DNA from: a virus
Virus record (IMG/VR): IMGVR_UViG_3300022217_000231
Location: 1,779 to 65,778 of that record
Strand: one strand, 5' to 3'
DNA: 64,000 nucleotides
Part shown: in pieces, positions 1-64,000 of the stretch
How positions within the stretch are numbered: position 1 is the stretch's first letter
Layout of the letters: the number at the start of each line of letters is the position of its first letter
The notes under the pieces: model-generated
The model's input: only the letters and a program-made list of their open reading frames with translations
Databases searched by the model: none
What the model was told of the DNA's origin: nothing
Translations under genes and position numbers: made by a program

Positions 1-40
1 AATTTAAATCGTAAAATAAAAAATTATTAATTAATTATAG

Positions 41-475
41 TTAATCTTCACCATCTTCATTAACGCTATTTATTATTTTACTTATAATTTCTTCTGAAGT
101 TGCTATCACTACTTGACTATTATTTATATGTGGATTAGTTCCAGAATCACTTCTAGGCTTAGATTCTTTTTCAGCTTTATTTAACATCATCAATGTATTT
201 AGAGCTTTATCTACTCCAGAAATCAACGTACTAACTGCTTCACTATTCCTAGGAATAGTTTCTTCTTGTTGTGCTACAATAGCTTTATCTAAGGCAGTAT
301 TAGCTTTATCTACTAGAGTTTTCAAATTAGATCGAATAAAATTAGAATCTGGTAAGTTTTCAATTGCAGTTTCAGGAAGATTATTAGAATCTTCCTCAAT
401 TATCACTAATTCTTTATCTTCATTCTTTTCTATAGGATCTACATTAAATATTTCTTCTAATCCTGATGCTTTCAT
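41..475 (-). CDS. gp16: Terminase small subunit (T4 gp16-like)
   Basis: D-x-x-F-I-R-x-N-L...AL..A.....PR..E.V..L helical core and C-terminal N-x-V-V-I-A-T-S-E-E motif resemble T4-like gp16; follows gp13-14-15 in the same transcription direction. Confidence 0.65.
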   Translation of the reverse strand: MKASGLEEIFNVDPIEKNEDKELVIIEEDSNNLPETAIENLPDSNFIRSNLKTLVDKANTALDKAIVAQQEETIPRNSEAVSTLISGVDKALNTLMMLNKAEKESKPRSDSGTNPHINNSQVVIATSEEIISKIINSVNEDGED

Positions 476-484
476 AATTCTTTT

Positions 485-694
485 TTATTCATTTAACATT
501 AATTCTCTTTGATTAGGAGGGACTTCACACAGTAGACTGTCTACATTTTTATTATTTTCTTGAGTGTTATCATCAGATACTTCTATCCAACCCTTTCCAG
601 TACAACCATTGCAAATAACTTCAATATTTCTTTCTAATTCCTTAATTGTTTGATTTCCACTTCCTTGACAAACAGGGCAAATTTCCGCATGCAT
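485..694 (-). CDS. Small zinc-finger protein (DnaJ-type CxxCxGxG repeats)
   Basis: CPVCQGSG and CNGCTGKG motifs. Confidence 0.6.
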   Translation of the reverse strand: MHAEICPVCQGSGNQTIKELERNIEVICNGCTGKGWIEVSDDNTQENNKNVDSLLCEVPPNQRELMLNE

Positions 695-745
695 ATATTT
701 CTCCTATTTTTTAATAATTTTAAGTTTTAAATATTATTATATAAT

Positions 746-1957
746 TTAAAATAATTCTAGCCATGTTAAAGCAACTTTGACTTCAGTTGATTGATCTGAA
801 CTTGCTGTTATTACTAAATTTTCACCAGGATTAATATTAACATCAAATGGTATTGTAAAATTATCAGAAGAATTTTTGGATAATTCAAAAATAAATAATT
901 CAGTACCACCTGCACTTGTAGATACTGTAGTACCATCAATATCATATTCAGTAGTAGAGGTATTTAAATTAATATTATTATAATTAACTGGCCCGAATAC
1001 CTCAGCATTTAATAAAACTCTAAATTCAACATCTTTATTTCCTTCATTTGTTACTGATAAAAATTTTGGTTTAATTCTAACTCTATTTATTATTGAATGA
1101 TATATACTTTTATTTCTAACTGTTAAAATATTATTTTCAGTAGTAATTCCAGATTTAGTATTACTTTTAGATTTTATAAGAGATGATGCAGTATGCTCAT
1201 CTCTGCCTTCTATAAATGCCCCCATTGATGAAGTGTTCAGTTGAATATTAGTAGTATTAGTAGTATTTTCTACTTTAGCATATAATGGTAAAGTAGGATT
1301 ATGAATAGATGTATCAATATACGTATTAGCATATCGTATAGTATGAATTAATATTAATTTACCATTGATAGGATTTTCAATATAGTATTTTATTGCTCCA
1401 TACCCTAACCATTGATATCTAATTTGAAATACATTACCTTTAGTAAAATCTATTAATGGTAATACATTATTTCCATTAGCTAAATCACCGTTCCAATTAG
1501 TTTGAGGAACCCAAAATTCAGCTCCATCATGTCTCCTCAAAACTCCAAATGTTTCATCTATACATCCTACGAAAAATCCATCTAAATCATCTCCTATTCC
1601 AATTAATTGAGAAGATCCGGATATCCCAGGAGTAAATACAGCAGTAAATCTGGCTAATGCACCTTGTCCAGGATTATATTTTAAAGTTCTTTTAGATTCT
1701 AATTTAGCATAACTATTACTATTAGCACTAGTTTGTAAAATAGCTTTAGTATTAGCTTGAGTTACTATACCTGTACCAGAAGTTGAAATTGTTACCAAAT
1801 CAAGATTTATATTATATGGAAATTGTAATTGAACTCTAGGAACAGTTTCAGCTACTAGCAATTCATCAAATGCTGTTTTTTGTTGATCTTGTTCCGATAT
1901 AGCATTAAATATAGAATCTAATTTTCCTAAATTATTATTAGTATTATTTTCTGCCAC
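746..1957 (-). CDS. Putative virion structural protein (beta-rich)
   Basis: 403 aa, Thr/Asn/Ser-rich; YNPGQGALARFTAVF...G.F motif of a type common in large-phage structural genes; located in the neck operon. Confidence 0.5.
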   Translation of the reverse strand: MAENNTNNNLGKLDSIFNAISEQDQQKTAFDELLVAETVPRVQLQFPYNINLDLVTISTSGTGIVTQANTKAILQTSANSNSYAKLESKRTLKYNPGQGALARFTAVFTPGISGSSQLIGIGDDLDGFFVGCIDETFGVLRRHDGAEFWVPQTNWNGDLANGNNVLPLIDFTKGNVFQIRYQWLGYGAIKYYIENPINGKLILIHTIRYANTYIDTSIHNPTLPLYAKVENTTNTTNIQLNTSSMGAFIEGRDEHTASSLIKSKSNTKSGITTENNILTVRNKSIYHSIINRVRIKPKFLSVTNEGNKDVEFRVLLNAEVFGPVNYNNINLNTSTTEYDIDGTTVSTSAGGTELFIFELSKNSSDNFTIPFDVNINPGENLVITASSDQSTEVKVALTWLELF

Positions 1958-1968
1958 TCCTTATCTCC

Positions 1969-2199
1969 TTATTTATTAAATAAAGCTTTTGATGTATTAT
2001 AAATCCATTCAGCTTGTTTAGGAGCAAATGATTTTTCTTTTTTATAATAATTCATAATTCCATTGGCCATTTTTAGCATTTCTTTACTTTCATCATTAGA
2101 TGATTTTTTTAAAGTACCTATAATAGCTTCTAAAGTTCCTTTTGCTTTATCTATTGAATTTTCATTTAATATATTTTCTATCTTTGTTAATATGTTCAT
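1969..2199 (-). CDS. Small protein with MNILTKIENILNE leader (putative capsid-internal protein)
   Basis: Leader shared with ORFs at 9329, 11564, 12296, 12561 and 48910; late promoter immediately upstream. Confidence 0.5.
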   Translation of the reverse strand: MNILTKIENILNENSIDKAKGTLEAIIGTLKKSSNDESKEMLKMANGIMNYYKKEKSFAPKQAEWIYNTSKALFNK

Positions 2200-2218
2200 T
2201 ATTATTCCTTTTTTAAAT

Positions 2219-2226
2219 TATTTATA
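2219..2226 (-). promoter_or_regulatory. T4-type late promoter TATAAATA
   Basis: Minus strand reads TATAAATAATTTAAAAAAGGAAT upstream of ORF 2199. Confidence 0.7.
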
Positions 2227-2231
2227 AAATC

Positions 2232-2996
2232 TTATGGTATTTCCGAAATCCAAGTGTCTTCTAACACATTAAAATTACTAGGATCAGAACCACTAACAAC
2301 ATATGAATAAGTTGTTAAATGTACAGCACTAGTTTCTGGAACTAAACTACTATCATAAAATTCAGCTTTAACATTTTTAATTATAGAACTAGCTAAAATA
2401 GGACGATAAAACCAACAATCTACATCAAATGCTAATTCACATTCTATTCTTTTTATTTCTCCCTCTTCAACTTCATCTATAAAATTTGGTTCTATTGAAA
2501 CCAAATTTACTTTTATATCTCTTGTAAATTCTGGTAGAAAACTAAATTCTTGAATAGTAATTGTTTCATATGGTGTAAATTGTGGTAAAATTTGTTCTAA
2601 TATATTTTCCATTTCAGATAAACTCTTAGAAATAATAGATAAAGAGTATGATATTGTATATGGAACATGTCCAATTATTTTTTGTATACTTTCAGAAGTA
2701 CCATTAAAATATTTCATTAATGGTTGCAAATGACCACCTCTACTTTTAGTAGAATTTTTAGAGATGGCAGTAATTATAATTGACATCATAGGTAAAAATT
2801 TGTTAAAATCTGATTTAGATACTTTTGAAATACTAGATAAAAATTTACCTTTATGACCAAATACAATTGGTACTTGTCTATAATTAATAACAGTACCATC
2901 TGAATTTAATTTAGCTACTTGCAATTCATTAAATATAGATATAACTGCTATATTAATTTTACGTAATATTTGAGGAAAGAAAAATTGACGACTCAT
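2232..2996 (-). CDS. gp15: Tail terminator / sheath stabiliser (T4 gp15-like)
   Basis: F.F..I.RK...A..S.FN.L.V; VPI.FG.K.KF; LP.MS; P.PY.I.Y.L.I..K.......I.EQILP.F.P; typical gp15 pattern and synteny. Confidence 0.85.
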   Translation of the reverse strand: MSRQFFFPQILRKINIAVISIFNELQVAKLNSDGTVINYRQVPIVFGHKGKFLSSISKVSKSDFNKFLPMMSIIITAISKNSTKSRGGHLQPLMKYFNGTSESIQKIIGHVPYTISYSLSIISKSLSEMENILEQILPQFTPYETITIQEFSFLPEFTRDIKVNLVSIEPNFIDEVEEGEIKRIECELAFDVDCWFYRPILASSIIKNVKAEFYDSSLVPETSAVHLTTYSYVVSGSDPSNFNVLEDTWISEIP

Positions 2997-2997
2997 A

Positions 2998-3195
2998 TTA
3001 TTTTTCCTTTTGTATTTTTAATCTAATTGCTTCTTCTAATTTAATAGCCATATTTGTTTTTGAATGATCTGGTATAGAATTAAGATTATTTAAGGACTCA
3101 ATAAGTGACCATTTTTTCTTAAGTTTATCCTCAAAGGATTTTTCCATCTTTTTTTTAATAATTGTTGATGTACGTATATAATTTTTGAATCCCAT
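2998..3195 (-). CDS. Small hypothetical protein
   Basis: 65-aa ORF abutting gp15; KKW.LIE..N.L..I...SK..MA.KLE segment. Confidence 0.5.
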   Translation of the reverse strand: MGFKNYIRTSTIIKKKMEKSFEDKLKKKWSLIESLNNLNSIPDHSKTNMAIKLEEAIRLKIQKEK

Positions 3196-3245
3196 ATTAT
3201 CTCTTTATTTTAAATTATTTACATATTGTATAATAGAAAAACAGT

Positions 3246-3695
3246 TTAAATCTCATTTTCTATTTTATCTAGAGCTTTTCTAGTATCAATAGGATTAAAA
3301 CTATTTATTTCTCTATAAATATAGTTGCCATTAAATTTATATCCTATAGTAGTTTCTAAAATAATACCAAAATTTTTACTATTTTTTATAATATAGTGTT
3401 TTTGAGAAGTCGATAGTGGGCTATAAAATTCAAAATTTAACGAATTGCCGTATTTTTTATATCTTATGCTATTTGTTTCTTTTAAAAATTTATATAATCC
3501 TTTATCTTTATCTTTATCAATATTTAAGTCACTATTTATATCTCTATGATCTAATCCTTTAAAATTTAAAAATTTACCATTTGATAATAAAAAATTTGGA
3601 GTAGAGAATATTCTTTTAGAACTAAGACCATAAAAATTTATAGCTTTCTGTAATAAATTTTTTTTTGATTCTATTAAAAATTGTTTAAATTTCAT
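3246..3695 (-). CDS. Hypothetical protein with MKFKQFLIE leader (putative capsid-internal protein)
   Basis: Leader resembles T4 internal-protein targeting peptide MKTYQEFIAE. Confidence 0.55.
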   Translation of the reverse strand: MKFKQFLIESKKNLLQKAINFYGLSSKRIFSTPNFLLSNGKFLNFKGLDHRDINSDLNIDKDKDKGLYKFLKETNSIRYKKYGNSLNFEFYSPLSTSQKHYIIKNSKNFGIILETTIGYKFNGNYIYREINSFNPIDTRKALDKIENEI

Positions 3696-3698
3696 ATT

Positions 3699-4280
3699 TT
3701 ATTCCCAGTCACCAAATGGATCAATATCACCTGGTTTTTCTATTATAAAATCGGCAGCTGAAACTATATGACTAGTTCCATCATTAAATAGTGGATCTTC
3801 ATCTTCATAATCTTCAATTCCAATATTTGGGGTAACTTCTTCTCCTGAAATATCAGCTGGTTGAAGTAATAATTTATAAGCAAATTTATATTCTAAAAAA
3901 ACCCCTTCATCATCTTTAACATCAGCTATCTGAAATAGTCTACCTGAATAATTAAATTTAATAAAATCACCTTCGTTAGGTCTTTCATCATCACCGACAG
4001 TTTCTTCGAAATAATTCTTAGATAAAATTACTTCTGTTTCGTCGACATCTTCTATTCCAAAACGTGTTAGAATAGAAATCTCATCCATTGTAGTACCATG
4101 GACTTTCATATCATATCTAGCTGATATGAGCGGCTTGGTGTCATCCAAATATAATGAATCCTTCTCAGCATCTCTATCTACTCGCATGTAAGAAATCGAT
4201 AATCCATATAAATTTATTCTTTCATCTAATACTTTAGCAAATAAATTTCTATCTTTAGTATTTGTGATATCAAAACTCAT
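3699..4280 (-). CDS. gp14: Neck protein (T4 gp14-like)
   Basis: E.I..YG....Y..V......D.LY.DD....; RFGI...D.....LSK..F......RP.EGD.I.F......LF.I..V; C-terminal DPFG.W; lies between gp13 and gp15. Confidence 0.85.
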   Translation of the reverse strand: MSFDITNTKDRNLFAKVLDERINLYGLSISYMRVDRDAEKDSLYLDDTKPLISARYDMKVHGTTMDEISILTRFGIEDVDETEVILSKNYFEETVGDDERPNEGDFIKFNYSGRLFQIADVKDDEGVFLEYKFAYKLLLQPADISGEEVTPNIGIEDYEDEDPLFNDGTSHIVSAADFIIEKPGDIDPFGDWE

Positions 4281-4726
4281 TTAATTCCCATTAATTTGAA
4301 TAGATACTTTCTAACGTCCGTGCCATCTTCTAATTTATTAACTATAGTTTCAGGAACTATAACTCCCAAATAAATTTGATTTCTTGATGATCCTAATGTA
4401 CAATCAATAACTTTATTATTTTCAATATTCCAAGCATGTAGGGAGAAATTTATAAATTTCTCCCCTATAAGCAATCTTTCTACTACTTTCTTATCAAAAA
4501 CTACTCCAACAGATAATTTTATATTAGGGTTTTCTTTAGCTTTTTTTAAAGAATTAAGATAACATAATTGATCTATAGTTCCCTTTACTGATCCCTTTAT
4601 TTTATCAAATAATTGAAAATTTTTAGGTATAGGATACGATCCATAATTCTTATAAACTACATTCCATTTATCTATAATTTCTTTAGCAGTGAATTTATTT
4701 TCTAATAAATATTTTTTAAATCTCAA
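4277..4726 (-). CDS. Hypothetical protein with MRFKKYLLE leader; possible papain/transglutaminase-like Cys-His-Asp fold
   Basis: LCYLNS...HAWN...VIDCT spacing of a C-H-D triad. Confidence 0.45.
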   Translation of the reverse strand: MRFKKYLLENKFTAKEIIDKWNVVYKNYGSYPIPKNFQLFDKIKGSVKGTIDQLCYLNSLKKAKENPNIKLSVGVVFDKKVVERLLIGEKFINFSLHAWNIENNKVIDCTLGSSRNQIYLGVIVPETIVNKLEDGTDVRKYLFKLMGIK

Positions 4727-5226
4727 ACGTATATTACCTCAACTAAATTTTTTAATTTAACAGGACTTTTAGTATGTACTTCTGTTAAAGCATAATATTG
4801 AAAATCATTTTTATTTCCATTAATAGCTACCCAATTATCATATAAAGTTCTTTCTTTATTTAATAAATTTTCTTTTCTTTGGCCGCTAGGAATAAAATTT
4901 TTAGTAGAACTAAATTTAAAAACTAATACCACTCTTTTTCCTAATTTATCTGGATTTGGTCTTTTTTGTTTTTCAAAATTATACTCTCCTCCCATAAAGG
5001 AATATCCTTTGGCTGTATATGGATCAGGTGTTAAAAATACCTTACCATGTACTCCTAAATGATCAAATGCGACAGTTGGTTTTAGAGCTTTATCTTGTTT
5101 TATGCTATCAAATATTTTTTCTCTAGTACCATGAAATAAATATATAGGCTTATCTTCCCACCATCCAACATGGTTATATTTTTTAAGTGCTCCTGATGCT
5201 TCTTCTAAATATTCTTTAAATCTCAT
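4723..5226 (-). CDS. Putative ADP-ribosyltransferase-fold protein with MRFKEYLEE leader
   Basis: YLFHGT...I...G/K.L.P...G.VFLTPDP..A..Y...VVL.F...TEV pattern typical of HGT-type ART domains. Confidence 0.5.
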   Translation of the reverse strand: MRFKEYLEEASGALKKYNHVGWWEDKPIYLFHGTREKIFDSIKQDKALKPTVAFDHLGVHGKVFLTPDPYTAKGYSFMGGEYNFEKQKRPNPDKLGKRVVLVFKFSSTKNFIPSGQRKENLLNKERTLYDNWVAINGNKNDFQYYALTEVHTKSPVKLKNLVEVIYV

Positions 5227-5233
5227 ATATTTT

Positions 5234-5986
5234 TTATCCTACCATAAATCCCAATGGGCTAGCATATTTTTCTATTAATTCTTCATCTAATTTTTCTTTA
5301 TCTAATTTCCCTTCTTCTAAATACATGCTAGCATTTAAAGTAGAACCGTCAGGTAACGGAGTTCCTTCATATTTACCATATATTAATCCTAATGAAATTT
5401 TAGATAATGCTAAAACATATTGTTTAATCCATATTTCATTATATAAAGGAGAAGAACCTGTTCCAGGATCATATTCAGTATATATTTCTAAAACTCCAGA
5501 GTGATTTTCTGCAGGTATAGGAGTAACAGTTAAAGTATTACCATATTTATTATATTGAAGAAAAAATGAAACTGTTAATAAATTTCTAGACATTTCTACA
5601 TATTGCATACCTAATTCATATGTTGTTAACCCAGAATAACCACCTGTATCCCAAAGTAAATTATCAAAAGCACCCTGATTATATAAAATATTCATACTAG
5701 AAAATGGAGTATTAATTCCTCCAGAAGCAGTATCAGATTCAAAATTACTAACACATTTAGTTCCCGATGGTAAATTATAAGTATCAATTCCAGCTGATAA
5801 AGTTAATACATAAGCACTAGAATAGATAACATCCTCACTATATTCTGAAAACTTTTGTATGGCGGTGTCAATGTGTTGCTCTATCGCTGAATCGCTAAGC
5901 TCCACATTAACGGTATTCCCGCCTATTTCACGATATATCCAATTTACTAATTGAAGCTTAGTTGTTACATTACCAGATACTGCCAT
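5234..5986 (-). CDS. gp13: Neck protein (T4 gp13-like)
   Basis: L...I.R.IGG..VNVEL....I...ID.A...F.EY; W.K.Y.LA..K...G....KY....LP.G..LN.......EG..D...L.EEL......P.GF..G. Confidence 0.9.
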   Translation of the reverse strand: MAVSGNVTTKLQLVNWIYREIGGNTVNVELSDSAIEQHIDTAIQKFSEYSEDVIYSSAYVLTLSAGIDTYNLPSGTKCVSNFESDTASGGINTPFSSMNILYNQGAFDNLLWDTGGYSGLTTYELGMQYVEMSRNLLTVSFFLQYNKYGNTLTVTPIPAENHSGVLEIYTEYDPGTGSSPLYNEIWIKQYVLALSKISLGLIYGKYEGTPLPDGSTLNASMYLEEGKLDKEKLDEELIEKYASPLGFMVG

Positions 5987-7157
5987 TATAATATGTTACC
6001 TATCCTTTTTAATATTTCTTCCTTATTGTCTTTCCATTCATAATCGAATATTTCTATATATTCGCATCCATACTTTTCTATCATATGTTGCTTCTTAATT
6101 TGATCTCGTATATAAGTGTCCTTTAAGCTACCACCAAATGGACAAGTTTCATCTATATTATTTTCAACTAGCTGATCATATTTCTCTTTATTAATATGCC
6201 AACATGAACCATGATATTCTATAACTAAAATAATATTTTTAGTATCTTTTAGTCTAATTACGAAATCATATGCACCTGCCTTTATTTCAGGTTTATTAAT
6301 ATATTGAGTCCATTCTCTTTTATTTTTATCATTATCGTCACCATAATATAATTCATAATTCATATTTTGATCTAAATAAAAATGACTAATTATTTCTTTA
6401 ATCATATTAGTAGCTTCTTTAGATTTACCAGTCATATAATTACCATTTAATGCTCTAGTTTCAGCAGATAGATAACCTCCCTTAGTATAACTTGTTAATC
6501 CATTTTCATCTTTAATTTTTCTGGTTTTTACCATTTTTATAGTACCTATTTGAATACTATCAAGGCCATTTTCATCTATATTATTCTTTTTAGATGCTAC
6601 TACTTTATATGCTATAGTTTTACTTATTGTCATTCCGGTAACAGGATCTATATTCTTTTTAGTTTTACTAGATTTTAGCGCACCTCTTTGAAATCCATTA
6701 TTACCATTTTCATCTATATTATTTAGATTACCTTCTCTGCTTTTTTCACCACGTATTTTACTTTTACTTTTACCTGTAATTGGATCTACTTGAGACCATA
6801 ATTTACTATTATAAGCACCCATTCTTTCATAAGAATTTAACCCATTTCATCTACATCGTCTCTTTTATATTTTGTTATACATTCAGCATTGCCACAAACA
6901 GTAGAATATCCTGTTTTAAATCCATAAAAGTTTACTAAACTATCACAATATTTACATAATTGAATAGAATTTAAATTATGTACTATATGATAAATTCTTT
7001 CAGCTATAGTATGTTTTCTATCTAAATAAAAAGTTATAATATTTAAATCCTCGTATTCTTTTTTAAATCTACGTTTAAAAATAGCTGAACTATTTCTATC
7101 CCAAGGTCTTCCATCTAGATAAATTTTAATACATTCACTTAATTCTTTCCTATTCAT
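5986..7157 (-). pseudogene. Frameshifted homing endonuclease (Zn-binding N-domain, DENG/DPxTG repeats, Vsr/EDxHD-like nuclease); ORFs 6837-7157 and 5986-6822 are one gene
   Basis: C-terminal YDF.I......VIEYHGSCWH..........D..K......G...I.I...EW. Adding one A at ~6845-6847 joins the ORFs as VDENGLNSYERMG, matching the downstream IDENG/KDENG repeats. Confidence 0.65.
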
Positions 7158-7173
7158 TTGTTCTAACTCCTTA

Positions 7174-7181
7174 TATAAATA
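7174..7181 (+). promoter_or_regulatory. Late promoter TATAAATA pointing into structured-RNA copy A
   Basis: Exact octamer 6 nt upstream of the motif's P1 stem. Confidence 0.55.
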
Positions 7182-7186
7182 TTTTT

Positions 7187-7253
7187 ATAGAGGGACAGTA
7201 GGCAACTAACTCCGCCTATGATTATATGCACCCACATATAATCTTACCTCTAT
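7187..7253 (+). ncRNA. Candidate structured RNA, three-way-junction motif copy A
   Basis: P1 ATAGAGG/CCTCTAT, GA, P2 CA(g)TAGGC/GCCTATG, P3 ATTATATG/CATATAAT, CTTA. Confidence 0.6.
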
Positions 7254-7259
7254 TTTAAT

Positions 7260-7267
7260 TATTTATA
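7260..7267 (-). promoter_or_regulatory. Late promoter TATAAATA for the homing endonuclease / neck operon
   Basis: Minus strand TATAAATAATTAAAA. Confidence 0.65.
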
Positions 7268-7290
7268 TAAAGTAATTTTTAAACAAATAG

Positions 7291-7325
7291 AAAGGCCTCG
7301 TTAATTCATTTTAACGAGGCCTTTT
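7291..7325. terminator. Rho-independent, likely bidirectional terminator
   Basis: AAAGGCCTCGTTAA-ttcatt-TTAACGAGGCCTTTT perfect 14-bp hairpin with A/T tracts on both sides. Confidence 0.8.
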
Positions 7326-7532
7326 CGAATATTAAATGATTATGAATATTATCTAGAAGACAAACATTATCATAGCAATATCTAATCCAAAACCATAATA
7401 TGCCCACCATGGGGGTTAGTTATTATCTTATAACTTTCTAATGTAGAACCTAATATACCATATATAATAACTAATATAAATATTGCGATTACTTTATACA
7501 TTTTTCAATCTCCTTATTAATTTTTAATTTAT

Positions 7533-7561
7533 ATTATATAATATCATAAAACAAAAGTCAA
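7533..7561 (-). promoter_or_regulatory. sigma70-type early promoter module (copy 1)
   Basis: TTGACT-17 bp-TATAAT followed by AAGGAGATTGAAAAATG; drives a ~39-aa hydrophobic ORF (MYKVIAIFILVIIYG...). Confidence 0.8.
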
Positions 7562-7574
7562 GTAAATAATAAAA

Positions 7575-7582
7575 TATAAATA
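7575..7582 (+). promoter_or_regulatory. Late promoter for gp17
   Basis: TATAAATAATTAAAAA upstream of 7620. Confidence 0.7.
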
Positions 7583-7619
7583 ATTAAAAAGTAAGTCAAT
7601 GTAACTAAAAAAATATTAT

Positions 7620-9260
7620 ATGAATATACCAAATACCTCTCAAATAGATCCACATTCAATACCATTCAATACTCCTCTACCTGGAAGTTTAAAAGAATTA
7701 CCTAGGTGGGCGACTTATCAGGGAAATAAACTGATCAAGAAGTCAAATGTAAAAATTCAATTTGAAGAATGGCAAATTGAGGAGATAGCTAAATGTGTAA
7801 ATGATGTAACTTATTTTGTTGAAAATTTTGTATATATAATTTCTCCAGATAAAGGAAAACATTTAATTGAATTATATGATATACAATATGATTATTTAAG
7901 ACATTTAGATGATAATCGATTTAGTATTGTCATGGCAAGTAGACAAGTAGGAAAATCTACATGTTGTGCTATATATGTATTGTGGTATATTTTATTTAAA
8001 AGTCAACAAAAAGCTGTCATTATAGCTAATAAGGAAAAAATAGCCAAGGACATCTTCCAAAAGGTAAGAATTGCCTATGAGCAACTTCCAATATGGTTAC
8101 AAATAGGAGTAAAAGAATGGGCTAAAACATCTTGTGTTTTAGAAAATGGTAGTTCTTGTTCATGTGAAGCTACTACAGAAGATGGTATGCGTGGAATTAC
8201 AGGATCCTTGATAATTCTAGATGAATATGCGTTTATCAAAAAAAATATTGCCGATGAATTCTATACTAGTATGTATCCTGTCATCACTTCTAGTAAATCT
8301 TCTAAGCTTGTAATTGTAAGTACGCCCAAGGGACTGAATCATTTCCATCATATGTGGAAAGCTGCTATTAATAAAATTAGTACATTTGCTCATTTTTTAA
8401 TGTTATGGAGTCAAATACCTGGTAGAGATGAAGAGTGGAAAGAAGAAACTATAAAAAATATTGGGGAGCGTAGATGGCGTCAAGAATTTTCGTGTGAGTT
8501 TTTAGGGTCATCTAAAACTTTAATACAGCCAGAATCTTTAGAAGCATTTACCTCATTAGACCCTATAGAAACTAAATATGATGGTTATTTTAAAATATAT
8601 AAGAAACCTATTAAGAATCACCAATATGTAGTAGGTGGAGATATCGCTAAAGGCACAGGTGGCGATTACTCTACTGCACAAGTTTTAGATATAACTACAT
8701 TTCCAGTTAAACAAGTCGCTGTATATAGAAATAATACAATTGGAACTAGAGCATTTGCTAATTTGATAGTAGATATTTGTGAAATGTATAACGACTCATA
8801 TCTCATGTTAGAAAACAACGATATCGGACATGGTGTAGTTGACTTAGTTTGGCGAGATATAGAATACGAAAATCTTGTAAATTTTAGTTATGACAAAAAG
8901 AATAAAGCTGAAATAGGTATACGTTCTACTAAAAAATCTAAATCCGTAGGGTGTGATCTATTAAAAGAAATGATTGAAGAAAATAAAGTAGAAATTATAG
9001 ATGCTGACACTATATATGAGTTATCAAATTTTACAGAATTTAGGGAAGGAATTTTTAAAGCGGCAGATGGAGAACATGATGATTTAGTTATGGCTTTATT
9101 ATGGGTATTGTTCGTTTTTAAAACAGAATGGGTCGATAAAGATGAAATGTTAATAATTGAAAAGGTTGAAGAAAGAGAAGAGGAAGAACCAGTAGATCCG
9201 GTATTAGGAGATGAAGCACAAGATAAAGAAATAATGAGTTTAAATTGGACAGCAATATAA
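7620..9260 (+). CDS. gp17: Terminase large subunit (T4 gp17-like)
   Basis: Q motif (L...Q), Walker A SRQVGKST, Walker B LIILDEYAF, VSTPKG coupling motif, RNase H-like GGDIAKG.G.DYS and HDDLVMAL. Confidence 0.97.
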   Translation: MNIPNTSQIDPHSIPFNTPLPGSLKELPRWATYQGNKLIKKSNVKIQFEEWQIEEIAKCVNDVTYFVENFVYIISPDKGKHLIELYDIQYDYLRHLDDNRFSIVMASRQVGKSTCCAIYVLWYILFKSQQKAVIIANKEKIAKDIFQKVRIAYEQLPIWLQIGVKEWAKTSCVLENGSSCSCEATTEDGMRGITGSLIILDEYAFIKKNIADEFYTSMYPVITSSKSSKLVIVSTPKGLNHFHHMWKAAINKISTFAHFLMLWSQIPGRDEEWKEETIKNIGERRWRQEFSCEFLGSSKTLIQPESLEAFTSLDPIETKYDGYFKIYKKPIKNHQYVVGGDIAKGTGGDYSTAQVLDITTFPVKQVAVYRNNTIGTRAFANLIVDICEMYNDSYLMLENNDIGHGVVDLVWRDIEYENLVNFSYDKKNKAEIGIRSTKKSKSVGCDLLKEMIEENKVEIIDADTIYELSNFTEFREGIFKAADGEHDDLVMALLWVLFVFKTEWVDKDEMLIIEKVEEREEEEPVDPVLGDEAQDKEIMSLNWTAI

Positions 9261-9328
9261 AAAATTGAAAAAGTAAAAATTAATTTATATAAATAATTAA
9301 AATAAATATAAGGAGAATTTTTTATAGA

Positions 9329-9604
9329 ATGGATATATTAGATAAAATTAATGAAAAACTAAATAAGGAAGTAATTAGAGAAGGCAAGCCCAGTCATCAA
9401 ATAGAATCAAAGGATTTGATTAATTATAAATTGAAACAAATTATAGCCAGATCTATCAGTGGAGAAAAACTTAGTAAAGCATTATTTTTTAATTATAATT
9501 TTAAAGATGGTTCATTTATTACAGTAGAAAAAAATAAGAAAGAAATTGGAAGATTTAAGGAAAAAGATTCTAATAAAGCAATAGAATTATATAATTCTAT
9601 TTAG
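9329..9604 (+). CDS. Small protein with MDILDKINEKLNKEVIRE leader
   Basis: Late promoter at 9288-9295 and AAGGAG RBS; shared leader. Confidence 0.6.
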   Translation: MDILDKINEKLNKEVIREGKPSHQIESKDLINYKLKQIIARSISGEKLSKALFFNYNFKDGSFITVEKNKKEIGRFKEKDSNKAIELYNSI

Positions 9605-9814
9605 AGAAAAAGATAGATATTTATCGCATTTAAATGAAGCCCAAGATCTAAATGAATTAGGAGCTACTTGTGAATGGTTAGATGAATATCATTATAATCC
9701 TAGTAAAATAAAGAAATTATACCATGAAGGAGAACACCCAGAAGGGTGGATAAATAAAAGATTAAAAAGATAAATATAAATAATTAAAAAGAAGATTTAA
9801 AGGAGATAAATAAA

Positions 9815-11452
9815 ATGCCAGGTGTTCAACTTAGCCCAGGTGTAAAAATCACTGAGGAAGATCAAAGTACTAGAATATCGCCAGCTGCTGTTTCAATTGG
9901 TGTATATGTAGGTCGTAGCATTAAAGGTCCAGTTTGGAGTCAGACACTTGTTACAAATGAAAGGGAATTTGCAGAATTGTTCGGTGATCCAACTGATGAT
10001 AATTATGAAGATTTTTTCACAGCTGCTGGATTTTTAACTTATGGTAATACATTATATTACACAAGAGTTGTAGATGCTGCAACTGCACAAAATGCTCAAA
10101 TTGATGTTACTACAACATCTGCATCTGCGGGTACTGGAGATTATATTGCAGATTGGGAAGATTATACACCAAGTTTTGGCGGAACTGATAAATTTCAATT
10201 CTTTGCTAAATATCCAGGTGCATATGGAAATACAGAATTTAAATTAGTACTGATTAATAATACCGATTGGGCTAATATTTCTACAGTTGCAGCTGTTTCT
10301 GCGTATGAATCAGATGTTGATACTGGACCAAGCACTACAGATGAATCAGTTATTTTAGTCTATGTTAAAAATGTAGATGGTGATTATGAATACCAAGAAC
10401 AATGGTTAGTATCAGATACTGCGGGAACTAAAGATAATTTTGGTAACAATATTTACATCAATGAAAGAATTAATAGAGGGTCAAAGTATATATTAGCCTT
10501 TAATAATACTAGTACCTCAGGCGAACCTGAGTCATTTGGTCAATTATTACCAGCAGGTGGTGTAGATGGAACAGAAAATGAAAGTGATATTGTAGATGGG
10601 TATGCATTATATGATAATCCTGAAGATATATCAATTAATTATGTTATCGGTGGTAGTCATACAGTGGTAGCTACTCAAAGTAGTTTAATCACTCTAGCCG
10701 ATGTAACAAGAGCAGATTGTATAGCAATCTTAGATGTTCCAAAAACCGATGTAGTTAATATAGCTAATCAAAGCACAGCTATTAGTAATGTAGTTGATTT
10801 TAGAAAGAACGAACTAAATGCTAATGCCAAAAGAGCTGCTCTGTACGCCAATTGGCTGAACATTTACGACAAATATTCGGATGTATATAGATGGGTACCT
10901 TGCTCTGGATATGTAGCTGGTATTTATGCCCATAGTGCTAATGTAACAGATGCTTGGAGGGCACCTGCTGGGTTAAATAGAGGAATACTTAATAATATTG
11001 TTAGAGTAGCAATTAATCCTAATTTAGCACAAAGAGATACTTTATATAAAAATCAAATAAATAGTATAGTTAAATTCCCTGGACAAGGTACAGTAGTGTG
11101 GGGGCAAAAGACTTTATTATCAAAACCTTCTAGCTTTGATCGAGTGAACGTGGTGAACTTGTTTAATTATTTGGAATCTTCTATAAAAGTGAGTGCGAAA
11201 TATGTTACATTCGAACCGAATGATGATTTAACAGTTGCAATGTATAGAAATATGGTTGAACCATTCTTAGATGACGTAGTTGGTCGTAGAGGAATTGTAG
11301 AATATGTCTTAGAATTTGATAGAGATCCCGAACTTATCGAGAATAATCGATTTGTTGTTAGGCATTTTATAAAGCCAACAAAGGCTGCTGAATTTATTCA
11401 GCTAATATTTATCAGTTCGCGACAGGATGCAAATTTTAGTGAAATAGGATAA
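9815..11452 (+). CDS. gp18: Tail sheath protein (T4 gp18-like)
   Basis: SPGV...E.D.S; W.APAG.NRG; RD.LY...IN.I..FPGQG...WG.KT.......FDR.NV..LF; IKPT...EFI.L.F; late promoter at 9775. Confidence 0.97.
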   Translation: MPGVQLSPGVKITEEDQSTRISPAAVSIGVYVGRSIKGPVWSQTLVTNEREFAELFGDPTDDNYEDFFTAAGFLTYGNTLYYTRVVDAATAQNAQIDVTTTSASAGTGDYIADWEDYTPSFGGTDKFQFFAKYPGAYGNTEFKLVLINNTDWANISTVAAVSAYESDVDTGPSTTDESVILVYVKNVDGDYEYQEQWLVSDTAGTKDNFGNNIYINERINRGSKYILAFNNTSTSGEPESFGQLLPAGGVDGTENESDIVDGYALYDNPEDISINYVIGGSHTVVATQSSLITLADVTRADCIAILDVPKTDVVNIANQSTAISNVVDFRKNELNANAKRAALYANWLNIYDKYSDVYRWVPCSGYVAGIYAHSANVTDAWRAPAGLNRGILNNIVRVAINPNLAQRDTLYKNQINSIVKFPGQGTVVWGQKTLLSKPSSFDRVNVVNLFNYLESSIKVSAKYVTFEPNDDLTVAMYRNMVEPFLDDVVGRRGIVEYVLEFDRDPELIENNRFVVRHFIKPTKAAEFIQLIFISSRQDANFSEIG

Positions 11453-11462
11453 ACTTTAACTT

Positions 11463-11537
11463 ATAATTTAATAACGAGGACAGCGATTGATCCCGTTGGA
11501 ATTACTTCGTTTAATTCCTTACTCGTTATTAAATTAT
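11463..11537 (+). ncRNA. Candidate structured RNA, three-way-junction motif copy B
   Basis: P1 16-bp ATAATTTAATAACGAG/CTCGTTATTAAATTAT, GA, P2 CAGCG/CGTTG (one G-U), P3 GAATTA/TAATTC, CTTA. Confidence 0.65.
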
Positions 11538-11563
11538 TATAAATAATTAAAAAAGAGGATTTG

Positions 11564-11784
11564 ATGGATATATTAAATAAAATAGATAATATTTTAAATG
11601 AAAAATCTAAAAGACCAGAATTAAAAAAGGAAACTATGTTACTTATAGATCTGGAACTAAATATGAAGGTGAAAGTGGAATAGTTGTTAGTAAAGAAACT
11701 ACTGGTAATTATACTCTTAAAATGGATGATGGTAGTAAAATAACAGAAGTCCCTAGAGATGATTTAATTTTAAATAAAAAATAA
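11564..11784 (+). CDS. Leader-family protein with SH3/KOW-like domain reached by a -1 shift at A-AAA-AAG (11623-11629)
   Basis: 0-frame MDILNKIDNILNEKSKRPELKK stops at 11683; -1 frame KKGNYVTYRSGTKYEGESGIVV...YTLKMDDGSKITEVPRDDL stays open to 11784. Confidence 0.55.
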
Positions 11785-11801
11785 TTAAAAGAAGAATTAA
11801 T

Positions 11802-12041
11802 ATTGATATATTAAAGAAAATAGATAATATTTTAAATGAAAAATTAAAAACTATGACAGATCATGCCAATGCTATATTAGATATATATGAAAAAATGGCA
11901 GCAAAGGGGGATCCTAAATCAATAGATTTTAAAGATATGTATTTAGATTATGCGGGGTTTCACCGTTTAGTTCCTAAAGATTTAAAGGCTGAAATTAAAA
12001 AACAAGTAAAAGAAAGAAAAATTAAAGTAAGATTAAGTTAG
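11802..12041 (+). CDS. Leader-family small protein (ATT-started extension of ORF 11853-12041)
   Basis: In-frame ATT-GAT-ATA-TTA-AAG-AAA-ATA-GAT-AAT-ATT-TTA-AAT-GAA reproduces the (M)DILxKIDNILNE leader. Confidence 0.5.
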   Translation: MDILKKIDNILNEKLKTMTDHANAILDIYEKMAAKGDPKSIDFKDMYLDYAGFHRLVPKDLKAEIKKQVKERKIKVRLS

Positions 12042-12058
12042 TAATAAAAAATAAACTT

Positions 12059-12106
12059 TGGCGGGGACAGCCACTAGGTTGGGAATGCCTCCTCCCTTAC
12101 CCGTCA
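12059..12106 (+). ncRNA. Candidate structured RNA, three-way-junction motif copy C
   Basis: P1 TGGCGGG/CCCGTCA (one G-U), GA, P2 CAGC/GTTG (one G-U), P3 GGA/TCC, CTTA; GC-rich island in AT-rich DNA. Confidence 0.6.
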
Positions 12107-12118
12107 CATATAAAAAAA

Positions 12119-12295
12119 ATGAATGTACCAGGAAAAATAAAAAAGAAAAAATTAAAAAAGAATAAACCTCATAAATTAGATAAATGTAATTTAAAATTTA
12201 AAATATGTGGTGCTACTATTGATCCTGATAATATTACATTTGATATTATGATTAGTAAAAGAGGCTATGAATTTATATATAAGGAAGGAAAATAG
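12119..12295 (+). CDS. 58-aa basic hypothetical protein (not in ORF track)
   Basis: MNVPGKIKKKKLKKNKPHK...YKEGK*; stop directly abuts the ATG at 12296. Confidence 0.4.
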   Translation: MNVPGKIKKKKLKKNKPHKLDKCNLKFKICGATIDPDNITFDIMISKRGYEFIYKEGK

Positions 12296-12553
12296 ATGGA
12301 TATAATAGATAAAATTAATGAAAAATTAAATGATGAAGTAATTGAAGAAAGTAAGACTTTGAAGTTTGCGGAATTTTTAAAAAATGATGCTACTTTTTAT
12401 GAATATAAACCTATACTTCAAGCTATCATAATTGGGTTGATGAGAGGCGGGGATGCTATAGGTGGCGAAGTGAGTAAAGATATGGACAAAGCCGCTAAAA
12501 AGATAGATGAGGCCGTAACATTAATTAATAAAGCATTAGTAAAATTTAAATAA
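12296..12553 (+). CDS. Leader-family small protein (MDIIDKINEKLNDEVIEE)
   Basis: Shared leader; AAGGAAGG RBS. Confidence 0.6.
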   Translation: MDIIDKINEKLNDEVIEESKTLKFAEFLKNDATFYEYKPILQAIIIGLMRGGDAIGGEVSKDMDKAAKKIDEAVTLINKALVKFK

Positions 12554-12560
12554 GAGAAAT

Positions 12561-12806
12561 ATGAATATTATAGATAAAATTAATGATAAGTTGAATGAGG
12601 AAGTAATAGAAGAAGCATCCATTGGTAAAAATTTTGCAGGTCTTGTGGAGTTAGTGCGTAGAGCAGAAAAAATTTCAAGAAGTACGGGTGTACTATATAA
12701 TCAATTTCATAAAGAAGGCGATAAATTAAAAGAAATGGGCATATTAATAAAAGCTAATGAGTCTATTAAAAAGGCCCAAGATTTATTAAATAAAATAGGA
12801 GTTTAA
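12561..12806 (+). CDS. Leader-family small protein (MNIIDKINDKLNEEVIEE)
   Basis: Shared leader. Confidence 0.6.
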   Translation: MNIIDKINDKLNEEVIEEASIGKNFAGLVELVRRAEKISRSTGVLYNQFHKEGDKLKEMGILIKANESIKKAQDLLNKIGV

Positions 12807-12812
12807 AATATA

Positions 12813-13322
12813 ATGGCATTTTCAGTAAATGATTTTAGATCAAAAGTTAGAGATTTGGCCAAGAATTATATGTTCGAGGTGGAAATCGTGTTCCCCGTAG
12901 CTATAGGTTCATCCGATCTAGTTAACATACTAGCACAATCTACTAGTATTCCAGGTAGAACTGCAGAAGCGATAGATGCACCATTCATGTCACAACAATA
13001 TAAATTGGCAGGTGGAATTACATATGATCCATGGACAGTGACATTTAGAGTAGATGATAATTATGATATCTATAAAAAATTTAGAGCATGGTCAGAATTA
13101 ATAAAAGGAACAGAATCTAATATTGCAGCATTCCCAGCGCAATATAAGGCCCGTCCGGCAATTTTTCAGCTAGATAATTCTGGTAATAGACTTAATAAAA
13201 TTACATTGATTGGAGCATGGCCAAGTGTAGTTGCTGAAATAGCAGTCGATACTACAACTTCTGACATCCAAAATTTCGACGTTACTTTCGAAATGGATTC
13301 GAATATTTTCTCAGTAGAATAA
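12813..13322 (+). CDS. gp19: Tail tube protein (T4 gp19-like)
   Basis: F.S....LA....FEV; .Q.T.IPG......I..PF......AG...YD.WTVTF..D....I...F..W; QLD..G...K...L.G.WP..V..I..D......I..F.VTF..D. Confidence 0.93.
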   Translation: MAFSVNDFRSKVRDLAKNYMFEVEIVFPVAIGSSDLVNILAQSTSIPGRTAEAIDAPFMSQQYKLAGGITYDPWTVTFRVDDNYDIYKKFRAWSELIKGTESNIAAFPAQYKARPAIFQLDNSGNRLNKITLIGAWPSVVAEIAVDTTTSDIQNFDVTFEMDSNIFSVE

Positions 13323-13347
13323 TATAAAGGATAAAAAAAGAATATAA

Positions 13348-13566
13348 TTGAATGATGATGTGATTGAAGAAGCTAGATCAGCTAAACTAGAAATAGAATT
13401 TTATGCTGGTAACAATCCCAAAAAAGTTTTAGATTTTATATCAAATGATCTAGAAACAGTTATATTTGATAATTTTGAAACTGATATAGAAGAGTTTAAA
13501 GATACTTATCCTAAAGATACACCAAGTAAATATAAAGCTAAAATAGAAGTAATACAAATAAAATAA
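13348..13566 (+). CDS. Small protein with truncated leader (LNDDVIEE)
   Basis: TTG start; retains the 3' half of the LN.EVIEE leader. Confidence 0.45.
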   Translation: MNDDVIEEARSAKLEIEFYAGNNPKKVLDFISNDLETVIFDNFETDIEEFKDTYPKDTPSKYKAKIEVIQIK

Positions 13567-13570
13567 AAGG

Positions 13571-13591
13571 GAGGGTAATTAAATTACCCTC
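13571..13591. terminator. Hairpin terminator (U-tract on minus strand)
   Basis: GAGGGTAAT-taa-ATTACCCTC; minus strand followed by CCTTTTATTT. Confidence 0.65.
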
Positions 13592-13690
13592 ACAGCTCCT
13601 TCCGCATGTAACACCCTAGATTGAATACTCCTTGTAAAATAATCATACCATAAATTAAATTATCAAACTAAAATTCAGGAGGATTGTCTA

Positions 13691-14464
13691 ATGTCTGATA
13701 TAGACAAACTATTAAAACAAGTTCAAGAAGAAACTTATACGTTCAAAATACCTTTATTGAGTGATAAAAATCAAGAAGTAGAAATAAGAACAATTAAAAC
13801 AAAAGATCAAAAGAGTTTAACTGTAGAATCACAAGAAGTTAAAAATGACATAGACAAGCTAGTCTTGCTTTTAAAACTTTTAGATAAATGTATAGTAAAA
13901 AATTCTAAACCATTGGGGGATATGTTATTTGAAGATTTTCTATGGTTATTAATAAAACTTAGATCTAAATCATTTGGGGAAGAAATTACATTAAAATCAA
14001 ATTGTAAACATTGTACATATGATAATAATACAGTCACTATAAATTTAGAAAAAGATATTATTATAAATTATTTAGAAAATTTACAAAATAAACCTATTCA
14101 ATTAACTCCATCTATAACACTTTCTTTAGGGTTTATAACTGTAAATGAAGCTCTAGAAATTTTAAAATTTGAATTAGAAGAAGATAAAACTATTGCTACA
14201 TTTGCTACAATGATAAAACAAATTGAATTGAATGAAGAAATTTTAGATATTAATTTGCTAGAAGAAAAAATGTTATTTTTAGAAGAATTATCAGAAACTG
14301 ATTTAGAAAAATTTATGACATTTTTAGAAAATAATGAATTTGGACTTAATATAAAAACTTCATTCAATTGCGGCGGTAAAATAATAGAAGGTAAAGAAAA
14401 TAATGGTTGTGGAAGAAGTAATGAAGTAGAATTAAATGGATTTGAAATAATAAGTTTTTTTTAA
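13691..14464 (+). CDS. gp26: Baseplate hub / assembly protein (T4 gp26-like)
   Basis: Y...IP......V..R....KD.K.L; D..WL.IKLRSKS.GE.I.L...C..C; C-terminal C..C...N.V.L.G...FF. Confidence 0.8.
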   Translation: MSDIDKLLKQVQEETYTFKIPLLSDKNQEVEIRTIKTKDQKSLTVESQEVKNDIDKLVLLLKLLDKCIVKNSKPLGDMLFEDFLWLLIKLRSKSFGEEITLKSNCKHCTYDNNTVTINLEKDIIINYLENLQNKPIQLTPSITLSLGFITVNEALEILKFELEEDKTIATFATMIKQIELNEEILDINLLEEKMLFLEELSETDLEKFMTFLENNEFGLNIKTSFNCGGKIIEGKENNGCGRSNEVELNGFEIISFF

Positions 14465-14631
14465 ATATTGTTTGCAATTATGAACTTGAAGATATTTTAT
14501 CAGAAATATTTTATTTAACTTATTATACAAATTTAACACCTGAATACATAGAAAATATGCCTTTGTGGGAAAGAGAATTTCATATATATTCATTAATTAA
14601 TAAATTAAAAAAAGAACAAGAAGAGAATTAA
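14461..14631 (+). CDS. gp51: gp51-like baseplate hub assembly domain in the -1 frame, no own start codon
   Basis: LNIVCNYELEDILSEIFYLTYY..L....IENMPLWERE.....L...LK.EQEE; ENM..WER motif typical of gp51; reachable only via the T8 run at 14455-14462. Confidence 0.7.
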   Translation, partial: LNIVCNYELEDILSEIFYLTYYTNLTPEYIENMPLWEREFHIYSLINKLKKEQEEN

Positions 14632-14643
14632 AGAAGAGTAAAA

Positions 14644-16176
14644 ATGCCTACTAAAGAAGAACAAATAAATCAAGATAGATTAAAAGCTTTAATGACCAAT
14701 AATAAAGATTTTAAAGCTGCTATCGAGCAGTATAAGAAATCTACAGAAGCTTCTAATCAATTGACAAATCTTGTTAAGAAGCAACAAATAGAAATAATAA
14801 AGGGACAATCCCAAATAGTCAAACAGGGTAGTACTTTAAAACAATTTGTTGCTAAACAATCTCCTTTAATGGCTAAAACATTTCAGTTTTTAAAAGCTAG
14901 GAAAGAAGGGAAAGAAGCTGGTAAATTAAGAAGCATTTTCAATTTAAAAACATTAGGGCCTACCTTAATTAAAGGATTATCTTTAGGATTAATGAAATTT
15001 GGAGTAGGAGGAGCAATAGGGGCAGCTAAAATTATTGATTTAACTGAACAATTTCAAGAATTTAGAAAAGAATCTGAAGATAATCAAAGAGAAGCTGCTA
15101 TTGGTATCATTGATCAATTAATGAAAGATGGTAAAACTCAAGAAGAAGTAATTAATCAATTAAAAAAAGATGGATTAAAAGCTAGAGAAGCTAATTTAAC
15201 TTTTGAAGCATATAGAGATTCCTTAGATAAACAAATAGTAGAACAAGTTAAACAAGGAGATATAGAAGAAGATAAAGATGACGCAGTCATTGAAATTCAA
15301 AAAGAATCTATAGAAGCTTCTATTAAAGCTAGTGATATAATAGATGAAGCTCTTAATTTATTATTATTTGAGCAAGAAGAAACTACTAAAGAATTACAAT
15401 TACAAAGAGTTACTGCTGAAAAAAGGTTAGAATTAGAAAAACAAATTGAACAAAATGAAGCACTTAGACATACTGAATTAATGGATTCTAGGAAGGAAGT
15501 TTCTGAAGAATCTGGAGGATTCTTCAGTTCTCTATTGGGTAGCTTCACTGGATTAAAGAAAGGGTTTGGTATGTTAGGAGGAATTGTTACTAAAATAGGA
15601 GGATTAATAACAATGTTAGCTCCTGTGGTAGCAGTAGCTGCTACTGCGTTTATAGCATATAAAGTAGGTGGATTTATTAATAAAGGAATTAATAAAGTCG
15701 TTGAATTTTTTACTGGTACTAAAGGAGAAACTTTAGGGGGATTATTATTTGATTTTCTACATCCTAGTGTTGAAAGTAGAAAAATAGCTCAAGATAAATT
15801 TTTTGCTACTAGAGAAGGACAAAAAATTTTAAAAACTGCCAAAGAAAAAGGATTTAAAGTAACTGCAACTACTACTAGAAAAGAACTAGATGATTTCCTC
15901 TTAGAATATAATAAGCAATTAAGAGCTGAAAAACAAAAAACTAGAACACAAGAAATAAATCAAATAGAAAAAATTAACAAAAAGAAATTGACAGAAGAAA
16001 GAAAAAATAGAAGAGAAGAAGATAGAATTTTTCAAGAAAAAATATTAACTGAAAGAAATGAATCATTAGCAGCTAATATAAATATAAATCAAAATAATGG
16101 TACTAGATTAGATAAAATACCAGCTAATTCAGATGATCTTCAATTTGCATTGATGGCAAAAGGAGGAATTAGTTAA
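14644..16176 (+). CDS. Tape measure / baseplate hub protein (gp29-like)
   Basis: 510 aa coiled-coil with Gly/Ala-rich hydrophobic segments; lies between gp26/51 and gp48. Confidence 0.7.
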   Translation: MPTKEEQINQDRLKALMTNNKDFKAAIEQYKKSTEASNQLTNLVKKQQIEIIKGQSQIVKQGSTLKQFVAKQSPLMAKTFQFLKARKEGKEAGKLRSIFNLKTLGPTLIKGLSLGLMKFGVGGAIGAAKIIDLTEQFQEFRKESEDNQREAAIGIIDQLMKDGKTQEEVINQLKKDGLKAREANLTFEAYRDSLDKQIVEQVKQGDIEEDKDDAVIEIQKESIEASIKASDIIDEALNLLLFEQEETTKELQLQRVTAEKRLELEKQIEQNEALRHTELMDSRKEVSEESGGFFSSLLGSFTGLKKGFGMLGGIVTKIGGLITMLAPVVAVAATAFIAYKVGGFINKGINKVVEFFTGTKGETLGGLLFDFLHPSVESRKIAQDKFFATREGQKILKTAKEKGFKVTATTTRKELDDFLLEYNKQLRAEKQKTRTQEINQIEKINKKKLTEERKNRREEDRIFQEKILTERNESLAANININQNNGTRLDKIPANSDDLQFALMAKGGIS

Positions 16177-16177
16177 A

Positions 16178-17275
16178 ATGCCTATACAACCAGTAACAAT
16201 TCCAAAAAATTGGGCTAAAATGTTTAATATTGATAAAGAAGAAAATATTGATAATATGTTTTTAATTTTTAGAACATATCCCGCTCCAGTTTTAGCAGTT
16301 GAAAATATAGGAAGAGATAATATGTATTCCTTCCCAGATAAGGCAAATGCTTTAGAGCAATATAATTTCTTTTATCCTAAAGATAATATTTCTGAAAAAA
16401 TAGATCACGTATATAGTGAAAACAATTCAGCTGTTATAGAATCATTAACTAGAACTAGACAGGCAATAGGTGGTAAATTAGGGGCAGCAGTACAAATAAG
16501 TACAGCAGGTAGACAAGGAGTCTTACATGAAGAACCTTTTCTATATAGTAAAACTGAAAGAAGATCTTTTTCTATAAATTTAATGTTAATTGCATATAGC
16601 GATTTAGAAGAAGATATTTATGGACCTATTAAATTTTTCAGAAATAATTCATATCCTACAAGATTAACAGGAACAGGGATTACTACTAATATTGCAGGAG
16701 GGCAAAGATTAGGTAGAATTCAAAATCCAAATATATTTAGAATTAGTGGAGGATTATTCAATACTAATCAAGTAAATGATAGTTTTTATATTCTTAATAA
16801 TATAAATGTAGATTATAATACGGATATAAAATTCCTTAAAGAAGGATACCCAATGCAAGCTATGTTAACTTTAGATTTTACTGAATTAGTTCAAATGTAT
16901 GCTGATAAATTTAGAGCAGTAGAAGCTAAAATTAATGTAAAATTAGAAGATCAAGAAGTAGTATCACAATCTTTAAGTGATGTTGTAAAAGAAAATATAC
17001 AAAATACTATTAAAAATAGTCCAATTGTTAGAGCTGCTAAAAATGCACCTACTATAATAGAGCAAGAAGTGAAAAGAAAAGTAACTGAAATGGTTAAAGA
17101 AAATCCATTATATAAACAGGTTACTAGTATTACTGATATTGATCCTAGACAAAGACTTGAAGTTGAAAAAATTACAAATAATAGTCCTTTATTTAAAAAG
17201 ATTTTAAATATTACAGATATTAAAACTAATCATAAAGAAGAAGTTGATAATATATTGAGAAAAATTAGAGGTTAA
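16178..17275 (+). CDS. Baseplate tail-tube cap (gp48-like)
   Basis: RSF.....L...S..E...I..I..FF....YP; P.IF.I; L.NI.VDY.......F....P....LTL.F.E. Confidence 0.65.
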   Translation: MPIQPVTIPKNWAKMFNIDKEENIDNMFLIFRTYPAPVLAVENIGRDNMYSFPDKANALEQYNFFYPKDNISEKIDHVYSENNSAVIESLTRTRQAIGGKLGAAVQISTAGRQGVLHEEPFLYSKTERRSFSINLMLIAYSDLEEDIYGPIKFFRNNSYPTRLTGTGITTNIAGGQRLGRIQNPNIFRISGGLFNTNQVNDSFYILNNINVDYNTDIKFLKEGYPMQAMLTLDFTELVQMYADKFRAVEAKINVKLEDQEVVSQSLSDVVKENIQNTIKNSPIVRAAKNAPTIIEQEVKRKVTEMVKENPLYKQVTSITDIDPRQRLEVEKITNNSPLFKKILNITDIKTNHKEEVDNILRKIRG

Positions 17276-17283
17276 ATATATAT

Positions 17284-17616
17284 ATGGCTATTGCTAGAAG
17301 AAGTAATACTAAATCAATTATAAGAGTTTTGGGAAAAATTACATTAAATAATCAAGAAATGACTAATATATTTCATAAACTTAAAATTGAACAACCAGGA
17401 TTACAAGATGCTGATTTATATGAAGAATATATTATAGAAGATAAAGATAGATGGGATGTTATTTCTAATAAAATATATGGTACGCCATATTTATATTGGT
17501 TAATTTTAACATTTAATGAAATTAAAGACCCATTTAATTCTTTAATAAGTGGAAATACTTTAAAATTAATTAAAAATGAATTAGTTCCTGGTATATTACT
17601 TAAATTACAAATTTAA
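17284..17616 (+). CDS. gp53: Baseplate wedge protein (gp53-like, LysM-type)
   Basis: Y.I...DRWD.IS.K.YG.P.LYW.IL.FN.I.DP. Confidence 0.8.
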   Translation: MAIARRSNTKSIIRVLGKITLNNQEMTNIFHKLKIEQPGLQDADLYEEYIIEDKDRWDVISNKIYGTPYLYWLILTFNEIKDPFNSLISGNTLKLIKNELVPGILLKLQI

Positions 17617-17621
17617 AAATT

Positions 17622-18887
17622 ATGGCTAATAATTTTGAAATCCAATATTTATTAACAAATATTCAAGAACCATTCAAAGGTGGAGAAATTCCTTTAGATC
17701 CATCTTTCATTACTTATTTTTGGTTTTGTGAAAATATTGAAAACATGTACATAACTGGAAGTTTAGAAATAGAGGATACTGGTGGGTTTTTTGAAAGATT
17801 ACCATTAACAGGTGAAGAAATATTAAAAGTAACTATTACTCAAGATTTAGAAAAAGATGAATCCGATAATACGGGGGATTCTAAAAATTTTCAAAAAATT
17901 ATAGAATTTGAATTATATAAAACTCCTATTAAAGATATAAATAAAAATAGATTAATGGTATATGAATTTAGATTAGCAGAAAAAGGATTTTTTGAATTTT
18001 TTAGAAAACAATATAGTAAATCATATTCAGAAAAATTTATTACAGATATTATAAAAGATATCTGTAATAATCAATTAGGAATAGATGAGGCTAATTATGA
18101 TATCGAAGAAACAGCTGATAAAATAGATTATATTATTCCTTATTGGAAACCTTCTATTACCATACAAGATCTAAGATATAGATCTAGAAGGAAAAAAACT
18201 CCAAGTGAGGGTAGTTATTTATTTTTTAGTACAATTGGAGATATAGATAGAAAAACTCCTTTAAAAAGATTAGTATCCTTTGCTACTTTATTAGAACAAG
18301 AAGTAAATGATACTATTTTTGAAAAATTTTATTTTAAAAAACAAGATATAAATTCTTCATTTATAAATAATATTAAAGAACTTAGGAATATTAATTACAA
18401 TAATAGATCTATTATTAATGAAGGTATTGGTGGTAAAAAAAATTATTATATAGATTTAATTAATGATAAAGTAGTTAAAGAAACTACTAAAATATATGAT
18501 GATTTTATTTCTAATTCACCTATATTAGGCACTAAATCTTATTTATCATTATATTTAAATGATGTAGACTCTGATGTTAAATTTAGTGGATTAGATAATG
18601 AAAATGACATTAAAAGATCTCAAGATACAAGATTTCGAATGAGTTTAGAAAATTATAATAAACGAGAAATTGTAATAGAAGGATTATTAGATAGATATTC
18701 TGGTAGAAAAATATATTTAGAAGAAATGTCTAATAGTGCAGGAGAAGTTGAAAATGAGAAAGATTCTGGAGAATGGTTAATAAAAGGAGTAACTAATTAT
18801 TTTACAATAAATAATTTTGAGCAGAGAATAACAATAATTAAAGATGCTTGGTCAGTTAGTGATGTTGATGGGCATATTACTATATAA
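17622..18887 (+). CDS. Baseplate hub protein (gp27-like)
   Basis: ENI....ITG.L.I.D.G...E.LPL.G.E; IIPYW.P...I..L; G.WLI..V...F; sits directly upstream of gp5. Confidence 0.7.
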   Translation: MANNFEIQYLLTNIQEPFKGGEIPLDPSFITYFWFCENIENMYITGSLEIEDTGGFFERLPLTGEEILKVTITQDLEKDESDNTGDSKNFQKIIEFELYKTPIKDINKNRLMVYEFRLAEKGFFEFFRKQYSKSYSEKFITDIIKDICNNQLGIDEANYDIEETADKIDYIIPYWKPSITIQDLRYRSRRKKTPSEGSYLFFSTIGDIDRKTPLKRLVSFATLLEQEVNDTIFEKFYFKKQDINSSFINNIKELRNINYNNRSIINEGIGGKKNYYIDLINDKVVKETTKIYDDFISNSPILGTKSYLSLYLNDVDSDVKFSGLDNENDIKRSQDTRFRMSLENYNKREIVIEGLLDRYSGRKIYLEEMSNSAGEVENEKDSGEWLIKGVTNYFTINNFEQRITIIKDAWSVSDVDGHITI

Positions 18888-18907
18888 TTTTTTATAAATA
18901 ATTAAAA

Positions 18908-19825
18908 ATGTTTGATACTAATTCACATACATTAACTAATACTAATTTCAATGGACATTTCATAGGGGTCGTAGAAGATAATTTAGATCCTTTAAAAATG
19001 GGTCGTTGTAGAATTAGAGTATTAGGATTACATACTTCTAATAAAAATAAAAGTGCCATTACTGGAATTCCAACTAATGAATTACCTTGGGCATTACCAG
19101 TTAATCCTATTTCTAATGGGTCAGTATCTGGTTTAGGAGATTGGAAAATTCCAGTTAAAGGTAGTTATGTTGTTTTATTTTTTCTGAATGGTGATCATTC
19201 AGATCCTTTATATTTTGGTTCTATAGGGGGATATCCAAAAACAGCCCCAGATAGTACTAAAGGATTTAATGATCCGGATGGCATATATCCTAATATATTA
19301 AATGAACCAGATTGGAATAAATATGCTAGAGGTAGTACTTTAAATAGTTTAAAAAATGGTAATTTAGATACTTTTGAACCGACGGCAGATGCTTCTCCCG
19401 AATATCCACATAATAATGTTTTTGAAGCTCCAGGAAGTGGAATAATAGTCGAACATGATAGTACACCAGGAAAAGAAAGGTGGCATATTTATCATAAAGC
19501 TTCTAAATCATATATGGAAATCAAAGAAGATGGTACCACAATATTTAAAAGTGTAAAAGATAATTATGAAATAATATCGGGACTAAAAAAATTATTTGTA
19601 AAAACTACTTTAGATGAACAAGTAGATGGTAATAAAACTTCTACAATAGGTGGAACATTAAATATTACAGTTACTGGTAAATGTACTGTTAAAGCAAATG
19701 TGATAGAACTAGATGGAGGAACTACTGCTTCTTTAGATGGAGTAATTACTGGCAAATCTATTTGTCATTTTACAGGAACTCCTATTACAGATAAATCTAC
19801 AACAGTAAAAGCTACAAAAACTTAA
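18908..19825 (+). CDS. gp5: Baseplate central spike (gp5-like; OB-fold plus beta-helix, no lysozyme domain)
   Basis: F.GVVED..DPL..GR.R.RV.G.H....LPWA; YP.N.V.....G...E.D.TPG.ER.H..H; late promoter at 18893. Confidence 0.9.
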   Translation: MFDTNSHTLTNTNFNGHFIGVVEDNLDPLKMGRCRIRVLGLHTSNKNKSAITGIPTNELPWALPVNPISNGSVSGLGDWKIPVKGSYVVLFFLNGDHSDPLYFGSIGGYPKTAPDSTKGFNDPDGIYPNILNEPDWNKYARGSTLNSLKNGNLDTFEPTADASPEYPHNNVFEAPGSGIIVEHDSTPGKERWHIYHKASKSYMEIKEDGTTIFKSVKDNYEIISGLKKLFVKTTLDEQVDGNKTSTIGGTLNITVTGKCTVKANVIELDGGTTASLDGVITGKSICHFTGTPITDKSTTVKATKT

Positions 19826-19841
19826 AAGGAGACTTATAATA

Positions 19842-20060
19842 ATGGCAATGAATTCTACTAATTTAGCTTCTGAAATTGTAACACAATTAGAAGCTCAAGG
19901 ATTTGTATCAGGAACTTTTTCAAAATATGATGAAATGGCTACTGCTCTTGCAATTGCTATTGTTAATCACATACAAACAAATGCTGAAATTGGTTCCAGT
20001 GGCGCACATGCTGAGGCTGGAGATGGTAATCATACACATCCCGCTGGAAATATATCATAG
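19842..20060 (+). CDS. Small His-tipped protein, possible spike-associated
   Basis: Follows gp5; C-terminal HAEAGDGNHTHPAG. Confidence 0.4.
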   Translation: MAMNSTNLASEIVTQLEAQGFVSGTFSKYDEMATALAIAIVNHIQTNAEIGSSGAHAEAGDGNHTHPAGNIS

Positions 20061-20066
20061 GAAAAT

Positions 20067-20567
20067 ATGACAGAAACTAGAAACATATCAACTTCTCATC
20101 CTAGTAGATTTAGATTAGTATTTCCATTTTTAGATTTTTTATCACCTACTGAAAAAGGTGAAGATTTAATTTTATATTGCAGTGAAGCTCAATTGCCAGG
20201 AATAACTTTGGATGTTATTCCTATTGAAACTCCATATTTTGATTTAAAAGAACCAAGCAATAAAATTAATTTTGATGATTTAATTTTAACATATTCAATA
20301 GATGAACTATTTACCAATTATACATTAATATTAAATTGGTTACAATATATAAAAAATCCCGAAAGATACGAAGTAAAAAATCAAAAAGTAGATGCTACTT
20401 TAATGATTTATAGTAATAATAATAATCCAAAAGTACAAGTAACATTTAAAAATATATTTCCTATTGCAATTGAACCAATTAATTTTGATAAAAAAATTGA
20501 TGATATAGAAGATCTTGAAAATACAGTAACTTTTGCAGTAGAGTCATTTTTTATCAGAGAGGATTAA
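20067..20567 (+). CDS. Tail completion / tube-like protein (T4 gp3/gp54 family)
   Basis: F.L.F....C....LPGI.L.....P......P..K..FD.L...Y.IDE...NY..I..W; F...FP....I.F. Confidence 0.75.
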   Translation: MTETRNISTSHPSRFRLVFPFLDFLSPTEKGEDLILYCSEAQLPGITLDVIPIETPYFDLKEPSNKINFDDLILTYSIDELFTNYTLILNWLQYIKNPERYEVKNQKVDATLMIYSNNNNPKVQVTFKNIFPIAIEPINFDKKIDDIEDLENTVTFAVESFFIRED

Positions 20568-20570
20568 ACA

Positions 20571-20957
20571 ATGGCAGAAGTTAAAAGATATAGTGATATT
20601 GATCATAAATTTCGTAAATTATCAACTGGAGATATTAATAAAGTATATGATGAAAAAGCAATTAATCAATCTTTAACTTCTTTATTTCATACTATTCCTG
20701 GAGAAAGATTTTTTAATTTAACATATGGAAGTAATTTACCATTTTTATTATTTGAACCTTTTGATGCATTAACAGCTAAAACTATAACAGAAGAAATTCA
20801 AGATTCAATAAGAATTTGGGAAAGTGCAAGAATAAGAATAAAAGATTTAGAAGTGCAATTAGATTATCAAAATACTAGATATTTAATTAGATTAGTTTAT
20901 GAAATTAAAAATACCACAGAAACTGGGAATTTAGATTTATTATTAAAAAAATTATAA
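20571..20957 (+). CDS. gp25: Baseplate wedge subunit (gp25-like)
   Basis: YSDID..F.....GD.......AI.QS...L..T..GER.F...YGS.L..LLFEP. Confidence 0.9.
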   Translation: MAEVKRYSDIDHKFRKLSTGDINKVYDEKAINQSLTSLFHTIPGERFFNLTYGSNLPFLLFEPFDALTAKTITEEIQDSIRIWESARIRIKDLEVQLDYQNTRYLIRLVYEIKNTTETGNLDLLLKKL

Positions 20958-20984
20958 GAATATTATAAAAGGAATATATTATAA

Positions 20985-22511
20985 ATGAGTACATTAAATT
21001 ATACAAATTTTGATTTTGCCACAATCAAAACAGATATCATTACTTTATTAAGTAATGATAATGTATTTAAAGATTATAATTTTTCAGGGTCAAATATAAA
21101 TACAATAATTGAATTAATATCTGGAGTAGCAGATTTATTTAATTTTTATATTAATGCTTTAGCCGATGAGTCATATATATCTTCAGCAGATTTATATCAA
21201 AATGTTAATAAATTAGTCGAACTTATAGGATACAACCCTAATGGTTATGTATCTTCTACAACTACAATTACTTTAGCTTCTACAATTACTTTTGTACAAG
21301 ATGATGACTACTTTGAAATACCAAAATGGTCAGAATTTTCTGTAAGTGAAACTTCTCCCGATGGAGATACTATTAAATATGTTAACCCTTCTAAATTAAC
21401 TTACATAGGATTTGCTGGTGTAAATAATTTTACTGAGGATATTTATTTAGTTCAAGGTACTTCTGAAACTCAAAATTTTATAGGAACTGGCGAAGAATTT
21501 CAAAAATTTGAAATAACTGAACCAAAGGCAACTGAAGAGTATGTGGAAATTACCATAGACGGTGAAATATGGACAAAAGTAGATAATTTATATAGAAATA
21601 TAGATGATATCTCTAATGTTTTTACAACTAGATACAATAAAAATGAAAAAGTTGAAATACAATTTGGTGATGGTATATTTGGAGTAAAACCTAATAATAA
21701 TTCTTCTATAATAGTCACTTATGTAAAAACTTTAGGAGATACTGGAGTAATTAGTGCTAATGTTATGACCGGTTTAGATGAAGAAATTCAAATAAAAGAT
21801 AAAGATACTGGAAATAATAAAGGTGTGATTACATTTACAATCACACAATCTAATATATCTGATGGAGGTAGAATACCATTAACGGCAGAAGAAATTAGCA
21901 ATTATGGCCCTAAATCTTTTAGAACTCAAGATAGAGCAGTTACATCACTTGATCATGAGGATTTATTAATATCAGAATTTAATGAATTTATATTACAAGC
22001 AGTTACTTTAAATAGTGATAATTATTTTACTCTTACTGGAGATTCTCCAGCTACAAGCGGATTATATTATAACAATGTATATTTATATATTCTTCCCAAA
22101 AATGGAAATACTATTAGTGGTAACCTTCAATTAGAAATACAGAATTTTTTGGAAGATTATAAAATGACTACTATTAATTATATATTAAAAAATTTAGACT
22201 ATAGATATTTTGATGTAAATGTCGAATTTAAAATTTTAACTAATACATTACGAACAAATTCTGAAGTAAGTACTGATATAGAAACTATAATTAACAATTA
22301 TTTTTTAAGAAGTGTTAGATCAATTGGAGATGAAATTAAATATTCTGATATAATAAGTCAATTGCAGGCAGTGTCTGGAATATCTAGTTTAACTATGTCT
22401 TTAAGTTCTGATTTAGATGTTGGAATAAAATACGAGAATATTAATTTAGGATCTATTCAATTTCCATTAATTAATACAATAACTATATCGCCTTGTGGTA
22501 CTGGAGATTAA
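20985..22511 (+). CDS. gp6: Baseplate wedge subunit (gp6-like)
   Basis: DF..IK..I...L.....FKDYNF.GS.I..II; FGDG.FG..P; F.TQ.RAVT..D. Confidence 0.92.
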   Translation: MSTLNYTNFDFATIKTDIITLLSNDNVFKDYNFSGSNINTIIELISGVADLFNFYINALADESYISSADLYQNVNKLVELIGYNPNGYVSSTTTITLASTITFVQDDDYFEIPKWSEFSVSETSPDGDTIKYVNPSKLTYIGFAGVNNFTEDIYLVQGTSETQNFIGTGEEFQKFEITEPKATEEYVEITIDGEIWTKVDNLYRNIDDISNVFTTRYNKNEKVEIQFGDGIFGVKPNNNSSIIVTYVKTLGDTGVISANVMTGLDEEIQIKDKDTGNNKGVITFTITQSNISDGGRIPLTAEEISNYGPKSFRTQDRAVTSLDHEDLLISEFNEFILQAVTLNSDNYFTLTGDSPATSGLYYNNVYLYILPKNGNTISGNLQLEIQNFLEDYKMTTINYILKNLDYRYFDVNVEFKILTNTLRTNSEVSTDIETIINNYFLRSVRSIGDEIKYSDIISQLQAVSGISSLTMSLSSDLDVGIKYENINLGSIQFPLINTITISPCGTGD

Positions 22512-22518
22512 TATATAA

Positions 22519-24501
22519 ATGAGTTTAAATCCTATTATAACTTCAGGTTCTCCATTTGAAGGATTCTTCAAAGATCATTTACCTAGTTTTCTATTTGATA
22601 AATTTACTGGAACAGATTTTCAAAGAATAGAAGCCTTATATTCTAATTTAGATATTATTTTTGATAATATATATCAAAAATTAAAAAATTTTCCAGATGA
22701 ATTAGATGTTAATTTAGCACAAGCTAAATATTTATATCAATTAGGACAATTAATAGGAATAGATAATATTGAAGATTTAAGTACATATTTAGATGATGAT
22801 GGTGTATTAAATACAGAAGGTGTAACTCAAGTAGAATGGGATGAAAAATTAATACGGCAAAGAAATTATGTAACTAATACAATTGTTAGATATTTGCTTA
22901 AAGGTACTACAGAAAGTATAAAACAACTTCTTTATGCTAATGGATATACCGTAAATATCAGAGAATTATGGGCTGAAGATGTTATAAATGGTCCATATTT
23001 TGAATATAATAATGCATTAATAACTAGTTATGGTGATAGTATTACTGGTGCTACTACAGGAGATATATATTCAGAAGAAACATTTGATTTAATATCTGAA
23101 ATTCAAGGAGATGTAGTTACAGCAGGAATTAGTGCAGTATCTTTATGGGAAACTAATAATTACAACTATCAATATGTTTTAGATACTTATAATAATTTAT
23201 ATTATAAAACTTCAACTACCCCTACAAGTGCAAATAGTGAAACATGGTATCAATACGATACATCTTCATTACCAGTTTCAGGTGATATAGAAGAGTTCAA
23301 ATTAATAAATAGCAAAATTTATATAAGAACTAATATTAATAATCTCGTAGTTTTTGATTATGATTTAGATTCAGCTAGTCTTATTGAAGATTTTAAAATT
23401 GATGATAATAATTGTTATTTTTTTAATATTATAGAAAATGGTACTAAAATTTTCTTAGATAGAGGTAATAATATTGAAGTAAGAAATATTTCGACATATC
23501 AAAAAATTTCATCCTCTGTAGCAAAACCAATAGGAAATTTACAAACTATAGAAAAAATAATCTTAAAAAAAGTTGGTGAGTATCTAATAATTAATACTAA
23601 TTCAATTGGATATATTTTAATAATTTCAGAAAATGCTTATGATTTATATGGTAGTCCAACAACATATAATCTTTCTATTGATTTAGATGAAGCTAAACAT
23701 GATATTTTTAGTATAGAAAATGATGAATTTATAATATTAAAATATAATATTACAACTAATGATTTAAAATCTACTTTTATATTTTTTGATGAAAACTATG
23801 TTATGGGGCTGGCAACTTCATCTGTTACTTCAGCGGGAGCATTTTCAGAAGTAAATGATATATATGGTTATTCTAATCAAGTTTTAATATTAGCAAATAG
23901 TAATTTTGGAATATATAATTTATCAGATAGAGATATTAATATATATTATGATTATGTTACTATAGGTTATAATTATTTAAAAGTATTTTATCTTGATAAA
24001 TTTTATTTTGAACGTCGCATTGGCGATATTATTGATTTTGCAAAAATTATAGGTTGGAATTCTTTTTTAGAAGCATTATATAAATCCCATTATTTTGATA
24101 TTGAAATAAATATAGATGAAGATTCCGATCCAATAAATGAAATAACTAATACTATTGACGTATTATTACCCATAGTAAAACCTATACATACTGAACTTCA
24201 AACAGTAATATCAATATTAACTGATCTTTCTGCCATATTATCTGAAGATGTATTTAATGATGATAATGCTACGGTTTTACCAATTTCTGCAGGAGGAACA
24301 CAATATACAATTGCTTTAATTGGTAGCTATGATGCTCAACATCCTTGGAAAAGAACAAATAATCAATCATTTAAATATCAATGCGATGGAATAGATGGTA
24401 GACCTAATTTAAAATATGGAGAAACCCCATTTAATTTTGATATTGATACAACAAATGATGAATTAGATAATTTTATATATACAAATACACCTGAACCTTA
24501 A
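22519..24501 (+). CDS. Baseplate wedge protein (gp7-like)
   Basis: LP..L......; YL..LG..IG; Y..KGT..SI..LL...G..V.I.E.W; VKP.HT; follows gp6. Confidence 0.7.
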   Translation: MSLNPIITSGSPFEGFFKDHLPSFLFDKFTGTDFQRIEALYSNLDIIFDNIYQKLKNFPDELDVNLAQAKYLYQLGQLIGIDNIEDLSTYLDDDGVLNTEGVTQVEWDEKLIRQRNYVTNTIVRYLLKGTTESIKQLLYANGYTVNIRELWAEDVINGPYFEYNNALITSYGDSITGATTGDIYSEETFDLISEIQGDVVTAGISAVSLWETNNYNYQYVLDTYNNLYYKTSTTPTSANSETWYQYDTSSLPVSGDIEEFKLINSKIYIRTNINNLVVFDYDLDSASLIEDFKIDDNNCYFFNIIENGTKIFLDRGNNIEVRNISTYQKISSSVAKPIGNLQTIEKIILKKVGEYLIINTNSIGYILIISENAYDLYGSPTTYNLSIDLDEAKHDIFSIENDEFIILKYNITTNDLKSTFIFFDENYVMGLATSSVTSAGAFSEVNDIYGYSNQVLILANSNFGIYNLSDRDINIYYDYVTIGYNYLKVFYLDKFYFERRIGDIIDFAKIIGWNSFLEALYKSHYFDIEINIDEDSDPINEITNTIDVLLPIVKPIHTELQTVISILTDLSAILSEDVFNDDNATVLPISAGGTQYTIALIGSYDAQHPWKRTNNQSFKYQCDGIDGRPNLKYGETPFNFDIDTTNDELDNFIYTNTPEP

Positions 24502-24536
24502 TAGAAATAATCTCAACAGGAGAAAATAATATAAAA

Positions 24537-25064
24537 ATGTTAGAATTAAAAGAAAAAATAGATAATAGATTAAAAGGAGAAGTATTTCTTAAAGTAATTA
24601 ATAGTGATGGATCAATAATTCTAGAAGGACATCAAAATAATTTAATAGTAGATAATGGATTGCTAGTTACTGCTAGTTTATTAGCTTCAGATTTTACTGA
24701 TTATGCTATTACACAATTTGCATTTGGAGATGGTACTACTGCTGCAACTAGTGCAGATACAAATTTAGGGGGTGACTACTTTCGTAAAATTGGAATAGAT
24801 ACTACTCTAACAGGAGTATTTGGTAATAATATTGCAAGGATTTATTGGGAAGTAATATTTAATAATGATATTGCTGGACAAACATTTGAGGGAGCAATAG
24901 GAGGGGTATGGCCAGCAAATACAGCTTTTACTATAAAAGAATTTGGATTATATTCAACTAATGATACTTTATTTAATAGATTAATTTGGACTGGAGCAGA
25001 TTTGATATTAAATAAAGGGGTTAAAATAGAAGGATTTTTTCAAATTACGATTTCTGCTAATTAA
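24537..25064 (+). CDS. Baseplate / tail-collar protein
   Basis: GEV.L......G......HN.IV..G; I...AFGDG........DT.L; IKEFGLY.....LFNR. Confidence 0.6.
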   Translation: MLELKEKIDNRLKGEVFLKVINSDGSIILEGHQNNLIVDNGLLVTASLLASDFTDYAITQFAFGDGTTAATSADTNLGGDYFRKIGIDTTLTGVFGNNIARIYWEVIFNNDIAGQTFEGAIGGVWPANTAFTIKEFGLYSTNDTLFNRLIWTGADLILNKGVKIEGFFQITISAN

Positions 25065-25103
25065 AAAATATATATAAATAATTAAAAATATTATGGGTAA
25101 ATA

Positions 25104-26450
25104 ATGGATATTATAGCTGATACAAGTATAACTGAAATAACTAGTTCTGACGACGTAACTGCTTCCGTAGCTAATGCACCACATTATCAATTACAGTCTA
25201 TGATGAATGAAATAAATATTCATCATAATCAGAATTTAATTCATTCTAATAGTCTTATAATTAGTGGTGGTGATATACAAACTCCTGCTTTAACTGCAGA
25301 AACAGCATTAATAAAAGATTTAGAAATAGAAAATGTAATAGAATGTGCTATAACATGGTATGGAGATTATTCTGGAGATATAAATTCTAGAGTTACTCAA
25401 TTATTTCCATGGAGTAATGCATCTTCTATTCCTTCTTCGGCATTTGATACTTTACCCACAGGTCCTACGTTTGATTCATCTTGGTCACCAAATGGGGAAT
25501 TTTTATCAACTGCTCATGATATTTCTCCATATATCACAATTTATAAAAGATCTGGAAATAAATTTACTAAATTAGCTAATCCTTCAAATTTACCTGGTGA
25601 TATTGCTGATGATACTGACTGGTCACCGAATGGAGAATTCTTGACAGTTATTTATAGAACATTTTCTCCTTATTTAATAAATTATCAAAGATCTGGAACT
25701 ACATTTACTAAATTAGCTGATCCTGCTGTTGCTCCTACTGGACAACCTACTTGTTGCAAATGGTCACCAAATGGAGAATTTTTAGCTGTTGCTCATAATA
25801 ATTCTCCATATATAACTATATATCAAAGATCTGGAACTACATTTACTAAATTAGCTAACCCTTCTACTTTACCAGGATCGCAAAGTAATGGATGTGATTG
25901 GTCACCAAATGGAGAATTTTTAGCTGTTGCTCATAATAATTCTCCATATATAACTATATATCAAAGATCTGGAACTACATTATTTACTAAATTAGATGAT
26001 CCTGCTACTTTACCAGGATCTATAGGAACTTATTGTAAATGGTCACCAAATGGAGAATTTTTAGCAGTTGTAACTTCTTCATCTCCATATATAACTATAT
26101 ATCAAAGATCTGGAACTACATTTACTAAAGTAGCTAATCCTTCTACTTTACCTACTGCAATAGTTAGGAGTTGCTCTTGGTCACCAAATGGAGAATTTTT
26201 ATTAATTGGCTATGAAGCTTATCCTTATTTAATAACTTATCAAAGATCTGGAACTACATTTACTAAATTAGATGATTTTTTTATTTTACCAACTACATCT
26301 TATGGAAATAATTGGTCACCAAATGGAGAATTTTTAGCAGTTGCTTCTTTTTCATCTCCATATATAATAGTTTATCAAACTGCTGGAAATTTACCAGAAT
26401 ATGGTATTATGAAAATATTGAGTCCTATGAAAAATGATACTAATTTTTAA
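25104..26450 (+). CDS. Putative fibre/receptor-binding protein with seven-bladed WD40-like beta-propeller
   Basis: Seven WSPNGEFL...SPY...YQRSG.TFTK repeats; late promoter at 25073. Confidence 0.75.
   Translation: MDIIADTSITEITSSDDVTASVANAPHYQLQSMMNEINIHHNQNLIHSNSLIISGGDIQTPALTAETALIKDLEIENVIECAITWYGDYSGDINSRVTQLFPWSNASSIPSSAFDTLPTGPTFDSSWSPNGEFLSTAHDISPYITIYKRSGNKFTKLANPSNLPGDIADDTDWSPNGEFLTVIYRTFSPYLINYQRSGTTFTKLADPAVAPTGQPTCCKWSPNGEFLAVAHNNSPYITIYQRSGTTFTKLANPSTLPGSQSNGCDWSPNGEFLAVAHNNSPYITIYQRSGTTLFTKLDDPATLPGSIGTYCKWSPNGEFLAVVTSSSPYITIYQRSGTTFTKVANPSTLPTAIVRSCSWSPNGEFLLIGYEAYPYLITYQRSGTTFTKLDDFFILPTTSYGNNWSPNGEFLAVASFSSPYIIVYQTAGNLPEYGIMKILSPMKNDTNF
25482..26380 (+). repeat. Seven coding tandem repeats of ~135-141 nt
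   Basis: TGGTCACC(A/G)AATGG(A/G)GAATT units; units at 25761 and 25899 are identical over ~82 nt. Confidence 0.9.
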
Positions 26451-26454
26451 ACTT

Positions 26455-27024
26455 TTAAAAATCTACTTTTAATCCTATTTTATAGTTATTATATATAGTT
26501 CCTATTTCTATAAATGAAACTCCATATAAGAATTTATCTCTATCTAAAAACCAATGTTCTTCTGGTAGAAGATGAGCTATAGTTAATGTACCTATAATGG
26601 CTAAAGGCATATATGTATCTACTTCTCCTATCGAAGGATTTTTTCCTAAATAAATATTAGTTTTTTCATAATATTTATAATCACACCACCATGAACCATC
26701 TTTATATATTATACATCTATCTTTATTTCTTTTAACTATATATCTAGTTTGTCCCCAATCTATACCGGTAGTAATAACAACAATTGTACCTAAAGTAACA
26801 CTTTTTTTATCCCAACCAAAAAAACTAAATTTTTTAATACTTTTTATATCTTTATTTTCATCATATTGAAAATTATTTTTTAATAATTTTTTAGATTCAT
26901 AATATTCTTCTAAAATTGACATATTAGAAAAAATTTTTAATTCTGTAGCATAAGACTCAGAATTAAATCCAATTAATACCCCCAATAAATATAAAATAAC
27001 TATTTTTCTATTTTTCATTTTCAA
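26455..27024 (-). CDS. Secreted / outer-membrane-like protein in an early cassette
   Basis: N-terminal signal peptide (KNRKIVILYLLGVLIG...SYA) and C-terminal YKIGLKVDF beta-signal-like end. Confidence 0.5.
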   Translation of the reverse strand: MKMKNRKIVILYLLGVLIGFNSESYATELKIFSNMSILEEYYESKKLLKNNFQYDENKDIKSIKKFSFFGWDKKSVTLGTIVVITTGIDWGQTRYIVKRNKDRCIIYKDGSWWCDYKYYEKTNIYLGKNPSIGEVDTYMPLAIIGTLTIAHLLPEEHWFLDRDKFLYGVSFIEIGTIYNNYKIGLKVDF

Positions 27025-27054
27025 TCTCCTTTTAATTATTTAATTTATAAATTA

Positions 27055-27083
27055 ATTATATTATATCACAAACCTAAAGTCAA
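27055..27083 (-). promoter_or_regulatory. sigma70 early promoter module (copy 2)
   Basis: TTGACT-17-TATAAT, AAGGAGATTGAAAATG RBS. Confidence 0.8.
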
Positions 27084-27150
27084 GTAAAATATTTTTTATA
27101 TAAATAATTAAAAAATATTATATTTATATGGTGGGAATAAATTATTAAAA

Positions 27151-27492
27151 ATGTTGTATTTATCATGGGTAGGAATATATGTAAAATTACATGATTCTAT
27201 TTCTTTAACTAATGTATATAATTTAGCTCCAACAATGACTGATCCAAAATTATGGAATACAAATCAATATAAATTAATACAAGATTTTGATGAAGATGGA
27301 ATAGAGTATACTTTTATGTCATTATTTTTTTTAAATAATACCGATAGAACTACTTTTCTTAATAGTGTAAATAGTACTATTAATTTTAATTCATGTTTAT
27401 CTGGTAGTTATATAAAAACATCAAAATGTTATCATCATAATATAGAAATGAATAAACTTGATGAAATTGAAAATATAGAGGTAATAGTTTAA
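27151..27492 (+). CDS. Hypothetical late protein
   Basis: 113-aa ORF downstream of TATAAATA at 27099. Confidence 0.5.
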   Translation: MLYLSWVGIYVKLHDSISLTNVYNLAPTMTDPKLWNTNQYKLIQDFDEDGIEYTFMSLFFLNNTDRTTFLNSVNSTINFNSCLSGSYIKTSKCYHHNIEMNKLDEIENIEVIV

Positions 27493-27494
27493 TA

Positions 27495-28256
27495 ATGTCT
27501 ATTATTTCTATAAAAAATAAATTAGTTTCTTCATGGCCTATAAATGAGTTATCAGGGGAAAACATAGAAGATGTTTGGGGTTCTAATAATGCAATATCAT
27601 ATGGAACCATAATAAATAGTACAGATCCTAAGCTTGGTACTGCGTGTAGAACTTTTGATGGGTTGAATGATTATATTGTAGCTACTGGATATAAAGGTGT
27701 ATTAGGTACTGCTCCTAGATCCTTTACAGCATGGATACGAACTTCTAGTAATGATACACAAACTATATTTTCATATGGATGGGCCGGTGGGGCATTTCAA
27801 CATTTAAGATTAGTACTTGGACCTGAAAATAATCTTTTTGTAAGGACTATAGGTGGTGTAGTTCAATGGCCTACACCACCCATAGTTGATAATAATTGGC
27901 ATCATGTTGTTATGGTTATATATGATGGTGGAATTTTTAGTGAAATGGATGTTTATTTAGATGGGCAATTATTAACATCTAGTAATCCTCCAGGAGGTAA
28001 TTTAAATACTGTTGGAGTAGATGATTTTACAATAGGAGCACGCTCATATTTAACAGGGGCATATTTTAATGGTGATATTGATGCAGCTCATTTTTTTGAT
28101 GATGCCTTAACTAGTGAAGAAATTTCAATTTTATATAATGATGGAATAGGAGTAGAAATAGGAGTTTCGTCCTTTTCAAAAGCTAAATTAATTAATGCTG
28201 GTGGAAATCTAGGAGGATTATCTCGTTCGACTTTAAATAATTTAGGTGGAATATAA
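27495..28256 (+). CDS. LamG / concanavalin-A-like lectin-domain virion protein
   Basis: FDG..DYI; SFTAWI.T; WHHVV; VYLDG; F.IG.R......FNG.ID....F..AL...EI..LY. Confidence 0.85.
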   Translation: MSIISIKNKLVSSWPINELSGENIEDVWGSNNAISYGTIINSTDPKLGTACRTFDGLNDYIVATGYKGVLGTAPRSFTAWIRTSSNDTQTIFSYGWAGGAFQHLRLVLGPENNLFVRTIGGVVQWPTPPIVDNNWHHVVMVIYDGGIFSEMDVYLDGQLLTSSNPPGGNLNTVGVDDFTIGARSYLTGAYFNGDIDAAHFFDDALTSEEISILYNDGIGVEIGVSSFSKAKLINAGGNLGGLSRSTLNNLGGI

Positions 28257-28258
28257 TT

Positions 28259-28672
28259 ATGAGAGAAATAAAACAAAATTCTGATGCAAATATTAAATTG
28301 TTTTTTGCATCAGACGCAGATCATATAACAGGTAAAACAGGATTATCAATAGATATAGAAATTTCTAAAGATAATGAAAGTACATTTACTAATATTATTT
28401 CTGCCGCCAATAATTTAGAAATAGGATATGGATGGTATCAAATACCATTATATAATTCTAACAATCATACTGATACTTTAGGAGATTTAATAATTAGAGG
28501 AACGGGAATTGATGCGGATCCAGCAGAAAGAGTATTATCTATTGTAGAAAATATAGAATCTGATACATATAGTACAGTTCAACCACTAAGTGGAGATTTT
28601 TTAAGTATTAAAGGATCAGGTTTTGATACTAACCAACATAGTTTAACAAAAATTAAAAATAGAATAGGATAA
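28259..28672 (+). CDS. Putative structural protein
   Basis: F....DH.TG.TGL......SK; G.GWY...L....T.TLG.L. Confidence 0.5.
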   Translation: MREIKQNSDANIKLFFASDADHITGKTGLSIDIEISKDNESTFTNIISAANNLEIGYGWYQIPLYNSNNHTDTLGDLIIRGTGIDADPAERVLSIVENIESDTYSTVQPLSGDFLSIKGSGFDTNQHSLTKIKNRIG

Positions 28673-28674
28673 GT

Positions 28675-29232
28675 ATGGCGGCAATTAATATAGTAGATAG
28701 TGTAAAAATTCAAAATGATACAAATGATTTATTACAAATTGATTCAATTACAAATAGCGCTTATATCATACCTGTAGAACATGGATATATTCATAAAGGT
28801 TTAGGATTTTTTTTATCACATTCAACTATCGTAGATGCAAATAATAATTATGATATATTATTGATTAATCCTACTAATAATAATTTACATTTAATGAATC
28901 ATAATGCTACTGCTGCTTTTTCTCCTGGAGAATTTAGCATATATGAAGATGCTATAATTAATGATAATGGATCTTCATTAACTATAAAAAATTCTAATAG
29001 ATTATCATCTAATATACCTAATGCAACAATCTATGAAAATCCTAATATTAATGATATAGGTTATGAATTAGATTGTGATTTTATAATAGGTTCAAAGGTT
29101 TCCGGTGGTATTACGTCAGAAATATCATTTGAATGGATTTTAAAGCAAAATAGTAATTATATATTTCGGTATAAAAATAATTCAGGAATTGCTGCAGATT
29201 TAAATATTAAATTATTCTTTTTAGAGGTATAA
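28675..29232 (+). CDS. Putative structural protein
   Basis: H..IH.G..F; EW.LK.NS.Y.FR..N.SG; lies in late operon. Confidence 0.45.
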   Translation: MAAINIVDSVKIQNDTNDLLQIDSITNSAYIIPVEHGYIHKGLGFFLSHSTIVDANNNYDILLINPTNNNLHLMNHNATAAFSPGEFSIYEDAIINDNGSSLTIKNSNRLSSNIPNATIYENPNINDIGYELDCDFIIGSKVSGGITSEISFEWILKQNSNYIFRYKNNSGIAADLNIKLFFLEV

Positions 29233-29233
29233 A

Positions 29234-29956
29234 ATGAGAAATCGTAACTATATATCATCTAATGGTGAAAGAAATTCTATAGCCATAATTGCACAAGGAT
29301 CTGATATTTGGCCTGGAACAGCTACTAGTTTAGTAATTCCTCCATCTGCTGGAGAGCAAATGCAAATTGTTTGTGCTGATTCTAATGATACTTTTAATGG
29401 AACAGGTATTCAAGAATTAGATATTCATTATTTAGATGGCAGTGGAAATTCTCAAATAACTAGTATTTCCACAAATGGTGGAACAAAAGATATACCTATA
29501 ATGGACATGAAATTTATTCAAGAATTACATGCTAGCAAAGTAGGAAATAATAATGCAGCTGTAGGTAATATTGAAATACGAAGTTTAAATACATTAGATG
29601 TATATAATATAATTTTAGCTAATTATACAACATCTATGACTATAAATAAAATGGTTCCAGCTGGTAAAACTCTTTATTTAACTCAATGGAATGCTACTGC
29701 TTCTGGAAAAACTGGAGCTACCTTTTATTTAAAATCTACAGATCATCATAATGAATTATTTAATTCAAATAATCCAATATTTATAATAAAAGATACAGCA
29801 GCATTAGAAAATTCTTCTTTTTCTAAAAGTTGGGCAATTGAAGAATGGATACCTATACCTGAGTTATCTATAATAAAAATATCAGTTATAGCCCCAGATC
29901 AAGCAGGTGCTGATGTATCTGCTAGTTGGTCAGGCATATTAATAGGAAATAATTAA
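29234..29956 (+). CDS. Putative structural protein
   Basis: Q.V.....D...GTG.....I..LD; YTVPAGK-like MVPAGKTLY. Confidence 0.45.
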   Translation: MRNRNYISSNGERNSIAIIAQGSDIWPGTATSLVIPPSAGEQMQIVCADSNDTFNGTGIQELDIHYLDGSGNSQITSISTNGGTKDIPIMDMKFIQELHASKVGNNNAAVGNIEIRSLNTLDVYNIILANYTTSMTINKMVPAGKTLYLTQWNATASGKTGATFYLKSTDHHNELFNSNNPIFIIKDTAALENSSFSKSWAIEEWIPIPELSIIKISVIAPDQAGADVSASWSGILIGNN

Positions 29957-29964
29957 GGATTTGC

Positions 29965-30912
29965 ATGCAAACTTATTTTAAACATGGTATGGGAGATACT
30001 ATTAGATTATATTTTGAAATTTTTAAAAATAATATCGGTCAAATAGGAGAATTTCCAACAGTAGCTATTCAAAAACAATCTACATCTGAATGGTTAAATG
30101 ATAGTAAAGATACCTGGCAAATTACATATAATGAAATATCTTTAACAGAAACAACATCGGGAAATTTACCAGGAATATATCATTTAGATATTACACATAT
30201 TGATAATACATCAGAAACTTATAATTGTTATTTTAAGAATACTGGAATAAATACTGGCAATGATTTCGAAAATCATATCTTCACCGGAGCAGTTTATGTT
30301 CCAGATACTTCAACATATGATTCAGATACTGTTCTTGGTAATTTAGACCAGATAAAAAATAAAGATGGTAACAGAACATTTGATCAATCTACAGATTCTT
30401 TAGAAGCTATTGTCGATATAGGTATTAGTTCATTAACATTAGAAGAAATAGAAAATTCAGCAATATTATCTAAAGAAGCAACTCTATTATCAATAAGTGG
30501 AGATATTGCAAAAATAGATGATGGTCTTTTTAGTGAAGGAGGATCTATTTCTAAAGTAATTGTACAACCAGTTCAAGGTAATTTTAATTATGCTCGAATA
30601 AAAAAACAAGAAGTAGAAATTAAACTAGGAGATTCTCCTTCTATTTCTTATAATCTTAATAGTGATATTTCTAGTTATTCAGTATGGTTTATGGCTAAAG
30701 AAACTTATGATACTACTACTATAGCAATAAGCTCTAGAGAAATAACGAATTATGTTTCAGATGCTACTATTGGTATTGGTACTATTCCACTAAGTATAGA
30801 AGATACTAATATTGAACCAGGTGATTATATAGGAGAAATTCAATTACGTAATAATAATATAATTTTAACTCCTTCAGAATTTAAATTAAAATTATTAAAT
30901 TCTATTTTTTAA
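29965..30912 (+). CDS. Putative structural protein with BppU-like C-terminus
   Basis: C-terminal ...IPLS..DT.I.PG.Y.GEIQL....I.T....F.L. Confidence 0.45.
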   Translation: MQTYFKHGMGDTIRLYFEIFKNNIGQIGEFPTVAIQKQSTSEWLNDSKDTWQITYNEISLTETTSGNLPGIYHLDITHIDNTSETYNCYFKNTGINTGNDFENHIFTGAVYVPDTSTYDSDTVLGNLDQIKNKDGNRTFDQSTDSLEAIVDIGISSLTLEEIENSAILSKEATLLSISGDIAKIDDGLFSEGGSISKVIVQPVQGNFNYARIKKQEVEIKLGDSPSISYNLNSDISSYSVWFMAKETYDTTTIAISSREITNYVSDATIGIGTIPLSIEDTNIEPGDYIGEIQLRNNNIILTPSEFKLKLLNSIF

Positions 30913-30933
30913 AATATAAAAATAAAAAGTATT

Positions 30934-31281
30934 ATGAAAAATGAAGAAATAAATAAATTAATTAGTAAAACTATTGAAAAAACTATATTTGAATTAAATA
31001 AAAATAATGAAGATATTATAGAAGCCGCTGTCAAAAAAATATTGTTAAAAAATCCATTTAAAGAATGTTTATTAAAACTAACTTTAGATGAAAAAAAAGA
31101 ATTTATAGAAGCAATACCTGATTTAATTACATTACATAAAAATATGGTAAGTGCAAAAAAAGGCGCAAAAAAAGTATTATGGGTTTTTGTAGCTATTGCT
31201 ATTGCTAATACATATAATGAAATATTAGAATTTTTTCAATATATATTAAGTTTACTAAAGGGTACTGATATATCCAAATAA
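30934..31281 (+). CDS. Small membrane protein (possible holin)
   Basis: Single C-proximal hydrophobic helix (KKVLWVFVAIAIA); last gene of the late structural block. Confidence 0.35.
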   Translation: MKNEEINKLISKTIEKTIFELNKNNEDIIEAAVKKILLKNPFKECLLKLTLDEKKEFIEAIPDLITLHKNMVSAKKGAKKVLWVFVAIAIANTYNEILEFFQYILSLLKGTDISK

Positions 31282-31287
31282 TAAAAC

Positions 31288-31317
31288 TTGACTTTTTAAT
31301 TGAAAATAATTTATAAT
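31288..31317 (+). promoter_or_regulatory. sigma70-like promoter upstream of the glycosyltransferase cluster
   Basis: TTGACT-18 bp-TATAAT followed by GGAGG RBS and TTG start at 31350. Confidence 0.55.
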
Positions 31318-31349
31318 ATATAGATATAAAAAATCATGGAGGTGATTCT

Positions 31350-32933
31350 TTGAAAAAAATTTCCATCATTATTCCCAACCAAGATCATTACTTAGATCTT
31401 AAAAAATGTTTAGAATCAATATGCTTTTCTACTGAATATTATACCGAAATCATTATTGTTGAAAATAACTCAACAGATTCTGAAATTTTTAAATATTATT
31501 TAACTCTTAACCTATGTACAGAATATTCTAATTTTAAATATAAGATAATAACATGGAATAAACCATTTAATTTTTCAAAAATTATAAATTATGGTGTTAA
31601 ACATAGTTCTGGAGAATATATACTTATTTTAAATAATGATACTAAATTAATCTCTTCTAATAATTGGCTTGAAAAAATGGTAAATGCTTTGGATAAAGAT
31701 AAAATAGGAGTAGTAGGACCTATTCTTCTTTATCCAGATAATACTATTCAACATGCAGGAGTTAATATTAATCATGGATATCATCCATATCATAAAAATT
31801 TAAAATTAGATAAAAATTTATATGATTATTATTTTAAAGTATCTCCCACTGAAACAGTAGTTGCTATAACTGGTGCATGTTTAATGACTAAAAAAGAATT
31901 ATTTGTTAAAGTAAAAGGATTTGATGAAAAATATCCTTTAGCTTTAAGTGATATAGATTATTGTATGAAATTAAGATCTAAAGGTTATAGTTCTGTATTA
32001 ACTTCAGATGTGACTTTGATACATTATGAATCACAAACTAGAGGATATGAGGATACCCCAGAAAAACAAAAAAGATTTTTAAAAGAATCTAGATATTTTC
32101 ATCATAAATGGTTGAAATATATACAAATTAATAAGATTAAATCATCACTAGATTTACCAATTACTAATATAGTTATGACTACATTTAATAGATTAGAATA
32201 TGTTAAACAATCAATTAAAAGTTTAATCGAAATGACATCTAAAACGTATCCATATATGATTACTTGTATAGATAATGGTAGTACTGATGGAACTAAAGAA
32301 TATTTACAAAAATTATATAAAAATAAAAAAATACATACATTAGTTCTTATAGATGAAAATATAGGAATTGCTAAATCACAAAATATAGGATGGCAATTAT
32401 TTAAAACTGATTTGACTATGAAATATGACTCCGACGTAGTAATGACTAAAAAGAATTGGATTGATGACATGATACCAATTATTATGAATGTTAGACAAAT
32501 TGGGGCATTAGGTTATAATTGTGAAGAAACTAGTTATGCTATACGAGAAGTTGGACCCTTTAAAATTAGACCTAAAGGTGGTAATATAGGTGGCGCTAGC
32601 TTTATGATGAGAAAAGATGTTATCGAGAAATTAGGTTATTGGTGTGAAAATTTAGGAAAATATGGAGAAGAAGATGCTTTAAAGGGAGCTCAAATTGCAT
32701 ATTCCGGATTAGCTAATTGTTATATGGAAGATGAAAAATGTATGATACATCTTCCAGATAAACAAGATGATTATAGAAAATTTAAAGATGAAGAAAGAAA
32801 TGAAAATTTAAAGAAAGATTCTAATTTCTGGAAAATATTAAATGAATATAAAAAAGGAAATATTATAAAAGATATACCTACGATTATAGAAAATTATAAA
32901 GACAAAATTCAAATATTAAGTTATATAAAATGA
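31350..32933 (+). CDS. Two-domain GT2 family glycosyltransferase
   Basis: ISIIIP...EIIIVENNS...ILILNNDT...TGACLM...GFDE..SD.DYC; second domain IVMTTFNR...IDNGSTDGT...KYDSDV. Confidence 0.9.
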   Translation: MKKISIIIPNQDHYLDLKKCLESICFSTEYYTEIIIVENNSTDSEIFKYYLTLNLCTEYSNFKYKIITWNKPFNFSKIINYGVKHSSGEYILILNNDTKLISSNNWLEKMVNALDKDKIGVVGPILLYPDNTIQHAGVNINHGYHPYHKNLKLDKNLYDYYFKVSPTETVVAITGACLMTKKELFVKVKGFDEKYPLALSDIDYCMKLRSKGYSSVLTSDVTLIHYESQTRGYEDTPEKQKRFLKESRYFHHKWLKYIQINKIKSSLDLPITNIVMTTFNRLEYVKQSIKSLIEMTSKTYPYMITCIDNGSTDGTKEYLQKLYKNKKIHTLVLIDENIGIAKSQNIGWQLFKTDLTMKYDSDVVMTKKNWIDDMIPIIMNVRQIGALGYNCEETSYAIREVGPFKIRPKGGNIGGASFMMRKDVIEKLGYWCENLGKYGEEDALKGAQIAYSGLANCYMEDEKCMIHLPDKQDDYRKFKDEERNENLKKDSNFWKILNEYKKGNIIKDIPTIIENYKDKIQILSYIK

Positions 32934-33340
32934 AAACTAAAGAATTAATAAAATTATTACAAGAAGCTGACCCTGATGGTAATGAAGAAGTATGTGTAGA
33001 TAATATGTCTATTTTTGAAGTATATAAAGAAGCAGCTTATTATGATGGATCTTTACAAATATTAAAAACAAATTCTAATGGTCATATATCAGGAGGAATT
33101 ATTAGAAGATCTGGTAATAAAATACAAATACGAGTTTTAGATTTAGAAGAGGCAGTTTTTTGTCATGTTGAAAGACAATATAATCAATATAATAAATTAC
33201 GGGAAAATTTTCATATAGAAGTAATTGGAGATACTTATAATGGTAAACCTAAGCATTCATATGATGAAAGAATTAAACAATGGCACGATAATGCTATAAA
33301 AATTATAGAAAGTGTCAGAAATAAGGAGAATTTAAAATGA
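32930..33340 (+). CDS. Hypothetical protein
   Basis: MKTKELI..LQE.DP.G start common among phage hypotheticals; overlapping stop/start. Confidence 0.5.
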   Translation: MKTKELIKLLQEADPDGNEEVCVDNMSIFEVYKEAAYYDGSLQILKTNSNGHISGGIIRRSGNKIQIRVLDLEEAVFCHVERQYNQYNKLRENFHIEVIGDTYNGKPKHSYDERIKQWHDNAIKIIESVRNKENLK

Positions 33341-33615
33341 GTGAAATAATTAAAAAGTTAACAATTAAACTTGGGAAAAAAGAAATTGACATAACACCTG
33401 AAGAAGCTAAACAGTTATATTTAGAATTAGATAAAATTTTTGGTACAGCGTCACCAACATATATTCCTGTGCCATATAAAGAACCTATTACATATCCTTG
33501 GAAAAGACCATATATTTGGTGGTATACTGATACAGGTATTAATCCTGTAATAGATGATAAATTTAAGATTACATATACTACTAATAATCAATTACTTTGT
33601 GAATCTATAAAATAA
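33337..33615 (+). CDS. Hypothetical protein
   Basis: AAGGAG RBS, coupled start. Confidence 0.5.
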   Translation: MSEIIKKLTIKLGKKEIDITPEEAKQLYLELDKIFGTASPTYIPVPYKEPITYPWKRPYIWWYTDTGINPVIDDKFKITYTTNNQLLCESIK

Positions 33616-33626
33616 ATAATAAAACT

Positions 33627-34418
33627 ATGATAACAAGTAATTTATGTGGCGGTTTAGGAAATCAAATGTTTCAAATTTCAGCTGCGTATGCTTTAGCTTT
33701 AGAAAATAATAATAAAGCCATTTTTAATTTAGATGAGGGAACTTTCCCTCATCATCCACCATCATATTATGCTGATACTATATTTAGAAAATTAGAATTA
33801 GGAAATATTACAAATCCTAACATCTATCAAGAACCAAATTTTTATTATGATGAAATTCCTTACGTTGATTTTAAGAATGGAATTTGTCTAGAGGGATATT
33901 TTCAATCTGAAAAATATTTTAAAAAATATAGAAAAGAAATATTAGAATTATTTGAACCAACAACTCAAATAAACAATTACATTCATTATAAATATGGTCA
34001 TTTATTTGAAAAAGATACAATAGGATTGCATGTTAGACGTGGTGATTATTTACAATATCAAGATCATCATCCTATTTGTAATATTTTTTATTATAATAAA
34101 GCTTTATTTGAAATATGTGGAGATGTTAGATGTCATCCACATAATATATTAGTTTTTTCAGATGATCCGGAATGGTGTAGAAATAATTTTAAATCTGATA
34201 ATTTTACTATAATTGAAGAAGAATCTGATATAATAGATTTATATTTAATGTCTAAATGTCAACATCAAGTGATTGCCAATAGTTCATTTTCCTGGTGGGG
34301 TACTTGGTTAAATCAAAATCCTGATAAAAAAGTAGTAGCACCTAAACATTGGTTTGGTAATGCATATTCTCATATAAATACTAAAGATTTAATACCTAAG
34401 GAATGGATAACAGTATGA
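33627..34418 (+). CDS. alpha-1,2-fucosyltransferase (GT11)
   Basis: GGLGNQMFQ; L.GYFQSEKYF; GLHVRRGDY; FSDD.EWC; DL.LMS.C.H.VIANSSFSWWG.WL. Confidence 0.92.
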   Translation: MITSNLCGGLGNQMFQISAAYALALENNNKAIFNLDEGTFPHHPPSYYADTIFRKLELGNITNPNIYQEPNFYYDEIPYVDFKNGICLEGYFQSEKYFKKYRKEILELFEPTTQINNYIHYKYGHLFEKDTIGLHVRRGDYLQYQDHHPICNIFYYNKALFEICGDVRCHPHNILVFSDDPEWCRNNFKSDNFTIIEEESDIIDLYLMSKCQHQVIANSSFSWWGTWLNQNPDKKVVAPKHWFGNAYSHINTKDLIPKEWITV

Positions 34419-34795
34419 AAGATAAAGTAATTTATACAATATGTACAATAGAAAATTTAGGGAGTTATATTAGCCCTTACGAAATTGCTAATTTAAAAGA
34501 ATATTTTAGAAATAAACAATATACAAGAACTCCAGGTTTTTATTTTAATTTAGAAGAAGCACAACAATGTGTAGAAGAGAATTGGGGTCATATATCTGAA
34601 GTTTCATATAAACATGTAGTTATAGAAGAAATGACTGAGGGATTATATGGTGGCAAAAATGTTGGAAATAATAGGGAATGGTGGTATCAATGGCAAGGAG
34701 ATTGGGAAAATGGGAAATATATTCTTGTGAAAAAAGAAGATTTAAAGAAAATAGATGAAAGTATTATGCAAACAGTTAATTGGGGAATTGGATGA
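34403..34795 (+). CDS. Hypothetical protein
   Basis: 130-aa ORF with coupled start. Confidence 0.5.
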   Translation: MDNSMKDKVIYTICTIENLGSYISPYEIANLKEYFRNKQYTRTPGFYFNLEEAQQCVEENWGHISEVSYKHVVIEEMTEGLYGGKNVGNNREWWYQWQGDWENGKYILVKKEDLKKIDESIMQTVNWGIG

Positions 34796-35043
34796 AAAAA
34801 TTAACTCAATCTAAATTAGAATCTTTTATAGAAAGTTTTTTAAATATTATTAGTGGATTTATTATAGCTTTATTAGTTTGGATGTATATTGTGCCTATTC
34901 TATTTAATGTAAAATCTAATTTATCTCAGGGTTTTGGAATAACTTTATTATTTACTTTTATGTCAATTATTAGAAGTTATATCTGGAGGAGATATTTTAA
35001 TAATGTCACTAGAAAAAGAATTCATAAATTTTTGGGAGGATAA
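34780..35043 (+). CDS. Two-TM membrane protein
   Basis: QSK..S..ES..N...GF..A; two hydrophobic helices; RSY..RR.FN. Confidence 0.6.
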   Translation: MGNWMKKLTQSKLESFIESFLNIISGFIIALLVWMYIVPILFNVKSNLSQGFGITLLFTFMSIIRSYIWRRYFNNVTRKRIHKFLGG

Positions 35044-35261
35044 TGAAAAGATTACAGAATATAATAAATAATATTGAAGGTATAACACCAAAATTAAAAG
35101 TTTATAGAGATAATGCTATTAATATTGAAATAAATAAAGATTTAATAATTATGACTCCTTCAGGTAGACCATTAGAAACTAATATACAAAGTGCTATTAA
35201 ATTAGTAAAAGATTACATAAAAAAATCTAAAAATGCGGATATGATTATAGATGAAAAATAA
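35043..35261 (+). CDS. Hypothetical protein
   Basis: 72-aa ORF, coupled. Confidence 0.4.
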   Translation: MKRLQNIINNIEGITPKLKVYRDNAINIEINKDLIIMTPSGRPLETNIQSAIKLVKDYIKKSKNADMIIDEK

Positions 35262-36003
35262 TCATTTTACTATTGTTATAACTGGTAGAAATGCTGCATC
35301 TTATATTTCTAAATGTATTCAATCTGCTTTAAGTCAAAAATATGATAATTATGAAATTATCATATTTGATGCTTGTTCTAATGATGGGTCATATGAAATA
35401 GCTTTAGATTATGAAAATAATTTTTCTAAATATATATCCCTTATAAGAAATAGTGAAAGACAATATCAAGGGCAAAATTTATTACAGGGAGCAAAATTTG
35501 CTATTGATAATTCAATAATTATAAATTTAGATTCAGATGATTACCTTTATGATGATCAAGTTTTAAATAAATTAAATGAAGTGTACCAAAATGATATATG
35601 GCTTACATATGGAGGTGGATATATTCAATCAGATGGAAGAGACGTTAGAAATATATATTCTGCATATCCTCATGATGTAATAAATAATAATAGTTATAGA
35701 GAATATAGATGGTTAGCTTCCCATCTAAGAACTTGGAAAAAAGAATTATTTTTAAAAATAGATGAAAATGATTTAAAAGATTCTACTACAAATGATTTTT
35801 ATTCAATGGCACCTGATCTGGGCTTTATGTTTCCGATGTTGGAAATGGCAGGGTATAAAGCTAAATATATGAATGATTTATTATATGTCTATAATGTAGA
35901 AACACCATTTAATGAAAGAAAAATTAATCAATCTGAAATAGATAGGATTGAAAAAGAAGTTAGATCTAAACATAAATACTTATTAATAAAAGATTTAAAA
36001 TAA
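35251..36003 (+). CDS. GT2 family glycosyltransferase
   Basis: YI.KCI.S.LSQ.Y.NYEII..D..S.DGS; LDSDDYL; HLRTW...LF. Confidence 0.9.
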   Translation: MKNNHFTIVITGRNAASYISKCIQSALSQKYDNYEIIIFDACSNDGSYEIALDYENNFSKYISLIRNSERQYQGQNLLQGAKFAIDNSIIINLDSDDYLYDDQVLNKLNEVYQNDIWLTYGGGYIQSDGRDVRNIYSAYPHDVINNNSYREYRWLASHLRTWKKELFLKIDENDLKDSTTNDFYSMAPDLGFMFPMLEMAGYKAKYMNDLLYVYNVETPFNERKINQSEIDRIEKEVRSKHKYLLIKDLK

Positions 36004-36013
36004 AAAAGTTAAT

Positions 36014-36196
36014 ATGAAAATTTTACTTTTTAATAATCAAGAATGTGATTGTCAAGAATGGAAAAAGTATATGCCAATCATAGAAGAACAACAATGTATT
36101 GCACAAATTAAAAGTTATGTTACTTCATATCCTAAAGAAGGTATTTTTAAATTTTGTCCTTGGTGCGGTAAAGAAAGAATTACTATATGTCATTAA
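36014..36196 (+). CDS. Small zinc-ribbon protein
   Basis: C.C.EW ... F.FCPWCG. Confidence 0.55.
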   Translation: MKILLFNNQECDCQEWKKYMPIIEEQQCIAQIKSYVTSYPKEGIFKFCPWCGKERITICH

Positions 36197-38067
36197 ATAC
36201 TTTAATACAACAAAAAGAAGAATATTCAATAAATTATAAAAATATTATATCTAATGAGAATACTATTATTAATTTTGTAGATAATTCTATATCAGATATT
36301 AATATTTTTTTACCTATTAAAAATAGAATTCCACATATAAAATCTACTATATATTTTTTAAAAAGAGCTATTGATTTTTGTAGAAATAAAGCTTTAAAAA
36401 TAAAAATTTATATCTTAGAAAATGATAATCATCCACATTTAAAAAAATATGCTGAAGAAGATAATAATATTAATTATCTTTTTATTCCTTTGAATATTTC
36501 ACAATCTCAGGAAAATATAGCAAAATCTTTATTATTTAATATTGGATATAAATTATCCAATAGATCTAAATGGAATATTTTTCATGATTCAGATATAATT
36601 GTACCTAATTATTTTTTTAATCATTTAGAACAATATATGAGTAATAATCCTAATTGGATACAACCTTTTGCTACAAAACGAGTTATACATATAAATGAAA
36701 ATTTAACTAATAAAATATTAAATGATCCTTCTATTGGAAATAATATTGAATTAAATTGGAAAAATAATAAAAATGAATTTTCATATAAACATAAAGCAGG
36801 TGCTCCAGGTGGGTCGATTGTTATAAGAAATGATGTATTTGAAAATATAGGTGGCTATGATCCTGAATTATTTCATGGATATGCTCCAGAAGATGCTTTT
36901 ATTTGGATGAAATTAGAATCTTATACTAATAGTATTCAATCTATTCCTAATGTTATAGGCAATGCTATGAATATTCATAAAAATGGTGCCATATATTGCG
37001 ATAATCCTCCTATTTATCTATATCATTTAAATCATATTCCAAATTATTCTAGACATGACAAATTAAATATGTCTGATTGCTTGCATAATTTAGCTATAAT
37101 AACTGCTGAAGAAAAGAAAAAATTTTTAGAAAAATGTAAAGAAATATTTAATAAATTTGAAATAAATGAAAATACTACATACTCTATTATTAGAAAAATT
37201 CCCAATGAAGTAACTGTAAATTTATATGATACTGCATTTGCACATTTAGAAACACAAGATGGAAAATATTCTGTAGTACATGGTAAAAAATCAAACAATA
37301 TACATTATATAAAAGATAGATCTTATAATAAAGATAATAAAATAAGTATTTTTACTGAAGAATGTATTTTTTCAGAGGATGTAGATAAAGATAAATCTAC
37401 TAATAAAATAGGATGGTTAATTGAAACTAGAGAGGTTAATCCTAAAAAATATGAAACTATTATAAGAGTTAAAGATAAATTTAAGTTTATAATGACCCAT
37501 GATAAACTTTTACTGAAAACTTATCCAGATAAGTTTAAATTTTTACCATTTGGGGGTTGTTGGATACAAAATAAAAATTTTAAATTACATGACAAGCCTA
37601 AAATGCTTTCTATGATTTATTCATATAAAACTCAATTTACTGGTCATAAATTAAGACATGAAATAGTTAAAAAATTAAAAGAGAAAAAAATAAATATAGA
37701 TTTTTTAGGAAATGGATCATGTAGAAAAATTCAAACAAAAGAAGAAGGATTAAAAGATTATAGATTTTCTATTGTAATAGAAAATTCTAATACTTATAAT
37801 TATTTTACTGAAAAATTAGTTGATTCTTTAGCAACTGCTACAATTCCAATTTATTGGGGATGTCCAAATATAGGTGAATTTTTTAATAAACATGGAATTA
37901 TAACATTTACTACAATTAAAGAACTAGAAAATATATTATCTATTCTATCTATAGATTTATATAATTCCATGTTACCTTTTATAGAAGAAAATATAGAATT
38001 AGCTAAAAGATATGAAGTTAACGAAAATTTAATTTATGAATTATTTAAAAAAGAAGAAATAATATGA
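36187..38067 (+). CDS. Fused glycosyltransferase: GT-A (GT2/GT7-like) plus GT10 alpha-1,3-fucosyltransferase-like domain
   Basis: FHDSDI; GGS......F..IGGYD.....GY..ED; C-terminal K.EGL.DY.FSI.IEN....YFTEKL.D......IPIYWG.PNI..FF. Confidence 0.75.
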   Translation: MSLNTLIQQKEEYSINYKNIISNENTIINFVDNSISDINIFLPIKNRIPHIKSTIYFLKRAIDFCRNKALKIKIYILENDNHPHLKKYAEEDNNINYLFIPLNISQSQENIAKSLLFNIGYKLSNRSKWNIFHDSDIIVPNYFFNHLEQYMSNNPNWIQPFATKRVIHINENLTNKILNDPSIGNNIELNWKNNKNEFSYKHKAGAPGGSIVIRNDVFENIGGYDPELFHGYAPEDAFIWMKLESYTNSIQSIPNVIGNAMNIHKNGAIYCDNPPIYLYHLNHIPNYSRHDKLNMSDCLHNLAIITAEEKKKFLEKCKEIFNKFEINENTTYSIIRKIPNEVTVNLYDTAFAHLETQDGKYSVVHGKKSNNIHYIKDRSYNKDNKISIFTEECIFSEDVDKDKSTNKIGWLIETREVNPKKYETIIRVKDKFKFIMTHDKLLLKTYPDKFKFLPFGGCWIQNKNFKLHDKPKMLSMIYSYKTQFTGHKLRHEIVKKLKEKKINIDFLGNGSCRKIQTKEEGLKDYRFSIVIENSNTYNYFTEKLVDSLATATIPIYWGCPNIGEFFNKHGIITFTTIKELENILSILSIDLYNSMLPFIEENIELAKRYEVNENLIYELFKKEEII

Positions 38068-38906
38068 AAATACATAAAATATTAGTAACGGGTAATAAAG
38101 GTTTCATTGCTACTCATTTAATAGAATCTTTAAAATATAAATATCCAAAATCTAAAATAATAGGATTTGAAATAAATGATAATCCGTTAGATTTTAAATA
38201 TGAACATTATGATGTTATATTTCACTTAGCTTCTATAGCAAGAACCGTAGATTGTACTGAAGATCCATTTGGGCAATCTTTCAAATCAAATATAGAATTA
38301 ACTAATATTTTATTAAAACATTTTAGCTATGATAAATTTATATATGCTTCTAGTTGTGCTATATATGGAAATCAAATTGAGTTACCAATAAAAGAAAGTA
38401 ATTTACCAAACCCACCTAGCATATATGCAGCTCAAAAATTATATTCTGAGAATTTAATAAATATGTATCATCAAAAAATAAATAAACCTAGCATTTGTTT
38501 AAGATTATTTAATACATATGGAAAAGGGCAATCACAACTAGGCTCATATCCTAATGTAATAGCTTCAATGATTAAATGTTATAAAGAAAATGGATATGTT
38601 GAAGTTACTGGGGATGGAACACAAAGTAGAGATTTTGTCTATGTTAGTGAGGTAGTTAGGGCTTTTATTATGAGTATGAATATTGGAATATCAACAACTA
38701 TAAATATTTGTTCTGGTAAAGAAACTAATATTTTAACACTAGCTAGATATATTACTAATAAAATTCACTTTATTGAAAAAAGAGAATTTGATATATATAA
38801 ACAACGAGGAGATTATTCTTATGCTCAGAATTTTTTAGGATGGTCTACAACATTTACATTAAAAGACGACATAGAAAGGACTTTAAAATTTGAAGGCTTG
38901 TTGTAA
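38064..38906 (+). CDS. NAD-dependent epimerase/dehydratase (extended SDR)
   Basis: ILVTG.KGFI; ASS.AIYG; Y...K; R.FN.YG; G.G.QSRDFVYV. Confidence 0.9.
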   Translation: MKIHKILVTGNKGFIATHLIESLKYKYPKSKIIGFEINDNPLDFKYEHYDVIFHLASIARTVDCTEDPFGQSFKSNIELTNILLKHFSYDKFIYASSCAIYGNQIELPIKESNLPNPPSIYAAQKLYSENLINMYHQKINKPSICLRLFNTYGKGQSQLGSYPNVIASMIKCYKENGYVEVTGDGTQSRDFVYVSEVVRAFIMSMNIGISTTINICSGKETNILTLARYITNKIHFIEKREFDIYKQRGDYSYAQNFLGWSTTFTLKDDIERTLKFEGLL

Positions 38907-39708
38907 TGTACTACAAACAAATTCTAATTTAAATTTATGTTTTTCTCATGTACATATGTATAATTCAATAAATAAATATATTGAGTGCTATTTAGGAAAA
39001 ACTATTTTACAACCAGATACTACTCATTATATTATAATGGATTTAAGTAATAGTGTTGAAGAAAATTTAGATCATATCATAGAATTTAAAAAAAATGGTG
39101 GAATTGTCATTCTTATGGTTTTTGATCCTATATCATTTCCTAAAATAGATATATTTATTGAAAAAGAAGCATTGTCTAAAATTATTTTATTTGATCAAAA
39201 ATTTAAAGACAGATTTCCTATCCCTACTTTTATAAGTGATTATTTTTTTAATGAATCTATTTTTTCTAAAAATAAAACTTTATGTCAAGAAAAAAAATAT
39301 TGCATAATTGGACATTTAGTCCATGATAGACAAAATGATTTTATGCAATTATATAATAGTGTAGATTTAGAAAAAGTAGATAGAGGATTATATAATCATA
39401 AAAATTATAGCGACATATATAAAAAAATACAAGAATTTAATGGACTAGTAATTTTTGATAGTGGGATCGGTGAAGATGGAATTAAATTAGAACATTATAA
39501 TAAAGCTAAAGCTATTGAAGCTTTAATGTGTGGAGTTAATGCATACTGTAAAAATAGCATTAATACTAAATATTATAATGAATTCATTATTAAACCATTT
39601 GATGATATGAGACACACATTAAAACAAATCAAATTTAATCAAGAGCATATATGGAAAATAAATAAACGAGTTATAAATGAATTAATAGAAGAATGTAAAA
39701 TTATATAA
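38890..39708 (+). CDS. Hypothetical protein, possibly GT-B-like
   Basis: Embedded in sugar cluster; K..EALMCG motif near C-terminus. Confidence 0.4.
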   Translation: MKACCNVLQTNSNLNLCFSHVHMYNSINKYIECYLGKTILQPDTTHYIIMDLSNSVEENLDHIIEFKKNGGIVILMVFDPISFPKIDIFIEKEALSKIILFDQKFKDRFPIPTFISDYFFNESIFSKNKTLCQEKKYCIIGHLVHDRQNDFMQLYNSVDLEKVDRGLYNHKNYSDIYKKIQEFNGLVIFDSGIGEDGIKLEHYNKAKAIEALMCGVNAYCKNSINTKYYNEFIIKPFDDMRHTLKQIKFNQEHIWKINKRVINELIEECKII

Positions 39709-39732
39709 ATATTTTTAAAGGAATTAAATTAT

Positions 39733-40623
39733 ATGATAAAAAAGAAAATATTAGTTACAGGTGGATCGGGATTTATTGGCAGTCATGTAATCGATGAATT
39801 AGTAAATAGAGGGCATCAAGTAATAAGCGCTGATAGATCTATGAATTGGCAAAATGATAAAGCAGAATATTTTGAATTAGACATAACAAATAAAGTTAGA
39901 GTTGATAGATTAATAAAAAAATTACAACCTAATCTTGTTATTCATTTGGCGGGTATTCTTGGAACATCAGAAACATGGAATCATATTCATGAAACTATAG
40001 ATTCTAATATTCATGGCGCTATTAATATTTATGATGCGTGTGCTAAATATAATTGTGATATAGTGACAGTAGATGTTGGATCTAGATGGCTCTCCCCTTA
40101 TACTATTACTAAAACTACGGGGGCAGAATTTGCTAAAGGATATGGTAATAAGTATGATATTAATGTAGGAATTTTAAGAATTTTTAATGTATATGGCCCT
40201 AGACAAAGTACTAAAATAATTAAAATTGTTCCTAAATTTATTGAAATGGCTTTAAAAGATAGTGAATTACAAGTTTGGGGTAATAAAAATGCTGATTTAA
40301 TTCATGTTAAGGATGTAGCAAAAGCTTTTGCTAATGCTGTTGAAAAAATAGAAAAAATAAATGGTATTGAGGATATTTTTATTGGATCTGGTGAACAATT
40401 CACAGTTTATGATGTGGCTGAAATGATAGGTGAAAAAATTGGAAGTGGAATTATTAAACAAATGAATCCTAGATGTGGTGAAGAAAAAGCAGAATCTGGA
40501 TATATGAGTAATACTAAAGCCAAAGATATTTTAAATTGGGAACCTGAAATAAATTTAGAAGACGGTTTAAATGAGACAATTGAATGGTATAAAAATAAAT
40601 TTATGGATACCAAAAATATATGA
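39733..40623 (+). CDS. NAD-dependent epimerase/dehydratase
   Basis: ILVTGGSGFIGSH; Y.ITK; R.FNVYGPRQ; W.P...LE.GL..TI.W. Confidence 0.9.
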   Translation: MIKKKILVTGGSGFIGSHVIDELVNRGHQVISADRSMNWQNDKAEYFELDITNKVRVDRLIKKLQPNLVIHLAGILGTSETWNHIHETIDSNIHGAINIYDACAKYNCDIVTVDVGSRWLSPYTITKTTGAEFAKGYGNKYDINVGILRIFNVYGPRQSTKIIKIVPKFIEMALKDSELQVWGNKNADLIHVKDVAKAFANAVEKIEKINGIEDIFIGSGEQFTVYDVAEMIGEKIGSGIIKQMNPRCGEEKAESGYMSNTKAKDILNWEPEINLEDGLNETIEWYKNKFMDTKNI

Positions 40624-40768
40624 CTAAAATAGAATTGGTACAGAGAATAGGTGATGATATTTGTGAAGGGTGTGGGCCTGATCCTGATTGCGGAATAGAA
40701 ATATCAGAATGTGATCGTATAGATAATGCTATAACTATATTAGATGAATTTATTAATGAGGAATTAGA

Positions 40769-41242
40769 ATGAAATATTTTATTTTAACTTTAAAACATAA
40801 ATGGTTTGTGTTTTTAGCTGGTCTTAAAACTAAAGCTCCCTTATGGCGTTTAATTATTCATGATTAGTCTAAATTTATGCTCGATGAGTTACCTCATTAT
40901 GATAGACAATTCTTTGGTAAAGCGGATGATCCTGAAGGATTTATTAGATGTTGGGTAAGACATCAAAATAGACATCCACATCACTGGGAGTACTGGCAAC
41001 CAAGAACTGGGCATAATCGTTGTGATCCTCCATATCCTGATAACGAACCTATTCCAATGCCAGAATGGGCAGTAAGGGAAATGATAGCTGATTGGTTAGG
41101 AGCCAGTAGAGCATATGAAAAAAGATGGCCAACTAAAGATAATTGGCCATGGTTAGAAGCTAATTTAGAAAAAGTTAAATCTAGAGTTCATAAAGATACT
41201 GCTAAACTTATAGATAAAATATTAGAGGAAGTAGATTATTAA
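40769..41242 (+). pseudogene. HD-like phage protein interrupted by an in-frame TAG at 40865-40867
   Basis: MKYF...KHKWFVF.AG......WR.IIHD*SKF...E...Y...F is in frame with ORF 40877-41242 (W..H..R..HHWEYW...EM.ADW.GA). Confidence 0.65.
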
Positions 41243-41261
41243 TAATATACTTCCCCACTAA

Positions 41262-41501
41262 TTATTTTTTAAGTTTAAAGTTTATTCCTTCACTATTACA
41301 ACCACATCCTGTGCAACTAGAAGAATATATCATTTGATTACCATTATGAATACATTTTGAACATAAATTTCCATGTAAAGAATCATATGTTGATAATGCT
41401 GCATCTTTTATAAAATCTAAAGTTTGATCCGAAATAGTATTATTATGGGTTCTTAAAAATATATAAGCAGATATAATTTCTTTTCTATCTATCATTTTCA
41501 A
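41262..41501 (-). CDS. Early-cassette hypothetical protein (Cys-rich)
   Basis: GGAGATTGAAA RBS; C..C...C.GC. Confidence 0.55.
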   Translation of the reverse strand: MKMIDRKEIISAYIFLRTHNNTISDQTLDFIKDAALSTYDSLHGNLCSKCIHNGNQMIYSSSCTGCGCNSEGINFKLKK

Positions 41502-41509
41502 TCTCCTTT

Positions 41510-41833
41510 TTAAATTAATTTAACATCACTACTAATTATCATTGACCCATTTTTAGCTATATATTTATTTTTGTTATTGAAGTCTTTTTTAACTAAAATA
41601 ACCTCTCCTATTTTATTAGAATACCATAAATTTAAGCAACTGCAAGATAATATTTTTACTTTAAAATATGTATTTATTAATTTATTATATATATCTTCAA
41701 GATCTGAAATAGAATTACCCTCTCTTAATTTTTTAGCTTTTTCTCTAGCATCATCGAGTGATAGTCCTTCATCCATATAAATTAACCCAATTTTTACAAT
41801 TAAATCATTTTTTTTACTAGAAGTTCTAATCAT
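41510..41833 (-). CDS. Early-cassette hypothetical protein
   Basis: GGAGATTAAAA RBS. Confidence 0.55.
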   Translation of the reverse strand: MIRTSSKKNDLIVKIGLIYMDEGLSLDDAREKAKKLREGNSISDLEDIYNKLINTYFKVKILSCSCLNLWYSNKIGEVILVKKDFNNKNKYIAKNGSMIISSDVKLI

Positions 41834-41864
41834 TTTTAATCTCCTTTTTATTTATTATTATTTA

Positions 41865-42089
41865 TTATTTATTGACATTTAAAAATTTTTGAAACATTTC
41901 TTCGTAGTTACCACTACCAAAAGTTCTATTATTTTGATGACACCAATTTAAGAAAGCATATATAGTATCGGATTCATTGACATAAAGATCTTCTTCAAAA
42001 ATAAAGAAAATCTTTTCTGGATTAAAAGTTCCAATAGTTTTTACACCTTCACTTATCATAGTATAATTATAGAACCCAAGTTTTTTCAT
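41865..42089 (-). CDS. Early-cassette hypothetical protein
   Basis: GGAGATCGAAAA RBS; first gene after promoter copy 3. Confidence 0.55.
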   Translation of the reverse strand: MKKLGFYNYTMISEGVKTIGTFNPEKIFFIFEEDLYVNESDTIYAFLNWCHQNNRTFGSGNYEEMFQKFLNVNK

Positions 42090-42122
42090 TTTTCGATCTC
42101 CTTTTATTCTTTATTTAATATA

Positions 42123-42151
42123 ATTATATAATATCATAAACCTAAAGTCAA
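42123..42151 (-). promoter_or_regulatory. sigma70 early promoter module (copy 3)
   Basis: TTGACT-17-TATAAT. Confidence 0.8.
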
Positions 42152-42259
42152 GTAAATAATTAATTATTTTTTATTTATAATTATATTATATCAAATATTT
42201 ATTAAAAAGTAAATATGAAATTAATATAAATAATTAAAAAATTTTAAGGATATAGTATA

Positions 42260-42862
42260 TTGCAACTTATAGATGAAGTCTACGAAAAAATTCCTAATAT
42301 TGGTCAAAATAAATCTGAAATAACAAATTTAGCTAAATTTGTTCAATCTATTAATCCTAAAAATATTTTAGAAATAGGTACTCAATTTGGTGGAACTTTT
42401 TATTTGTGGTGTAAATTAGCTTCAAATAAATGTATTTCACTTGATTTACCTAATGGAATTCATGGTGGTATAGATCAACAATCAATTTTTAATAGAAATA
42501 ATAAATTTCTAAATGATTGGTTTCCTAATAAAAATATAACTTTTATTAGTGCAAATTCTCATAAGCAAGAAACCTTTGATGTATTGTTTGAAAAAATGCA
42601 AGGTGAAGAAGGATTTGACTTTTTATTTATAGATGGAGATCATACTTATGATGGTGTTAAACAAGATTATGAGATGTATAGATTTTTAATAAAATCTGGA
42701 GGATATATAGCTTTTCATGATATTAATAATATTGATGATTGTGGCGTAGATAAATTATGGAAAGAATTAAAAGGTGAAAAAATTGAATTTAATGATAAAA
42801 CTACTTGGGTAAAAAATTCTAATAAAATTATGGGAGGAATAGGAATAATAAAAAATGAATAA
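42260..42862 (+). CDS. Class I SAM-dependent methyltransferase (Methyltransf_24-like)
   Basis: ILEIGT..GGT; DFLFIDGDH.Y.GVK.DY......K.GG.IAFHD; late promoter at 42225. Confidence 0.88.
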   Translation: MQLIDEVYEKIPNIGQNKSEITNLAKFVQSINPKNILEIGTQFGGTFYLWCKLASNKCISLDLPNGIHGGIDQQSIFNRNNKFLNDWFPNKNITFISANSHKQETFDVLFEKMQGEEGFDFLFIDGDHTYDGVKQDYEMYRFLIKSGGYIAFHDINNIDDCGVDKLWKELKGEKIEFNDKTTWVKNSNKIMGGIGIIKNE

Positions 42863-43532
42863 AAAATGGCTATTAAGTTATCCTAGATCTGGAAGTAATT
42901 GGCTAAAATATTGCATTGAAGCCTTAACAAACTTTGAAGTTTCAACTTTAATAGATTGTAAAAAAATTACTGAAGACATTATTCTTAAAGATCATGGCCA
43001 CGTATCAAATTTTTGGAATAATTATAGTGAATTTGATACAATAATATTGATAGTTAGAAATTATAAAGAATGCATTACAAGACATATTGATATTACTAAT
43101 TATGATGAATTAAAAAAAGAATTTCAAAATAAAACTCCTATTCAAAGTGGAATTGATGATACTGATTTTATAATGTTATTAGATTTGTATGATAAATCTA
43201 AAGGACCAAAAATATTAATCTATTATGAAGATTTTATTTTAAATCCTAAAAAAGAATTAGAAAAAATATTAAAATTTTTATTGAATCTTAATGCTCATAT
43301 AAAAATATCTTTAAATGATTTCTTAATAAATTTTAATTCTCATAAAGAAAAAAGCATTCAATATTATAGAAATAATTTTAGTGCATCTATAACTAGAGGT
43401 GATAAAGATAAACTTTTTTATCATTCTAAAAAAATAAATATTGAAGATAGAAAAAAATTAGATAATTTTTTACAACATGAATATCCTGATCTTTTTAAAA
43501 AATATTTACAAAGGTATTTAGAAAATGAATAA
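42855..43532 (+). CDS. Sulfotransferase-domain protein
   Basis: 5'-PSB loop LLSYPRSGSNWL; IVRN..E; I.YED....P..EL.KI..F. Confidence 0.8.
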   Translation: MNKKWLLSYPRSGSNWLKYCIEALTNFEVSTLIDCKKITEDIILKDHGHVSNFWNNYSEFDTIILIVRNYKECITRHIDITNYDELKKEFQNKTPIQSGIDDTDFIMLLDLYDKSKGPKILIYYEDFILNPKKELEKILKFLLNLNAHIKISLNDFLINFNSHKEKSIQYYRNNFSASITRGDKDKLFYHSKKINIEDRKKLDNFLQHEYPDLFKKYLQRYLENE

Positions 43533-44421
43533 AAATATATTCATCTGGACAGAAATAATTAATGTAGGTAAAATTGGTAAAATTGCATTAGAATCATTTA
43601 GAAAATATCATCCAAATTTACATGTTTTTATTTATGGAAAATGGGATGACTTTGAATGGATAGATCCTCTAGAATTAGATAATGCAACATATGTAGCTTT
43701 AGGTTCTGATAATGATATAGTTCAATCATTTAATAAAGGTCATGAGGGGACAGCTAAATTATGGGCTAAATTAATTCAAGAAAGACCTGAAAAATATATG
43801 ATTCATTTTGATAGTGATATTATATTTAGAGGTGATGTAGTTCAAGATATTATAACTAGAATTGAAGAAGGATATGATTTAATAGGAGCAGTTCGTAATT
43901 ATAAAAATAATTTATGCCATAATGATGATGTTAGACATTTACAAGATGTTTGTGCTACTGGATGTTTTGCTTTTAATAGAGAATTAATTTCTAATTTTGA
44001 TTATAATACATTAACTAGTATGTGTCAAGGAATACATAATCCTTTAGGTCACCCTGTTATGGATTTCTTTGATCCTGTTATGTTCGATATTCTAAAGAAT
44101 GGTGGCAAAATATCATTCTTAGATTTTGATGATGTAGGTGGATGTAATAATCAAGGTTCTAGAAATAATAAATATTCTGAACTCAACAATATGAATGCTG
44201 CCTTTAAAATTGAATTTGGCGAGAAAATGTCTCACTTTAGTGCTGTTGGATCTGGAATGAATTTTTTTCATAATTCAGAAAAAATAAGAAATGTTCCAAG
44301 TAGTTATAGAGATTATGCCATAGATAGGTATGCATTATTTTGTAAAATATTTTATAATGAAGATATTGGTATAGATGTTAGTCAATATAATAGTTTATTC
44401 AATGGCATTGAATGGTATTAA
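43525..44421 (+). CDS. GT-A fold nucleotide-diphospho-sugar transferase-like protein
   Basis: Y.IHFDSDI.F DxD motif; located in glycan cluster. Confidence 0.6.
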   Translation: MNKNIFIWTEIINVGKIGKIALESFRKYHPNLHVFIYGKWDDFEWIDPLELDNATYVALGSDNDIVQSFNKGHEGTAKLWAKLIQERPEKYMIHFDSDIIFRGDVVQDIITRIEEGYDLIGAVRNYKNNLCHNDDVRHLQDVCATGCFAFNRELISNFDYNTLTSMCQGIHNPLGHPVMDFFDPVMFDILKNGGKISFLDFDDVGGCNNQGSRNNKYSELNNMNAAFKIEFGEKMSHFSAVGSGMNFFHNSEKIRNVPSSYRDYAIDRYALFCKIFYNEDIGIDVSQYNSLFNGIEWY

Positions 44422-44569
44422 TCTCTCAAAATTATTAAAATTACTGTCGGAATCATAAAGGCATAAAATTCCCATTGAAAAATAGTAATATTAAAGAGTA
44501 AAATTGTACTCATACCTAACCACAGAGGTAATGCTGAATATTTTATTATTTTATAAAATTTATTCATTT

Positions 44570-44597
44570 TAATCTCCGTCTATTTTAAACATTTTTG
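44570..44597. repeat. 28-bp direct repeat, copy 1 (copy 2 at 45647-45674)
   Basis: TAATCTCCGTCTATTTTAAACATTTTTG exact at both sites; includes the minus-strand GGAGATTA RBS. Confidence 0.85.
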
Positions 44598-44731
44598 ATC
44601 AATATTATGACATTTTTTCTTTAAATGACACTCTATGCATCTTTGCATAAAAATATTATCATCTAAAATATTAATAATTTTTGTAATTTTATCAATATTT
44701 TTATAATTATTTTCAATATTTTGATTTCTAA

Positions 44732-44944
44732 TCATAACTTACAATTCTCATCATAACAATTACCATTTATTATTGGAGCTCCACAACTACAATGACTGTT
44801 TTCATATGGGCAATTTATACTTGGTTTTTGATCTATTGTTACTGATTCATATCCATATTTTTCTTTAATTGGTATACAATATCCCTCAAAAAATCGTTCA
44901 CATATACCACATATTTCTGGAGTATTTCTATATTCTTCAATCAT
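44732..44944 (-). CDS. Early-cassette Cys-rich hypothetical protein
   Basis: C..C....C..C.C....C. Confidence 0.5.
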   Translation of the reverse strand: MIEEYRNTPEICGICERFFEGYCIPIKEKYGYESVTIDQKPSINCPYENSHCSCGAPIINGNCYDENCKL

Positions 44945-44947
44945 TTT

Positions 44948-45331
44948 TCAATCACCACTTATAATTTCAGTTATTATTTCTTCCCCAAAAAATCTTCTTT
45001 CGCTTAAATTAAGATTTTTTAATCTACCAACAACAACGCCTCTACCACCTACAGATGACATAAAACTAGTTCCAGGTGTTTCAATAATATATCTATCTGC
45101 AATGTCAAATGGAAAATTATAAGTTCTTGCTTGTTCGCCGTGTTCCCATTCATAAATAGTTGCCATTAGAATTTGATGGCAAGAAAAATTACATCTAAAA
45201 ATTCCATATCTTCTATCATATACAAAAGGATAAGACATATCAAATTCTCTAAGTGGAATTGGCATAGAGGCATAATCACTAATATCCCACCATTGTTCTT
45301 CAGTAATAATTTGTATATTCATAATATTCAT
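44948..45331 (-). CDS. Early-cassette hypothetical protein
   Basis: 127-aa ORF in minus-strand cassette. Confidence 0.5.
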   Translation of the reverse strand: MNIMNIQIITEEQWWDISDYASMPIPLREFDMSYPFVYDRRYGIFRCNFSCHQILMATIYEWEHGEQARTYNFPFDIADRYIIETPGTSFMSSVGGRGVVVGRLKNLNLSERRFFGEEIITEIISGD

Positions 45332-45452
45332 TCTTAATTAACTTTATTTATATTATGACATTTCAATCATTCTCTCTAAAACTTTTACAACTCTTTTCTA
45401 TGTTGTTTTCATCTTTCCATATTTTCTAGTGGACTTGCTGCTGATTTATTTA

Positions 45453-45644
45453 TTATCTGTCTAATGACTCCTGATGACATTCTCTAAGAAAATTATCAAG
45501 TGTTGGTTTGTTGTCCTCGATGAATTCTTTTCTAGCTTCATCTATCAATATCCCATAAAACTCTATAATTCGTCGACGATGATTACCTTGAATTACTATC
45601 CTACTTGCAATTTTCCTTAACAACCATTTTTGAAAGTTAGTCAT
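45453..45644 (-). CDS. Early-cassette hypothetical protein
   Basis: Preceded by the GACGGAGATTAGT RBS repeat. Confidence 0.55.
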   Translation of the reverse strand: MTNFQKWLLRKIASRIVIQGNHRRRIIEFYGILIDEARKEFIEDNKPTLDNFLRECHQESLDR

Positions 45645-45871
45645 ACTAATCTCCGTCTATTTTAAACATTTTTGTAATTTTCTCAATATAGACATATCTA
45701 TCGTTAATTATTCTTACTAAATAATAACTCTAGAATACTAACAATTCCTGCAAATAAAATAATTAATGGAAATAAAATAATTTTCCCAGCCAAATTCATA
45801 TGAGATTTCTTACCTAGTGTACATATCCATGGTAGTATTACTTTTTCATATTTAGTCATAATATTTTATTA

Positions 45872-46306
45872 TCATTTTCCTACAATTAATTTTTCAAACT
45901 TCTTAGTAAATTTTTTATTACGTTTCCAGAACATGAAATGATTGTCAATGTCCCACCAAAAATCATTTCTACAAGTAAGATTTAAAGTATTATTTCTTAT
46001 TCCTACCCAATATTCAAAATCACAATATTCCTTTAAATAATATTTAGATTGAGCTAAACCTTCCACCGCCTCTTTGACCTTTTTAATTTCTTCTTTTTTA
46101 CAGAAAATTGTAATTTTCTTATCAAAAATTTTACAATGATGAATGACGTATATATCGATATGTTGCCTTAACACTTTTAAAGAATTTGGTAATGCACCAA
46201 ATTCAAATTCTGCAGATCCCATATAATCGAATGATAATATAGAATCTATTCCATTTTTACATTCATTTACTGAAAATTTTGCTCTCTGTACACAATAAGG
46301 TTCCAT
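45872..46306 (-). CDS. Early-cassette hypothetical protein (FDYMGSAEFEFGALP motif)
   Basis: Motif-like segment recurrent among phage hypotheticals; first gene after promoter copy 4. Confidence 0.6.
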   Translation of the reverse strand: MEPYCVQRAKFSVNECKNGIDSILSFDYMGSAEFEFGALPNSLKVLRQHIDIYVIHHCKIFDKKITIFCKKEEIKKVKEAVEGLAQSKYYLKEYCDFEYWVGIRNNTLNLTCRNDFWWDIDNHFMFWKRNKKFTKKFEKLIVGK

Positions 46307-46337
46307 TTTTAATCTCCTTTATTTAATTTATAATATA

Positions 46338-46366
46338 ATTATATAATATCATAAAACTAAAGTCAA
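46338..46366 (-). promoter_or_regulatory. sigma70 early promoter module (copy 4)
   Basis: TTGACT-17-TATAAT. Confidence 0.8.
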
Positions 46367-46426
46367 GTAAATAATTAGTTTATAAATAATTATGACATAA
46401 TATTAACATTTAAATATATAGGAATT

Positions 46427-47239
46427 ATGAATAATAACTTATCAGGACTTAGTGCCATCCACATCGAACTCACTTCTCGTTGTAACAAAAACTGTCACAT
46501 GTGTGGTAGAAGAAAAGTAGAAAAAACTCTACCAGATTTAGCTGACTATTCTAGCGATATAACACTTAACCTTCTAAAAAAAATATCTAGGCAATTACCA
46601 CATAATATTTTAGTTATTCTACATTGGAACGGAGAGCCAACCTTGTATCCTAGACTAAGATCATCTTTAAGATTGTTCAATAATCAAATTACTACTTTTA
46701 ATACAAATGGAAAATTACTTTTAGCTAAATCGGATGACATTATAAATAATTTAGATACATTAGTACTTTCTACTTTTGAAGATGATCCTGAATGGGAAAG
46801 TCAATTCAAAGTATTTCAAAAGTTCTTATATAAAAAAGGTAATAAAAAGCCTAATACTATTATCAGATGTTTAGGAAATATATCTGAAGAAAGAATGGAG
46901 TTATATAAAAGTACTGGTTCTATTATAGCTAAACGTATATTACACTCTCCTATGGGAAGCTTTAAGTATACTAATGAACCAACTATTCCCGAAGCTGGTA
47001 TTTGTTTAGATTTTTTAAATAGAGTAGCTATTAATACAAAAGGTGAAGTATCACAATGTGTCAGATTCGATTCTAATAGAGCTGGTATTATAGGTGATAT
47101 TAATATACAATCTTTAAGTGAAATATGGAATGGAGAAATAAGAATGAATTATTTAGACAAACATATTAGAGGAAAGCGTAACGAAATTCCATTATGTAAA
47201 GAATGTGAGTTTTGGGGCGTTCCTAGAGGAGGAGATTAA
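46427..47239 (+). CDS. Radical SAM / SPASM-domain protein
   Basis: IELTSRCNKNCHMC; GEP.LY; TNG.LL; C-terminal C.....I...G.V..C...G....SL.EIW...C..C; late promoter at 46381. Confidence 0.88.
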   Translation: MNNNLSGLSAIHIELTSRCNKNCHMCGRRKVEKTLPDLADYSSDITLNLLKKISRQLPHNILVILHWNGEPTLYPRLRSSLRLFNNQITTFNTNGKLLLAKSDDIINNLDTLVLSTFEDDPEWESQFKVFQKFLYKKGNKKPNTIIRCLGNISEERMELYKSTGSIIAKRILHSPMGSFKYTNEPTIPEAGICLDFLNRVAINTKGEVSQCVRFDSNRAGIIGDINIQSLSEIWNGEIRMNYLDKHIRGKRNEIPLCKECEFWGVPRGGD

Positions 47240-47603
47240 AATGGATAAATTTACACCAAATACTTTTGTTAAGAAAGGATGGGGTAGTGAGCTTTGGATA
47301 GTTAACAATGAATTATATTGTGGAAAAGTTCTTTCTTTTAGTATAGGTAAAAAATGTTCATGGCATTATCATAAATTAAAGGATGAAACTTTCTATATTT
47401 CTCATGGTAGCTTTTCTATTAAATACTCATATGAAGATGATATAGAAAAAGCAGATAAGATTATATTAAGTATTGGACAAAAATTTCATGTTCCCGTTGG
47501 ATTAAGACATCAAATGAAAGCTTTAGATCCTAATTCAGAAATAATAGAATTTTCTACAAAACATCATGATTCAGATAGTTATAGAATAATAAAAGGAGAT
47601 TAA
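47205..47603 (+). CDS. Cupin-fold sugar isomerase-like protein
   Basis: V.KGWG.ELW......YCGK.L......SWHYH..KDETF. Confidence 0.8.
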   Translation: MSFGAFLEEEIKMDKFTPNTFVKKGWGSELWIVNNELYCGKVLSFSIGKKCSWHYHKLKDETFYISHGSFSIKYSYEDDIEKADKIILSIGQKFHVPVGLRHQMKALDPNSEIIEFSTKHHDSDSYRIIKGD

Positions 47604-47605
47604 TA

Positions 47606-48004
47606 ATGAAAGTATTTTTAGGTGGCACATGTAATGATAGTAAATGGAGAGAAAAATTAATTTCTAAATTAGAAATAGATTATTTTAATCCAGTAGTAGA
47701 CAATTGGACAGAAGAATGTCAGGCAGAAGAAATTAAACAAAGAGGAGAATGTGATTATTGTTTGTATGTTATTACTCCTAAAATGACAGGAGTGTATTCT
47801 ATCGCTGAAGTTATTGATGATAGTAATAAGAGACCTAATAAAACAATATTTTGTTTTCTAAACCAAGATGATGATTTGATTTTTGCTCCTAACCAAATCA
47901 AATCTTTAGAAAATATAGGTAAAATGGTACAAAGAAATGGAGGAATTTGGCTATCTAATTTAGAGTCAGTTGCTGTTAATTTGAATTTTAAGAAAGGGTT
48001 ATAG
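47606..48004 (+). CDS. Nucleoside 2-deoxyribosyltransferase-like protein
   Basis: KVFLGGTC..S.WR..L...L...YFNPVV..W; E..YSIAE..D.S...P. Confidence 0.8.
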   Translation: MKVFLGGTCNDSKWREKLISKLEIDYFNPVVDNWTEECQAEEIKQRGECDYCLYVITPKMTGVYSIAEVIDDSNKRPNKTIFCFLNQDDDLIFAPNQIKSLENIGKMVQRNGGIWLSNLESVAVNLNFKKGL

Positions 48005-48008
48005 ACTA

Positions 48009-48926
48009 ATGAAAGTATTAGTAACGGGAGGGTCAGGATTTTTAGGAAAAGCTTTACAAAAAATTAGGCCAGAGTGGATATATTTATCATCTAAAGATTG
48101 TGATCTTAGAGAAAAAAGTTGGGTATTTAGCACTTTATCTGAAATAGCTCCTGATGCAATCGTACATTTAGCAGGTAGAGTTGGTGGAATTAAAGAAAAT
48201 TCTAAAAACCAAGCTGACTTTTATTATGATAATATATCAGTGAATACTAATGTTATTCATTGTGCACATATAATGGGAATAAATAGAATATTATCTGCTT
48301 TAAGTACATGTGCTTTTCCTGATGTTGTTAATAAATATCCATTTACTGAAAAAGACATTTTAAATGGTCCTCCTGCTTTTACTAATTTATCTTATGGATT
48401 TACTAAGCGTAGTCTTTATGCAATGTCTAATGCGTATAGAAGACAATATGGTCGAAATTATTCTTGTTTTTGTCCTAGCAATATATATGGCCCAAATGAT
48501 AATTTTGATTTAGAAAGTAGTCACTTTGTTCCAGCAATGATTAGAAAATTTATAGAAGCTAAAGATGGAGATACTATAGAATTTTGGGGAACTGGGGAAC
48601 CTTTAAGACAACAATTATATGTTGAAGATTTAGCATTTTTTATACCAACTTTATTAAAGCATCATAATAGTAATATTCCAATGATTGTAGTTCCCGATGA
48701 AAATTTAAGCATACGAAAGATGGTAGAAATATGTAAAGATCTTATAGGAAAAAATGTTAAATATTTTTTTAATAACTCTTTAGATGGGCAATATAGAAAA
48801 GATGGAGATAATTCTATGTTTATGAATTTAATTCATGAGCATTTACATACTAGAGAATTATTGCCATTTAAAAAAGGGTTAGAAGAAACGATTAAATGGT
48901 ATAAGAAAAATGGACATATTAGATAA
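48009..48926 (+). CDS. fcl: GDP-L-fucose synthase
   Basis: VTGGSGFLG; HLAG.VGGI..N; STC.FP; YG..KR; P.N.YGP.DNF....SH..PA.I.K; WG.G...R. Confidence 0.92.
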   Translation: MKVLVTGGSGFLGKALQKIRPEWIYLSSKDCDLREKSWVFSTLSEIAPDAIVHLAGRVGGIKENSKNQADFYYDNISVNTNVIHCAHIMGINRILSALSTCAFPDVVNKYPFTEKDILNGPPAFTNLSYGFTKRSLYAMSNAYRRQYGRNYSCFCPSNIYGPNDNFDLESSHFVPAMIRKFIEAKDGDTIEFWGTGEPLRQQLYVEDLAFFIPTLLKHHNSNIPMIVVPDENLSIRKMVEICKDLIGKNVKYFFNNSLDGQYRKDGDNSMFMNLIHEHLHTRELLPFKKGLEETIKWYKKNGHIR

Positions 48927-49218
48927 AATAAATGATATTCTAATATTAGAAGAAAAATGTGAATATGTAGTATTAGTATATTTTGAAGGTAAAATAATAC
49001 ACGCTATAGGATATCATAATAAACCAAATAAGGAAACTTATAAGCAATTAAGACAAGAATTTAGAGAAGATAAATCACATGGGTTATATAACATAGTTGA
49101 ACATATAGGATTTATACCTTCCAATAAACTAATTCCTCCTTTAACTATAAAAGAAATATCTAATAAAATGGACGAAATTAATAAAGAATTAGAAAATATA
49201 GATAAGGAAAATAAATGA
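48910..49218 (+). CDS. Leader-family small protein (MDILDKINDILILEE)
   Basis: Same leader as 9329 and 12296, about 37 kb away. Confidence 0.55.
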   Translation: MDILDKINDILILEEKCEYVVLVYFEGKIIHAIGYHNKPNKETYKQLRQEFREDKSHGLYNIVEHIGFIPSNKLIPPLTIKEISNKMDEINKELENIDKENK

Positions 49219-49226
49219 GCAAAACT

Positions 49227-49622
49227 TTATTTATCTTTAAATTTTTGTCTATATTCTTCTAATATGGATTCAAAGTTTCCCACATAATACTCATTTCTAT
49301 CTTCACATGATTGTAGATGATAATCATATTGACCACATTTTTTACAAGGTATAAGACGATCATCAAATCTTGCTTTAAGCTGCCATAATATGCACCGTGG
49401 CTTACTTGTTATTAAATGACCTATAGCATATAATTTTACTCTTTCTACTTTAGGATATAATTCAAAAAGTTCTAAACATCTTTTAGAAAATAGTCTTAAT
49501 AATTGTTCTTTAGTAAAATGAATAGGCACTTCTAGATTTTCTCTTCGTTGATCAAATCTTATTTCATATGTGGCTAATTTTAACTTTTTCATATCATTTA
49601 ATATTGCATTAGGGCTACCCAT
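49227..49622 (-). CDS. Early-cassette hypothetical protein
   Basis: 131 aa, C..C near C-terminus. Confidence 0.5.
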   Translation of the reverse strand: MGSPNAILNDMKKLKLATYEIRFDQRRENLEVPIHFTKEQLLRLFSKRCLELFELYPKVERVKLYAIGHLITSKPRCILWQLKARFDDRLIPCKKCGQYDYHLQSCEDRNEYYVGNFESILEEYRQKFKDK

Positions 49623-49627
49623 AATAA

Positions 49628-50152
49628 TTATCCTTTTAATCTATTTATTTTTATTATCCATGATGCAACCTCTTTAGTATTTCCTTCTTCTTTCTTTATT
49701 TCTAGGAATTCTTTAATGTATCTTTTTATTGTATTAGAGTGTAAAAATTCATAAATAGCTTTTGCAAATGGAACCGGTTGAATTAATTCATCTTCGAGTA
49801 ACCATTTAGAATTAAAGCAACATCCATATTTTTCAATAAACATTTGCCAAAATAATTGTTTTTGTGCCCAAGTCTTTAATATCCCAAATCCTTCCCATTG
49901 CGTTAAATCTATGTCACTTCTATTTGGATAGATTTTAGGTTCTTTTCCATCAATGGCATCTTGAGTTATTTCTTTAAAATCTTTACATTTATTACATTTA
50001 AAAAATAGTGAGTATTCTCCCATTTCAGGAACTAATCCAGGTAAAGTGAAATCAGATGAATCATAATCAAATACCCATTTGTGCCAACATTCACCTAAAC
50101 ATTCTATTAAAAATTGTTGCTCTTTTTTTGTCAATTTTATTTTCATTTGCAA
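49628..50152 (-). CDS. Early-cassette hypothetical protein
   Basis: 174-aa ORF. Confidence 0.5.
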   Translation of the reverse strand: MQMKIKLTKKEQQFLIECLGECWHKWVFDYDSSDFTLPGLVPEMGEYSLFFKCNKCKDFKEITQDAIDGKEPKIYPNRSDIDLTQWEGFGILKTWAQKQLFWQMFIEKYGCCFNSKWLLEDELIQPVPFAKAIYEFLHSNTIKRYIKEFLEIKKEEGNTKEVASWIIKINRLKG

Positions 50153-50471
50153 TCTCTTTTTTTATTTTTATGATAGAGAGGGCAACCTGCACTACGTTTC
50201 AATTTAGGATTCGAACCCAAATCTCTCTATCTGCTAGCCTTTTTAAAAAATTTCCATTTATGTCTTGTCCAATCTACTTGTAATCCACAATTTCTACGAT
50301 GTAAATCATGCCACCATTCATGTGCGGCATTTCCTGTTAATTCTCTACTAATTCCATCATCAAATTCTAGCAACACTTTAACCATTTTATTTGGTTCTTT
50401 TTCAAAAATTTCTTCAACCCAATTACGTTGTTTAAATATTGAAATAAATTTATTATAAAAATAAGAAATCA

Positions 50472-50768
50472 TTATATTTTTCCTTTCGTTAATGACCACC
50501 ATTTAATTCCATCGAGATAATATTTATCGCTGCTGTTATCTACAACAATAGTTAAAGTTTTACTTCCTATTTTCTGCACTTTATGTTCATAATCCAAAAA
50601 TGCAGTTTCTCCCTTTATATCTTTTATATATCCTCTTACATATAAATTAGGAGTTATATCAAAAAGATCTTTATATGCTTTTATTTTTCTTTTAATCTCT
50701 TTGATGGTAGGTTCACCTTCAAATGTTAAATCAATTGGATTCATATTTATTTCTCCTTTTAATTGCAA
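50472..50768 (-). CDS. Early-cassette hypothetical protein
   Basis: 98-aa ORF; AGGAG upstream of internal ATG. Confidence 0.45.
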   Translation of the reverse strand: MQLKGEINMNPIDLTFEGEPTIKEIKRKIKAYKDLFDITPNLYVRGYIKDIKGETAFLDYEHKVQKIGSKTLTIVVDNSSDKYYLDGIKWWSLTKGKI

Positions 50769-50773
50769 TCTTT

Positions 50774-51364
50774 TTAAGTGTCAAAATTAGCAAAAGAATA
50801 AAAACTTTTTATCAAATCATTATCAAATAGAATGGCACAAATAATACCTGTTCTAAAATTTTCAGATTGAACTATAACATTTCCACTTGGTCCTATTCCA
50901 GGGCTATCAATTACACCTACTAACTCAAAACCATCGTAAATTGTTTCTGCTATATAAGGAGCAGATCCCCATAAATCCCAGGATTTATTTTTAAGAAAAA
51001 CAAACATATCATCAATAGAATAAAAATGTTCAATCTGCAATTTCATATTATTCAATTCTTCTAAGGTTTTATTATAAGGAGGATTTGAATAATCAATCAT
51101 CATATCACTTAAAAATTTTAATTGAATTTCAAAAAACTTTCTCAAATAATTAAAATTATAATTACATCCCAATATTTCTAATGTTTCTTGTTGATCTAAA
51201 TCCTTTCTTATTTCAAAAAATAATTCAAAAATAGCTAATGCAGAAGAATATTGGCAACTACCCCACTCATTTACATCGAAATTAAATTTAAAATCATTAG
51301 GCCATCCATATTCTTTTTCTAATTTAATTTTCCATTCATCTTTATTCATTATGTTCCCACCCAT
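50774..51364 (-). CDS. Early-cassette hypothetical protein
   Basis: 196-aa ORF. Confidence 0.5.
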   Translation of the reverse strand: MGGNIMNKDEWKIKLEKEYGWPNDFKFNFDVNEWGSCQYSSALAIFELFFEIRKDLDQQETLEILGCNYNFNYLRKFFEIQLKFLSDMMIDYSNPPYNKTLEELNNMKLQIEHFYSIDDMFVFLKNKSWDLWGSAPYIAETIYDGFELVGVIDSPGIGPSGNVIVQSENFRTGIICAILFDNDLIKSFYSFANFDT

Positions 51365-51497
51365 CAGCTTTTAACCGCTTGTCACTCTCGGTTGCTTTGT
51401 TCAGACTTAATACTTTAAATGTATATTTTTTTCTATATATAAATACCATACACTCCATTTTCAATCTCCTTTTAGCCTTTATTTAATTTATACTATA

Positions 51498-51526
51498 ATT
51501 ATATTATATCACAACCTAAATGTCAA
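51498..51526 (-). promoter_or_regulatory. sigma70 early promoter module (copy 5)
   Basis: Perfect TTGACA-17-TATAAT. Confidence 0.85.
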
Positions 51527-51581
51527 GTAAATAATTATTTTTACTATCATTATAAATAATTAAAAATTAAGGATAATAGAA

Positions 51582-52565
51582 ATGAATCAAAAAGTTGCAT
51601 TTATCACAGGGATCACTGGACAGGATGGTAGTCATTTAACTGATCTATTACTAGAAAAAAATTATAAAGTAATTGGTATGGTTAGGAGAAATTCTGTTCC
51701 TGAAAATCAAACATATAGAATAAATCATGTAATGAATAATTCTAATTTGATTTTAGAATATGGTGATTTGGAAGATATTACCTCTATTATACGTATTTTA
51801 AATACATATCAACCAAATGAAATATATCACTTAGGGGCACAATCGCATGTTGGTATATCATTCAAAACACCAATTTATACTAGCAATGTAGTAGCTATAG
51901 GAACCGTGAATTTATTAGAAGCTATTCGAATAGCCTGCCCAGATACTAAAATGTACAACGCTGGTTCCAGTGAAATGTTTGGGAATTCAATTGATTCTGA
52001 TGGATTTCAAAGAGAAACTACCCCAATGCACCCTGTTAGTCCATATGGTTGTGCTAAGACCTTTGCCTATAACATATGTAGAAACTATAGAAATAGCTAT
52101 GGTTTATTTATTTCTACAGGAATTTTATTTAATCACGAGGGAGTTAGGAGAGGAATTAATTTTGTAACAGGTAAAGTCGCTAGAGATGCTGTTAGAATTA
52201 AGAAAGGAATTATTGAAAGTCTTCCTATGGGTAATTTAAATGCTGCTAGAGATTGGAGTAGCTCTAAAGATTTCGTTAAAGTAATGTGGGAAATTTTACA
52301 GTTAAATGAAGCTGATGATTTTGTATGTGCATCAGGTATTTCACATACTGTTGAAGATTTATTAAAATATACATTTAATTTATTAGATTTAGATTATAAA
52401 GATTATGTTACTATAGAAGAAAAATATTTAAGACCCGAAGAATTAAATGTACTTAAAGGAGATTGTTCTAAACTTAAAAAAGCTATTCCTCATTGGAAGC
52501 CTGAATATACATTTGAATCTATGATGAAAGAAATGGTTAATCACTGGATGAAATATTATGAATAA
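51582..52565 (+). CDS. gmd: GDP-mannose 4,6-dehydratase
   Basis: AFITGITGQDGS.L..LLLEK.Y.V.G..RR; EIYHLGAQSHV..SF; P..P.SPY..AK; GILFNHE..RR...FVT; GNL.A.RDW; late promoter at 51551. Confidence 0.96.
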   Translation: MNQKVAFITGITGQDGSHLTDLLLEKNYKVIGMVRRNSVPENQTYRINHVMNNSNLILEYGDLEDITSIIRILNTYQPNEIYHLGAQSHVGISFKTPIYTSNVVAIGTVNLLEAIRIACPDTKMYNAGSSEMFGNSIDSDGFQRETTPMHPVSPYGCAKTFAYNICRNYRNSYGLFISTGILFNHEGVRRGINFVTGKVARDAVRIKKGIIESLPMGNLNAARDWSSSKDFVKVMWEILQLNEADDFVCASGISHTVEDLLKYTFNLLDLDYKDYVTIEEKYLRPEELNVLKGDCSKLKKAIPHWKPEYTFESMMKEMVNHWMKYYE

Positions 52566-52842
52566 TGAAAATACGATAGAAAATTTAGATACTCAAATTT
52601 TAGTTTTAGGTAGAACTCTAGAATTTTTATTAGAAGAAAGAAAAGGTATAATAATTGAAGAAAATAATTTATGGTATTTAATATATAAATATTTAGGAAA
52701 TATCTACATGAATAATATTACTAATAATAAAGAATTTGAAACTTTAATAAAATATTATGATGGAGAAATTCTTTGGGTAGATGAAAATATTATAGAAATG
52801 GCTAATATGAAGAAAGAAAAAATACTTAATACTTATCATTAA
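52558..52842 (+). CDS. Hypothetical protein
   Basis: Coupled to gmd. Confidence 0.45.
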   Translation: MNNENTIENLDTQILVLGRTLEFLLEERKGIIIEENNLWYLIYKYLGNIYMNNITNNKEFETLIKYYDGEILWVDENIIEMANMKKEKILNTYH

Positions 52843-52850
52843 GGAAAGAT

Positions 52851-53189
52851 ATGTTTAGATTAAATAGATTTAAAAGATTTTATAGATGGATTAAATATAA
52901 AATATATGAATTAAGATATGGATTTAATCCAAGTGATTGTTGGAGTTTAGATTATTCTTTATCTAAATGGTTGCATCCTAGATTAGTACATTTTAGAAAT
53001 AATTTATGTGGGCATCCTTCTAATATAACTTATGAAAAATGGGAAGAAATTTTAGATAAAATGATATTTGCTTTTAAAAATATTGCAGATGATGATCCTT
53101 GCTTATGGACTGCTAATAATCCTGACTTTAAAAAAGTTGAAGAGGGACTAGATTTATTTAGAGAGTATTTTCATGATTTATGGAATTAA
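52851..53189 (+). CDS. Conserved-looking phage hypothetical protein
   Basis: WSLD..L...L.PRL..F....GHP......WE.ILD.MI.AF...EGL.LF..YF..LW. Confidence 0.6.
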   Translation: MFRLNRFKRFYRWIKYKIYELRYGFNPSDCWSLDYSLSKWLHPRLVHFRNNLCGHPSNITYEKWEEILDKMIFAFKNIADDDPCLWTANNPDFKKVEEGLDLFREYFHDLWN

Positions 53190-53192
53190 TAA

Positions 53193-53807
53193 ATGAAAAA
53201 TCCATTTAATTTTTTTGAAGCTATATTTTTAATTAATCTTGATGATCGACCAGAAAAATGGGAAGATTCTCAAGTAGAATTAGAAAAAGTAGGAATTCTA
53301 GATAGAACAGAAAGATTTGCGGCATATAAAACTAATCCTGGGGCAATAGGATGTGCAAAATCTAATATAGAATGTATTAAAATAGCTAAAGAAAGAGGAT
53401 TAAATAATGTTTTAATTTTAGAAGATGATATTGAATTTGAAGATAATTGCATAGAAATTTTAGAAAAATCATTAGAGCAACTTTTTCAAATAGAAAAAGT
53501 TGGGATGTTTTACCTAGGAATTAATCCTCTCACTAATTTTCCCAAAGTTACTAAGAATTTAGCAAAAATTATAGCTGGTTATACTACTCATGCATATTGT
53601 GTATTTCCTAATATGTATGATATCATTATTAATGAAGGTAAACCTCCTATTGATGTCTATTATTCTCAACTACATAGACGACTTAATAATAGTTATTGTA
53701 CTTACCCTCTTATAGGTTCTCAAAGAAAATGTTGGTCAGATATAGAAAATGTTGAATGTGATAATGGTGCTCATATAAAAGAAAGATTTTATAAATATGT
53801 AAATTAA
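53193..53807 (+). CDS. GT25 family glycosyltransferase
   Basis: INLD.R.EKW; GC..S...C...A.......VLILEDD; TTHAY; P.DV. Confidence 0.88.
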   Translation: MKNPFNFFEAIFLINLDDRPEKWEDSQVELEKVGILDRTERFAAYKTNPGAIGCAKSNIECIKIAKERGLNNVLILEDDIEFEDNCIEILEKSLEQLFQIEKVGMFYLGINPLTNFPKVTKNLAKIIAGYTTHAYCVFPNMYDIIINEGKPPIDVYYSQLHRRLNNSYCTYPLIGSQRKCWSDIENVECDNGAHIKERFYKYVN

Positions 53808-54403
53808 CACCTACCAGTAATTTTCATAAATTCATTATACCATTCTATAAATTTATCACATGATTCATAAGTAAATAATCCGCGAGGATGAGTAAATGTT
53901 TTAATTTGATCTCCAAAAGTTCTATTAAAATCATTATATATTTCTACTGGGCACCCATCAATAGGATCGTATCCTCCTAAAGTACACCATCCAAATTCAC
54001 CACAATTATTAGCATATTCATCATCTATTACTTCTTTTCCACATATGAATTCTTCATTTTTATTAATATTTAATAATTTACATCCAGGATATTCTATTAT
54101 ATTTTTATCTGGATTTATCCATATAGCTTTATGTTGTCTTCCGCCAGTCGTAGCACCCTTCCACTCAGAATAAAATTTAGTAATAGCTTCTCCTATATTA
54201 TTAGCTAATACTATAATATATTGATCCTTTACTCCTATTAAATGACTTCTAATATTTTTAATTGTTATATCCTCTTCTTTTTGATAATATACATATAGTC
54301 CAATATTATCAACTTCCATTATTTTATAACATGAAAACCAATCACCTGCTCCACATATAGACATAAATCTTTCTAATAATGGAATTTTATATATTCTATC
54401 CAT
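53804..54403 (-). CDS. Hypothetical protein
   Basis: 199-aa ORF convergent with GT25. Confidence 0.5.
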   Translation of the reverse strand: MDRIYKIPLLERFMSICGAGDWFSCYKIMEVDNIGLYVYYQKEEDITIKNIRSHLIGVKDQYIIVLANNIGEAITKFYSEWKGATTGGRQHKAIWINPDKNIIEYPGCKLLNINKNEEFICGKEVIDDEYANNCGEFGWCTLGGYDPIDGCPVEIYNDFNRTFGDQIKTFTHPRGLFTYESCDKFIEWYNEFMKITGRC

Positions 54404-54409
54404 TTTTCC

Positions 54410-54617
54410 TCAAATAGTCTGGTTAACTATTAAACTAACTATACCTAAAATTAGATATCCCCATCTTAAAGCTGGTAGATACCCTACCATTTCTAATTTT
54501 ACTTTTTCTTGAAAAGTTCCCCACTTCATAATAGATATAATCCCTATTATTCCTAAAAGAAATACTCCAAATCCTAAAATCATTCCAAAAAATTGAAAGA
54601 GCTGCTATTGTATTCAT
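54410..54617 (-). pseudogene. Two-TM membrane protein broken by a 1-nt insertion in a T6 run (54587-54592)
   Basis: MNTIAALSIF continues in the shifted frame as GMILGFGVFLLGIIGIISIMKWG...WGYLILGIVSLIVNQTI*. Confidence 0.5.
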
Positions 54618-54629
54618 ATTACCTCCATA

Positions 54630-54851
54630 TCATTTTGTCAAATATATTCTTTTTGCATTTACTAAAATAATCGCTGCCGCTTGTCTACTTTTAATTGGTT
54701 GCATATCTTCAACATCATTTAAATATTTTATAGCCTCTTCAAAATGATATGTATCTGAAACACATTGAGATGTCATATTGTATATATATTCAAATGCTTC
54801 TTCTAAATTAATAGTTCCATCTTTTCTACGATATTTATCTAAATTTTTCAT
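54630..54851 (-). CDS. Hypothetical protein
   Basis: 73-aa ORF. Confidence 0.5.
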   Translation of the reverse strand: MKNLDKYRRKDGTINLEEAFEYIYNMTSQCVSDTYHFEEAIKYLNDVEDMQPIKSRQAAAIILVNAKRIYLTK

Positions 54852-55166
54852 TCACCATACATCCTTAACTTCTTCTATAGAATCTATTTCTATATCATCT
54901 GCACAACATATGTCAGGTATATCTACTCTTTTTTCAATAACATTATCTGCGACATCCCAGGCATCATTTTCATTATATGCATCTACATAAAAATAATGAT
55001 TATTCATAGTAATCACATTAACTTTATATTTAACTAATTCACCATTTAATCCAGCCTCTTCTCTTATTGCTTTTTCTTCTTCAATATTTCGAAGTCTTTT
55101 TAATTCTATAATTTGTTCACTATTGCCAAATTCTAATTTTTTACCACATAGAAGATTTTCAGGCAT
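54852..55166 (-). CDS. Hypothetical protein
   Basis: 104-aa ORF directly downstream of the radical SAM C-half. Confidence 0.5.
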   Translation of the reverse strand: MPENLLCGKKLEFGNSEQIIELKRLRNIEEEKAIREEAGLNGELVKYKVNVITMNNHYFYVDAYNENDAWDVADNVIEKRVDIPDICCADDIEIDSIEEVKDVW

Positions 55167-55167
55167 A

Positions 55168-55956
55168 TTAACCTATAATCCTTTCTTCATCACTAAAACT
55201 AGACTTATATACTTTCATATCTTTAAGGTCTAAATAAGCGGAAAGAATTTCTGGTTCATAAAGAGAAATATCTAATTTTTTATTTCCTTTTAAATATGGA
55301 TGAAAATTGGCGCCAAAAGCTACTTGTTTAGTATCTAATTTTTCAACTTCAGATATTATATGTAGCGCTACTGAATCTAAATCATACATTAGTCCTTTAG
55401 CTCTACCTTGGGGCAATAAAGGTAAAAGAACAAAATATTCTATATCTTTATGATATAATTGATATAAAGCCTTAAACCTCTCAACATCTTGTTTAAAACT
55501 TAGTAATATATGAAAATTTGTTCTTACTCCATTTTCTATACAATCTTTAGTAGCATTTGTCCATTCATTTATTAAATGATTATGACAAGTAATAGCTACT
55601 CCACCACAATATTTTTTAGTAGCTTCAATAATTTCTTTTGTCATACCTATACCGTTAGTAGTATAATTTGGAGTAATTCCAAGATCATAAAAAGTTTTTA
55701 AAATTTCAATAAAATCTGGATGTTCATTTGGATTACCACCACCAATAGCTACTTGAAATGGTCGCTGATTTTCTGTCATTGGGCCATAGAAATTGTTTAT
55801 CTTTTCTATTACATTAGGATAATGCTCTTCTTGAATAGAGTTTTGGTAGCAGTTATGTACTAAAATATTGTTAGCAAAATAATTATGATAGTTTTTAATA
55901 CCTAAATTATATACAAATCCTTTATGTTTTCTTTTTGATATTTTTTTTATTTTCAT
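55168..55956 (-). CDS. Split-intein C-fragment (35 aa) fused to radical SAM C-extein
   Basis: True start ATG 55956 with GAGGGAG RBS; MKIKKISKRKHKGFVYNLGIKNYHNYFANNILVHN|CYQNS...QVAIGGGNPNEHPDF...NYTTNG. Confidence 0.9.
   Translation of the reverse strand: MKIKKISKRKHKGFVYNLGIKNYHNYFANNILVHNCYQNSIQEEHYPNVIEKINNFYGPMTENQRPFQVAIGGGNPNEHPDFIEILKTFYDLGITPNYTTNGIGMTKEIIEATKKYCGGVAITCHNHLINEWTNATKDCIENGVRTNFHILLSFKQDVERFKALYQLYHKDIEYFVLLPLLPQGRAKGLMYDLDSVALHIISEVEKLDTKQVAFGANFHPYLKGNKKLDISLYEPEILSAYLDLKDMKVYKSSFSDEERIIG
55852..55956 (-). mobile_element. Intein C-terminal splicing fragment (IntC)
   Basis: Block F VYNL.I...HNYFAN and block G ILVHN followed by +1 Cys. Confidence 0.9.
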
Positions 55957-56884
55957 AACATACTCCCTCTTTATAGTGACGGTGTTTATCAATTTTACCA
56001 TGACATGATGCACAGTAAGTGATTCCTATTTGTAAATTATCAAAATGATAATTTCTTATTCTGTGACATATTAATTCAAATTCTTTACTTTCAATATCTA
56101 TATCCTTTATAGATTTCCATATATTTAATTTTTGTAAGAAATTTTTAATAATATCTCTTAAAGGTTCTATATGATGTACTTCTAGCCTACCTCCTCTAAT
56201 ACTACATAATTGACAAGTATAATCATCCCTTTTTAAAATTTCTATATTCCAGCCAGCTAATCTATATCTTACAATGCCTCCTGCTCTCCCTCCACCTTTC
56301 CATCTAGGATTATCTTTACCAAATCTTTTCTTTATAGTACCAGTAACATAACCTCTTTTAATAGTTTCACTCATTTTTTTAACAGTTTCGGGATTTTTCA
56401 TAGGATTTTTATCCCCGGTCATTCGAATAGATTGTAAATGAGAAAGTTCCTCTTTAGTCATAGGAACTTTTGTTAAATTAGGTCCTCCTTTCCAATTTGG
56501 GTTTTTATCTCCTATTTTACTCTTAGATCGCAAATCACTACTTTTTGATTTACAATCTTCACATATATTTCCTTCTAATGTTCCAGTAGGAGATATATGG
56601 GTGATATTTTTTTCTACTTTTCCAGTGGGTTTCTTGCAATTCCGACAAAGAACTGTAATTTCTATTTTTTCTAGTTTTACATTTTTTCTCTTACATAAGT
56701 TACAATGAGTCCTATTTTGAGTTCCTATAAATGTTTCTTTACAATTTATACAGATTTTTTCATTTATTTTCTTTTTATAACGCTGTTTACCTAATGTTTT
56801 ATGGCATTCTTTATTAGAACAACATCGCGATCTTTTATCTCTGTTTTCATATTCTTCTTGACATATAACACATTTCTTTATCAT
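55922..56884 (-). CDS. Free-standing HNH homing endonuclease
   Basis: Zn-ribbon CxxC repeats, G.KNP.WKGG NUMOD-like repeats, RD.YTCQLC...G..LEVHHI...C..CH..ID. Confidence 0.88.
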   Translation of the reverse strand: MIKKCVICQEEYENRDKRSRCCSNKECHKTLGKQRYKKKINEKICINCKETFIGTQNRTHCNLCKRKNVKLEKIEITVLCRNCKKPTGKVEKNITHISPTGTLEGNICEDCKSKSSDLRSKSKIGDKNPNWKGGPNLTKVPMTKEELSHLQSIRMTGDKNPMKNPETVKKMSETIKRGYVTGTIKKRFGKDNPRWKGGGRAGGIVRYRLAGWNIEILKRDDYTCQLCSIRGGRLEVHHIEPLRDIIKNFLQKLNIWKSIKDIDIESKEFELICHRIRNYHFDNLQIGITYCASCHGKIDKHRHYKEGVCYENKKNIKKKT

Positions 56885-56932
56885 AATATATAATCCTTTG
56901 AGTTCCTTTATATAAGTATTTATATATTATGA
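56881..56932 (-). promoter_or_regulatory. Late promoter embedded in a start-codon-sequestering hairpin for the HNH gene
   Basis: 12-bp inverted repeat TCATAATATATA/TATATATTATGA covers the ATG; TATAAATA at 56917-56924 overlaps the 5' arm. Confidence 0.7.
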
Positions 56933-56992
56933 TTTTTACTTTGTATATGTTAAATTTTAATTTACTCCTTTATATAAAAAAATTTTATTATT

Positions 56993-57283
56993 TTATATAT
57001 CTAAGAAATAAATATCATCTATTTCTTTTATTTTGTCTGCTCTAATCCATCCTCTATTAAATGTAAATATCTTATGATTAGGAGTTATTTCTAAAATTTC
57101 GCCATTTTCTAATTCTATAATTATCAATTCTCCTGAATACTCTCTTTTATGTATTTGTTCTACCTCATTAGTCATAACTTCCAAATTTTTCGCATTTACA
57201 TTTAAAACTGTATCACCTACTACTATATCCTTTATTTTCTTTTTACCATCTATAGTAGAAATTAGACTATTTTCATTTAAACA
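56993..57283 (-). mobile_element. Intein N-terminal splicing fragment (IntN, 96 aa)
   Basis: Block A CLNENSLIST.DG.K.IKDI.VGD.V; block B EITPNHKIF; ends at a stop with no block F/G. Confidence 0.9.
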
Positions 57284-57454
57284 ATAATTACAAGCCCCGG
57301 AACAATAATTAGTAATTTTGACGTCATAAAATTCTGGATATTTTAATTCAACAATTGGTTTAGAACTATCATAGTACATTCTGATTGTCTTAAAATTATG
57401 ATAAACACTTCTATAATTTTCTTCTGGAAAACTTCTAGTTTTAATCATTTTCAA
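56993..57454 (-). CDS. Radical SAM N-extein fused to split-intein N-fragment
   Basis: YPEFYDVKITNYCSGACNY|CLNEN...; first two Cys of CxxxCxxC precede the intein. Confidence 0.9.
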   Translation of the reverse strand: MKMIKTRSFPEENYRSVYHNFKTIRMYYDSSKPIVELKYPEFYDVKITNYCSGACNYCLNENSLISTIDGKKKIKDIVVGDTVLNVNAKNLEVMTNEVEQIHKREYSGELIIIELENGEILEITPNHKIFTFNRGWIRADKIKEIDDIYFLDI

Positions 57455-57472
57455 TCCTTTATGTTTTAAATT

Positions 57473-57931
57473 TTAACAACTAATTTCTGTATTCACAAAA
57501 ACATCATTTAATCTACTTATTATATTCTTTCCTTCAAGTCCATCAGACTTAATTTTGATAGATATATCCTTTTGAAATCCTAACCCATCATTAACACTTT
57601 CATTTATATAATTAAATTCTTCTTCAGTAAGATCTTTAATAGGTATTTCATAATTTCCATGACATCTACCACAATTTCCTAGTTCATCTTCTTCTGTTTT
57701 AGTGATATCATATTCACAACAAGGACACCAAGCAGTTTCTTCTTCATTATATATAAATTCTATATCAAATATTTCATCTACCGTTTTATTAGAACCGGCT
57801 GCTTTTAACACACTAGTCAGTATTTCAGTCATAATATCTTTAGCATTATTACTTACACTTGCAAATATCTCTGTACTTGAATTAGTAATAACATCTATAT
57901 ATGAATGGAACGGAATTCTTATTTCTTTCAT
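57473..57931 (-). CDS. IDVITNSSTE-motif protein (paralogue 3, CxxC pairs)
   Basis: MKEIRIPFHSYIDVITNSSTEIF; CPCC and CGRC. Confidence 0.7.
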   Translation of the reverse strand: MKEIRIPFHSYIDVITNSSTEIFASVSNNAKDIMTEILTSVLKAAGSNKTVDEIFDIEFIYNEEETAWCPCCEYDITKTEEDELGNCGRCHGNYEIPIKDLTEEEFNYINESVNDGLGFQKDISIKIKSDGLEGKNIISRLNDVFVNTEISC

Positions 57932-57941
57932 TTTTCTCCTT

Positions 57942-58337
57942 TTAACCTAAATGATATCTTCGACAATTTGTAAAAAGATCTGCTATAGCCTCTTGTAATT
58001 CATAAGGTATAGAATTATCATCTGTACCTTCAATTAGTATATAATTTTTCTTTTTATTAGGAATGTTTAATCCCCACCCCTTATATTCTTTTAAAATGTC
58101 TTTTCCTAACATTGTTCTTATAGTTAAAATATTTTGTATTTTAACATGATCATCTAGGCCATGATAATGGTTATTTTCAGATCTATTGTATATACTCTTT
58201 AAATCTTTTAAGGTTTCTTTCAAAATATCAAATACCATTTTCTCTGATTTATCAGTATCACTTACAAATAATTCAGTAGAACTATTGGTAATTACATCAA
58301 TAAAACTATGCGTTTCTAATAAAAATAAATTTTTCAT
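57942..58337 (-). CDS. IDVITNSSTE-motif protein (paralogue 2)
   Basis: HSFIDVITNSSTELF; DDNSIPY. Confidence 0.7.
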   Translation of the reverse strand: MKNLFLLETHSFIDVITNSSTELFVSDTDKSEKMVFDILKETLKDLKSIYNRSENNHYHGLDDHVKIQNILTIRTMLGKDILKEYKGWGLNIPNKKKNYILIEGTDDNSIPYELQEAIADLFTNCRRYHLG

Positions 58338-58361
58338 TTTAACAATCTCCTATTTATTTTG

Positions 58362-58826
58362 TTAATAATTGTTTATGCCTTCCATTTCAAAAAGATTAAA
58401 AATACGACTAATTATGTTACTATATTCTTTCTCTTCTTTTTCAGTTAGATTCTTTGGTTTAATAATAAGTTCTCTTTCAAGCCCATATTCACAGTTATAA
58501 TAACTGTAGTATCTATCTGCCTCTTCTTCTGTAGGATTAATAGTACCATAACTTGCTTCAGTTCCACATCTAGGACATGGTTTACCTTCTTCTCTTACTA
58601 GATCTTCAGATTCCCCTCCACATACATAACAATCTTTCTCTTCATATTGAAGAGTAATATCAAAAATCTCTTCAACTTTTTTATCACCACCACCTAAAGT
58701 AATAATTTCCTGTAAAATATCTCTTATACCTTCAACTGAATTACTTGCAGCACTAACAAATATTTCAGTTGAACTATTTGTTATTACATCTATCGTACTA
58801 TGTATTGGAATTCTTATTTCTTTCAT
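58362..58826 (-). CDS. IDVITNSSTE-motif protein (paralogue 1, CxxC pairs); real start ATG 58826
   Basis: MKEIRIPIHSTIDVITNSSTEIF; CYVC and CPRC; AAGAGGG RBS; the track's upstream extension spans the promoter. Confidence 0.7.
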   Translation of the reverse strand: MKEIRIPIHSTIDVITNSSTEIFVSAASNSVEGIRDILQEIITLGGGDKKVEEIFDITLQYEEKDCYVCGGESEDLVREEGKPCPRCGTEASYGTINPTEEEADRYYSYYNCEYGLERELIIKPKNLTEKEEKEYSNIISRIFNLFEMEGINNY

Positions 58827-58854
58827 TATTAAGCCCTCTTTAATTTTTAATTTT

Positions 58855-58883
58855 ATTATATAATAATATATGAATAATGTCAA
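58855..58883 (-). promoter_or_regulatory. Perfect sigma70 promoter for the TNSSTE / radical SAM operon
   Basis: TTGACA-17-TATAAT. Confidence 0.8.
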
Positions 58884-59152
58884 GATTTAATTTCTTCGTC
58901 GTCAGACATTGGTGATATTTCATTTTTATGTTTAGCTTCTAAAATATCAACTTCATTTTTTAACATTTTCTCTAAACCATCTTCATCAATTAATCCCTTT
59001 TCTATAACTAATTTTTTTAAAACATTAAGAGATATAATCAATTGATTAGTATTATTTACACTATGAGTATGAACTTGATTTAAGGCTTGCATTAAATAAT
59101 TATATTTATCATTTAAATCTTTTAATTTAAATCTAGTTTGTGTTTCTTTCAT
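58880..59152 (-). CDS. Coiled-coil hypothetical protein
   Basis: AGGAG RBS. Confidence 0.5.
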   Translation of the reverse strand: MKETQTRFKLKDLNDKYNYLMQALNQVHTHSVNNTNQLIISLNVLKKLVIEKGLIDEDGLEKMLKNEVDILEAKHKNEISPMSDDEEIKS

Positions 59153-59187
59153 GAATATTCTCCTATAAATTTTTTATTTTAAAGTAT

Positions 59188-59551
59188 TTAAGCCCAGTTA
59201 TATTCAGCCCATTTTTTCCAAGAGAAACCACAGTAACAATCTGGCCAATCTCTATTGGCTTCGTCTGGACTCAAATAATCGGCTTGATAATCAGCAGGCT
59301 CAAAACATATTGGACATATAGGTGTTTGAATTATTACTTTTGTACCAGGAGGAACCATTTTTTGCAGGTATTTCAAGATTTAATATTTCACCATCTTCTA
59401 TATCACCTTCTTTAGGTATACTTGTCATCCATCTTGGTCGTGTTAAATCACATGTATCCCCATCATAAAAATCTGGTTCCATACGAAATGTTTCTATATT
59501 TTCAAATTGTACTTTTAGTGTAGAATAATCTATTTCTTTCTTTTGACACAT
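59188..59551 (-). pseudogene. One Zn-finger gene split by an extra A in an A6 run (59358-59363)
   Basis: Removing one A joins ...ILNLEIPAK to MVPPGTKVIIQTPICPIC...CYCGFSW. Confidence 0.55.
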
Positions 59552-59566
59552 AATTACTCCTCCTAT

Positions 59567-60658
59567 TTAAAATCCGAACAATTCTTTATATTTTGAAATT
59601 CCTTTTGTTTCTAAATAATATTTATCTAACATTTTATTTTGCTTATTTATTATTTCTTCTTTCTTTTGTTTATTTTGAAAAATGTCAATAATTTGGTCTC
59701 TATCTTCTTTCCAATCGTCTTGTAAAAATACTTTAGAATCATCTTTATATGTTACTATATTAGAACAAATACTTAATATATCAGCACTAGCATAATCTAA
59801 ACATTTTATATTTGATTTACATTTATTAAAAGGATTATTTAATAATGGAGCTAAGCCAAAATCGGCATTTAATTCCTTTAAAAAAGATGGAAATGATTGT
59901 ATAGATCTCATCCAATTTATTATTTTTACTTTAGGAGCTATATCTTTGAACCAATATGGAATATGATCTTTAGATATTCCCATAATTAACCAATCAAATT
60001 CCTTAGTAGTATTTTTTATTAAATCTAATATTAAACTAAAATCTCCTTGATCATGTAGACTAAAATGTGTAGCAGATCCTGCCCATAATACTGTAGGTTT
60101 ATTATTTTCCTTTTTTATAATTTCTTTAGTAGGTCTGTATATATATTTAGGAACATAATTTGGTATTACTTTTACTTTACATGTTCCTTTAAAAGTCTCA
60201 ATTTCTTTCTTTAATTCATATGTAGTTACTGTAAAAATATCAACTAAATTTACTACCTTAGATACATTTTCTTTAATAAATGGTTGATTATAGAATTTAG
60301 AAGCTGCATTATAATTAGGTACATTAGTATAAAGATCATCTACATCATATATAATTTTATATGGTAAATTATTTTTATCTCTAATTTGTCTTATTAATTC
60401 TATAAATTTTAATTGATCATTAGTTATCTGCCTTTGAAATCTTATAACTTTAGCATTAGCTAATAAATTTTGATCTATAAAAAATCTAGAAGATACAATA
60501 CCTTCATATTTTTTTGATTGTCCATATGTACTATTTAGAATATCATTTGGAAAAATTGTTCTTATAGCACCACATCCTGAATGATCTGCTACATAATGTA
60601 TAGTTAAACATGGTGTTATTGCTTTTTGTTTATTTGTTGACATAAACCCCGCCTCCAT
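59567..60658 (-). CDS. GT-B glycosyltransferase-like protein
   Basis: D..GCG..R...P; FQRQ; YD.DD; VTT..LK; VIPNY.P; W.GS.TH..D; APL..N.FN.CKSNIK.L.Y. Confidence 0.8.
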   Translation of the reverse strand: MEAGFMSTNKQKAITPCLTIHYVADHSGCGAIRTIFPNDILNSTYGQSKKYEGIVSSRFFIDQNLLANAKVIRFQRQITNDQLKFIELIRQIRDKNNLPYKIIYDVDDLYTNVPNYNAASKFYNQPFIKENVSKVVNLVDIFTVTTYELKKEIETFKGTCKVKVIPNYVPKYIYRPTKEIIKKENNKPTVLWAGSATHFSLHDQGDFSLILDLIKNTTKEFDWLIMGISKDHIPYWFKDIAPKVKIINWMRSIQSFPSFLKELNADFGLAPLLNNPFNKCKSNIKCLDYASADILSICSNIVTYKDDSKVFLQDDWKEDRDQIIDIFQNKQKKEEIINKQNKMLDKYYLETKGISKYKELFGF

Positions 60659-60948
60659 TAATAAATTTTTAATTATTTATTAAGGTTATTGTAAGGAAGG
60701 GTTTTATGTCTTTAAATTATAGGATTAATATTCATTTTAAATATCATATATATCCTTTCTTAATTTATATTTACCATTTACCAAATAAATCTCCCATTTC
60801 TTTTGACCTCATAACTTGTTCTCTATCTTCTTTACACTGATTATTATATCTTTTTTTCTCTGATACCCACCAATACATGGGCAATATAAAAGCCAATAAA
60901 AATACAATTATTGCTAAAATTATCCAAATTTTCATTTACCTTTTACCT

Positions 60949-61545
60949 TTAAGTTATATATTCAGAATTTATAATATTGATATCTTTAGGTGTAATATCT
61001 CCATCTAATCCAAATACTATATCAGCTTCATCTTTATTTTCAACTATATCACCTCTAGAAACAGCATGAGTCATAAATAAATCATAAAGTATAGGTTTAT
61101 TATTTAAAGATGTAACAGCTTTAAGAATTTGCTTAATAGAAGCTCTATTAGATTCTACATTATTACAACTTCTACCCCAACCTCTATAATGCCAACTTTT
61201 AGGAACTCCCTTTGTAGCCAAATCTACCCAAATGGCTTCTCTAGTTTTTAAATCAAAAATTACAGGTATAGCATTTCTAGAAGCTGTTTGTAAATCTAAT
61301 TTAGAAATTACTGTTTTTGGGTCGTAAATTTCATTGCTTTGTGGTTTATTTCTATGTCCAGATGAAGTTGAATTAGTTCTAATTTCAACTTGGTCTACTT
61401 TGTGAATACCTAATACAAAATCTTTAGGTGGGATAAAAACTCCCACTTCATCTCTATCTGAATTAGGCCCAGCTAATCCATACATATGAGAGCCAGTAAT
61501 AGTTTTAAATATCATATTATTTTTAGCAATTTCTTCTAAATCCAT
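60949..61545 (-). CDS. Chimeric ORF: truncated Pol-beta-type nucleotidyltransferase N-terminus joined to the C-terminal part of a TerD-associated-type protein
   Basis: GSHMYGL....SD.D..GVF, then PQSNEIYDPKTV..K.DL......IPVIFDL...EAIW.DL...NNVE.N...KP.LYDLF..HA..RG. Confidence 0.55.
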   Translation of the reverse strand: MDLEEIAKNNMIFKTITGSHMYGLAGPNSDRDEVGVFIPPKDFVLGIHKVDQVEIRTNSTSSGHRNKPQSNEIYDPKTVISKLDLQTASRNAIPVIFDLKTREAIWVDLATKGVPKSWHYRGWGRSCNNVESNRASIKQILKAVTSLNNKPILYDLFMTHAVSRGDIVENKDEADIVFGLDGDITPKDINIINSEYIT

Positions 61546-61554
61546 TTCACTCTC

Positions 61555-61947
61555 CTAAATAATTTCTAGATGTTCTAATGCTAATTTTAAAAATTCTATA
61601 GATGGTTTCTTTTTAAAATTTAAAAGTTGATTTATTCCCATCCAACCAATATATCCACCATTACAATAGAAAGCCTTTGTTACATCTAAAATACTTAATT
61701 TATATGCGGAATCATGATCATATAAATTATTCCAATGTTCTTTAATTTCTATCCAAAAATTATTCTTTTGATATCTATTAAAAGAAGCTCCCTTATTATT
61801 TTTTATTTTTTCTTCAGTCCAGCTATGTATAGGAGTATGCCCTAGTCCCATTTCTTTAATTTTTTCTTTATCAAAAACATCTCCCTGTAAATGGATAAAC
61901 CCATTATCTAATAAAAAGTTTGGTATTTCTGTATCATATGTTAACAC
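61555..61947 (-). CDS. Hypothetical protein
   Basis: GGAGATTGAA RBS. Confidence 0.5.
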   Translation of the reverse strand: MLTYDTEIPNFLLDNGFIHLQGDVFDKEKIKEMGLGHTPIHSWTEEKIKNNKGASFNRYQKNNFWIEIKEHWNNLYDHDSAYKLSILDVTKAFYCNGGYIGWMGINQLLNFKKKPSIEFLKLALEHLEII

Positions 61948-62501
61948 TTCAATCTCCTATTGTCAATCATATTCCAATTATCTGGTTTACTTTCCATTAT
62001 TTTTATAATTTCATCTATATGATAAGGATAATAACTATTTGTATTTACTCCAACATCCAATATTTTACCAGTCATATCATAACTATCTTTTAAACTTCCA
62101 TGTTCATGCCCATGACAATGAAAACTACCATAATGAGATTTTTCCCAAGCATACATTGGATAATGAGAAAGTACAATAGTTTGGTTTCTAATTTTAATAT
62201 TTTTAATTTCACTTATTGAACAAAATAAACTCTTTAAGAAACTAAAGCTTTGTCTATCATGATTTCCTCTAATTAAATGCCATTGACCGTTTAGTTTTTT
62301 TCTAATATTTTCCCATTCTTTAGTTCCACCAAAACAAAAATCCCCAGTAGAATAAACTATATCCTTAGAATTAACAATTTCATTATGTCTTTCTATCATG
62401 ATGTCATTCATTTCTTCAACAGATGAAAACGGTCTATTATCATACTTCATAATATTTTTGTGACTAAAATGGTGATCACCACAAATAAATATTTCACTCA
62501 T
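61941..62501 (-). CDS. Calcineurin-like metallophosphoesterase
   Basis: GDHHF.H.NI...D.RPF; .GDF; LIRGNHD; LSHYP; HGH.HG; DVGV. Confidence 0.9.
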   Translation of the reverse strand: MSEIFICGDHHFSHKNIMKYDNRPFSSVEEMNDIMIERHNEIVNSKDIVYSTGDFCFGGTKEWENIRKKLNGQWHLIRGNHDRQSFSFLKSLFCSISEIKNIKIRNQTIVLSHYPMYAWEKSHYGSFHCHGHEHGSLKDSYDMTGKILDVGVNTNSYYPYHIDEIIKIMESKPDNWNMIDNRRLKC

Positions 62502-62710
62502 TTACTACCCTCTTCTATCCAATGTTTATCACATAATTCACTATGAAATTCTGTCCAATAAGAATCTTGTGAAGGATCCCAATTACCTGTATTGCCTTTA
62601 TTGTCTTTTATTACACAATCTTCCAGATGTGAACAGGCTGCTTGTATACGATCTATTGTCTTTTGTCTTTCTTCTATTTCTTGTCTAAGTTCTAAAATTT
62701 TATTTATCAT
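62498..62710 (-). CDS. Hypothetical protein
   Basis: C.H.......GNTGNWDP..D.YW. Confidence 0.5.
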   Translation of the reverse strand: MINKILELRQEIEERQKTIDRIQAACSHLEDCVIKDNKGNTGNWDPSQDSYWTEFHSELCDKHWIEEGSK

Positions 62711-63126
62711 TTATTGTCTTTCTCACAATTACAAAATGTACACATAGTTTGCATATTATCTAATTTTTCACTTCCACCTTTAGATTTAGGAATAATATGG
62801 TCTTTGGTCATAAGAACTTCTTCTCCTTTATCATCTATAGCATATAAATTTAAATGATAAGGAGCCTTATCATTAGTTACTCTTTTCTTAGAAATTATTT
62901 TTTTATTCTTTTTTACTTTATTTACTTTATAGTGTCTTTCTTTTGCAAAATATTTACCTTCTATCCCACAAACAACACATTTAATACCTTTATTAAGAAA
63001 AGTCCTATATCGCATAGAAGATAATTTGATAGAATCTCCATCTAATATAAATTCTTCTTTATTATCTAACATTAAATTAAAAATTGTATCTGGAATATAA
63101 GTTTCTTTTCTTTCTAATTTTTGCAT
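62707..63126 (-). CDS. HNH endonuclease-domain protein
   Basis: CVVCG; MTKDHIIPKSKGG.....N.QTMC..CN..K. Confidence 0.85.
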   Translation of the reverse strand: MQKLERKETYIPDTIFNLMLDNKEEFILDGDSIKLSSMRYRTFLNKGIKCVVCGIEGKYFAKERHYKVNKVKKNKKIISKKRVTNDKAPYHLNLYAIDDKGEEVLMTKDHIIPKSKGGSEKLDNMQTMCTFCNCEKDNK

Positions 63127-63158
63127 TTATCAATCTCCGTTTATTATTTTTAAATAAT

Positions 63159-63187
63159 ATTATATTTAATATAAATTAAAAAGTCAA
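63159..63187 (-). promoter_or_regulatory. sigma70 early promoter
   Basis: TTGACT-17-TATAAT, then ACGGAGATTGATAAATG. Confidence 0.75.
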
Positions 63188-63489
63188 GAAATAATTTTTA
63201 ATTTTAATTTTTTACTTTCTAAATACTTTAATGGGTCACGAACATTATCTGTCTCAAGAATTATTCGAACTTCATCTGTTGCTTGTATAGTAAACATATC
63301 ATCATATGTGATAAATATATCTTTATTATATCTTTTAGCTATATCAAAAAATAATTTACAATCATTAAAACCTATATCACCATCGCCATCACAATAACTT
63401 TTAATTCCATTGTTTTCCATTTCCAATATTAATTTTCTAGCCTTTAAAATCTTATTTAATTTATTAATAGCCATAATATATAATCTCAC
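63184..63489 (-). CDS. Hypothetical protein
   Basis: 101-aa ORF. Confidence 0.45.
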   Translation of the reverse strand: MRLYIMAINKLNKILKARKLILEMENNGIKSYCDGDGDIGFNDCKLFFDIAKRYNKDIFITYDDMFTIQATDEVRIILETDNVRDPLKYLESKKLKLKIIS

Positions 63490-63956
63490 TTTCCTCTATT
63501 TATTAAAATATTTTTAGCAATATCGCTAGCTTCTTTTCCTTCATATTGGCAAGGATAAGAATCTTTAAGAATTTTCATAACTTTTCCCATATCTTTCACT
63601 GAACAAAAAGTTTTATCTTTAATAATATTGTGAATAACTTCTTTAAGTGAATCTCCTGTTAATTGAATAGGCATATAATATTCTAATAATTTTTTCTCTA
63701 CTATAAACTGTAATCGAGATTTAGTTAAAAAATATTTAGAATCTATATTATCTATAATATTTAAAGTATCATTGATACCCTTTAAAAAAGATTTAATTAC
63801 ATTAAGAACTTCAATATCTGTAGATTCCCTATTACTATCATTTTTACCAATCATAGAAGCTTCACTATATAAAGTAGCTAAAAAAGTAGCCTTAGTAACC
63901 TGATTTTCTTTTCTAGCTTTTATCATATCATTTCTAATTTCTTCTAAAAGAGTCAT
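63486..63956 (-). CDS. GatB/YqeY domain protein
   Basis: L.E.I..D...A.K......A..L..L.S; E.V..VI.S..K; E...LE.Y.P.QL....L; KDMGKVM..LK....QY.G..AS. Confidence 0.85.
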   Translation of the reverse strand: MTLLEEIRNDMIKARKENQVTKATFLATLYSEASMIGKNDSNRESTDIEVLNVIKSFLKGINDTLNIIDNIDSKYFLTKSRLQFIVEKKLLEYYMPIQLTGDSLKEVIHNIIKDKTFCSVKDMGKVMKILKDSYPCQYEGKEASDIAKNILINRGK

Positions 63957-64000
63957 CTATTATTTCCTATTTTTAAAATGATTATCTATCATTTCTTCTA

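Follow-up and report, generated by a model that had tools for sequence, protein, structure and literature searches.

Two leader classes on small, mutually unrelated proteins

The window, by which we mean the whole 64,000-nucleotide stretch of DNA analysed here, comes from an uncultured, T4-like phage of a sediment metagenome. Using six-frame regular-expression scans, we recovered 11 leader-bearing ORFs in it, three of class 1 and eight of class 2 (Table 1), in line with the original prediction of two leader classes at about 11 positions. The class-1 motif M(K/R)FKx(F/Y)LxE was found only at the starts of the ORFs at 3695(-), 4726(-) and 5226(-). The class-2 consensus reads M(D/N)I(L/I)xKIxxxLNE, often lengthened to ...EVIEE; its strict form occurs only at 2199(-), 9329, 11564, 11802, 12296 and 12561, and looser forms are present at 48910, with LIL-EE for LNE, and at 13348, where just the ...LNDDVIEE half is seen. 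Counted from the start codon, the class-1 leader comprises 9 residues and the amphipathic, acidic class-2 leader 13-18. Both motifs are found almost only at ORF starts. Judged by its sequence, the ORF at 2998-3195(-) is a possible twelfth member of the family.

Table 1. Leader-bearing ORFs and structural genes of the window.
Position	Strand	Feature	Remarks
1969..2199	-	Class-2 leader MNILTKIENILNE + 63-aa basic cargo	Own TATAAATA at 2219-2226(-)
2232..2996	-	gp15-like tail sheath stabiliser	PHROG 227, E 3.4e-42
2998..3195	-	Candidate fourth class-1-like member, MGFKNYIRT..., without terminal Glu	Sequence reading only
3246..3695	-	Class-1 leader MKFKQFLIE + 140-aa basic cargo	
3699..4280	-	gp14-like head closure protein	PHROG 679/460
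4277..4726	-	Class-1 leader M/L-RFKKYLLE + 140-aa basic cargo	TTG start overlapping upstream gene
4723..5226	-	Class-1 leader MRFKEYLEE + 158-aa basic cargo	ART-like fold, lead only
5234..5986	-	gp13-like head-tail adaptor	First gene of neck operon with class-1 ORFs; PHROG 211, E 3.8e-23
7620..9260	+	Large terminase, gp17-like	tblastn 40-42% identity to T4-like terminases
9329..9604	+	Class-2 long leader MDILDKINEKLNKEVIRE + 73-aa basic cargo	TATAAATA at 9288-9295
9815..11452	+	Tail sheath, gp18-like	Matches sheath region of fragment L006
11564..11683	+	Class-2 leader MDILNKIDNILNE + 26-aa tail	TATAAATA at 11538-11545
11802..12041	+	Class-2 copy, ATT for ATG	Degraded promoter
12296..12553	+	Class-2 long leader MDIIDKINEKLNDEVIEE + 67-aa basic cargo	
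12561..12806	+	Class-2 long leader MNIIDKINDKLNEEVIEE + 63-aa basic cargo	
12813..13322	+	Tail tube, gp19-like	41% identity to L028 tube protein (Phage_TTP_2)
13318..13566	+	Decayed class-2 copy	ORF restarts at TTG 13348; keeps only ...NDDVIEE; cargo acidic
48910..49218	+	Class-2 variant MDILDKINDILILEEK + 86-aa cargo	Outside structural block

As had been proposed, the family lies between late structural genes, the class-1 trio in the gp13-gp15 neck operon and seven class-2 ORFs in the neighbourhood of the genes for terminase, sheath and tube; the eighth class-2 ORF stands at 48910. For comparison we used three larger related contigs (G001, G002 and G005) and the fragments L006, L009 and L028. 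The G001 and G005 counterparts of the 9815-11452 ORF also match the sheath region of L006, and the named sheath ORF in L028 bears Phage_sheath_1. The tube protein of the window is 59% identical to that of G005, the closest relative with a head protease gene.

At the DNA level, class-1 leaders share a mean identity of 83% and class-2 leaders one of 74%; in the equally long stretch that follows, the values are 32% and 39%, respectively. No DNA repeats of the region are stronger than the leaders, which make up repeat families D1-D3 and D7. In all-against-all BLASTP with the 11 sequences as database, no cargo-to-cargo similarity was better than E = 0.06. Both the DNA-level likeness of the leaders and the unrelatedness of what follows them were thus as first described.

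Two of the eleven copies, 11802 and 13348, are decayed. In the latter, the leader ATG has become AAT, a stop occupies leader position 10, and the TTG restart corresponds to leader residue L11. The 11802 leader retains 92-95% DNA identity to that at 11564, and a leaderless ORF begins at ATG 11853 within this copy, which has either decayed or is now produced leaderless. Because both copies lost leader or start while the ORF stayed open, either the tag is dispensable or these genes are dying.

The leaders recur in relatives under constraint on the peptide

Related genomes, where the prediction had suggested looking for leaders, carry both classes at ORF starts in G001 and G005 and class 2 in G002. 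The class-2 core begins 3 ORFs in the window, 8 in G001, 2 in G002 and 13 in G005; the corresponding numbers for class 1 are 3, 14, 0 and 7. When N-terminal motif matches were counted in 20 shuffles per sequence, 0.00-0.30 were expected per sequence. Since the shuffles yield at most 0.3 matches, the recurrence of the leaders is not due to chance; an extra class-2 core match in the window, at 40620, probably is. The class-2 DNA pattern was met in 11 viral contigs, all of them members of the same T4-like clade, and the motif is absent from RB43 and T4. The 48910 ORF has an ortholog, leader included, in G005 at 49670(-).

Among 31 class-2 leaders across the clade, L11 is invariant and spelled by six different codons, E13 is kept in 26, and K6 is encoded by AAA and AAG in a ratio of 14:14. 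Between the 2199 leader and its G005 ortholog (72% identical), only M1, I3, L4, K6, I7, L11, N12 and E13 are conserved within the leader. Six codons for L11 and conservation confined to the motif therefore indicate that the constraint acts on the peptide, which is conserved across contigs spanning 22-35% G+C.

Both classes end in L/I-x-E. This ending is present in all three class-1 leaders and, as L-N-E at residues 11-13, in three of the six class-2 copies whose start is intact (2199, 11564 and 12561); the other three have I-E-E, I-R-E or L-E-E a few residues further on. The ...EVIEE extension to 18 residues is predicted to provide class 2 with a second cleavage motif. Our class-2 DNA pattern search left the Glu after L-x free; nonetheless, it was found in 8 of the 11 small-ORF matches, and ...VIEE follows soon after in two of the three others. 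Of six capsid proteins of the clade, five carry [IL]-x-E plus a small residue (A, G or S) where T4 gp23 has its known cleavage site, LTE|A, and in two of them the motif is LNE, identical to the class-2 end. L/I-x-E is a short motif and the proteome is rich in K, I, N, E and L, which counts against reading these endings as cleavage sites.

Cargo properties and promoters

The cargo has a pI above 9.3 in 9 of the 11 members, compared with 14-23% of other window genes. Cargos of G005 are likewise basic (62% versus 20%, p = 5e-4); this bias was not seen in G001. T4 internal proteins are basic too (PMC9026906).

Only 2 of the 11 cargos yielded a fold-level lead. The 4723-5226 protein has three homologues (50-74% identity) that retain the leader, and an HGT, a Tyr/Thr-rich strand and a Glu late in the sequence do not vary among the four proteins. 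Sequence searches of this cargo gave no Pfam, PHROG or PDB match. In feature and structure searches its named Atlas neighbours were families of the ADP-ribosyltransferase (ART) fold, namely DarT/PARP, DUF4433, Arr and Tpt1, with TM 0.47-0.57 to the named ART clusters. The Foldseek matches were nearly all ARTs but weak (E of at least 0.1, from a model with pLDDT 51), so that an ART-like fold is offered as a lead only. The 4277-4726 cargo, which returned no homologue and no Pfam match, displays a C...HAW...D pattern, and its Atlas model (pTM 0.77) comes closest to clusters of the McjB C-terminal and transglutaminase-core (Transglut_core) types (TM 0.42-0.64), a lead towards a transglutaminase-type cysteine protease-like protein. 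For the 12561-12806 protein, no homologue was found in the protein collection.

The family had also been placed under late promoters. Only three leader ORFs have their own late-promoter octamer, TATAAATA, 20-40 nt upstream (2219-, 9288+ and 11538+); in the AT-rich window the octamer is not over-represented (42 found, 42.1 expected).

Class 1 resembles the T4 capsid targeting sequence

The N-terminus of T4 ipII and ipIII is MKTYQEFIAE. Mutagenesis of this capsid targeting sequence (CTS) mapped targeting to residues 4 and 7 and processing to residues 8 and 10, with the cut after L/I-x-E (PMC9026906). The class-1 FK(E/Q/K)(Y/F)L(E/I/L)E lines up with YQEFIAE, F3 and F/Y6 matching Y4 and F7, and all four mapped positions are kept in type, including the aromatic-x-x-aromatic-aliphatic-x-Glu core. 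Intermediates such as MSKTFSEYIKE and MNKTFKEYLKE occur in G005. Class 1 is thus best read, from this alignment, as the local form of the T4 CTS. Class 2 is not a sequence member of the CTS because I3/L4 and I7 replace the aromatics, which bears out the earlier remark that the longer leader does not resemble the T4 peptide. We found no match to it among characterised targeting peptides, and it appears to be new.

As in the T4 internal proteins, a short peptide stands at the extreme N-terminus of unrelated, mostly basic proteins, and the leader-bearing relatives encode the same protease family (S77) as T4. The one possibly ART-like cargo recalls the packaged T4 ART Alt. The differences are considerable. 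The window has 11-12 tagged genes in 64 kb and its relatives 20-25 per genome, versus 3-4 in T4. Here, two leader classes are present together and are interleaved in one G005 array, class 2 being longer than the CTS, acidic, aliphatic and often equipped with two cleavage motifs. The genes are part of operons for neck, tail and head instead of forming separate ip loci. No cargo has a homologue among the internal proteins of T4.

Other propeptides cut by gp21 offer a second comparison. According to the T4 record, gp24, gp22 and gp67 begin with MAKINELLRE, MLKEQLIAE and MEGLIE, likewise short amphipathic N-termini with L/I-x-E at their end. KINEKLNE, which forms the second half of class 2, is close to KINELLRE of gp24, a likeness of nine residues in a low-complexity alphabet that may be due to chance. 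Unlike the leaders described here, these are the individual propeptides of structural or scaffold proteins rather than one tag on many small proteins.

More distant parallels exist. In phiKZ, 201phi2-1 and SPN3US, gp21-like proteases process ejection and inner-body proteins at S/A-x-E (PMC9026906, PMC7411985). These giant phages also package large sets of head-internal proteins with N-terminal propeptides removed after Glu, but they represent another lineage with a different cleavage motif, far larger cargos and no single conserved leader. The phage P1 Dar anti-restriction proteins, whose capsid targeting is mentioned in PMC9024508, share the concept: N-terminal determinants send proteins that counter host defence into the head, from which they are co-injected. 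P1 differs in belonging to an unrelated phage family and in having no short shared cleavable leader. Assembly of the Dar proteins is hierarchical, via DarA and Hdf.

Linkage to the head module

A gp21-type S77 prohead protease (Peptidase_S77) is encoded by G001, G002 and G005, with a homologue in L009, and all four bear leaders. In G002, class-2 ORFs lie between portal, a gp67-like gene, protease, scaffold and capsid gene, and the protein adjoining the scaffold gene carries motif repeats internally. A class-2 ORF abuts the protease in G005 and L009, and eight class-1 ORFs are situated between portal and protease in G001. Neither an S77 protease nor a gp22-type scaffold was found in the window's own record, a 31%-complete fragment devoid of head genes; both are therefore known from relatives only.

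Interpretation and alternatives

With a probability of roughly 0.6, we read both leaders as prohead-core targeting propeptides that are removed by the head protease, and the capsid of this phage is probably loaded with a varied set of proteins. Both N-terminal leaders would dock newly made proteins in the scaffolding core of the assembling prohead, where a gp21-type (S77) protease would cut after the terminal L/I-x-E; the mature proteins, mostly small and basic, would stay beside the DNA inside the head, ready to be delivered to the next host. Class 2 would be an acidic amphipathic-helix leader obeying the same logic but specific to this uncultured clade. Each of these steps, from docking and cleavage to retention in the virion and injection, is inferred, as is any effect on the host. 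The tag-plus-payload system originally envisaged is supported in part: the modularity of leader and cargo, the likeness to the CTS and the protease-bearing relatives speak for it, the two decayed copies speak against it, and the octamer stands at only 3 of 11 ORFs. Also counting against the reading, the class-2 genes of the window are found among terminase and tail genes, not head genes. Some class-1 cargos of G001 are ordinary-looking enzymes (a cytidylyltransferase-like protein, a P-loop kinase), whose packaging would be unusual. A tentative extension, which we consider possible though doubtful, is that class 2 constitutes a second, independent capsid-loading code beside the T4-type CTS, docking at another site of the prohead core, perhaps by mimicry of the scaffold N-terminal helix.

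It is rather unlikely, but deserves weight, that class-2 proteins are prohead core or scaffold-accessory proteins, analogues of gp67/gp68 with a role in head building or sizing, which are degraded and expelled and deliver no payload; their leader would still serve core docking and cleavage. Class-2 ORFs do occupy gp67/gp68 positions beside the protease in G002, G005, G001 and L009, scaffold proteins of the clade begin with similar amphipathic segments containing L/I-x-E, and the internal repeats of the G002 member are as expected of a core protein cut many times into pieces. The cargos are also tiny (26-86 aa) and without known folds. However, eight diverse, unrelated copies in the window and about 13 in G005 go far beyond any need of assembly, most class-2 genes of the window are outside the head module, and in their basic character the cargos resemble the internal proteins that T4 retains, not the acidic T4 gp67. 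Their turnover is fast and homologues are mostly absent, as one would sooner expect of an arms race than of a structural role.

Two further explanations would dispense with the prohead. Shared leaders serving one enzyme are familiar from RiPP systems, and radical-SAM genes are present in the window and two relatives, the 48910 member lying about 2 kb downstream of a weak radical-SAM-like ORF (23.7 bits, below the cut-off). That the leader is recognised by such a modifying enzyme, a chaperone or a cytoplasmic protease is nevertheless improbable, for in G001 and G005 tens of kilobases separate the radical-SAM genes from the leader arrays, no such gene was found in G002, the leader genes belong to late structural operons beside the head protease, and the leader lacks the Cys-, Ser- or Thr-rich core typical of modified peptides. 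Alternatively, the leaders could be functionless remnants of duplication or cassette recombination (promoter, ribosome-binding site and first codons) or an RNA-level translation signal. The 2199, 9329 and 11564 copies have the module TATAAATAATTAAAAA-GAGGA plus leader in common, and with 95% identity between them, the leaders at 11564 and 11802 point to a recent duplication or to gene conversion. T4-type phages are known to shuffle genes via conserved flanks, which Repoila et al. (1994) reportedly described for the T-even ip loci. We regard the remnant explanation as very improbable, since the conservation is three-base periodic and follows the peptide, with L11 spelled in six ways, x positions varying freely, a constant peptide despite divergent G+C content and a Glu that the DNA pattern did not demand; the promoter module, moreover, is missing at 12296, 12561, 48910 and all class-1 copies.

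Significance

Proteins injected with the phage DNA act ahead of any phage gene expression, which makes them prime candidates for inhibitors that deliver a first strike against host defence. In T4, IPI acts as a block to GmrSD, and on some strains of E. coli the phage needs IPIII (10.1101/2022.04.14.488369). If the leaders are loading tags, the packaged cargo of uncultured T4-like phages could be listed from sequence alone, providing a focused set of small, relative-less proteins to screen for anti-defence activity, and the second, longer tag would widen the loading rules of T4-type heads, which matters for protein-delivery vehicles. If class 2 is indeed a second code, one phage would load two cargo sets differing in copy number, timing or fate, and the injected proteome of the clade, 20-25 proteins per genome, mostly basic and mostly without homologues, could become readable from sequence.

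Two leader classes head small ORFs among the late genes

The original prediction described about 11 small ORFs with shared leaders, and this observation is confirmed. Six-frame pattern scans of the window reproduced all of the leader coordinates, placing class 1, M(K/R)FKx(F/Y)LxE, at the start of three ORFs (149, 149 and 167 aa) wedged among the T4-type neck genes gp13, gp14 and gp15, and the longer acidic class 2, M(D/N)I(L/I)xKIxxxLNE, at the head of ORFs on both sides of the terminase gene (Table). A class-2 extension, ...EV I(E/R)E, is present in three window copies. The leader pattern is not due to chance, with N-terminal motif counts of 3-14 against 0.00-0.30 in shuffled sequence, and among the direct-repeat families of their region the leaders rank first. 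As had been noticed from the sequence, the leaders are alike in DNA (74% identity for class 2 and 83% for class 1, as opposed to 39% and 32% in the segment directly behind), and the protein parts that follow, the cargos, are unrelated, as no mutual similarity was found.

Features of the window
Feature	Position	Strand	Remark
Small terminase	41-475	-
Virion protein	746-1957	-
Class-2 ORF	2199	-	Leader start
gp15-like	2232-2996	-	T4-type neck gene
65-aa ORF	2998-3195	-	Begins MGFKNYIRT
Class-1 ORF	3246-3695
gp14-like	3699-4280	-	T4-type neck gene
Class-1 ORF	4277-4726
Class-1 ORF	4723-5226
gp13-like	5234-5986	-	T4-type neck gene
Two ORFs	5986-7157	-	Between gp13 and divergent late promoters
Late-promoter module	7243-7281 / 9274-9312		ATATAAATAATTAAAAAG
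Late-promoter module	7563-7591 / 9763-9791		ATATAAATAATTAAAAAG
Large terminase	7620-9260	+
Class-2 ORF	9329		Leader start
Sheath	9815-11452	+
Class-2 ORF	11564		Leader start
Decayed class-2 copy and ORF	11802-12041	+	Leaderless ORF from 11853
58-aa ORF	12119-12295	+	Lysine-rich, no leader
Class-2 ORF	12296		Leader start
Class-2 ORF	12561		Leader start
Tube	12813-13322	+
Class-2 relic and ORF	13318-13566	+	Relic at 13318-13347
Class-2 ORF	48910		Leader start

Two class-2 copies have lost their working leader. The copy at 11802 is decayed, with ATT as start codon and a degraded promoter octamer; the other is a relic of the first leader half, in which ATG has become AAT and a stop occupies leader position 10, and the ORF behind it restarts at a TTG matching leader residue L11. 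Because the ORFs behind both remain open with new starts, these cases suggest that the tags can be shed. The 65-aa ORF between the class-1 ORF at 3695 and gp15 may be a twelfth family member. Its leader is class-1-like without the terminal Glu, so its product may be targeted but uncleaved, or the leader may be decaying. Inside the 58-aa ORF, a stretch at 12171-12201 is 77% identical to class-2 leader DNA and may be a further relic.

The family had also been placed under late promoters. The copies at 2199, 9329 and 11564 are preceded by TATAAATA; none of the remaining leader genes has such an octamer, and they are presumably transcribed together with the rest of their operons. In front of the three copies, and of the terminase and sheath genes, TATAAATA is followed by a common AATTAAAAA-GAGGA module. 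We rejected the frequency of TATAAATA as a statistic, as its count in this AT-rich window equals the chance expectation from shuffles; only its placement therefore carries weight. The late-promoter module ATATAAATAATTAAAAAG occurs in both orientations and serves as a common element of the class-2 genes, the neck operon and the genes for terminase and sheath.

The window makes up almost the whole of a 65.9-kb IMG/VR virus record that was judged 31% complete and probably comes from a sediment metagenome; its G+C content is about 26%. A baseplate hub protein is also encoded on the plus strand, and portal, protease, scaffold and capsid genes are absent from this fragmentary record. The large terminase is only about 42% identical to its closest matches in cultured relatives, which are cyanophages and other T4-like phages. 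One of the two ORFs at 5986-7157, of 278 aa, contains internal 78-nt repeats (6508-6585 and 6646-6723) coding NIDENG-type repeats, and its C-terminal region resembles a small endonuclease; the ORF is probably an inserted homing endonuclease.

Tagged genes in related phages

An exact scan of IMG/VR with the class-2 leader DNA pattern returned 13 places on 11 contigs (G+C 22-35%), all of which belong to the same T4-like clade according to local tblastn. At eleven of the 13 places a small ORF begins, and the sequences that follow the leader are unrelated. A Glu after L-N, which the DNA pattern did not demand, is found in 8 of these 11, and ...VIEE lies shortly downstream in two of the other three. 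A search for related loci with the gp14-like protein alone as query gave no match. When a leader profile was compared with 1.84 billion representatives, only 7 matches reached E <= 0.001, a number that is no gauge of the tag's spread because the motif is short.

Three larger related contigs, G001 (166.7 kb), G002 (34.3 kb) and G005 (204.1 kb, 89% complete, with a tube protein 59% identical to that of the window), were read from end to end, and all encode a protease of the Peptidase_S77 family, to which the T4 prohead protease gp21 also belongs. In G002 the genes run portal, class-2 ORF, gp67-like, class-2 ORF, protease, homing-endonuclease-like gene, class-2 ORF with internal motif repeats, scaffold, class-2 ORF and capsid protein. 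A class-2 ORF adjoins the protease gene in G005 as well. In this contig the interval from gp13 to a 408-aa virion protein (approximately 120285-129299) holds about 25 small ORFs, in which three kinds of leader are interleaved: class 2, class 1, and forms like MSKTFSEYIKE and MNKTFKEYLKE. In G001, eight class-1 ORFs lie between portal and protease, with more elsewhere in the genome. Homologues of the 167-aa window protein number three, all with a class-1 leader; one follows the tail tube gene on another contig, showing that such genes move about inside the late structural block. No such leaders were found in the cultured phage Melnitz, and the class-2 motif was not found in T4 or RB43.

Several further features of these contigs were recorded. 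The repeat-bearing ORF of G002 (16680-16997, minus strand) encodes a 105-aa protein with a class-2 leader and two or three internal motif copies (...EKINIILNE..., ...NKISRLLEKFE...); the protein resembles a small scaffold component destined for cleavage into pieces. Several class-1 ORFs between portal and protease in G001 carry a YRG...RSDR pattern. A class-1 protein of 456-491 aa (contig L028, 4015-5385; G001, 124619-126094) has homologues at 29-39% identity in the jumbo phages Ralstonia RsoM2USA, Pseudomonas Lu11, Erwinia Alexandra and Yoloswag, and Agrobacterium Atu_ph07.

Varied and mostly basic cargos

Nine of the 11 mature parts are basic, at pI 9.3-9.8, and the class-2 leaders are acidic, at pI 4.1-5.1; a pI above 9 occurs in only 14% of the other window genes and 23% of the small ones. 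Basic cargos are also enriched in G005 (62% vs 20%, p = 5e-4) but not in G001. PHROGs and Pfam gave no significant match for any of the 11 window proteins, for ten class-2 or core-position proteins of relatives, or for ten proteins of the G005 array, none of which reached a Pfam family cut-off.

Leads emerged for two window cargos. In the 4723-5226 cargo, HGT, Tyr/Thr and late-Glu positions are invariant, and its named neighbours in feature and structure searches of the Atlas are families of the ADP-ribosyltransferase (ART) fold: DarT/PARP, DUF4433, Arr and Tpt1. Foldseek matches of its model (pLDDT 51) to ART toxins and Tpt1 were weak, none at E <= 0.001, and a PDB profile search gave no match; we regard it as a candidate ART fold. 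The 4277-4726 cargo, with a C...HAW...D pattern and McjB-like and transglutaminase-core clusters as Atlas neighbours, may be a relative of these enzymes. AF2 models were poor (pLDDT 51 for the 167-aa and 44 for a 149-aa class-1 protein). The Atlas offered no lead for the 3246-3695 protein, homologue searches with the 12561 and 4277 proteins returned only the queries, and the remaining cargos belong to no recognisable family. Two class-1 cargos of G001 resemble a cytidylyltransferase and an AAA_33/Zeta-toxin-like P-loop kinase; the kinase gene lies directly behind the tube gene.

Likeness to T4 head propeptides

T4 ipII and ipIII begin with the capsid targeting sequence (CTS) MKTYQEFIAE. Packaging needs only these first ten residues, targeting depending on residues 4 and 7 and processing on residues 8 and 10; gp21 cuts after L/I-x-E, and the internal proteins are basic and packed at about 300 copies each (PMC9026906; PMC3012670). 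In class 1 the type of residue is retained at each of these four positions, and the MSKTFSEYIKE and MNKTFKEYLKE forms of the G005 array, which come very close to the CTS itself, bridge it to the T4 sequence. Class 2 has no match to the CTS, as originally stated, although the cleavage motif at its end is the same. It forms an acidic amphipathic helix, and the hydrophobic moment of its 13-residue forms ranks among the highest 2-3% when compared with shuffles. Comparable propeptides are carried by the T4 head proteins gp24 (MAKINELLRE), gp22 (MLKEQLIAE) and gp67 (MEGLIE); the second half of class 2 resembles that of gp24, which may be chance, as only nine residues in this residue alphabet are compared. 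When six capsid proteins of the clade were aligned to T4 gp23 via conserved flanking blocks, five had [IL]-x-E followed by A, G or S where the T4 cut between LTE and A falls, two of them as LNE. This positional homology suggests a cleavage specificity like that of T4.

Function of the leaders

We favour the reading, at a probability of roughly 0.6, that both leaders are prohead-core targeting propeptides. Both classes would direct proteins to the prohead core, where the S77 head protease would remove them, and the varied, mostly basic cargo would then stay in the capsid. For class 1 we consider such a role likely; for class 2 the odds seem only somewhat better than even. For class 2 the chief alternative, which we judge unlikely, is that the ORFs encode small core proteins or scaffold accessories, which would be degraded instead of delivered. 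It is much less probable that the leaders are recognition tags for another enzyme; a radical-SAM tag was rejected as the main reading because no gene linkage was found.

Slightly less probable still is that the leaders are functionless or RNA-level repeats. Constraint acts on the leader peptide, not on the DNA. In a set of 31 class-2 leaders taken from the window and related contigs, L11 is invariant yet written with six different codons, K6 is encoded by AAA and AAG in a ratio of 14:14, I3 uses three codons, and E13 is present in 26. Overall identity between the window 2199 protein and its ortholog in G005 is 72%, and their leaders share M1, I3, L4, K6, I7, L11, N12 and E13, whereas all five x positions differ. 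This codon variety, together with conservation of the motif alone, speaks against a signal that works at the RNA level alone, and against a passive relic of duplication.

A full-text literature search returned no paper describing, for uncultured T4-like phages, an expanded set of CTS leaders or a second type of them, and internal proteins go unmentioned in a review of T4-related genomes. An earlier proposal saw the CTS as an evolutionary means of loading a variety of proteins (PMC9026906; PMC3012670). Class 1 belongs to this known kind as a new member; class 2, its occurrence side by side with class 1, and the rise in tagged genes to dozens appear to be a new variation on it.

Follow-up and report, generated by a model that had tools for sequence, protein, structure and literature searches.

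A covarying three-way-junction RNA widespread in phages, whose loops complement ribosome-binding sites of mobile genes

Introduction

Homing endonucleases are among the commonest selfish genes of large phages. To our knowledge, their harmlessness to the phages that carry them has been explained so far only by a few T-even hairpins, each acting on a single gene. A 64-kb stretch of viral DNA (the whole stretch analysed here, hereafter the window) contains three copies of a three-way-junction element next to inserted or mobile genes, which raises the question of what this element is and what it does there. A sequence-only reading had presented the three copies as equivalent representatives of an unrecognised RNA motif and proposed three possible roles, namely a self-cleaving or processing element, a binding site for a phage protein or a packaging-associated RNA.

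Results

Three copies of one RNA architecture

The three copies, all on the plus strand, lie exactly at the positions first proposed (Table 1); their intergenic location and their proximity to inserted or mobile genes were likewise borne out. Read on the plus strand, they have in common the layout P1-GA-CAG[P2]U(U)G-P3-CUUA-P1', so that the predicted architecture (G-C-closed P1, GA linker, P2, zero-nt linker, P3 and CUUA) holds in each of them. The base of P2 is made of C-G, A-U and G.U pairs, with a bulged G replacing the G.U in copy 1. Copies 2 and 3 are located between the sheath and tube genes, copy 2 starting 11 nt past the stop codon of the sheath gene (gp18), and copy 3 has a 4-nt L2, a 3-bp P3 and the sequence CCUCC within L3.

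Table 1 Coordinates of the RNA copies and of the neighbouring features in the window.
Feature	Position	Strand	Details
Copy 1 (W1), three-way-junction RNA	7187..7253	+	Covariance model R2: 47.7 bits, E 3.6e-10
Copy 1, P1	7187-7193/7247-7253	+	
Copy 1, GA linker	7194-7195	+	
Copy 1, CUUA linker	7243-7246	+	
Copy 1, P2	7196-7220	+	Loop L2 at 7204-7213, AACUAACUCC
Copy 1, P3	7221-7242	+	Loop L3 at 7229-7234, CACCCA
Copy 2 (W2)	11463..11537	+	Core 11472-11528; P1 lengthened to 16 bp; R2: 54.0 bits
TATAAATA box	11538-11545		Immediately 3' of copy 2
Copy 3 (W3)	12059..12106	+	Shortest and weakest of the three; R2: 36.5 bits
Putative T4-type late promoter box TATAAATA	7174..7181	+	Predicted start ~7187, the first P1 base
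Putative opposing late promoter box TATAAATA	7260..7267	-	Would read through copy 1 antisense into the endonuclease genes
Shine-Dalgarno region of ORF 7157..6837, GGAGUUAG	7163..7170	-	Exact complement of 8 nt of copy 1 L2
Zn-ribbon ORF, 106 aa	6837..7157	-	Leading ORF of the two in a homing-endonuclease-like unit
PD-(D/E)XK-type nuclease ORF, 278 aa	5986..6822	-	REase_MTES_1575 and DUF2726, both below Pfam cut-off
Start region of ORF 6822..5986, AUGGGUGC	6815-6822	-	Complementary to copy 1 L3, start codon included
Putative GC-rich hairpin terminator	7291..7324	.	Called on minus strand; on plus strand, U4 tract after GC stem

These copies stand out from the background of the window. The pattern GGACAG..CTTAC matched twice against 0.15 matches expected and GACAG..CTTAC three times against 0.79; once a flanking P1 of at least 6 bp was required, the three copies were the only convincing sites in the 64 kb. 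A generic three-way-junction descriptor was uninformative, with hundreds of matches in AT-rich DNA. Covariance model R1 recovered exactly the three copies in the window (59.7, 58.7 and 43.3 bits) and nothing further at E<=10, and model R2 also recovered exactly these three. Copies 1 and 2 folded much better than their shuffled versions (z -4.9 and -5.1, respectively); copy 3 showed no such gain (z -0.7), owing to its short P3 of 3 bp.

A family without an Rfam model

No Rfam 15 family reached its gathering threshold in the window, and nothing overlapped the copies even at E<=10 when each was searched singly, in line with the initial claim that the motif matched no known core. The models searched included those of hammerhead, twister, twister-sister, pistol, hatchet, hairpin and HDV-like ribozymes, phi29 pRNA, HEARO and riboswitches. 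Nor did any Rfam family match the motif at 13 further member loci; in other member loci, the Rfam tRNA model matched only true tRNAs located away from the motif. ARAGORN detected no tRNA or tmRNA gene in the window, and a tRNA-like identity was dropped as no cloverleaf was found there. Literature searches returned no description of the motif, which may be among the unnamed candidates of PMC10690425.

The search for covarying homologues suggested by the sequence-only reading succeeded once pattern scans and a wider covariance model were used, a first model built from the three window copies alone having retrieved nothing outside the window. Two pattern scans of IMG/VR yielded 4 true members among 116 rows and about 24 among 38, and the covariance model added 23 matches from the same database. 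The three copies are members of an RNA family that is widespread among phages, with at least 45 distinct members on more than 30 viral contigs of AT-rich to GC-rich composition. A whole-record scan of a complete T4-like genome of 213 kb found 16 copies, all on a single strand.

The model matched none of the model phages T4, S-PM2, KVP40, Aeh1 and phiKT1028 and none of the 151 Pseudomonadota genomes searched (36 candidates scored per genome). The best relatives of the sheath protein in IMG/VR, JGI metagenomes and GTDB genomes had at most 49% identity, and the motif was absent from all of them; searches with the leader-ORF family, a repeated promoter module and exact segments taken from copies 1 and 3 found no close relatives. 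Other samples provided informative variants. A near copy of copy 3 from a different sediment sample has another ORF downstream, and a diverged copy 1 has regained the G.U pair and rebuilt P3 through compensatory changes. In an orthologous copy on a related contig, P1 is kept while P2/L2, P3 and the endonuclease (GIY-YIG) are all different.

Covariation and conserved core

The stems differ in sequence and keep their pairing, and this proved to be genuine covariation. Across 22 sequences, pairing was 94.9% versus 69.8% in shuffles. Across the 45 distinct sequences, which were gathered partly with patterns requiring GGACAG..CTTAC and filtered on P1 pairing, so that the invariance of these strings and the P1 pairing are partly by construction, 92.6% of the cells were paired versus 67.1% in shuffles. 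Cells with double changes numbered 219 against 65 expected, with none of 500 shuffles as high, and sliding the partners lowered pairing to 55% or less. In the same 45 sequences, GU/UG combinations (74) exceeded AC/CA ones (15), which indicates a plus-strand RNA and agrees with the earlier remark that the G.U pairs are specific to that strand.

The core consensus consists of a G-C-closed P1, GA (invariant in 45/45 sequences, under the collection just described), a P2 starting CAGCGG/CCGUUG with a near-invariant G.U wobble, P3 and CUUA. The only replacements of the G.U at the P2 base are A.C or U.U, and copies found by the model vary in the core (CUAA and AUUA; CAU and CAA). This conserved core holds two variable hairpin loops, L2 and L3.

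Loops complementary to the Shine-Dalgarno regions of neighbouring genes

The variable loops correspond to the genes nearby, in two arrangements. In the sense arrangement, L3 is complementary over 6-8 nt to the Shine-Dalgarno (SD) region of the gene directly downstream, which encodes an HNH or PD-(D/E)XK homing endonuclease, a methylase or a DUF1376 protein (domains HNH+NUMOD3, DUF7487+REase, DUF4379/NUMOD1, ParB-methylase and DUF1376). In the T4-like arrangement, two putative late promoters face each other across the element, and L2 is the anti-SD of a divergent homing endonuclease gene (NUMOD3, SegE-like and LEM-3-like GIY-YIG, or Mob-like). Pfam searches of adjacent genes identified NUMOD3, GIY-YIG, HNH and REase domains. 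That the anti-SD loop differs between the arrangements, L3 in the sense one and L2 in the T4-like one, is unusual.

This complementarity is specific to each locus. L3 and SD were complementary over at least 6 nt in 13 of 14 sense members, versus 14% of mismatched pairs, and L2 equalled the anti-SD of its own flank over at least 8 nt in 13/20 cases, versus 6%. The mean duplex energy was -12.4 kcal/mol with the own target and -8.0 kcal/mol in mismatched pairs.

The cassette at copy 1

Copy 1 is, as far as its sequence context can tell, a complete T4-like cassette. Its L2 forms with the SD of ORF 7157..6837 a predicted duplex of -11.5 kcal/mol, equalled by 0.3% of shuffled loops, and its L3 forms with the start of ORF 6822..5986 one of -13.6 kcal/mol, equalled by 0.8% of shuffles; when the loops were swapped between targets, the pairings fell to shuffle level. 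The sequence CTAACTCC occurs only twice on the plus strand of the 64 kb, 43 nt apart. The second ORF aligned with the L122 endonuclease over its nuclease domain (E 1e-7), and the first one weakly with the N-terminal part of the same protein (E 0.31).

The TATAAATA box occurs in this AT-rich window at chance frequency (42 versus 42.1 expected), and the late promoters proposed at copy 1 are suggested by their position and by the family pattern: in genome G007, the box is found at the same distance as at copy 1 in 15 of 16 copies and a mirror-image box in 16 of 16. The putative promoter at 7174 and the putative terminator would delimit a plus-strand RNA of ~140 nt without any ORF.

Copies 2 and 3

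The sequence-only reading had treated the copies alike. However, the complete cassette context exists at copy 1 only, copies 2 and 3 being solo elements. Comparison of their loops with translation starts revealed no convincing target. The best start for both copy 3 loops, that of a cupin-like sugar gene at 47241, is probably a chance match, as is a 10-nt match of copy 3 L3 at 56273-56282, which lies inside an HNH gene and not before it. Copies 2 and 3 probably remain from earlier cassettes at a site of repeated insertion, or they have taken on another use.

Discussion

A candidate anti-SD repressor of mobile genes

Loops complementary to the ribosome-binding sites of endonuclease genes suggest a translational (anti-SD) regulator, and we consider it likely that the element acts as a modular anti-SD repressor of the translation of mobile genes, usually free-standing homing endonucleases. 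One loop would pair with the ribosome-binding site of the neighbouring mobile gene and keep its translation low. With a downstream gene on the same strand, L3 would form a pseudoknot or a kissing contact with the SD region. In T4-like phages, where the endonuclease gene is on the opposite strand, the plus-strand L2 would carry a copy of its anti-SD, hence repression would occur in trans or as an antisense RNA. At copy 1, L2 would pair with the SD of ORF 7157..6837 and L3 with the start codon of ORF 6822..5986. None of the three roles proposed initially gained evidence, and the wider family points instead to an anti-SD regulator.

Several other identities were considered and dropped: a terminator, because copy 3 lacks a U tract; a riboswitch using the 7291-7324 hairpin as platform, for which no alternative pairing was found; a mimic of the 16S 3' end, which is not kept across copies; and a put-like antiterminator, for which position was the sole argument.

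Simple SD masking does not explain the conservation of the junction and of the P2 base. The core might be a sensor (a riboswitch aptamer, or a protein or ribosome site), the loop-SD pairing then being conditional, which would extend the anti-SD explanation rather than exclude it. Across phages of very different composition there is hardly any variation in GA, in CUUA or at the C-G/A-U/G.U base of P2, and GC-rich members also have a downstream hairpin and CU-rich tract resembling an expression platform. However, the SD-pairing loop sits at the distal end of P3 or P2, far from the junction, the long P1 helix is stable and showed no alternative pairing, the regulated genes have no metabolic theme in common, neither a ligand nor a protein came up as a candidate and part of the core invariance stems from how members were gathered, so that we regard a sensor as rather unlikely. 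We give similarly little weight to the broader idea of the invariant core as an active site or sensor, be it a new riboswitch class, a module binding a host factor or the ribosome, or a small ribozyme. If true, homing endonuclease expression would be tied to a cellular signal, and the variable loops would make a naturally programmable trans-acting repressor borne by selfish genes.

The element might instead mainly serve the neighbouring phage gene, as an insulator or 5' leader brought in by the endonuclease cassette, with a late promoter and a base-paired 5' end stabilising the mRNA and offsetting the damage of insertion. P1 starts at the predicted promoter +1 in both arrangements, the predicted plus-strand RNA of T4-like genomes runs on into an ordinary phage gene (e.g., gp19), and invading endonucleases need to avoid perturbing neighbour genes (reviewed in PMC2988022). 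Nevertheless, any hairpin would suffice for this purpose, which accounts neither for the conserved junction nor for the copy-specific match between loop and endonuclease SD, and copy 1 leads into a putative terminator without any ORF; we deem this role improbable.

A new self-cleaving ribozyme or processing site is very unlikely. Phage hammerheads and twisters also occur in many copies per phage genome, and a small junction with few invariant nucleotides, variable stems and a conserved wobble pair beside it would suit such a molecule. However, no known ribozyme model matches, the loops show no conserved tertiary contacts and have another clear explanation, and cleavage would gain little because the element is the extreme 5' end of its predicted transcript. 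Action at the DNA level, whether as a cruciform, as a cassette for recombination or as a site recognised by an endonuclease, is likewise very unlikely: the element travels as a module with homing endonuclease genes and promoter boxes and one was found joined to different flanks, but the strand asymmetry and near-invariant G.U favour RNA, the stems covary where recombination repeats would stay identical, and several copies with broken DNA identity retain a 7-bp RNA pairing with the SD through U.G.

If the anti-SD repressor explanation is correct, one conserved RNA scaffold would provide a general means of controlling mobile genes in phages. This scaffold accompanies four unrelated nuclease families as well as methylase and replication genes, in up to 16 copies per genome, and its loops appear retuned to the ribosome-binding site of each target. 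It would define a new Rfam-type family, would serve to trace endonuclease cassettes and their relics, and would offer a natural modular, programmable anti-SD RNA of possible value to synthetic biology. The junction, whose conservation is otherwise unexplained, may have a sensor or catalytic role.

Comparison with known systems

Hammerhead, twister-sister, purine and TPP RNAs also combine a three-helix junction, few invariant junction nucleotides and covarying stems; unlike in them, the junction strands here are GA, none and CUUA. The PeSL cassettes of T4-like phages consist of an early sigma-70-type promoter and a simple terminator stem-loop conserved in sequence (PMC2839356, PMC4122927). Like our element, they are compact, repeated modules of promoter plus structure in variable regions of T4-like genomes, associated with modular gene exchange. 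However, our element has late-type boxes, a covarying three-way junction and target-matched loops, whereas PeSLs have no endonuclease link, and it falls outside the PeSL definition (PMC4122927).

CfrI of cyanophage S-PM2 is reported to be a cis-encoded antisense RNA linking psbA to the endonuclease F-CphI (Millard et al. 2010, cited in PMC10690425). As in that description, the predicted plus-strand RNA of the T4-like arrangement overlaps the 5' untranslated region of the endonuclease mRNA on the opposite strand, and promoter boxes at a fixed distance are consistent with cis-antisense transcription across the 5' region of the target mRNA. Compared with what is reported there, our element has an extra loop targeting the SD outside the overlap and a conserved junction; the model found nothing in S-PM2, so CfrI is a different RNA.

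A close parallel is with the hairpins that sequester the ribosome-binding sites of the T-even homing endonucleases I-TevI, I-TevII, I-TevIII and segB and of Aeh1 mobE, unrelated simple hairpins that each control one gene (PMC2988022). Like them, the element is an RNA structure adjacent to a homing endonuclease gene, directly upstream of it, containing the complement of its SD sequence (as judged against mismatched pairs and shuffles), with a putative T4-type late promoter and a presumed limiting effect on endonuclease translation. Late transcripts of the known hairpin genes escape repression because the late promoter lies inside the hairpin (PMC2988022), whereas our boxes lie outside P1, ahead of the whole structure, and the full structure would therefore be present in the promoter's own predicted transcript. 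T4 and Aeh1 themselves do not match the model. Unlike the known hairpins, the element forms one conserved three-way-junction family across distant phages, carries its anti-SD in a distal loop and, in T4-like genomes, lies on the other strand from the endonuclease gene.

Three elements in the window and a wider family

Inspection of the sequence confirmed the three plus-strand elements (copies 1–3) reported by a sequence-only reading, at the positions and with the anatomy it had described: stem P1, a GA linker, P2 (loop L2), P3 (loop L3) and a CUUA linker back to P1'. The core words of the motif were commoner in the window than in shuffles, these three were the only convincing sites when a descriptor required the flanking stem, and two covariance models each recovered exactly the same copies and nothing more in 64 kb. 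Copies 1 and 2 folded much better than shuffled sequences; copy 3 did not. The same reading had considered the motif unrecognised, which held: no Rfam family matched any copy searched alone (E ≤ 10) or the motif in 13 family loci checked, a tRNA search of the window found none, and we found no description of it in the literature that could be searched.

The window comes from a 65,890-base virus record of IMG/VR (sediment metagenome), an AT-rich (~26% GC) T4-like phage contig whose closest sheath relatives in three searched collections were at most 49% identical. This phage has several copies of a ~30-nt module around a late promoter (..TTTATATAAATAATTAAAA..), among them 7249-7281 and 9274-9304. 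Further copies are found in other contigs of run X1, from the same sample and of matching depth (~81–85), which are probably the remainder of the phage genome.

A loose pattern scan of IMG/VR returned mostly chance matches and, among the matches listed, at least four that combined the full architecture with a long P1. P2 of these first four members usually opens with CAGCGG and closes with CCGUUG; a scan with a pattern of this type gave 38 matches, ~24 of them true, and a variant (CAGCAG/CUGUUG) led to 23 more model matches. The covariance model R2, built from 22 members, scored members at 24–70 bits and also recovered copies chosen by no pattern. In a T4-like genome complete at 213 kb (G007, IMGVR_UViG_3300002895_000002) it detected 16 copies, all on a single strand; it gave no match in T4, S-PM2, KVP40, Aeh1 and phiKT1028 or in 151 sampled Pseudomonadota genomes; one family member sits in a provirus. 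All the endonuclease genes associated with the G007 copies lie on the opposite strand, and several are truncated or frameshifted next to an intact RNA element (L185, L190, L192).

Covariation and strand

Among 45 distinct sequences, 92.6% of cells were paired (67.1% in shuffles), double-sided changes affected 219 cells against 65 expected, and no shuffle attained the observed covariation score. Sliding the stem partners lowered pairing to 55% or less. Covariation occurred at nearly every pair of P1 and P3, the first four pairs of P2 were almost fixed (with a G.U there in 40 of 45), the GA linker was invariant and CUUA nearly so. The search patterns required GGACAG..CTTAC and P1 served as a filter for members, so some of this invariance, and some of the pairing in P1, exists by construction; copies found by the model do vary (CUAA or AUUA, CAU or CAA). 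G.U/U.G cells exceeded A.C/C.A cells by 74 to 15, which indicates that selection acts on the plus-strand RNA.

Loops complementary to ribosome-binding sites

In the sense arrangement, with the target gene downstream on the same strand, the element begins roughly at +1 of a promoter (TTGACA-17-TGnTATAAT in L105, L133 and L155) and the ORF follows after 4–45 nt. In 13 of 14 members, L3 was perfectly complementary, over 6–8 nt, to a stretch overlapping the purine-rich Shine-Dalgarno (SD) sequence; among mismatched pairs the figure was 14%. GC-rich members carry the L3 target within the loop of a small hairpin with the SD as its 3' arm. The genes encode HNH+NUMOD3, DUF7487+PD-(D/E)XK and DUF4379/NUMOD1/CapR endonuclease-like proteins, ParB-methylase and DUF1376 replication proteins. 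At L155 (530-938, minus strand; 80050-80109 of the 93-kb contig G009), a motif member lies ~30 nt beyond a group I intron (Rfam, 66 bits), and its L3 pairs with the SD of the endonuclease-like ORF that comes next, so that intron-associated endonucleases also use the element. L2 of several sense members (L111, L122, L155, L159, L176, L213, L234) is often a semi-conserved (G)UAGCU(A), which might engage in a tertiary contact, the UUA in the CUUA linker being one candidate partner; T4-like members carry an anti-SD in its place.

The T4-like arrangement has a constant order: the start of a minus-strand gene, its SD, a plus-strand (N)ATAAATA box, 4–5 nt, the element from P1 to P1', 4–7 nt, and TATTTAT, the same box on the minus strand. 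The minus-strand genes, a few of them decayed, are homing endonucleases belonging to several families (Mob-like with NUMOD3, SegE-like and LEM-3-like GIY-YIG). Here L2 repeats, on the plus strand, 8–10 nt complementing the SD and spacer of the minus-strand gene; matches of at least 8 nt to the gene's own SD complement occurred in 13 of 20 cases, against 6% of mismatched pairs. Because L2 and the SD complement are identical on one strand, pairing is possible only between plus-strand RNA and minus-strand mRNA. Where DNA identity is broken (TCTCC vs TTTCC), the RNA duplex is maintained through U.G, and the mean duplex energy was -12.4 kcal/mol with the own target and -8.0 kcal/mol in mismatched pairs.

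The copy 1 cassette

Copy 1 has the complete T4-like layout. Its box, TATAAATA, occurs 42 times in the window (42.1 expected in shuffles); in this genome the box by itself does not indicate a late promoter, and position relative to genes has to be considered.

Coordinates of the elements and neighbouring features (window positions unless a locus is named)
Feature	Position	Strand	Remark
Copy 1	7187-7253	+	
Copy 2	11463-11537	+	
Copy 3	12059-12106	+	
TATAAATA putative late promoter box	7174-7181		ends 5 nt before P1 of copy 1
Mirror box of copy 1	7260-7267		minus-strand box
Terminase large subunit	7620-9260		
Tail sheath (gp18)	9815-11452		
Tail tube (gp19)	12813-13322		
Motif cassettes directly upstream of gp19	L217 2195-2806; L215 1939-3307	-	two other T4-like lineages

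L2 of copy 1 contains CTAACTCC, which has just one other plus-strand occurrence in the window, 43 nt upstream, where it complements the SD of ORF 7157..6837. L3 is complementary to AUGGGUGC, at the start of ORF 6822..5986. More than 99% of shuffled loops did worse than these two duplexes, a level that the cross-pairings did not reach. The C-terminal part of ORF 6822..5986 is a PD-(D/E)XK nuclease domain, with homology (E 1e-7) to the endonuclease after the sense-arrangement member L122. The endonuclease-like unit (5986-7157, minus strand) comprises a 106-aa Zn-ribbon ORF and a 278-aa PD-(D/E)XK nuclease ORF separated by TAA and 14 nt, and the related L122 protein is a single chain of 362 aa; the split may reflect a gene that has been broken or one that is naturally arranged as two. 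Plus-strand transcription through copy 1 would be predicted to meet a hairpin at 7291-7324, giving an RNA of ~140 nt with no ORF.

An orthologue of copy 1 on a related contig (L153/L181) matches it in the right flank and almost completely in P1, but differs in P2/L2 and P3 and goes with a GIY-YIG endonuclease. A diverged copy 1, on one 151-nt contig from public sediment runs with near relatives, has a T inserted behind 7218, by which the bulged G7198 becomes a G.U as in copies 2 and 3. Paired changes have remade its P3 (A7224>T and T7225>G, with a compensating CA insertion behind 7239), its P3 loop is new, and its flanks past 7161 and 7269 are different DNA. Together with a copy-3-like element joined to a different downstream ORF on another contig, this variant indicates that the element behaves as a module.

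Copies 2 and 3

Copies 2 and 3 lie between the sheath and tube genes, with no adjoining endonuclease or promoter box of their own, and we found no convincing target for their loops. Two other T4-like lineages carry a complete or decayed cassette directly upstream of gp19, which suggests that the sheath/tube spacer is a recurrent cassette site; cassette relics are a reasonable reading of copies 2 and 3.

For both loops of copy 3, the best of 80 translation starts was 47222-47243 (plus strand), with adjacent segments CCUAG-A-GGAGGAG; the gene that follows (start 47241) is cupin-like and not an endonuclease, so that this match is probably chance. A 10-nt perfect complement of copy 3 L3, AGGAGGCAUU, lies at 56273-56282 (minus strand) inside an HNH endonuclease gene (55922..56884) located between split radical-SAM/intein halves; it lies away from a translation start and may also be chance. 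The first leader-tagged ORF after copy 2 (11561-11790, plus strand; MMDILNKIDNILNEK...) ends at 40 aa and seemingly resumes in another frame, and is probably a frameshifted pseudogene.

Proposed function and known parallels

The best-supported model, drawn from sequence comparison, is that of a modular anti-SD RNA that would restrict translation of the accompanying mobile gene. Its action would be either in cis, by way of an L3-SD pseudoknot, or from the opposite strand, by way of L2, joined in copy 1 by L3. T-even endonucleases are known to have hairpins that sequester their ribosome-binding sites (PMC2988022). The control logic would be the same here; however, unlike those hairpins, the element is a single conserved scaffold with retunable loops.

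Follow-up and report, generated by a model that had tools for sequence, protein, structure and literature searches.

Three genes on the minus strand of the window (the whole 64,000-nucleotide stretch of viral DNA analysed here) encode two parts of a radical SAM enzyme, two intein halves and an endonuclease. The first of these (the N-gene, 56993-57448) comprises a 55-aa N-extein of the enzyme (57284..57448; MIKTRSF...KITNYCSGACNY) ending in CSGACNY, directly followed by the 96-aa N-terminal intein half, IntN (56996..57283; CLNENSL...FLDI), which was recognised with intein models, and by the stop codon TAA (56993-56995). The second is a free-standing ORF of 320 aa (55922..56884), assigned to an HNH-type homing endonuclease on the basis of PHROG matches and motifs, in whose 5' leader an RNA hairpin is predicted (56880..56933). 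The third (the C-gene) consists of the 35-aa C-terminal intein half, IntC (55852..55956; MKIKKISKRKHKGFVYNLGIKNYHNYFANNILVHN, ending in VHN), and a 227-aa C-extein with its stop codon (55168..55851), which begins with CYQNS and shares 72% identity with an uninterrupted homologue (P0002). IntN, the spacer, the HNH gene and IntC constitute a mobile insert of 1432 bp (55852..57283), delimited by DNA alignment with the uninterrupted allele L011.

The gene and intein pieces that an earlier sequence-only reading of this DNA had described were located on the minus strand where that reading had placed them: the lengths of both intein halves (96 aa after CSGACNY and 35 aa before CYQ) proved exact, the endonuclease gene does sit in the gap between the halves, overlapping the IntC gene, and two start codons needed minor correction. 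For the N-gene, the start is most likely ATG 57448 and not TTG 57454, because its homologues begin with MIK.R.FP. The C-gene starts not at the mechanical ORF start GTG 56013 but at ATG 55956, which is preceded by the RBS AGAGGGAG-N6 and falls within the HNH ORF, 35 nt from its 3' end. The intein halves belong to two separate ORFs, IntN being closed by TAA and IntC having its own RBS and ATG, and the same was observed in eight other loci.

This arrangement bears on the idea that the interruption is removed at the RNA level, by a group I intron with an HNH gene, or that it arose as a chimera in assembly. Phage group I introns often carry HNH genes, but the gap is flanked at the protein level by intein halves whose stop codon, RBS and start codon are conserved, and the architecture was found again in eight further metagenome loci. 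Moreover, no Rfam family was matched at E 0.1 in the region 54800-57800, and a scan of the same region with E up to 1 gave a chance miRNA match only and no intron family, because of which RNA splicing was dropped from consideration. As for a chimera, a 17.7-kb contig of the Logan assembly spans 54800-57800 with 0 differences, although it comes from the probable source sample and is therefore not independent support. Taken as a whole, an RNA-level or assembly origin of the interruption is hardly credible.

The insertion point lies within the cluster-binding motif of the enzyme. Uninterrupted homologues (up to 72% identical) show an unbroken C-x3-C-x-Y-CYQ, and since they read through the site, the element can be placed exactly before the third cluster cysteine; the alignment with L011 revealed a clean in-frame insertion at TGT AAT TAT / TGC TAC CAA. 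The N-extein, which is collinear with the uninterrupted homologues P0002-P0005 and with the L011 DNA, contributes the first and second cysteine of CxxxCxxC (the latter at -3), and the +1 Cys of the C-extein (CYQNS) is the third. In the window, the motif exists only across the splice junction (CSGACNY + C), and the three residues (C49/C53/C56) are invariant in 77 homologues. Further into the C-extein, the SAM-binding motif GGGNPNEHP is followed by the rest of the radical SAM barrel. Pfam PF04055 is recorded for the uninterrupted homologues, and an AF2 model of P0002 (pLDDT 96.7) had SuiB, SkfB, BlsE, DesII, MoaA (itself a radical SAM enzyme) and viperin as its top PDB matches (E 7e-12 to 1e-6), in keeping with the partial TIM-barrel fold of the superfamily. 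The uninterrupted homologues and the L011 alignment bear out the earlier proposal that CxxxCxxC would be regained on splicing, the invariant third cysteine being supplied by the +1 position; that enzyme activity would strictly require trans-splicing was inferred from this in the earlier reading. Intein-less alleles, for which that reading had proposed a search, do exist (e.g. L011 and P0002).

Both halves were recognised as intein parts by profile models, with scores well beyond chance. IntN matched Pfam Intein_splicing (PF14890) with E 5.5e-13 and TIGR01445 with 41.6 bits (cut-off 24.5), the latter match beginning exactly at Cys1, while IntC matched TIGR01443 with 21.4 bits (cut-off 15.6) and positions 110-155 of PF14890 with E 2.2e-6. 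The split position (96 + 35 aa) is canonical, corresponding to the place of the endonuclease domain in contiguous inteins. Cys1 (block A), the N-terminal nucleophile of the intein, stands directly after CSGACNY, and the block B TxxH of IntN is T67-P-N-H70, kept as T(P/A)(N/D)H in five other full IntN sequences (L001, L002, L007, L008 and L010). Blocks F and G end in His-Asn, with ...ILVHN preceding the +1 Cys (CYQ). Among the 120 closest homologues, 18 of the 21 split alleles have HN and three have SN at this position, in every case followed by Cys. The exception to the consensus is the block F Asp (F:4), which is replaced by Asn in the window (VYNLG versus VYDL); Asn is found in most relatives too, and Asp in a few. 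This Asp is not strictly defining, because the solved intein-like chain 6y75 has His there. The charge complementarity proposed earlier is real: IntN, with its acidic tail ...EIDDIYFLDI, has a net charge of -6, and IntC one of +8.

Structure prediction points to association of the halves into one HINT fold. The IntN + IntC complex scored 0.94 in three runs (the best of 3 controls reached 0.01), read against a mark attained by 51 of 78 solved complexes and 2 of 108 mismatched pairs, and the model had 190 contacts, 100% of them common to the runs, with a partner pLDDT of 92; the prediction may partly echo memory of solved split inteins. Such strong predicted binding would also suit intein halves that are dead for splicing and act as a non-covalent dimerisation module holding the enzyme fragments together, as in the mobE-split NrdA of phage Aeh1; there are documented cases of phage enzymes that function in pieces, with no splicing (PMC3045599), and the Asn in place of the usual block F Asp fits this as well. 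However, dozens of alleles with an extein identity of only 45-55% retain Cys1, TxxH, the penultimate His, the final Asn and Cys+1, the three Ser-Asn alleles preserve Asn and Cys+1, and an unspliced domain of 131 aa would lie within the 8-residue cluster-binding loop, which together make a mere dimerisation role improbable.

The protein encoded between the intein halves is Cys-rich and zinc-finger-like at its N-terminus, and it contains GDKNP repeats resembling NUMOD3 and, at the C-terminus, a putative nuclease core (CxxC...EVHH...H...CxxCH..D), of which C224/C227...V236-H237-H238...H280...C291/C294-H295-D299 are invariant in 10 homologues. It matched the PHROG HNH families 589/1271/8446 (E about 1e-7). 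The score against Pfam HNH was 18.9 bits, below the cut-off of 21.4, a PDB profile search with the HNH alignment found no nuclease, and the best Foldseek match of the full-length model (pTM 0.37) was a weak one to the SciA endonuclease of phage T5 (E 0.014, TM 0.51 on the target); the HNH label therefore leans mainly on the PHROG matches and the motifs. The HNH ORFs of the family are mutually homologous (window versus L002: 33% identity, E 5e-43), and only three partial matches, with 28-29% coverage, were found in GenBank phage records. In the predicted hairpin of the leader, the RBS region and the AUG (56884-56882) are paired; the segment 56870-57000 folds with -15.7 kcal/mol (z -2.8), a value attained by 1 of 200 shuffled sequences, and hairpins over or beside the start codon were also found in L002 and L008. 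The octamer TATAAATA (56917-56924), situated within the 5' arm of this hairpin, was considered as a late promoter of the endonuclease gene, but it occurs 42 times in the AT-rich window versus 42.1 expected. Since this is chance frequency, there is little to support a late promoter as part of the regulatory model, and only the hairpin was counted.

A split at the same site, with conserved IntC, was identified in 46 of 234 classified homologues; the locus is therefore no isolated case but belongs to a family that is widespread in metagenomes and numbers at least 46 such alleles. Homology searching with the N-gene (through a word index) returned only 6 proteins, and N-halves were taken from the loci. 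Eight further split loci were inspected (L001, L002-4, L007, L008/9, the P0056 locus, L010, L014 and L015), all of which contain both the N-gene and the C-gene; an intervening ORF is present in seven of them (degraded in L010) and absent in L001. In all six loci in which the homology of this ORF was tested (L002, L007, L008, L010, L014 and L015) it is a homologue of the endonuclease, while the ORF of the P0056 locus gave only a faint NUMOD3 match. Across the loci, the endonuclease and IntC genes overlap by -10 to 35 nt, and the intein halves measure 93-96 aa (IntN) and 34-41 aa (IntC; mostly 35, with 41 as called in L015).

These loci also speak to the view that the radical SAM gene is dead and its halves are decaying remnants, so that the endonuclease alone matters. 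The locus was present in no RNA run, as would suit a dead gene. Yet both halves are intact ORFs, each with an RBS and a start codon, every family-invariant residue is kept, the C-extein retains its 72% identity to an uninterrupted allele, and split alleles persist where the endonuclease gene is degraded (L010) or lost (L001). This persistence argues for selection on the spliced product, and decay of the enzyme gene appears very improbable.

Contiguous inteins occupy the same insertion point in four homologues (CxxxCxx / C...HN / CYQ), two of which have large inserts (P0164 and P0270) and two mini-inteins (P0214 and P0231). Each is a single ORF, and the large ones carry an in-frame insert at the LAGLIDADG place rather than a separate HNH gene; the P0164 insert matches Pfam LAGLIDADG_3, and the LAGLIDADG-like motifs of P0270 were seen by eye only. 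Homology to the split IntC is plain in the C-terminal part of P0231 (MKISKISRRHYKGKVHNIGTPPLHNYIANNILVHN). On the extein tree, at least 25 changes are required to explain the distribution of inteins, and well-supported branches force 13 of these; the nearest relatives of the window are all intein-free. In comparison with the distant host L015, IntC (66%) and the endonuclease (41%) are better conserved than the exteins (33%).

A layout of this kind has been known since 2009 from the fractured genes gp41-1, gp41-8, NrdJ-1, IMPDH-1 and NrdA-2 (Dassa, London, Stoddard, Schueler-Furman & Pietrokovski 2009, PMC2677866), and it is the host enzyme and the endonuclease family that are new to it. Common to the published cases and the window are the order of genes on one strand (N-extein + IntN, free-standing endonuclease, IntC + C-extein), the split at the canonical endonuclease-insertion point, an overlap of the endonuclease and IntC ORFs (35 bp in the window, 6-69 bp in the published cases), a hairpin ahead of the start of the endonuclease gene, halves of opposite net charge and an origin from phages or metagenomes; variants lacking the endonuclease gene also occur on both sides (gp41-7, and L001 in the radical SAM family). 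The earlier likening of the locus to known fractured genes holds for the layout, with a qualification for the nuclease type: the published endonucleases are GIY-YIG or Vsr-like, and that of the window is of the HNH type and combines zinc fingers with repeats resembling NUMOD3. The published hosts are enzymes of DNA metabolism (helicase, IMPDH, DnaE, NrdA/J, ligase and terminase) and not radical SAM enzymes, and in the window the +1 nucleophile doubles as a metal ligand. In NrdJ-1, IntN has about 105 aa and IntC about 40 aa. This natural split intein, which originates from a fractured gene in a different host and likewise combines an acidic IntN with a basic IntC, is the closest solved intein to the window IntN by sequence (PDB 8ubs, E 1.9e-5), with low and partial similarity, whereas the window IntC matches other chains better (6y75, E 9e-4).

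Inteins are also found in other radical SAM enzymes. From extein residue 49 onwards and through the intein, the N-gene is collinear with model positions 67-155 of NF038136 (NCBIfam, intein-containing Rv2578c-family radical SAM protein), which suggests an intein at the equivalent place of the cluster motif in another radical SAM family; with 30 bits versus a cut-off of 700 the N-gene is not a member of that family, whose intein is contiguous and which belongs to cellular genomes. According to summaries in PMC3922620 and PMC10663303, the MoaA intein of Pyrococcus abyssi (Callahan et al. 2011) is kept from splicing by a Cys(-3)-Cys1 disulfide as long as conditions are not reducing. By the same summaries, this intein also resides in an oxygen-labile enzyme and has the Cys(-3)-x-x-Cys1 spacing of the window (C-N-Y-C), but it is contiguous, archaeal and devoid of a free-standing endonuclease gene.

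Taken together, the locus is very probably a fractured gene, in which a composite selfish element, a naturally split class-1 intein together with a free-standing HNH homing endonuclease gene, was inserted exactly before the third [4Fe-4S] cysteine of a phage radical SAM gene. For splicing, the activity and target of the nuclease, its regulation and the function of the enzyme, we infer the following. The two gene halves would be translated apart, after which IntN (96 aa, acidic) and IntC (35 aa, basic) would assemble into a HINT fold. Trans-splicing, catalysed by Cys1, the TxxH block, the terminal His-Asn and Cys+1, would ligate ...CSGACNY to CYQ... and yield an enzyme of 282 aa with an intact cluster motif. 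The HNH enzyme would be expected to cut intein-less alleles of co-infecting phages, into which the element would be copied by repair (homing), and the hairpin over the RBS and AUG may limit translation of the endonuclease.

Within eight residues at the N-junction lie three cysteines, namely Cys1 and two cluster ligands (-7 and -3); the third ligand is supplied by Cys+1. A rather speculative and on balance doubtful extension of the fractured-gene reading is that trans-splicing serves as a redox or iron-sulfur gate. The precursor might be held inactive in an oxidising environment by a disulfide, either Cys(-3)-Cys1, as described for the MoaA intein of P. abyssi, or Cys1-Cys+1, and the oxygen-labile enzyme would be assembled only in a reduced host cell. 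If this were true, the widespread persistence of the split intein, even where the endonuclease gene is gone (L001), would be due to a regulatory benefit and not mere inability to lose it; the three clustered junction cysteines make redox-gated splicing directly testable.

A full-text literature search returned no description of a split intein in a radical SAM enzyme. A Campylobacter phage paper that names both a split intein and radical SAM treats them separately. The 2009 principle is left unchanged by this locus, which adds a large and apparently undescribed family of natural split inteins (at least 46 alleles, with Cys1 and Cys+1) to the short list of known ones. Its members are candidates for fast or orthogonal protein-ligation tools. 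The series present at one site, i.e. a large LAGLIDADG intein, a mini-intein, and split inteins with an HNH gene, with a decayed endonuclease gene or without one, can be used for studying the origin and persistence of fractured genes, and the family illustrates the targeting of the most conserved catalytic motifs by inteins outside DNA metabolism.

The enzyme family itself seems confined to metagenomic data, a tblastn search of the C-gene against 50,697 GenBank phage records having given no match. A relationship between small TNSS-motif proteins and the N-terminal domain of a long enzyme subfamily was considered but is not supported, as hhalign aligned only the 8-residue motif (probability 1.8%). 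A BLASTP comparison between one paralogue and the N-domain of P0270 gave no match. The same radical SAM family contains a second intein site, located at the SAM-binding GGE motif.

Three ORFs follow one another on the minus strand at positions 55168-57454 of the window: an N-gene, an HNH ORF and a C-gene. The N-gene most likely starts at ATG 57448, since homologous proteins begin with MIK.R.FP; from there come 55 residues, the last of which are KITNYCSGACNY, then 96 residues (Cys first, FLDI last) and a stop codon. The HNH ORF (55922-56884, minus strand, 320 aa) lies 108 nt after the N-gene, and the functional start of the C-gene (ATG 55956, minus strand, preceded by AGAGGGAG) is situated 35 nt within the end of the HNH ORF. 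The C-gene product reads MKIKKISKRKHKGFVYNLGIKNYHNYFANNILVHN, next CYQNS..., with 222 residues more. Translation of the ORFs reproduced exactly the N- and C-terminal intein halves (IntN, 96 aa; IntC, 35 aa) and the junction sequences of the sequence-only reading. The window (GC 26%), which originates from a sediment metagenome, is a piece of a 65,890-bp IMG/VR virus record with an estimated completeness of 31%, and encodes myovirus proteins (large terminase, tail sheath, baseplate wedge and others). The possibility that the locus is an assembly artefact is argued against by eight further loci with the same arrangement. The stretch is also spanned without any difference by a Logan contig assembled from the run that probably gave rise to the window, but this contig goes back to the same source data and is not independent of it.

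The identification of the two pieces as intein halves was borne out by database profiles. IntN matched Pfam Intein_splicing with an E-value of 5.5e-13 and scored 41.6 bits against TIGR01445 intein_Nterm (cut-off 24.5), the latter match starting exactly at the Cys. IntC scored 21.4 bits against TIGR01443 intein_Cterm, whose cut-off is 15.6, and also aligned with positions 110-155 of PF14890, the C-terminal third of that model. The splicing residues Cys1, T67-x-x-H70, the terminal His-Asn and Cys+1 were all found. The usually acidic block-F position is occupied by Asn in this IntC and in most of its relatives; the solved chain best matching IntC carries His there, and the Asn is therefore a caveat and not a disqualification. 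The expected opposite charge of the halves was confirmed (net charge of IntN -6, of IntC +8); in five related loci IntN ranges from -4 to -9, and IntC from +3 to +4 in four of them, with -1 in L007. Prediction of the IntN-IntC complex scored 0.94 in three runs (contacts 100% common, partner pLDDT 92), the best of three controls reaching 0.01; of 78 solved complexes, 51 attained the score mark applied, as did 2 of the 108 pairs that were mismatched. Because solved split-intein complexes exist, this predicted complex shows likeness and does not prove binding. Among solved structures, NrdJ-1, an intein of a fractured gene, comes closest to IntN (8ubs, E 1.9e-5).

A homology search with the C-gene yielded 1126 relatives. 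Uninterrupted ones, such as P0002 (72% identity), read unbroken ...KITNYCSGGCDYCYQDSIQEDHYPNV... across the junction, and when 77 uninterrupted members were aligned, the three cysteines and the next Tyr proved invariant. At the DNA level, alignment with L011 (the locus of P0002, which has the downstream GT25 gene in common with the window) showed that 1432 bp are inserted cleanly and in frame between TAT and TGC. Thus, the element directly precedes the third cluster cysteine and, as earlier proposed, cuts the cluster motif; judging from these alignments, this cysteine doubles as the +1 splicing nucleophile. Assembly of the halves without covalent joining is disfavoured, given that every catalytic residue is conserved and that a 131-aa domain would sit inside the cluster loop. 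Removal of the interruption as an RNA intron is unsupported, no Rfam intron family having matched within 54800-57800. The locus is best read, with good support, as a split intein with a dedicated, probably HNH-type nuclease gene interrupting a radical SAM gene.

The HNH ORF matched PHROG HNH-endonuclease families (E about 1e-7) and scored 18.9 bits against Pfam HNH, just under the 21.4-bit cut-off. The pattern CxxC...VHH...H...CxxCH..D is invariant in ten homologues, which also contain NUMOD3-like NP motifs and, towards the N-terminus, several CxxC pairs; a structural model of moderate quality (pLDDT 77) found its best fold match in the phage T5 SciA endonuclease (E 0.014). An intervening ORF separates the fractured radical SAM halves in all seven other ORF-keeping loci (L002-4, L007, L008/9, the P0056 locus, L010, L014 and L015); homology to the HNH protein was tested in six of these, the P0056 ORF showing only a faint NUMOD3 match. 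No second HNH copy was found in the window's own record. A predicted hairpin (56933-56880; z -2.8, 1/200 shuffles) pairs the RBS region and AUG of the HNH gene, and comparable hairpins lie over or beside the start codon in L002 and L008. The hairpin contains TATAAATA, initially read as a T4-type late promoter; with 42 copies in the whole window and 42.1 expected from shuffles, it occurs at chance frequency for AT-rich DNA and is not evidence of a promoter. Run X2, a further sediment metagenome belonging to another study, contains a 223-bp contig identical to 56116-56338, a part of the HNH gene; the rest of the 3-kb stretch was not found in that run.

Intein-less alleles, for which the sequence-only reading had suggested a search, proved common: 181 of the 234 classified homologues are uninterrupted, 46 open with an IntC at this site and 4 carry a contiguous intein there. 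The latter are two large inteins (P0164, with a Pfam LAGLIDADG_3 match, and P0270, with LAGLIDADG-like motifs recognized by eye only) and two mini-inteins (P0214 and P0231); in its C-terminal part, P0231 is a clear homologue of the split IntC. Three classified homologues (P0132, P0143 and P0160) have an intein at a second site, PFQIA/C...HN/CGGGEP, in the SAM-binding GGE motif, where the +1 Cys stands in for the usual Ile/Leu/Phe; P0154, a fragment with the second-site C-junction, was kept out of the classified set. P0132 has a Pfam LAGLIDADG_3 match, and similar motifs were seen by eye in the other second-site inteins. Among the split loci, the homing-endonuclease gene (HEG) is full-length in most, fragmented as called in L010 (38 + 159 aa annotated, no start codon called; the gap at L010:3104-4004 still resembles the N-terminal half, with the zinc fingers, of the HNH protein) and absent in L001, where 150 bp are left between the intein halves (L001:5851-6000). 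These states fit the expected homing-endonuclease cycle of invasion, decay and loss. The split intein, removable only by a precise deletion, stays behind. This persistence of split alleles, together with the intact ORFs and the retained invariant residues, makes it unlikely that the radical SAM gene is dead. On a tree of 207 C-exteins (quick LG+G4, details tentative), at least 25 changes are needed to explain intein presence, well-supported branches forcing 13 of these, and the nearest neighbours of the window all lack an intein; between the window and the distant host L015, exteins are 33%, IntC 66% and HEG 41% identical. All this points to an element that has repeatedly spread horizontally, gains and losses being inseparable.

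The fractured-gene reading is upheld by the arrangement, every architectural feature of which has a match in the 'fractured genes' described by Dassa et al. 2009 (PMC2677866), including a HEG/IntC overlap (6-69 bp), regulatory leader hairpins resembling that of the HNH gene here, charge complementarity and a HEG-less variant. Those fractured genes encode DNA-metabolism enzymes and GIY-YIG or Vsr-like nucleases, whereas the host here is a radical SAM enzyme and the nuclease probably of HNH type. Contiguous inteins in radical SAM enzymes are represented by the NCBIfam intein-containing Rv2578c-family and Tes models, of which the former is collinear across the extein-intein junction of the window, far under its cut-off; a full-text literature search brought up no description of a radical SAM enzyme with a split intein. 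The fractured-gene principle is already 15 years old, and what is new is the host enzyme and the dedicated HNH-type family, within an abundant, apparently undescribed set of natural split inteins. The family is large, its splicing nucleophile is also a metal ligand, and a natural series from contiguous through split to HEG-less forms occurs in one enzyme family; its split inteins are moreover candidate protein-ligation tools. In the MoaA intein of P. abyssi, splicing is reported to be stopped by a disulfide between Cys(-3) and Cys1 until conditions become reducing (PMC3922620, PMC10663303). Since the same C-x-x-C1 spacing is present in the window, trans-splicing may possibly be redox-gated here as well.

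The AlphaFold model of P0002 (pLDDT 96.7) shows a typical radical SAM barrel, with SuiB, SkfB, BlsE, DesII, MoaA and viperin as the best structural matches; no NCBIfam equivalog came near its cut-off, and an atlas search indicated an almost wholly viral family. Sugar-nucleotide and glycosyltransferase genes (GT25, GT2, epimerases/dehydratases, methyltransferases, Bac_transf) recur near the radical SAM gene, both in the window (31350-53807) and in the unrelated loci L011, L012, L007, L010 and L001, which hints that the enzyme may help to modify glycans or sugar nucleotides. The motif HSxIDxITNSS[ST]E marks the N-terminus of small proteins that also adjoin the radical SAM gene, in the window at 57473-57931, 57942-58337 and 58362-58883 (all minus strand) and in 7 of 9 related locus groups (L001, L002, L007, L008, L010, L012 and L014; 1-4 copies per locus, beside split and uninterrupted genes alike). 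L011 shows none, the contig end cutting its upstream gene, and L015, which belongs to the long enzyme subfamily, lacks a separate gene of this kind. Members of this subfamily (L015, P0270) open with a similar FATNSSS motif, which P0231 does not show; homology with the small proteins was unsupported in profile comparison (prob 1.8%). Pfam, NCBIfam and PHROGs contain no family that matches the small proteins. All of 18 sequences compared have an unchanged ITNSS, and these proteins may serve the radical SAM enzyme as partners or as substrates.
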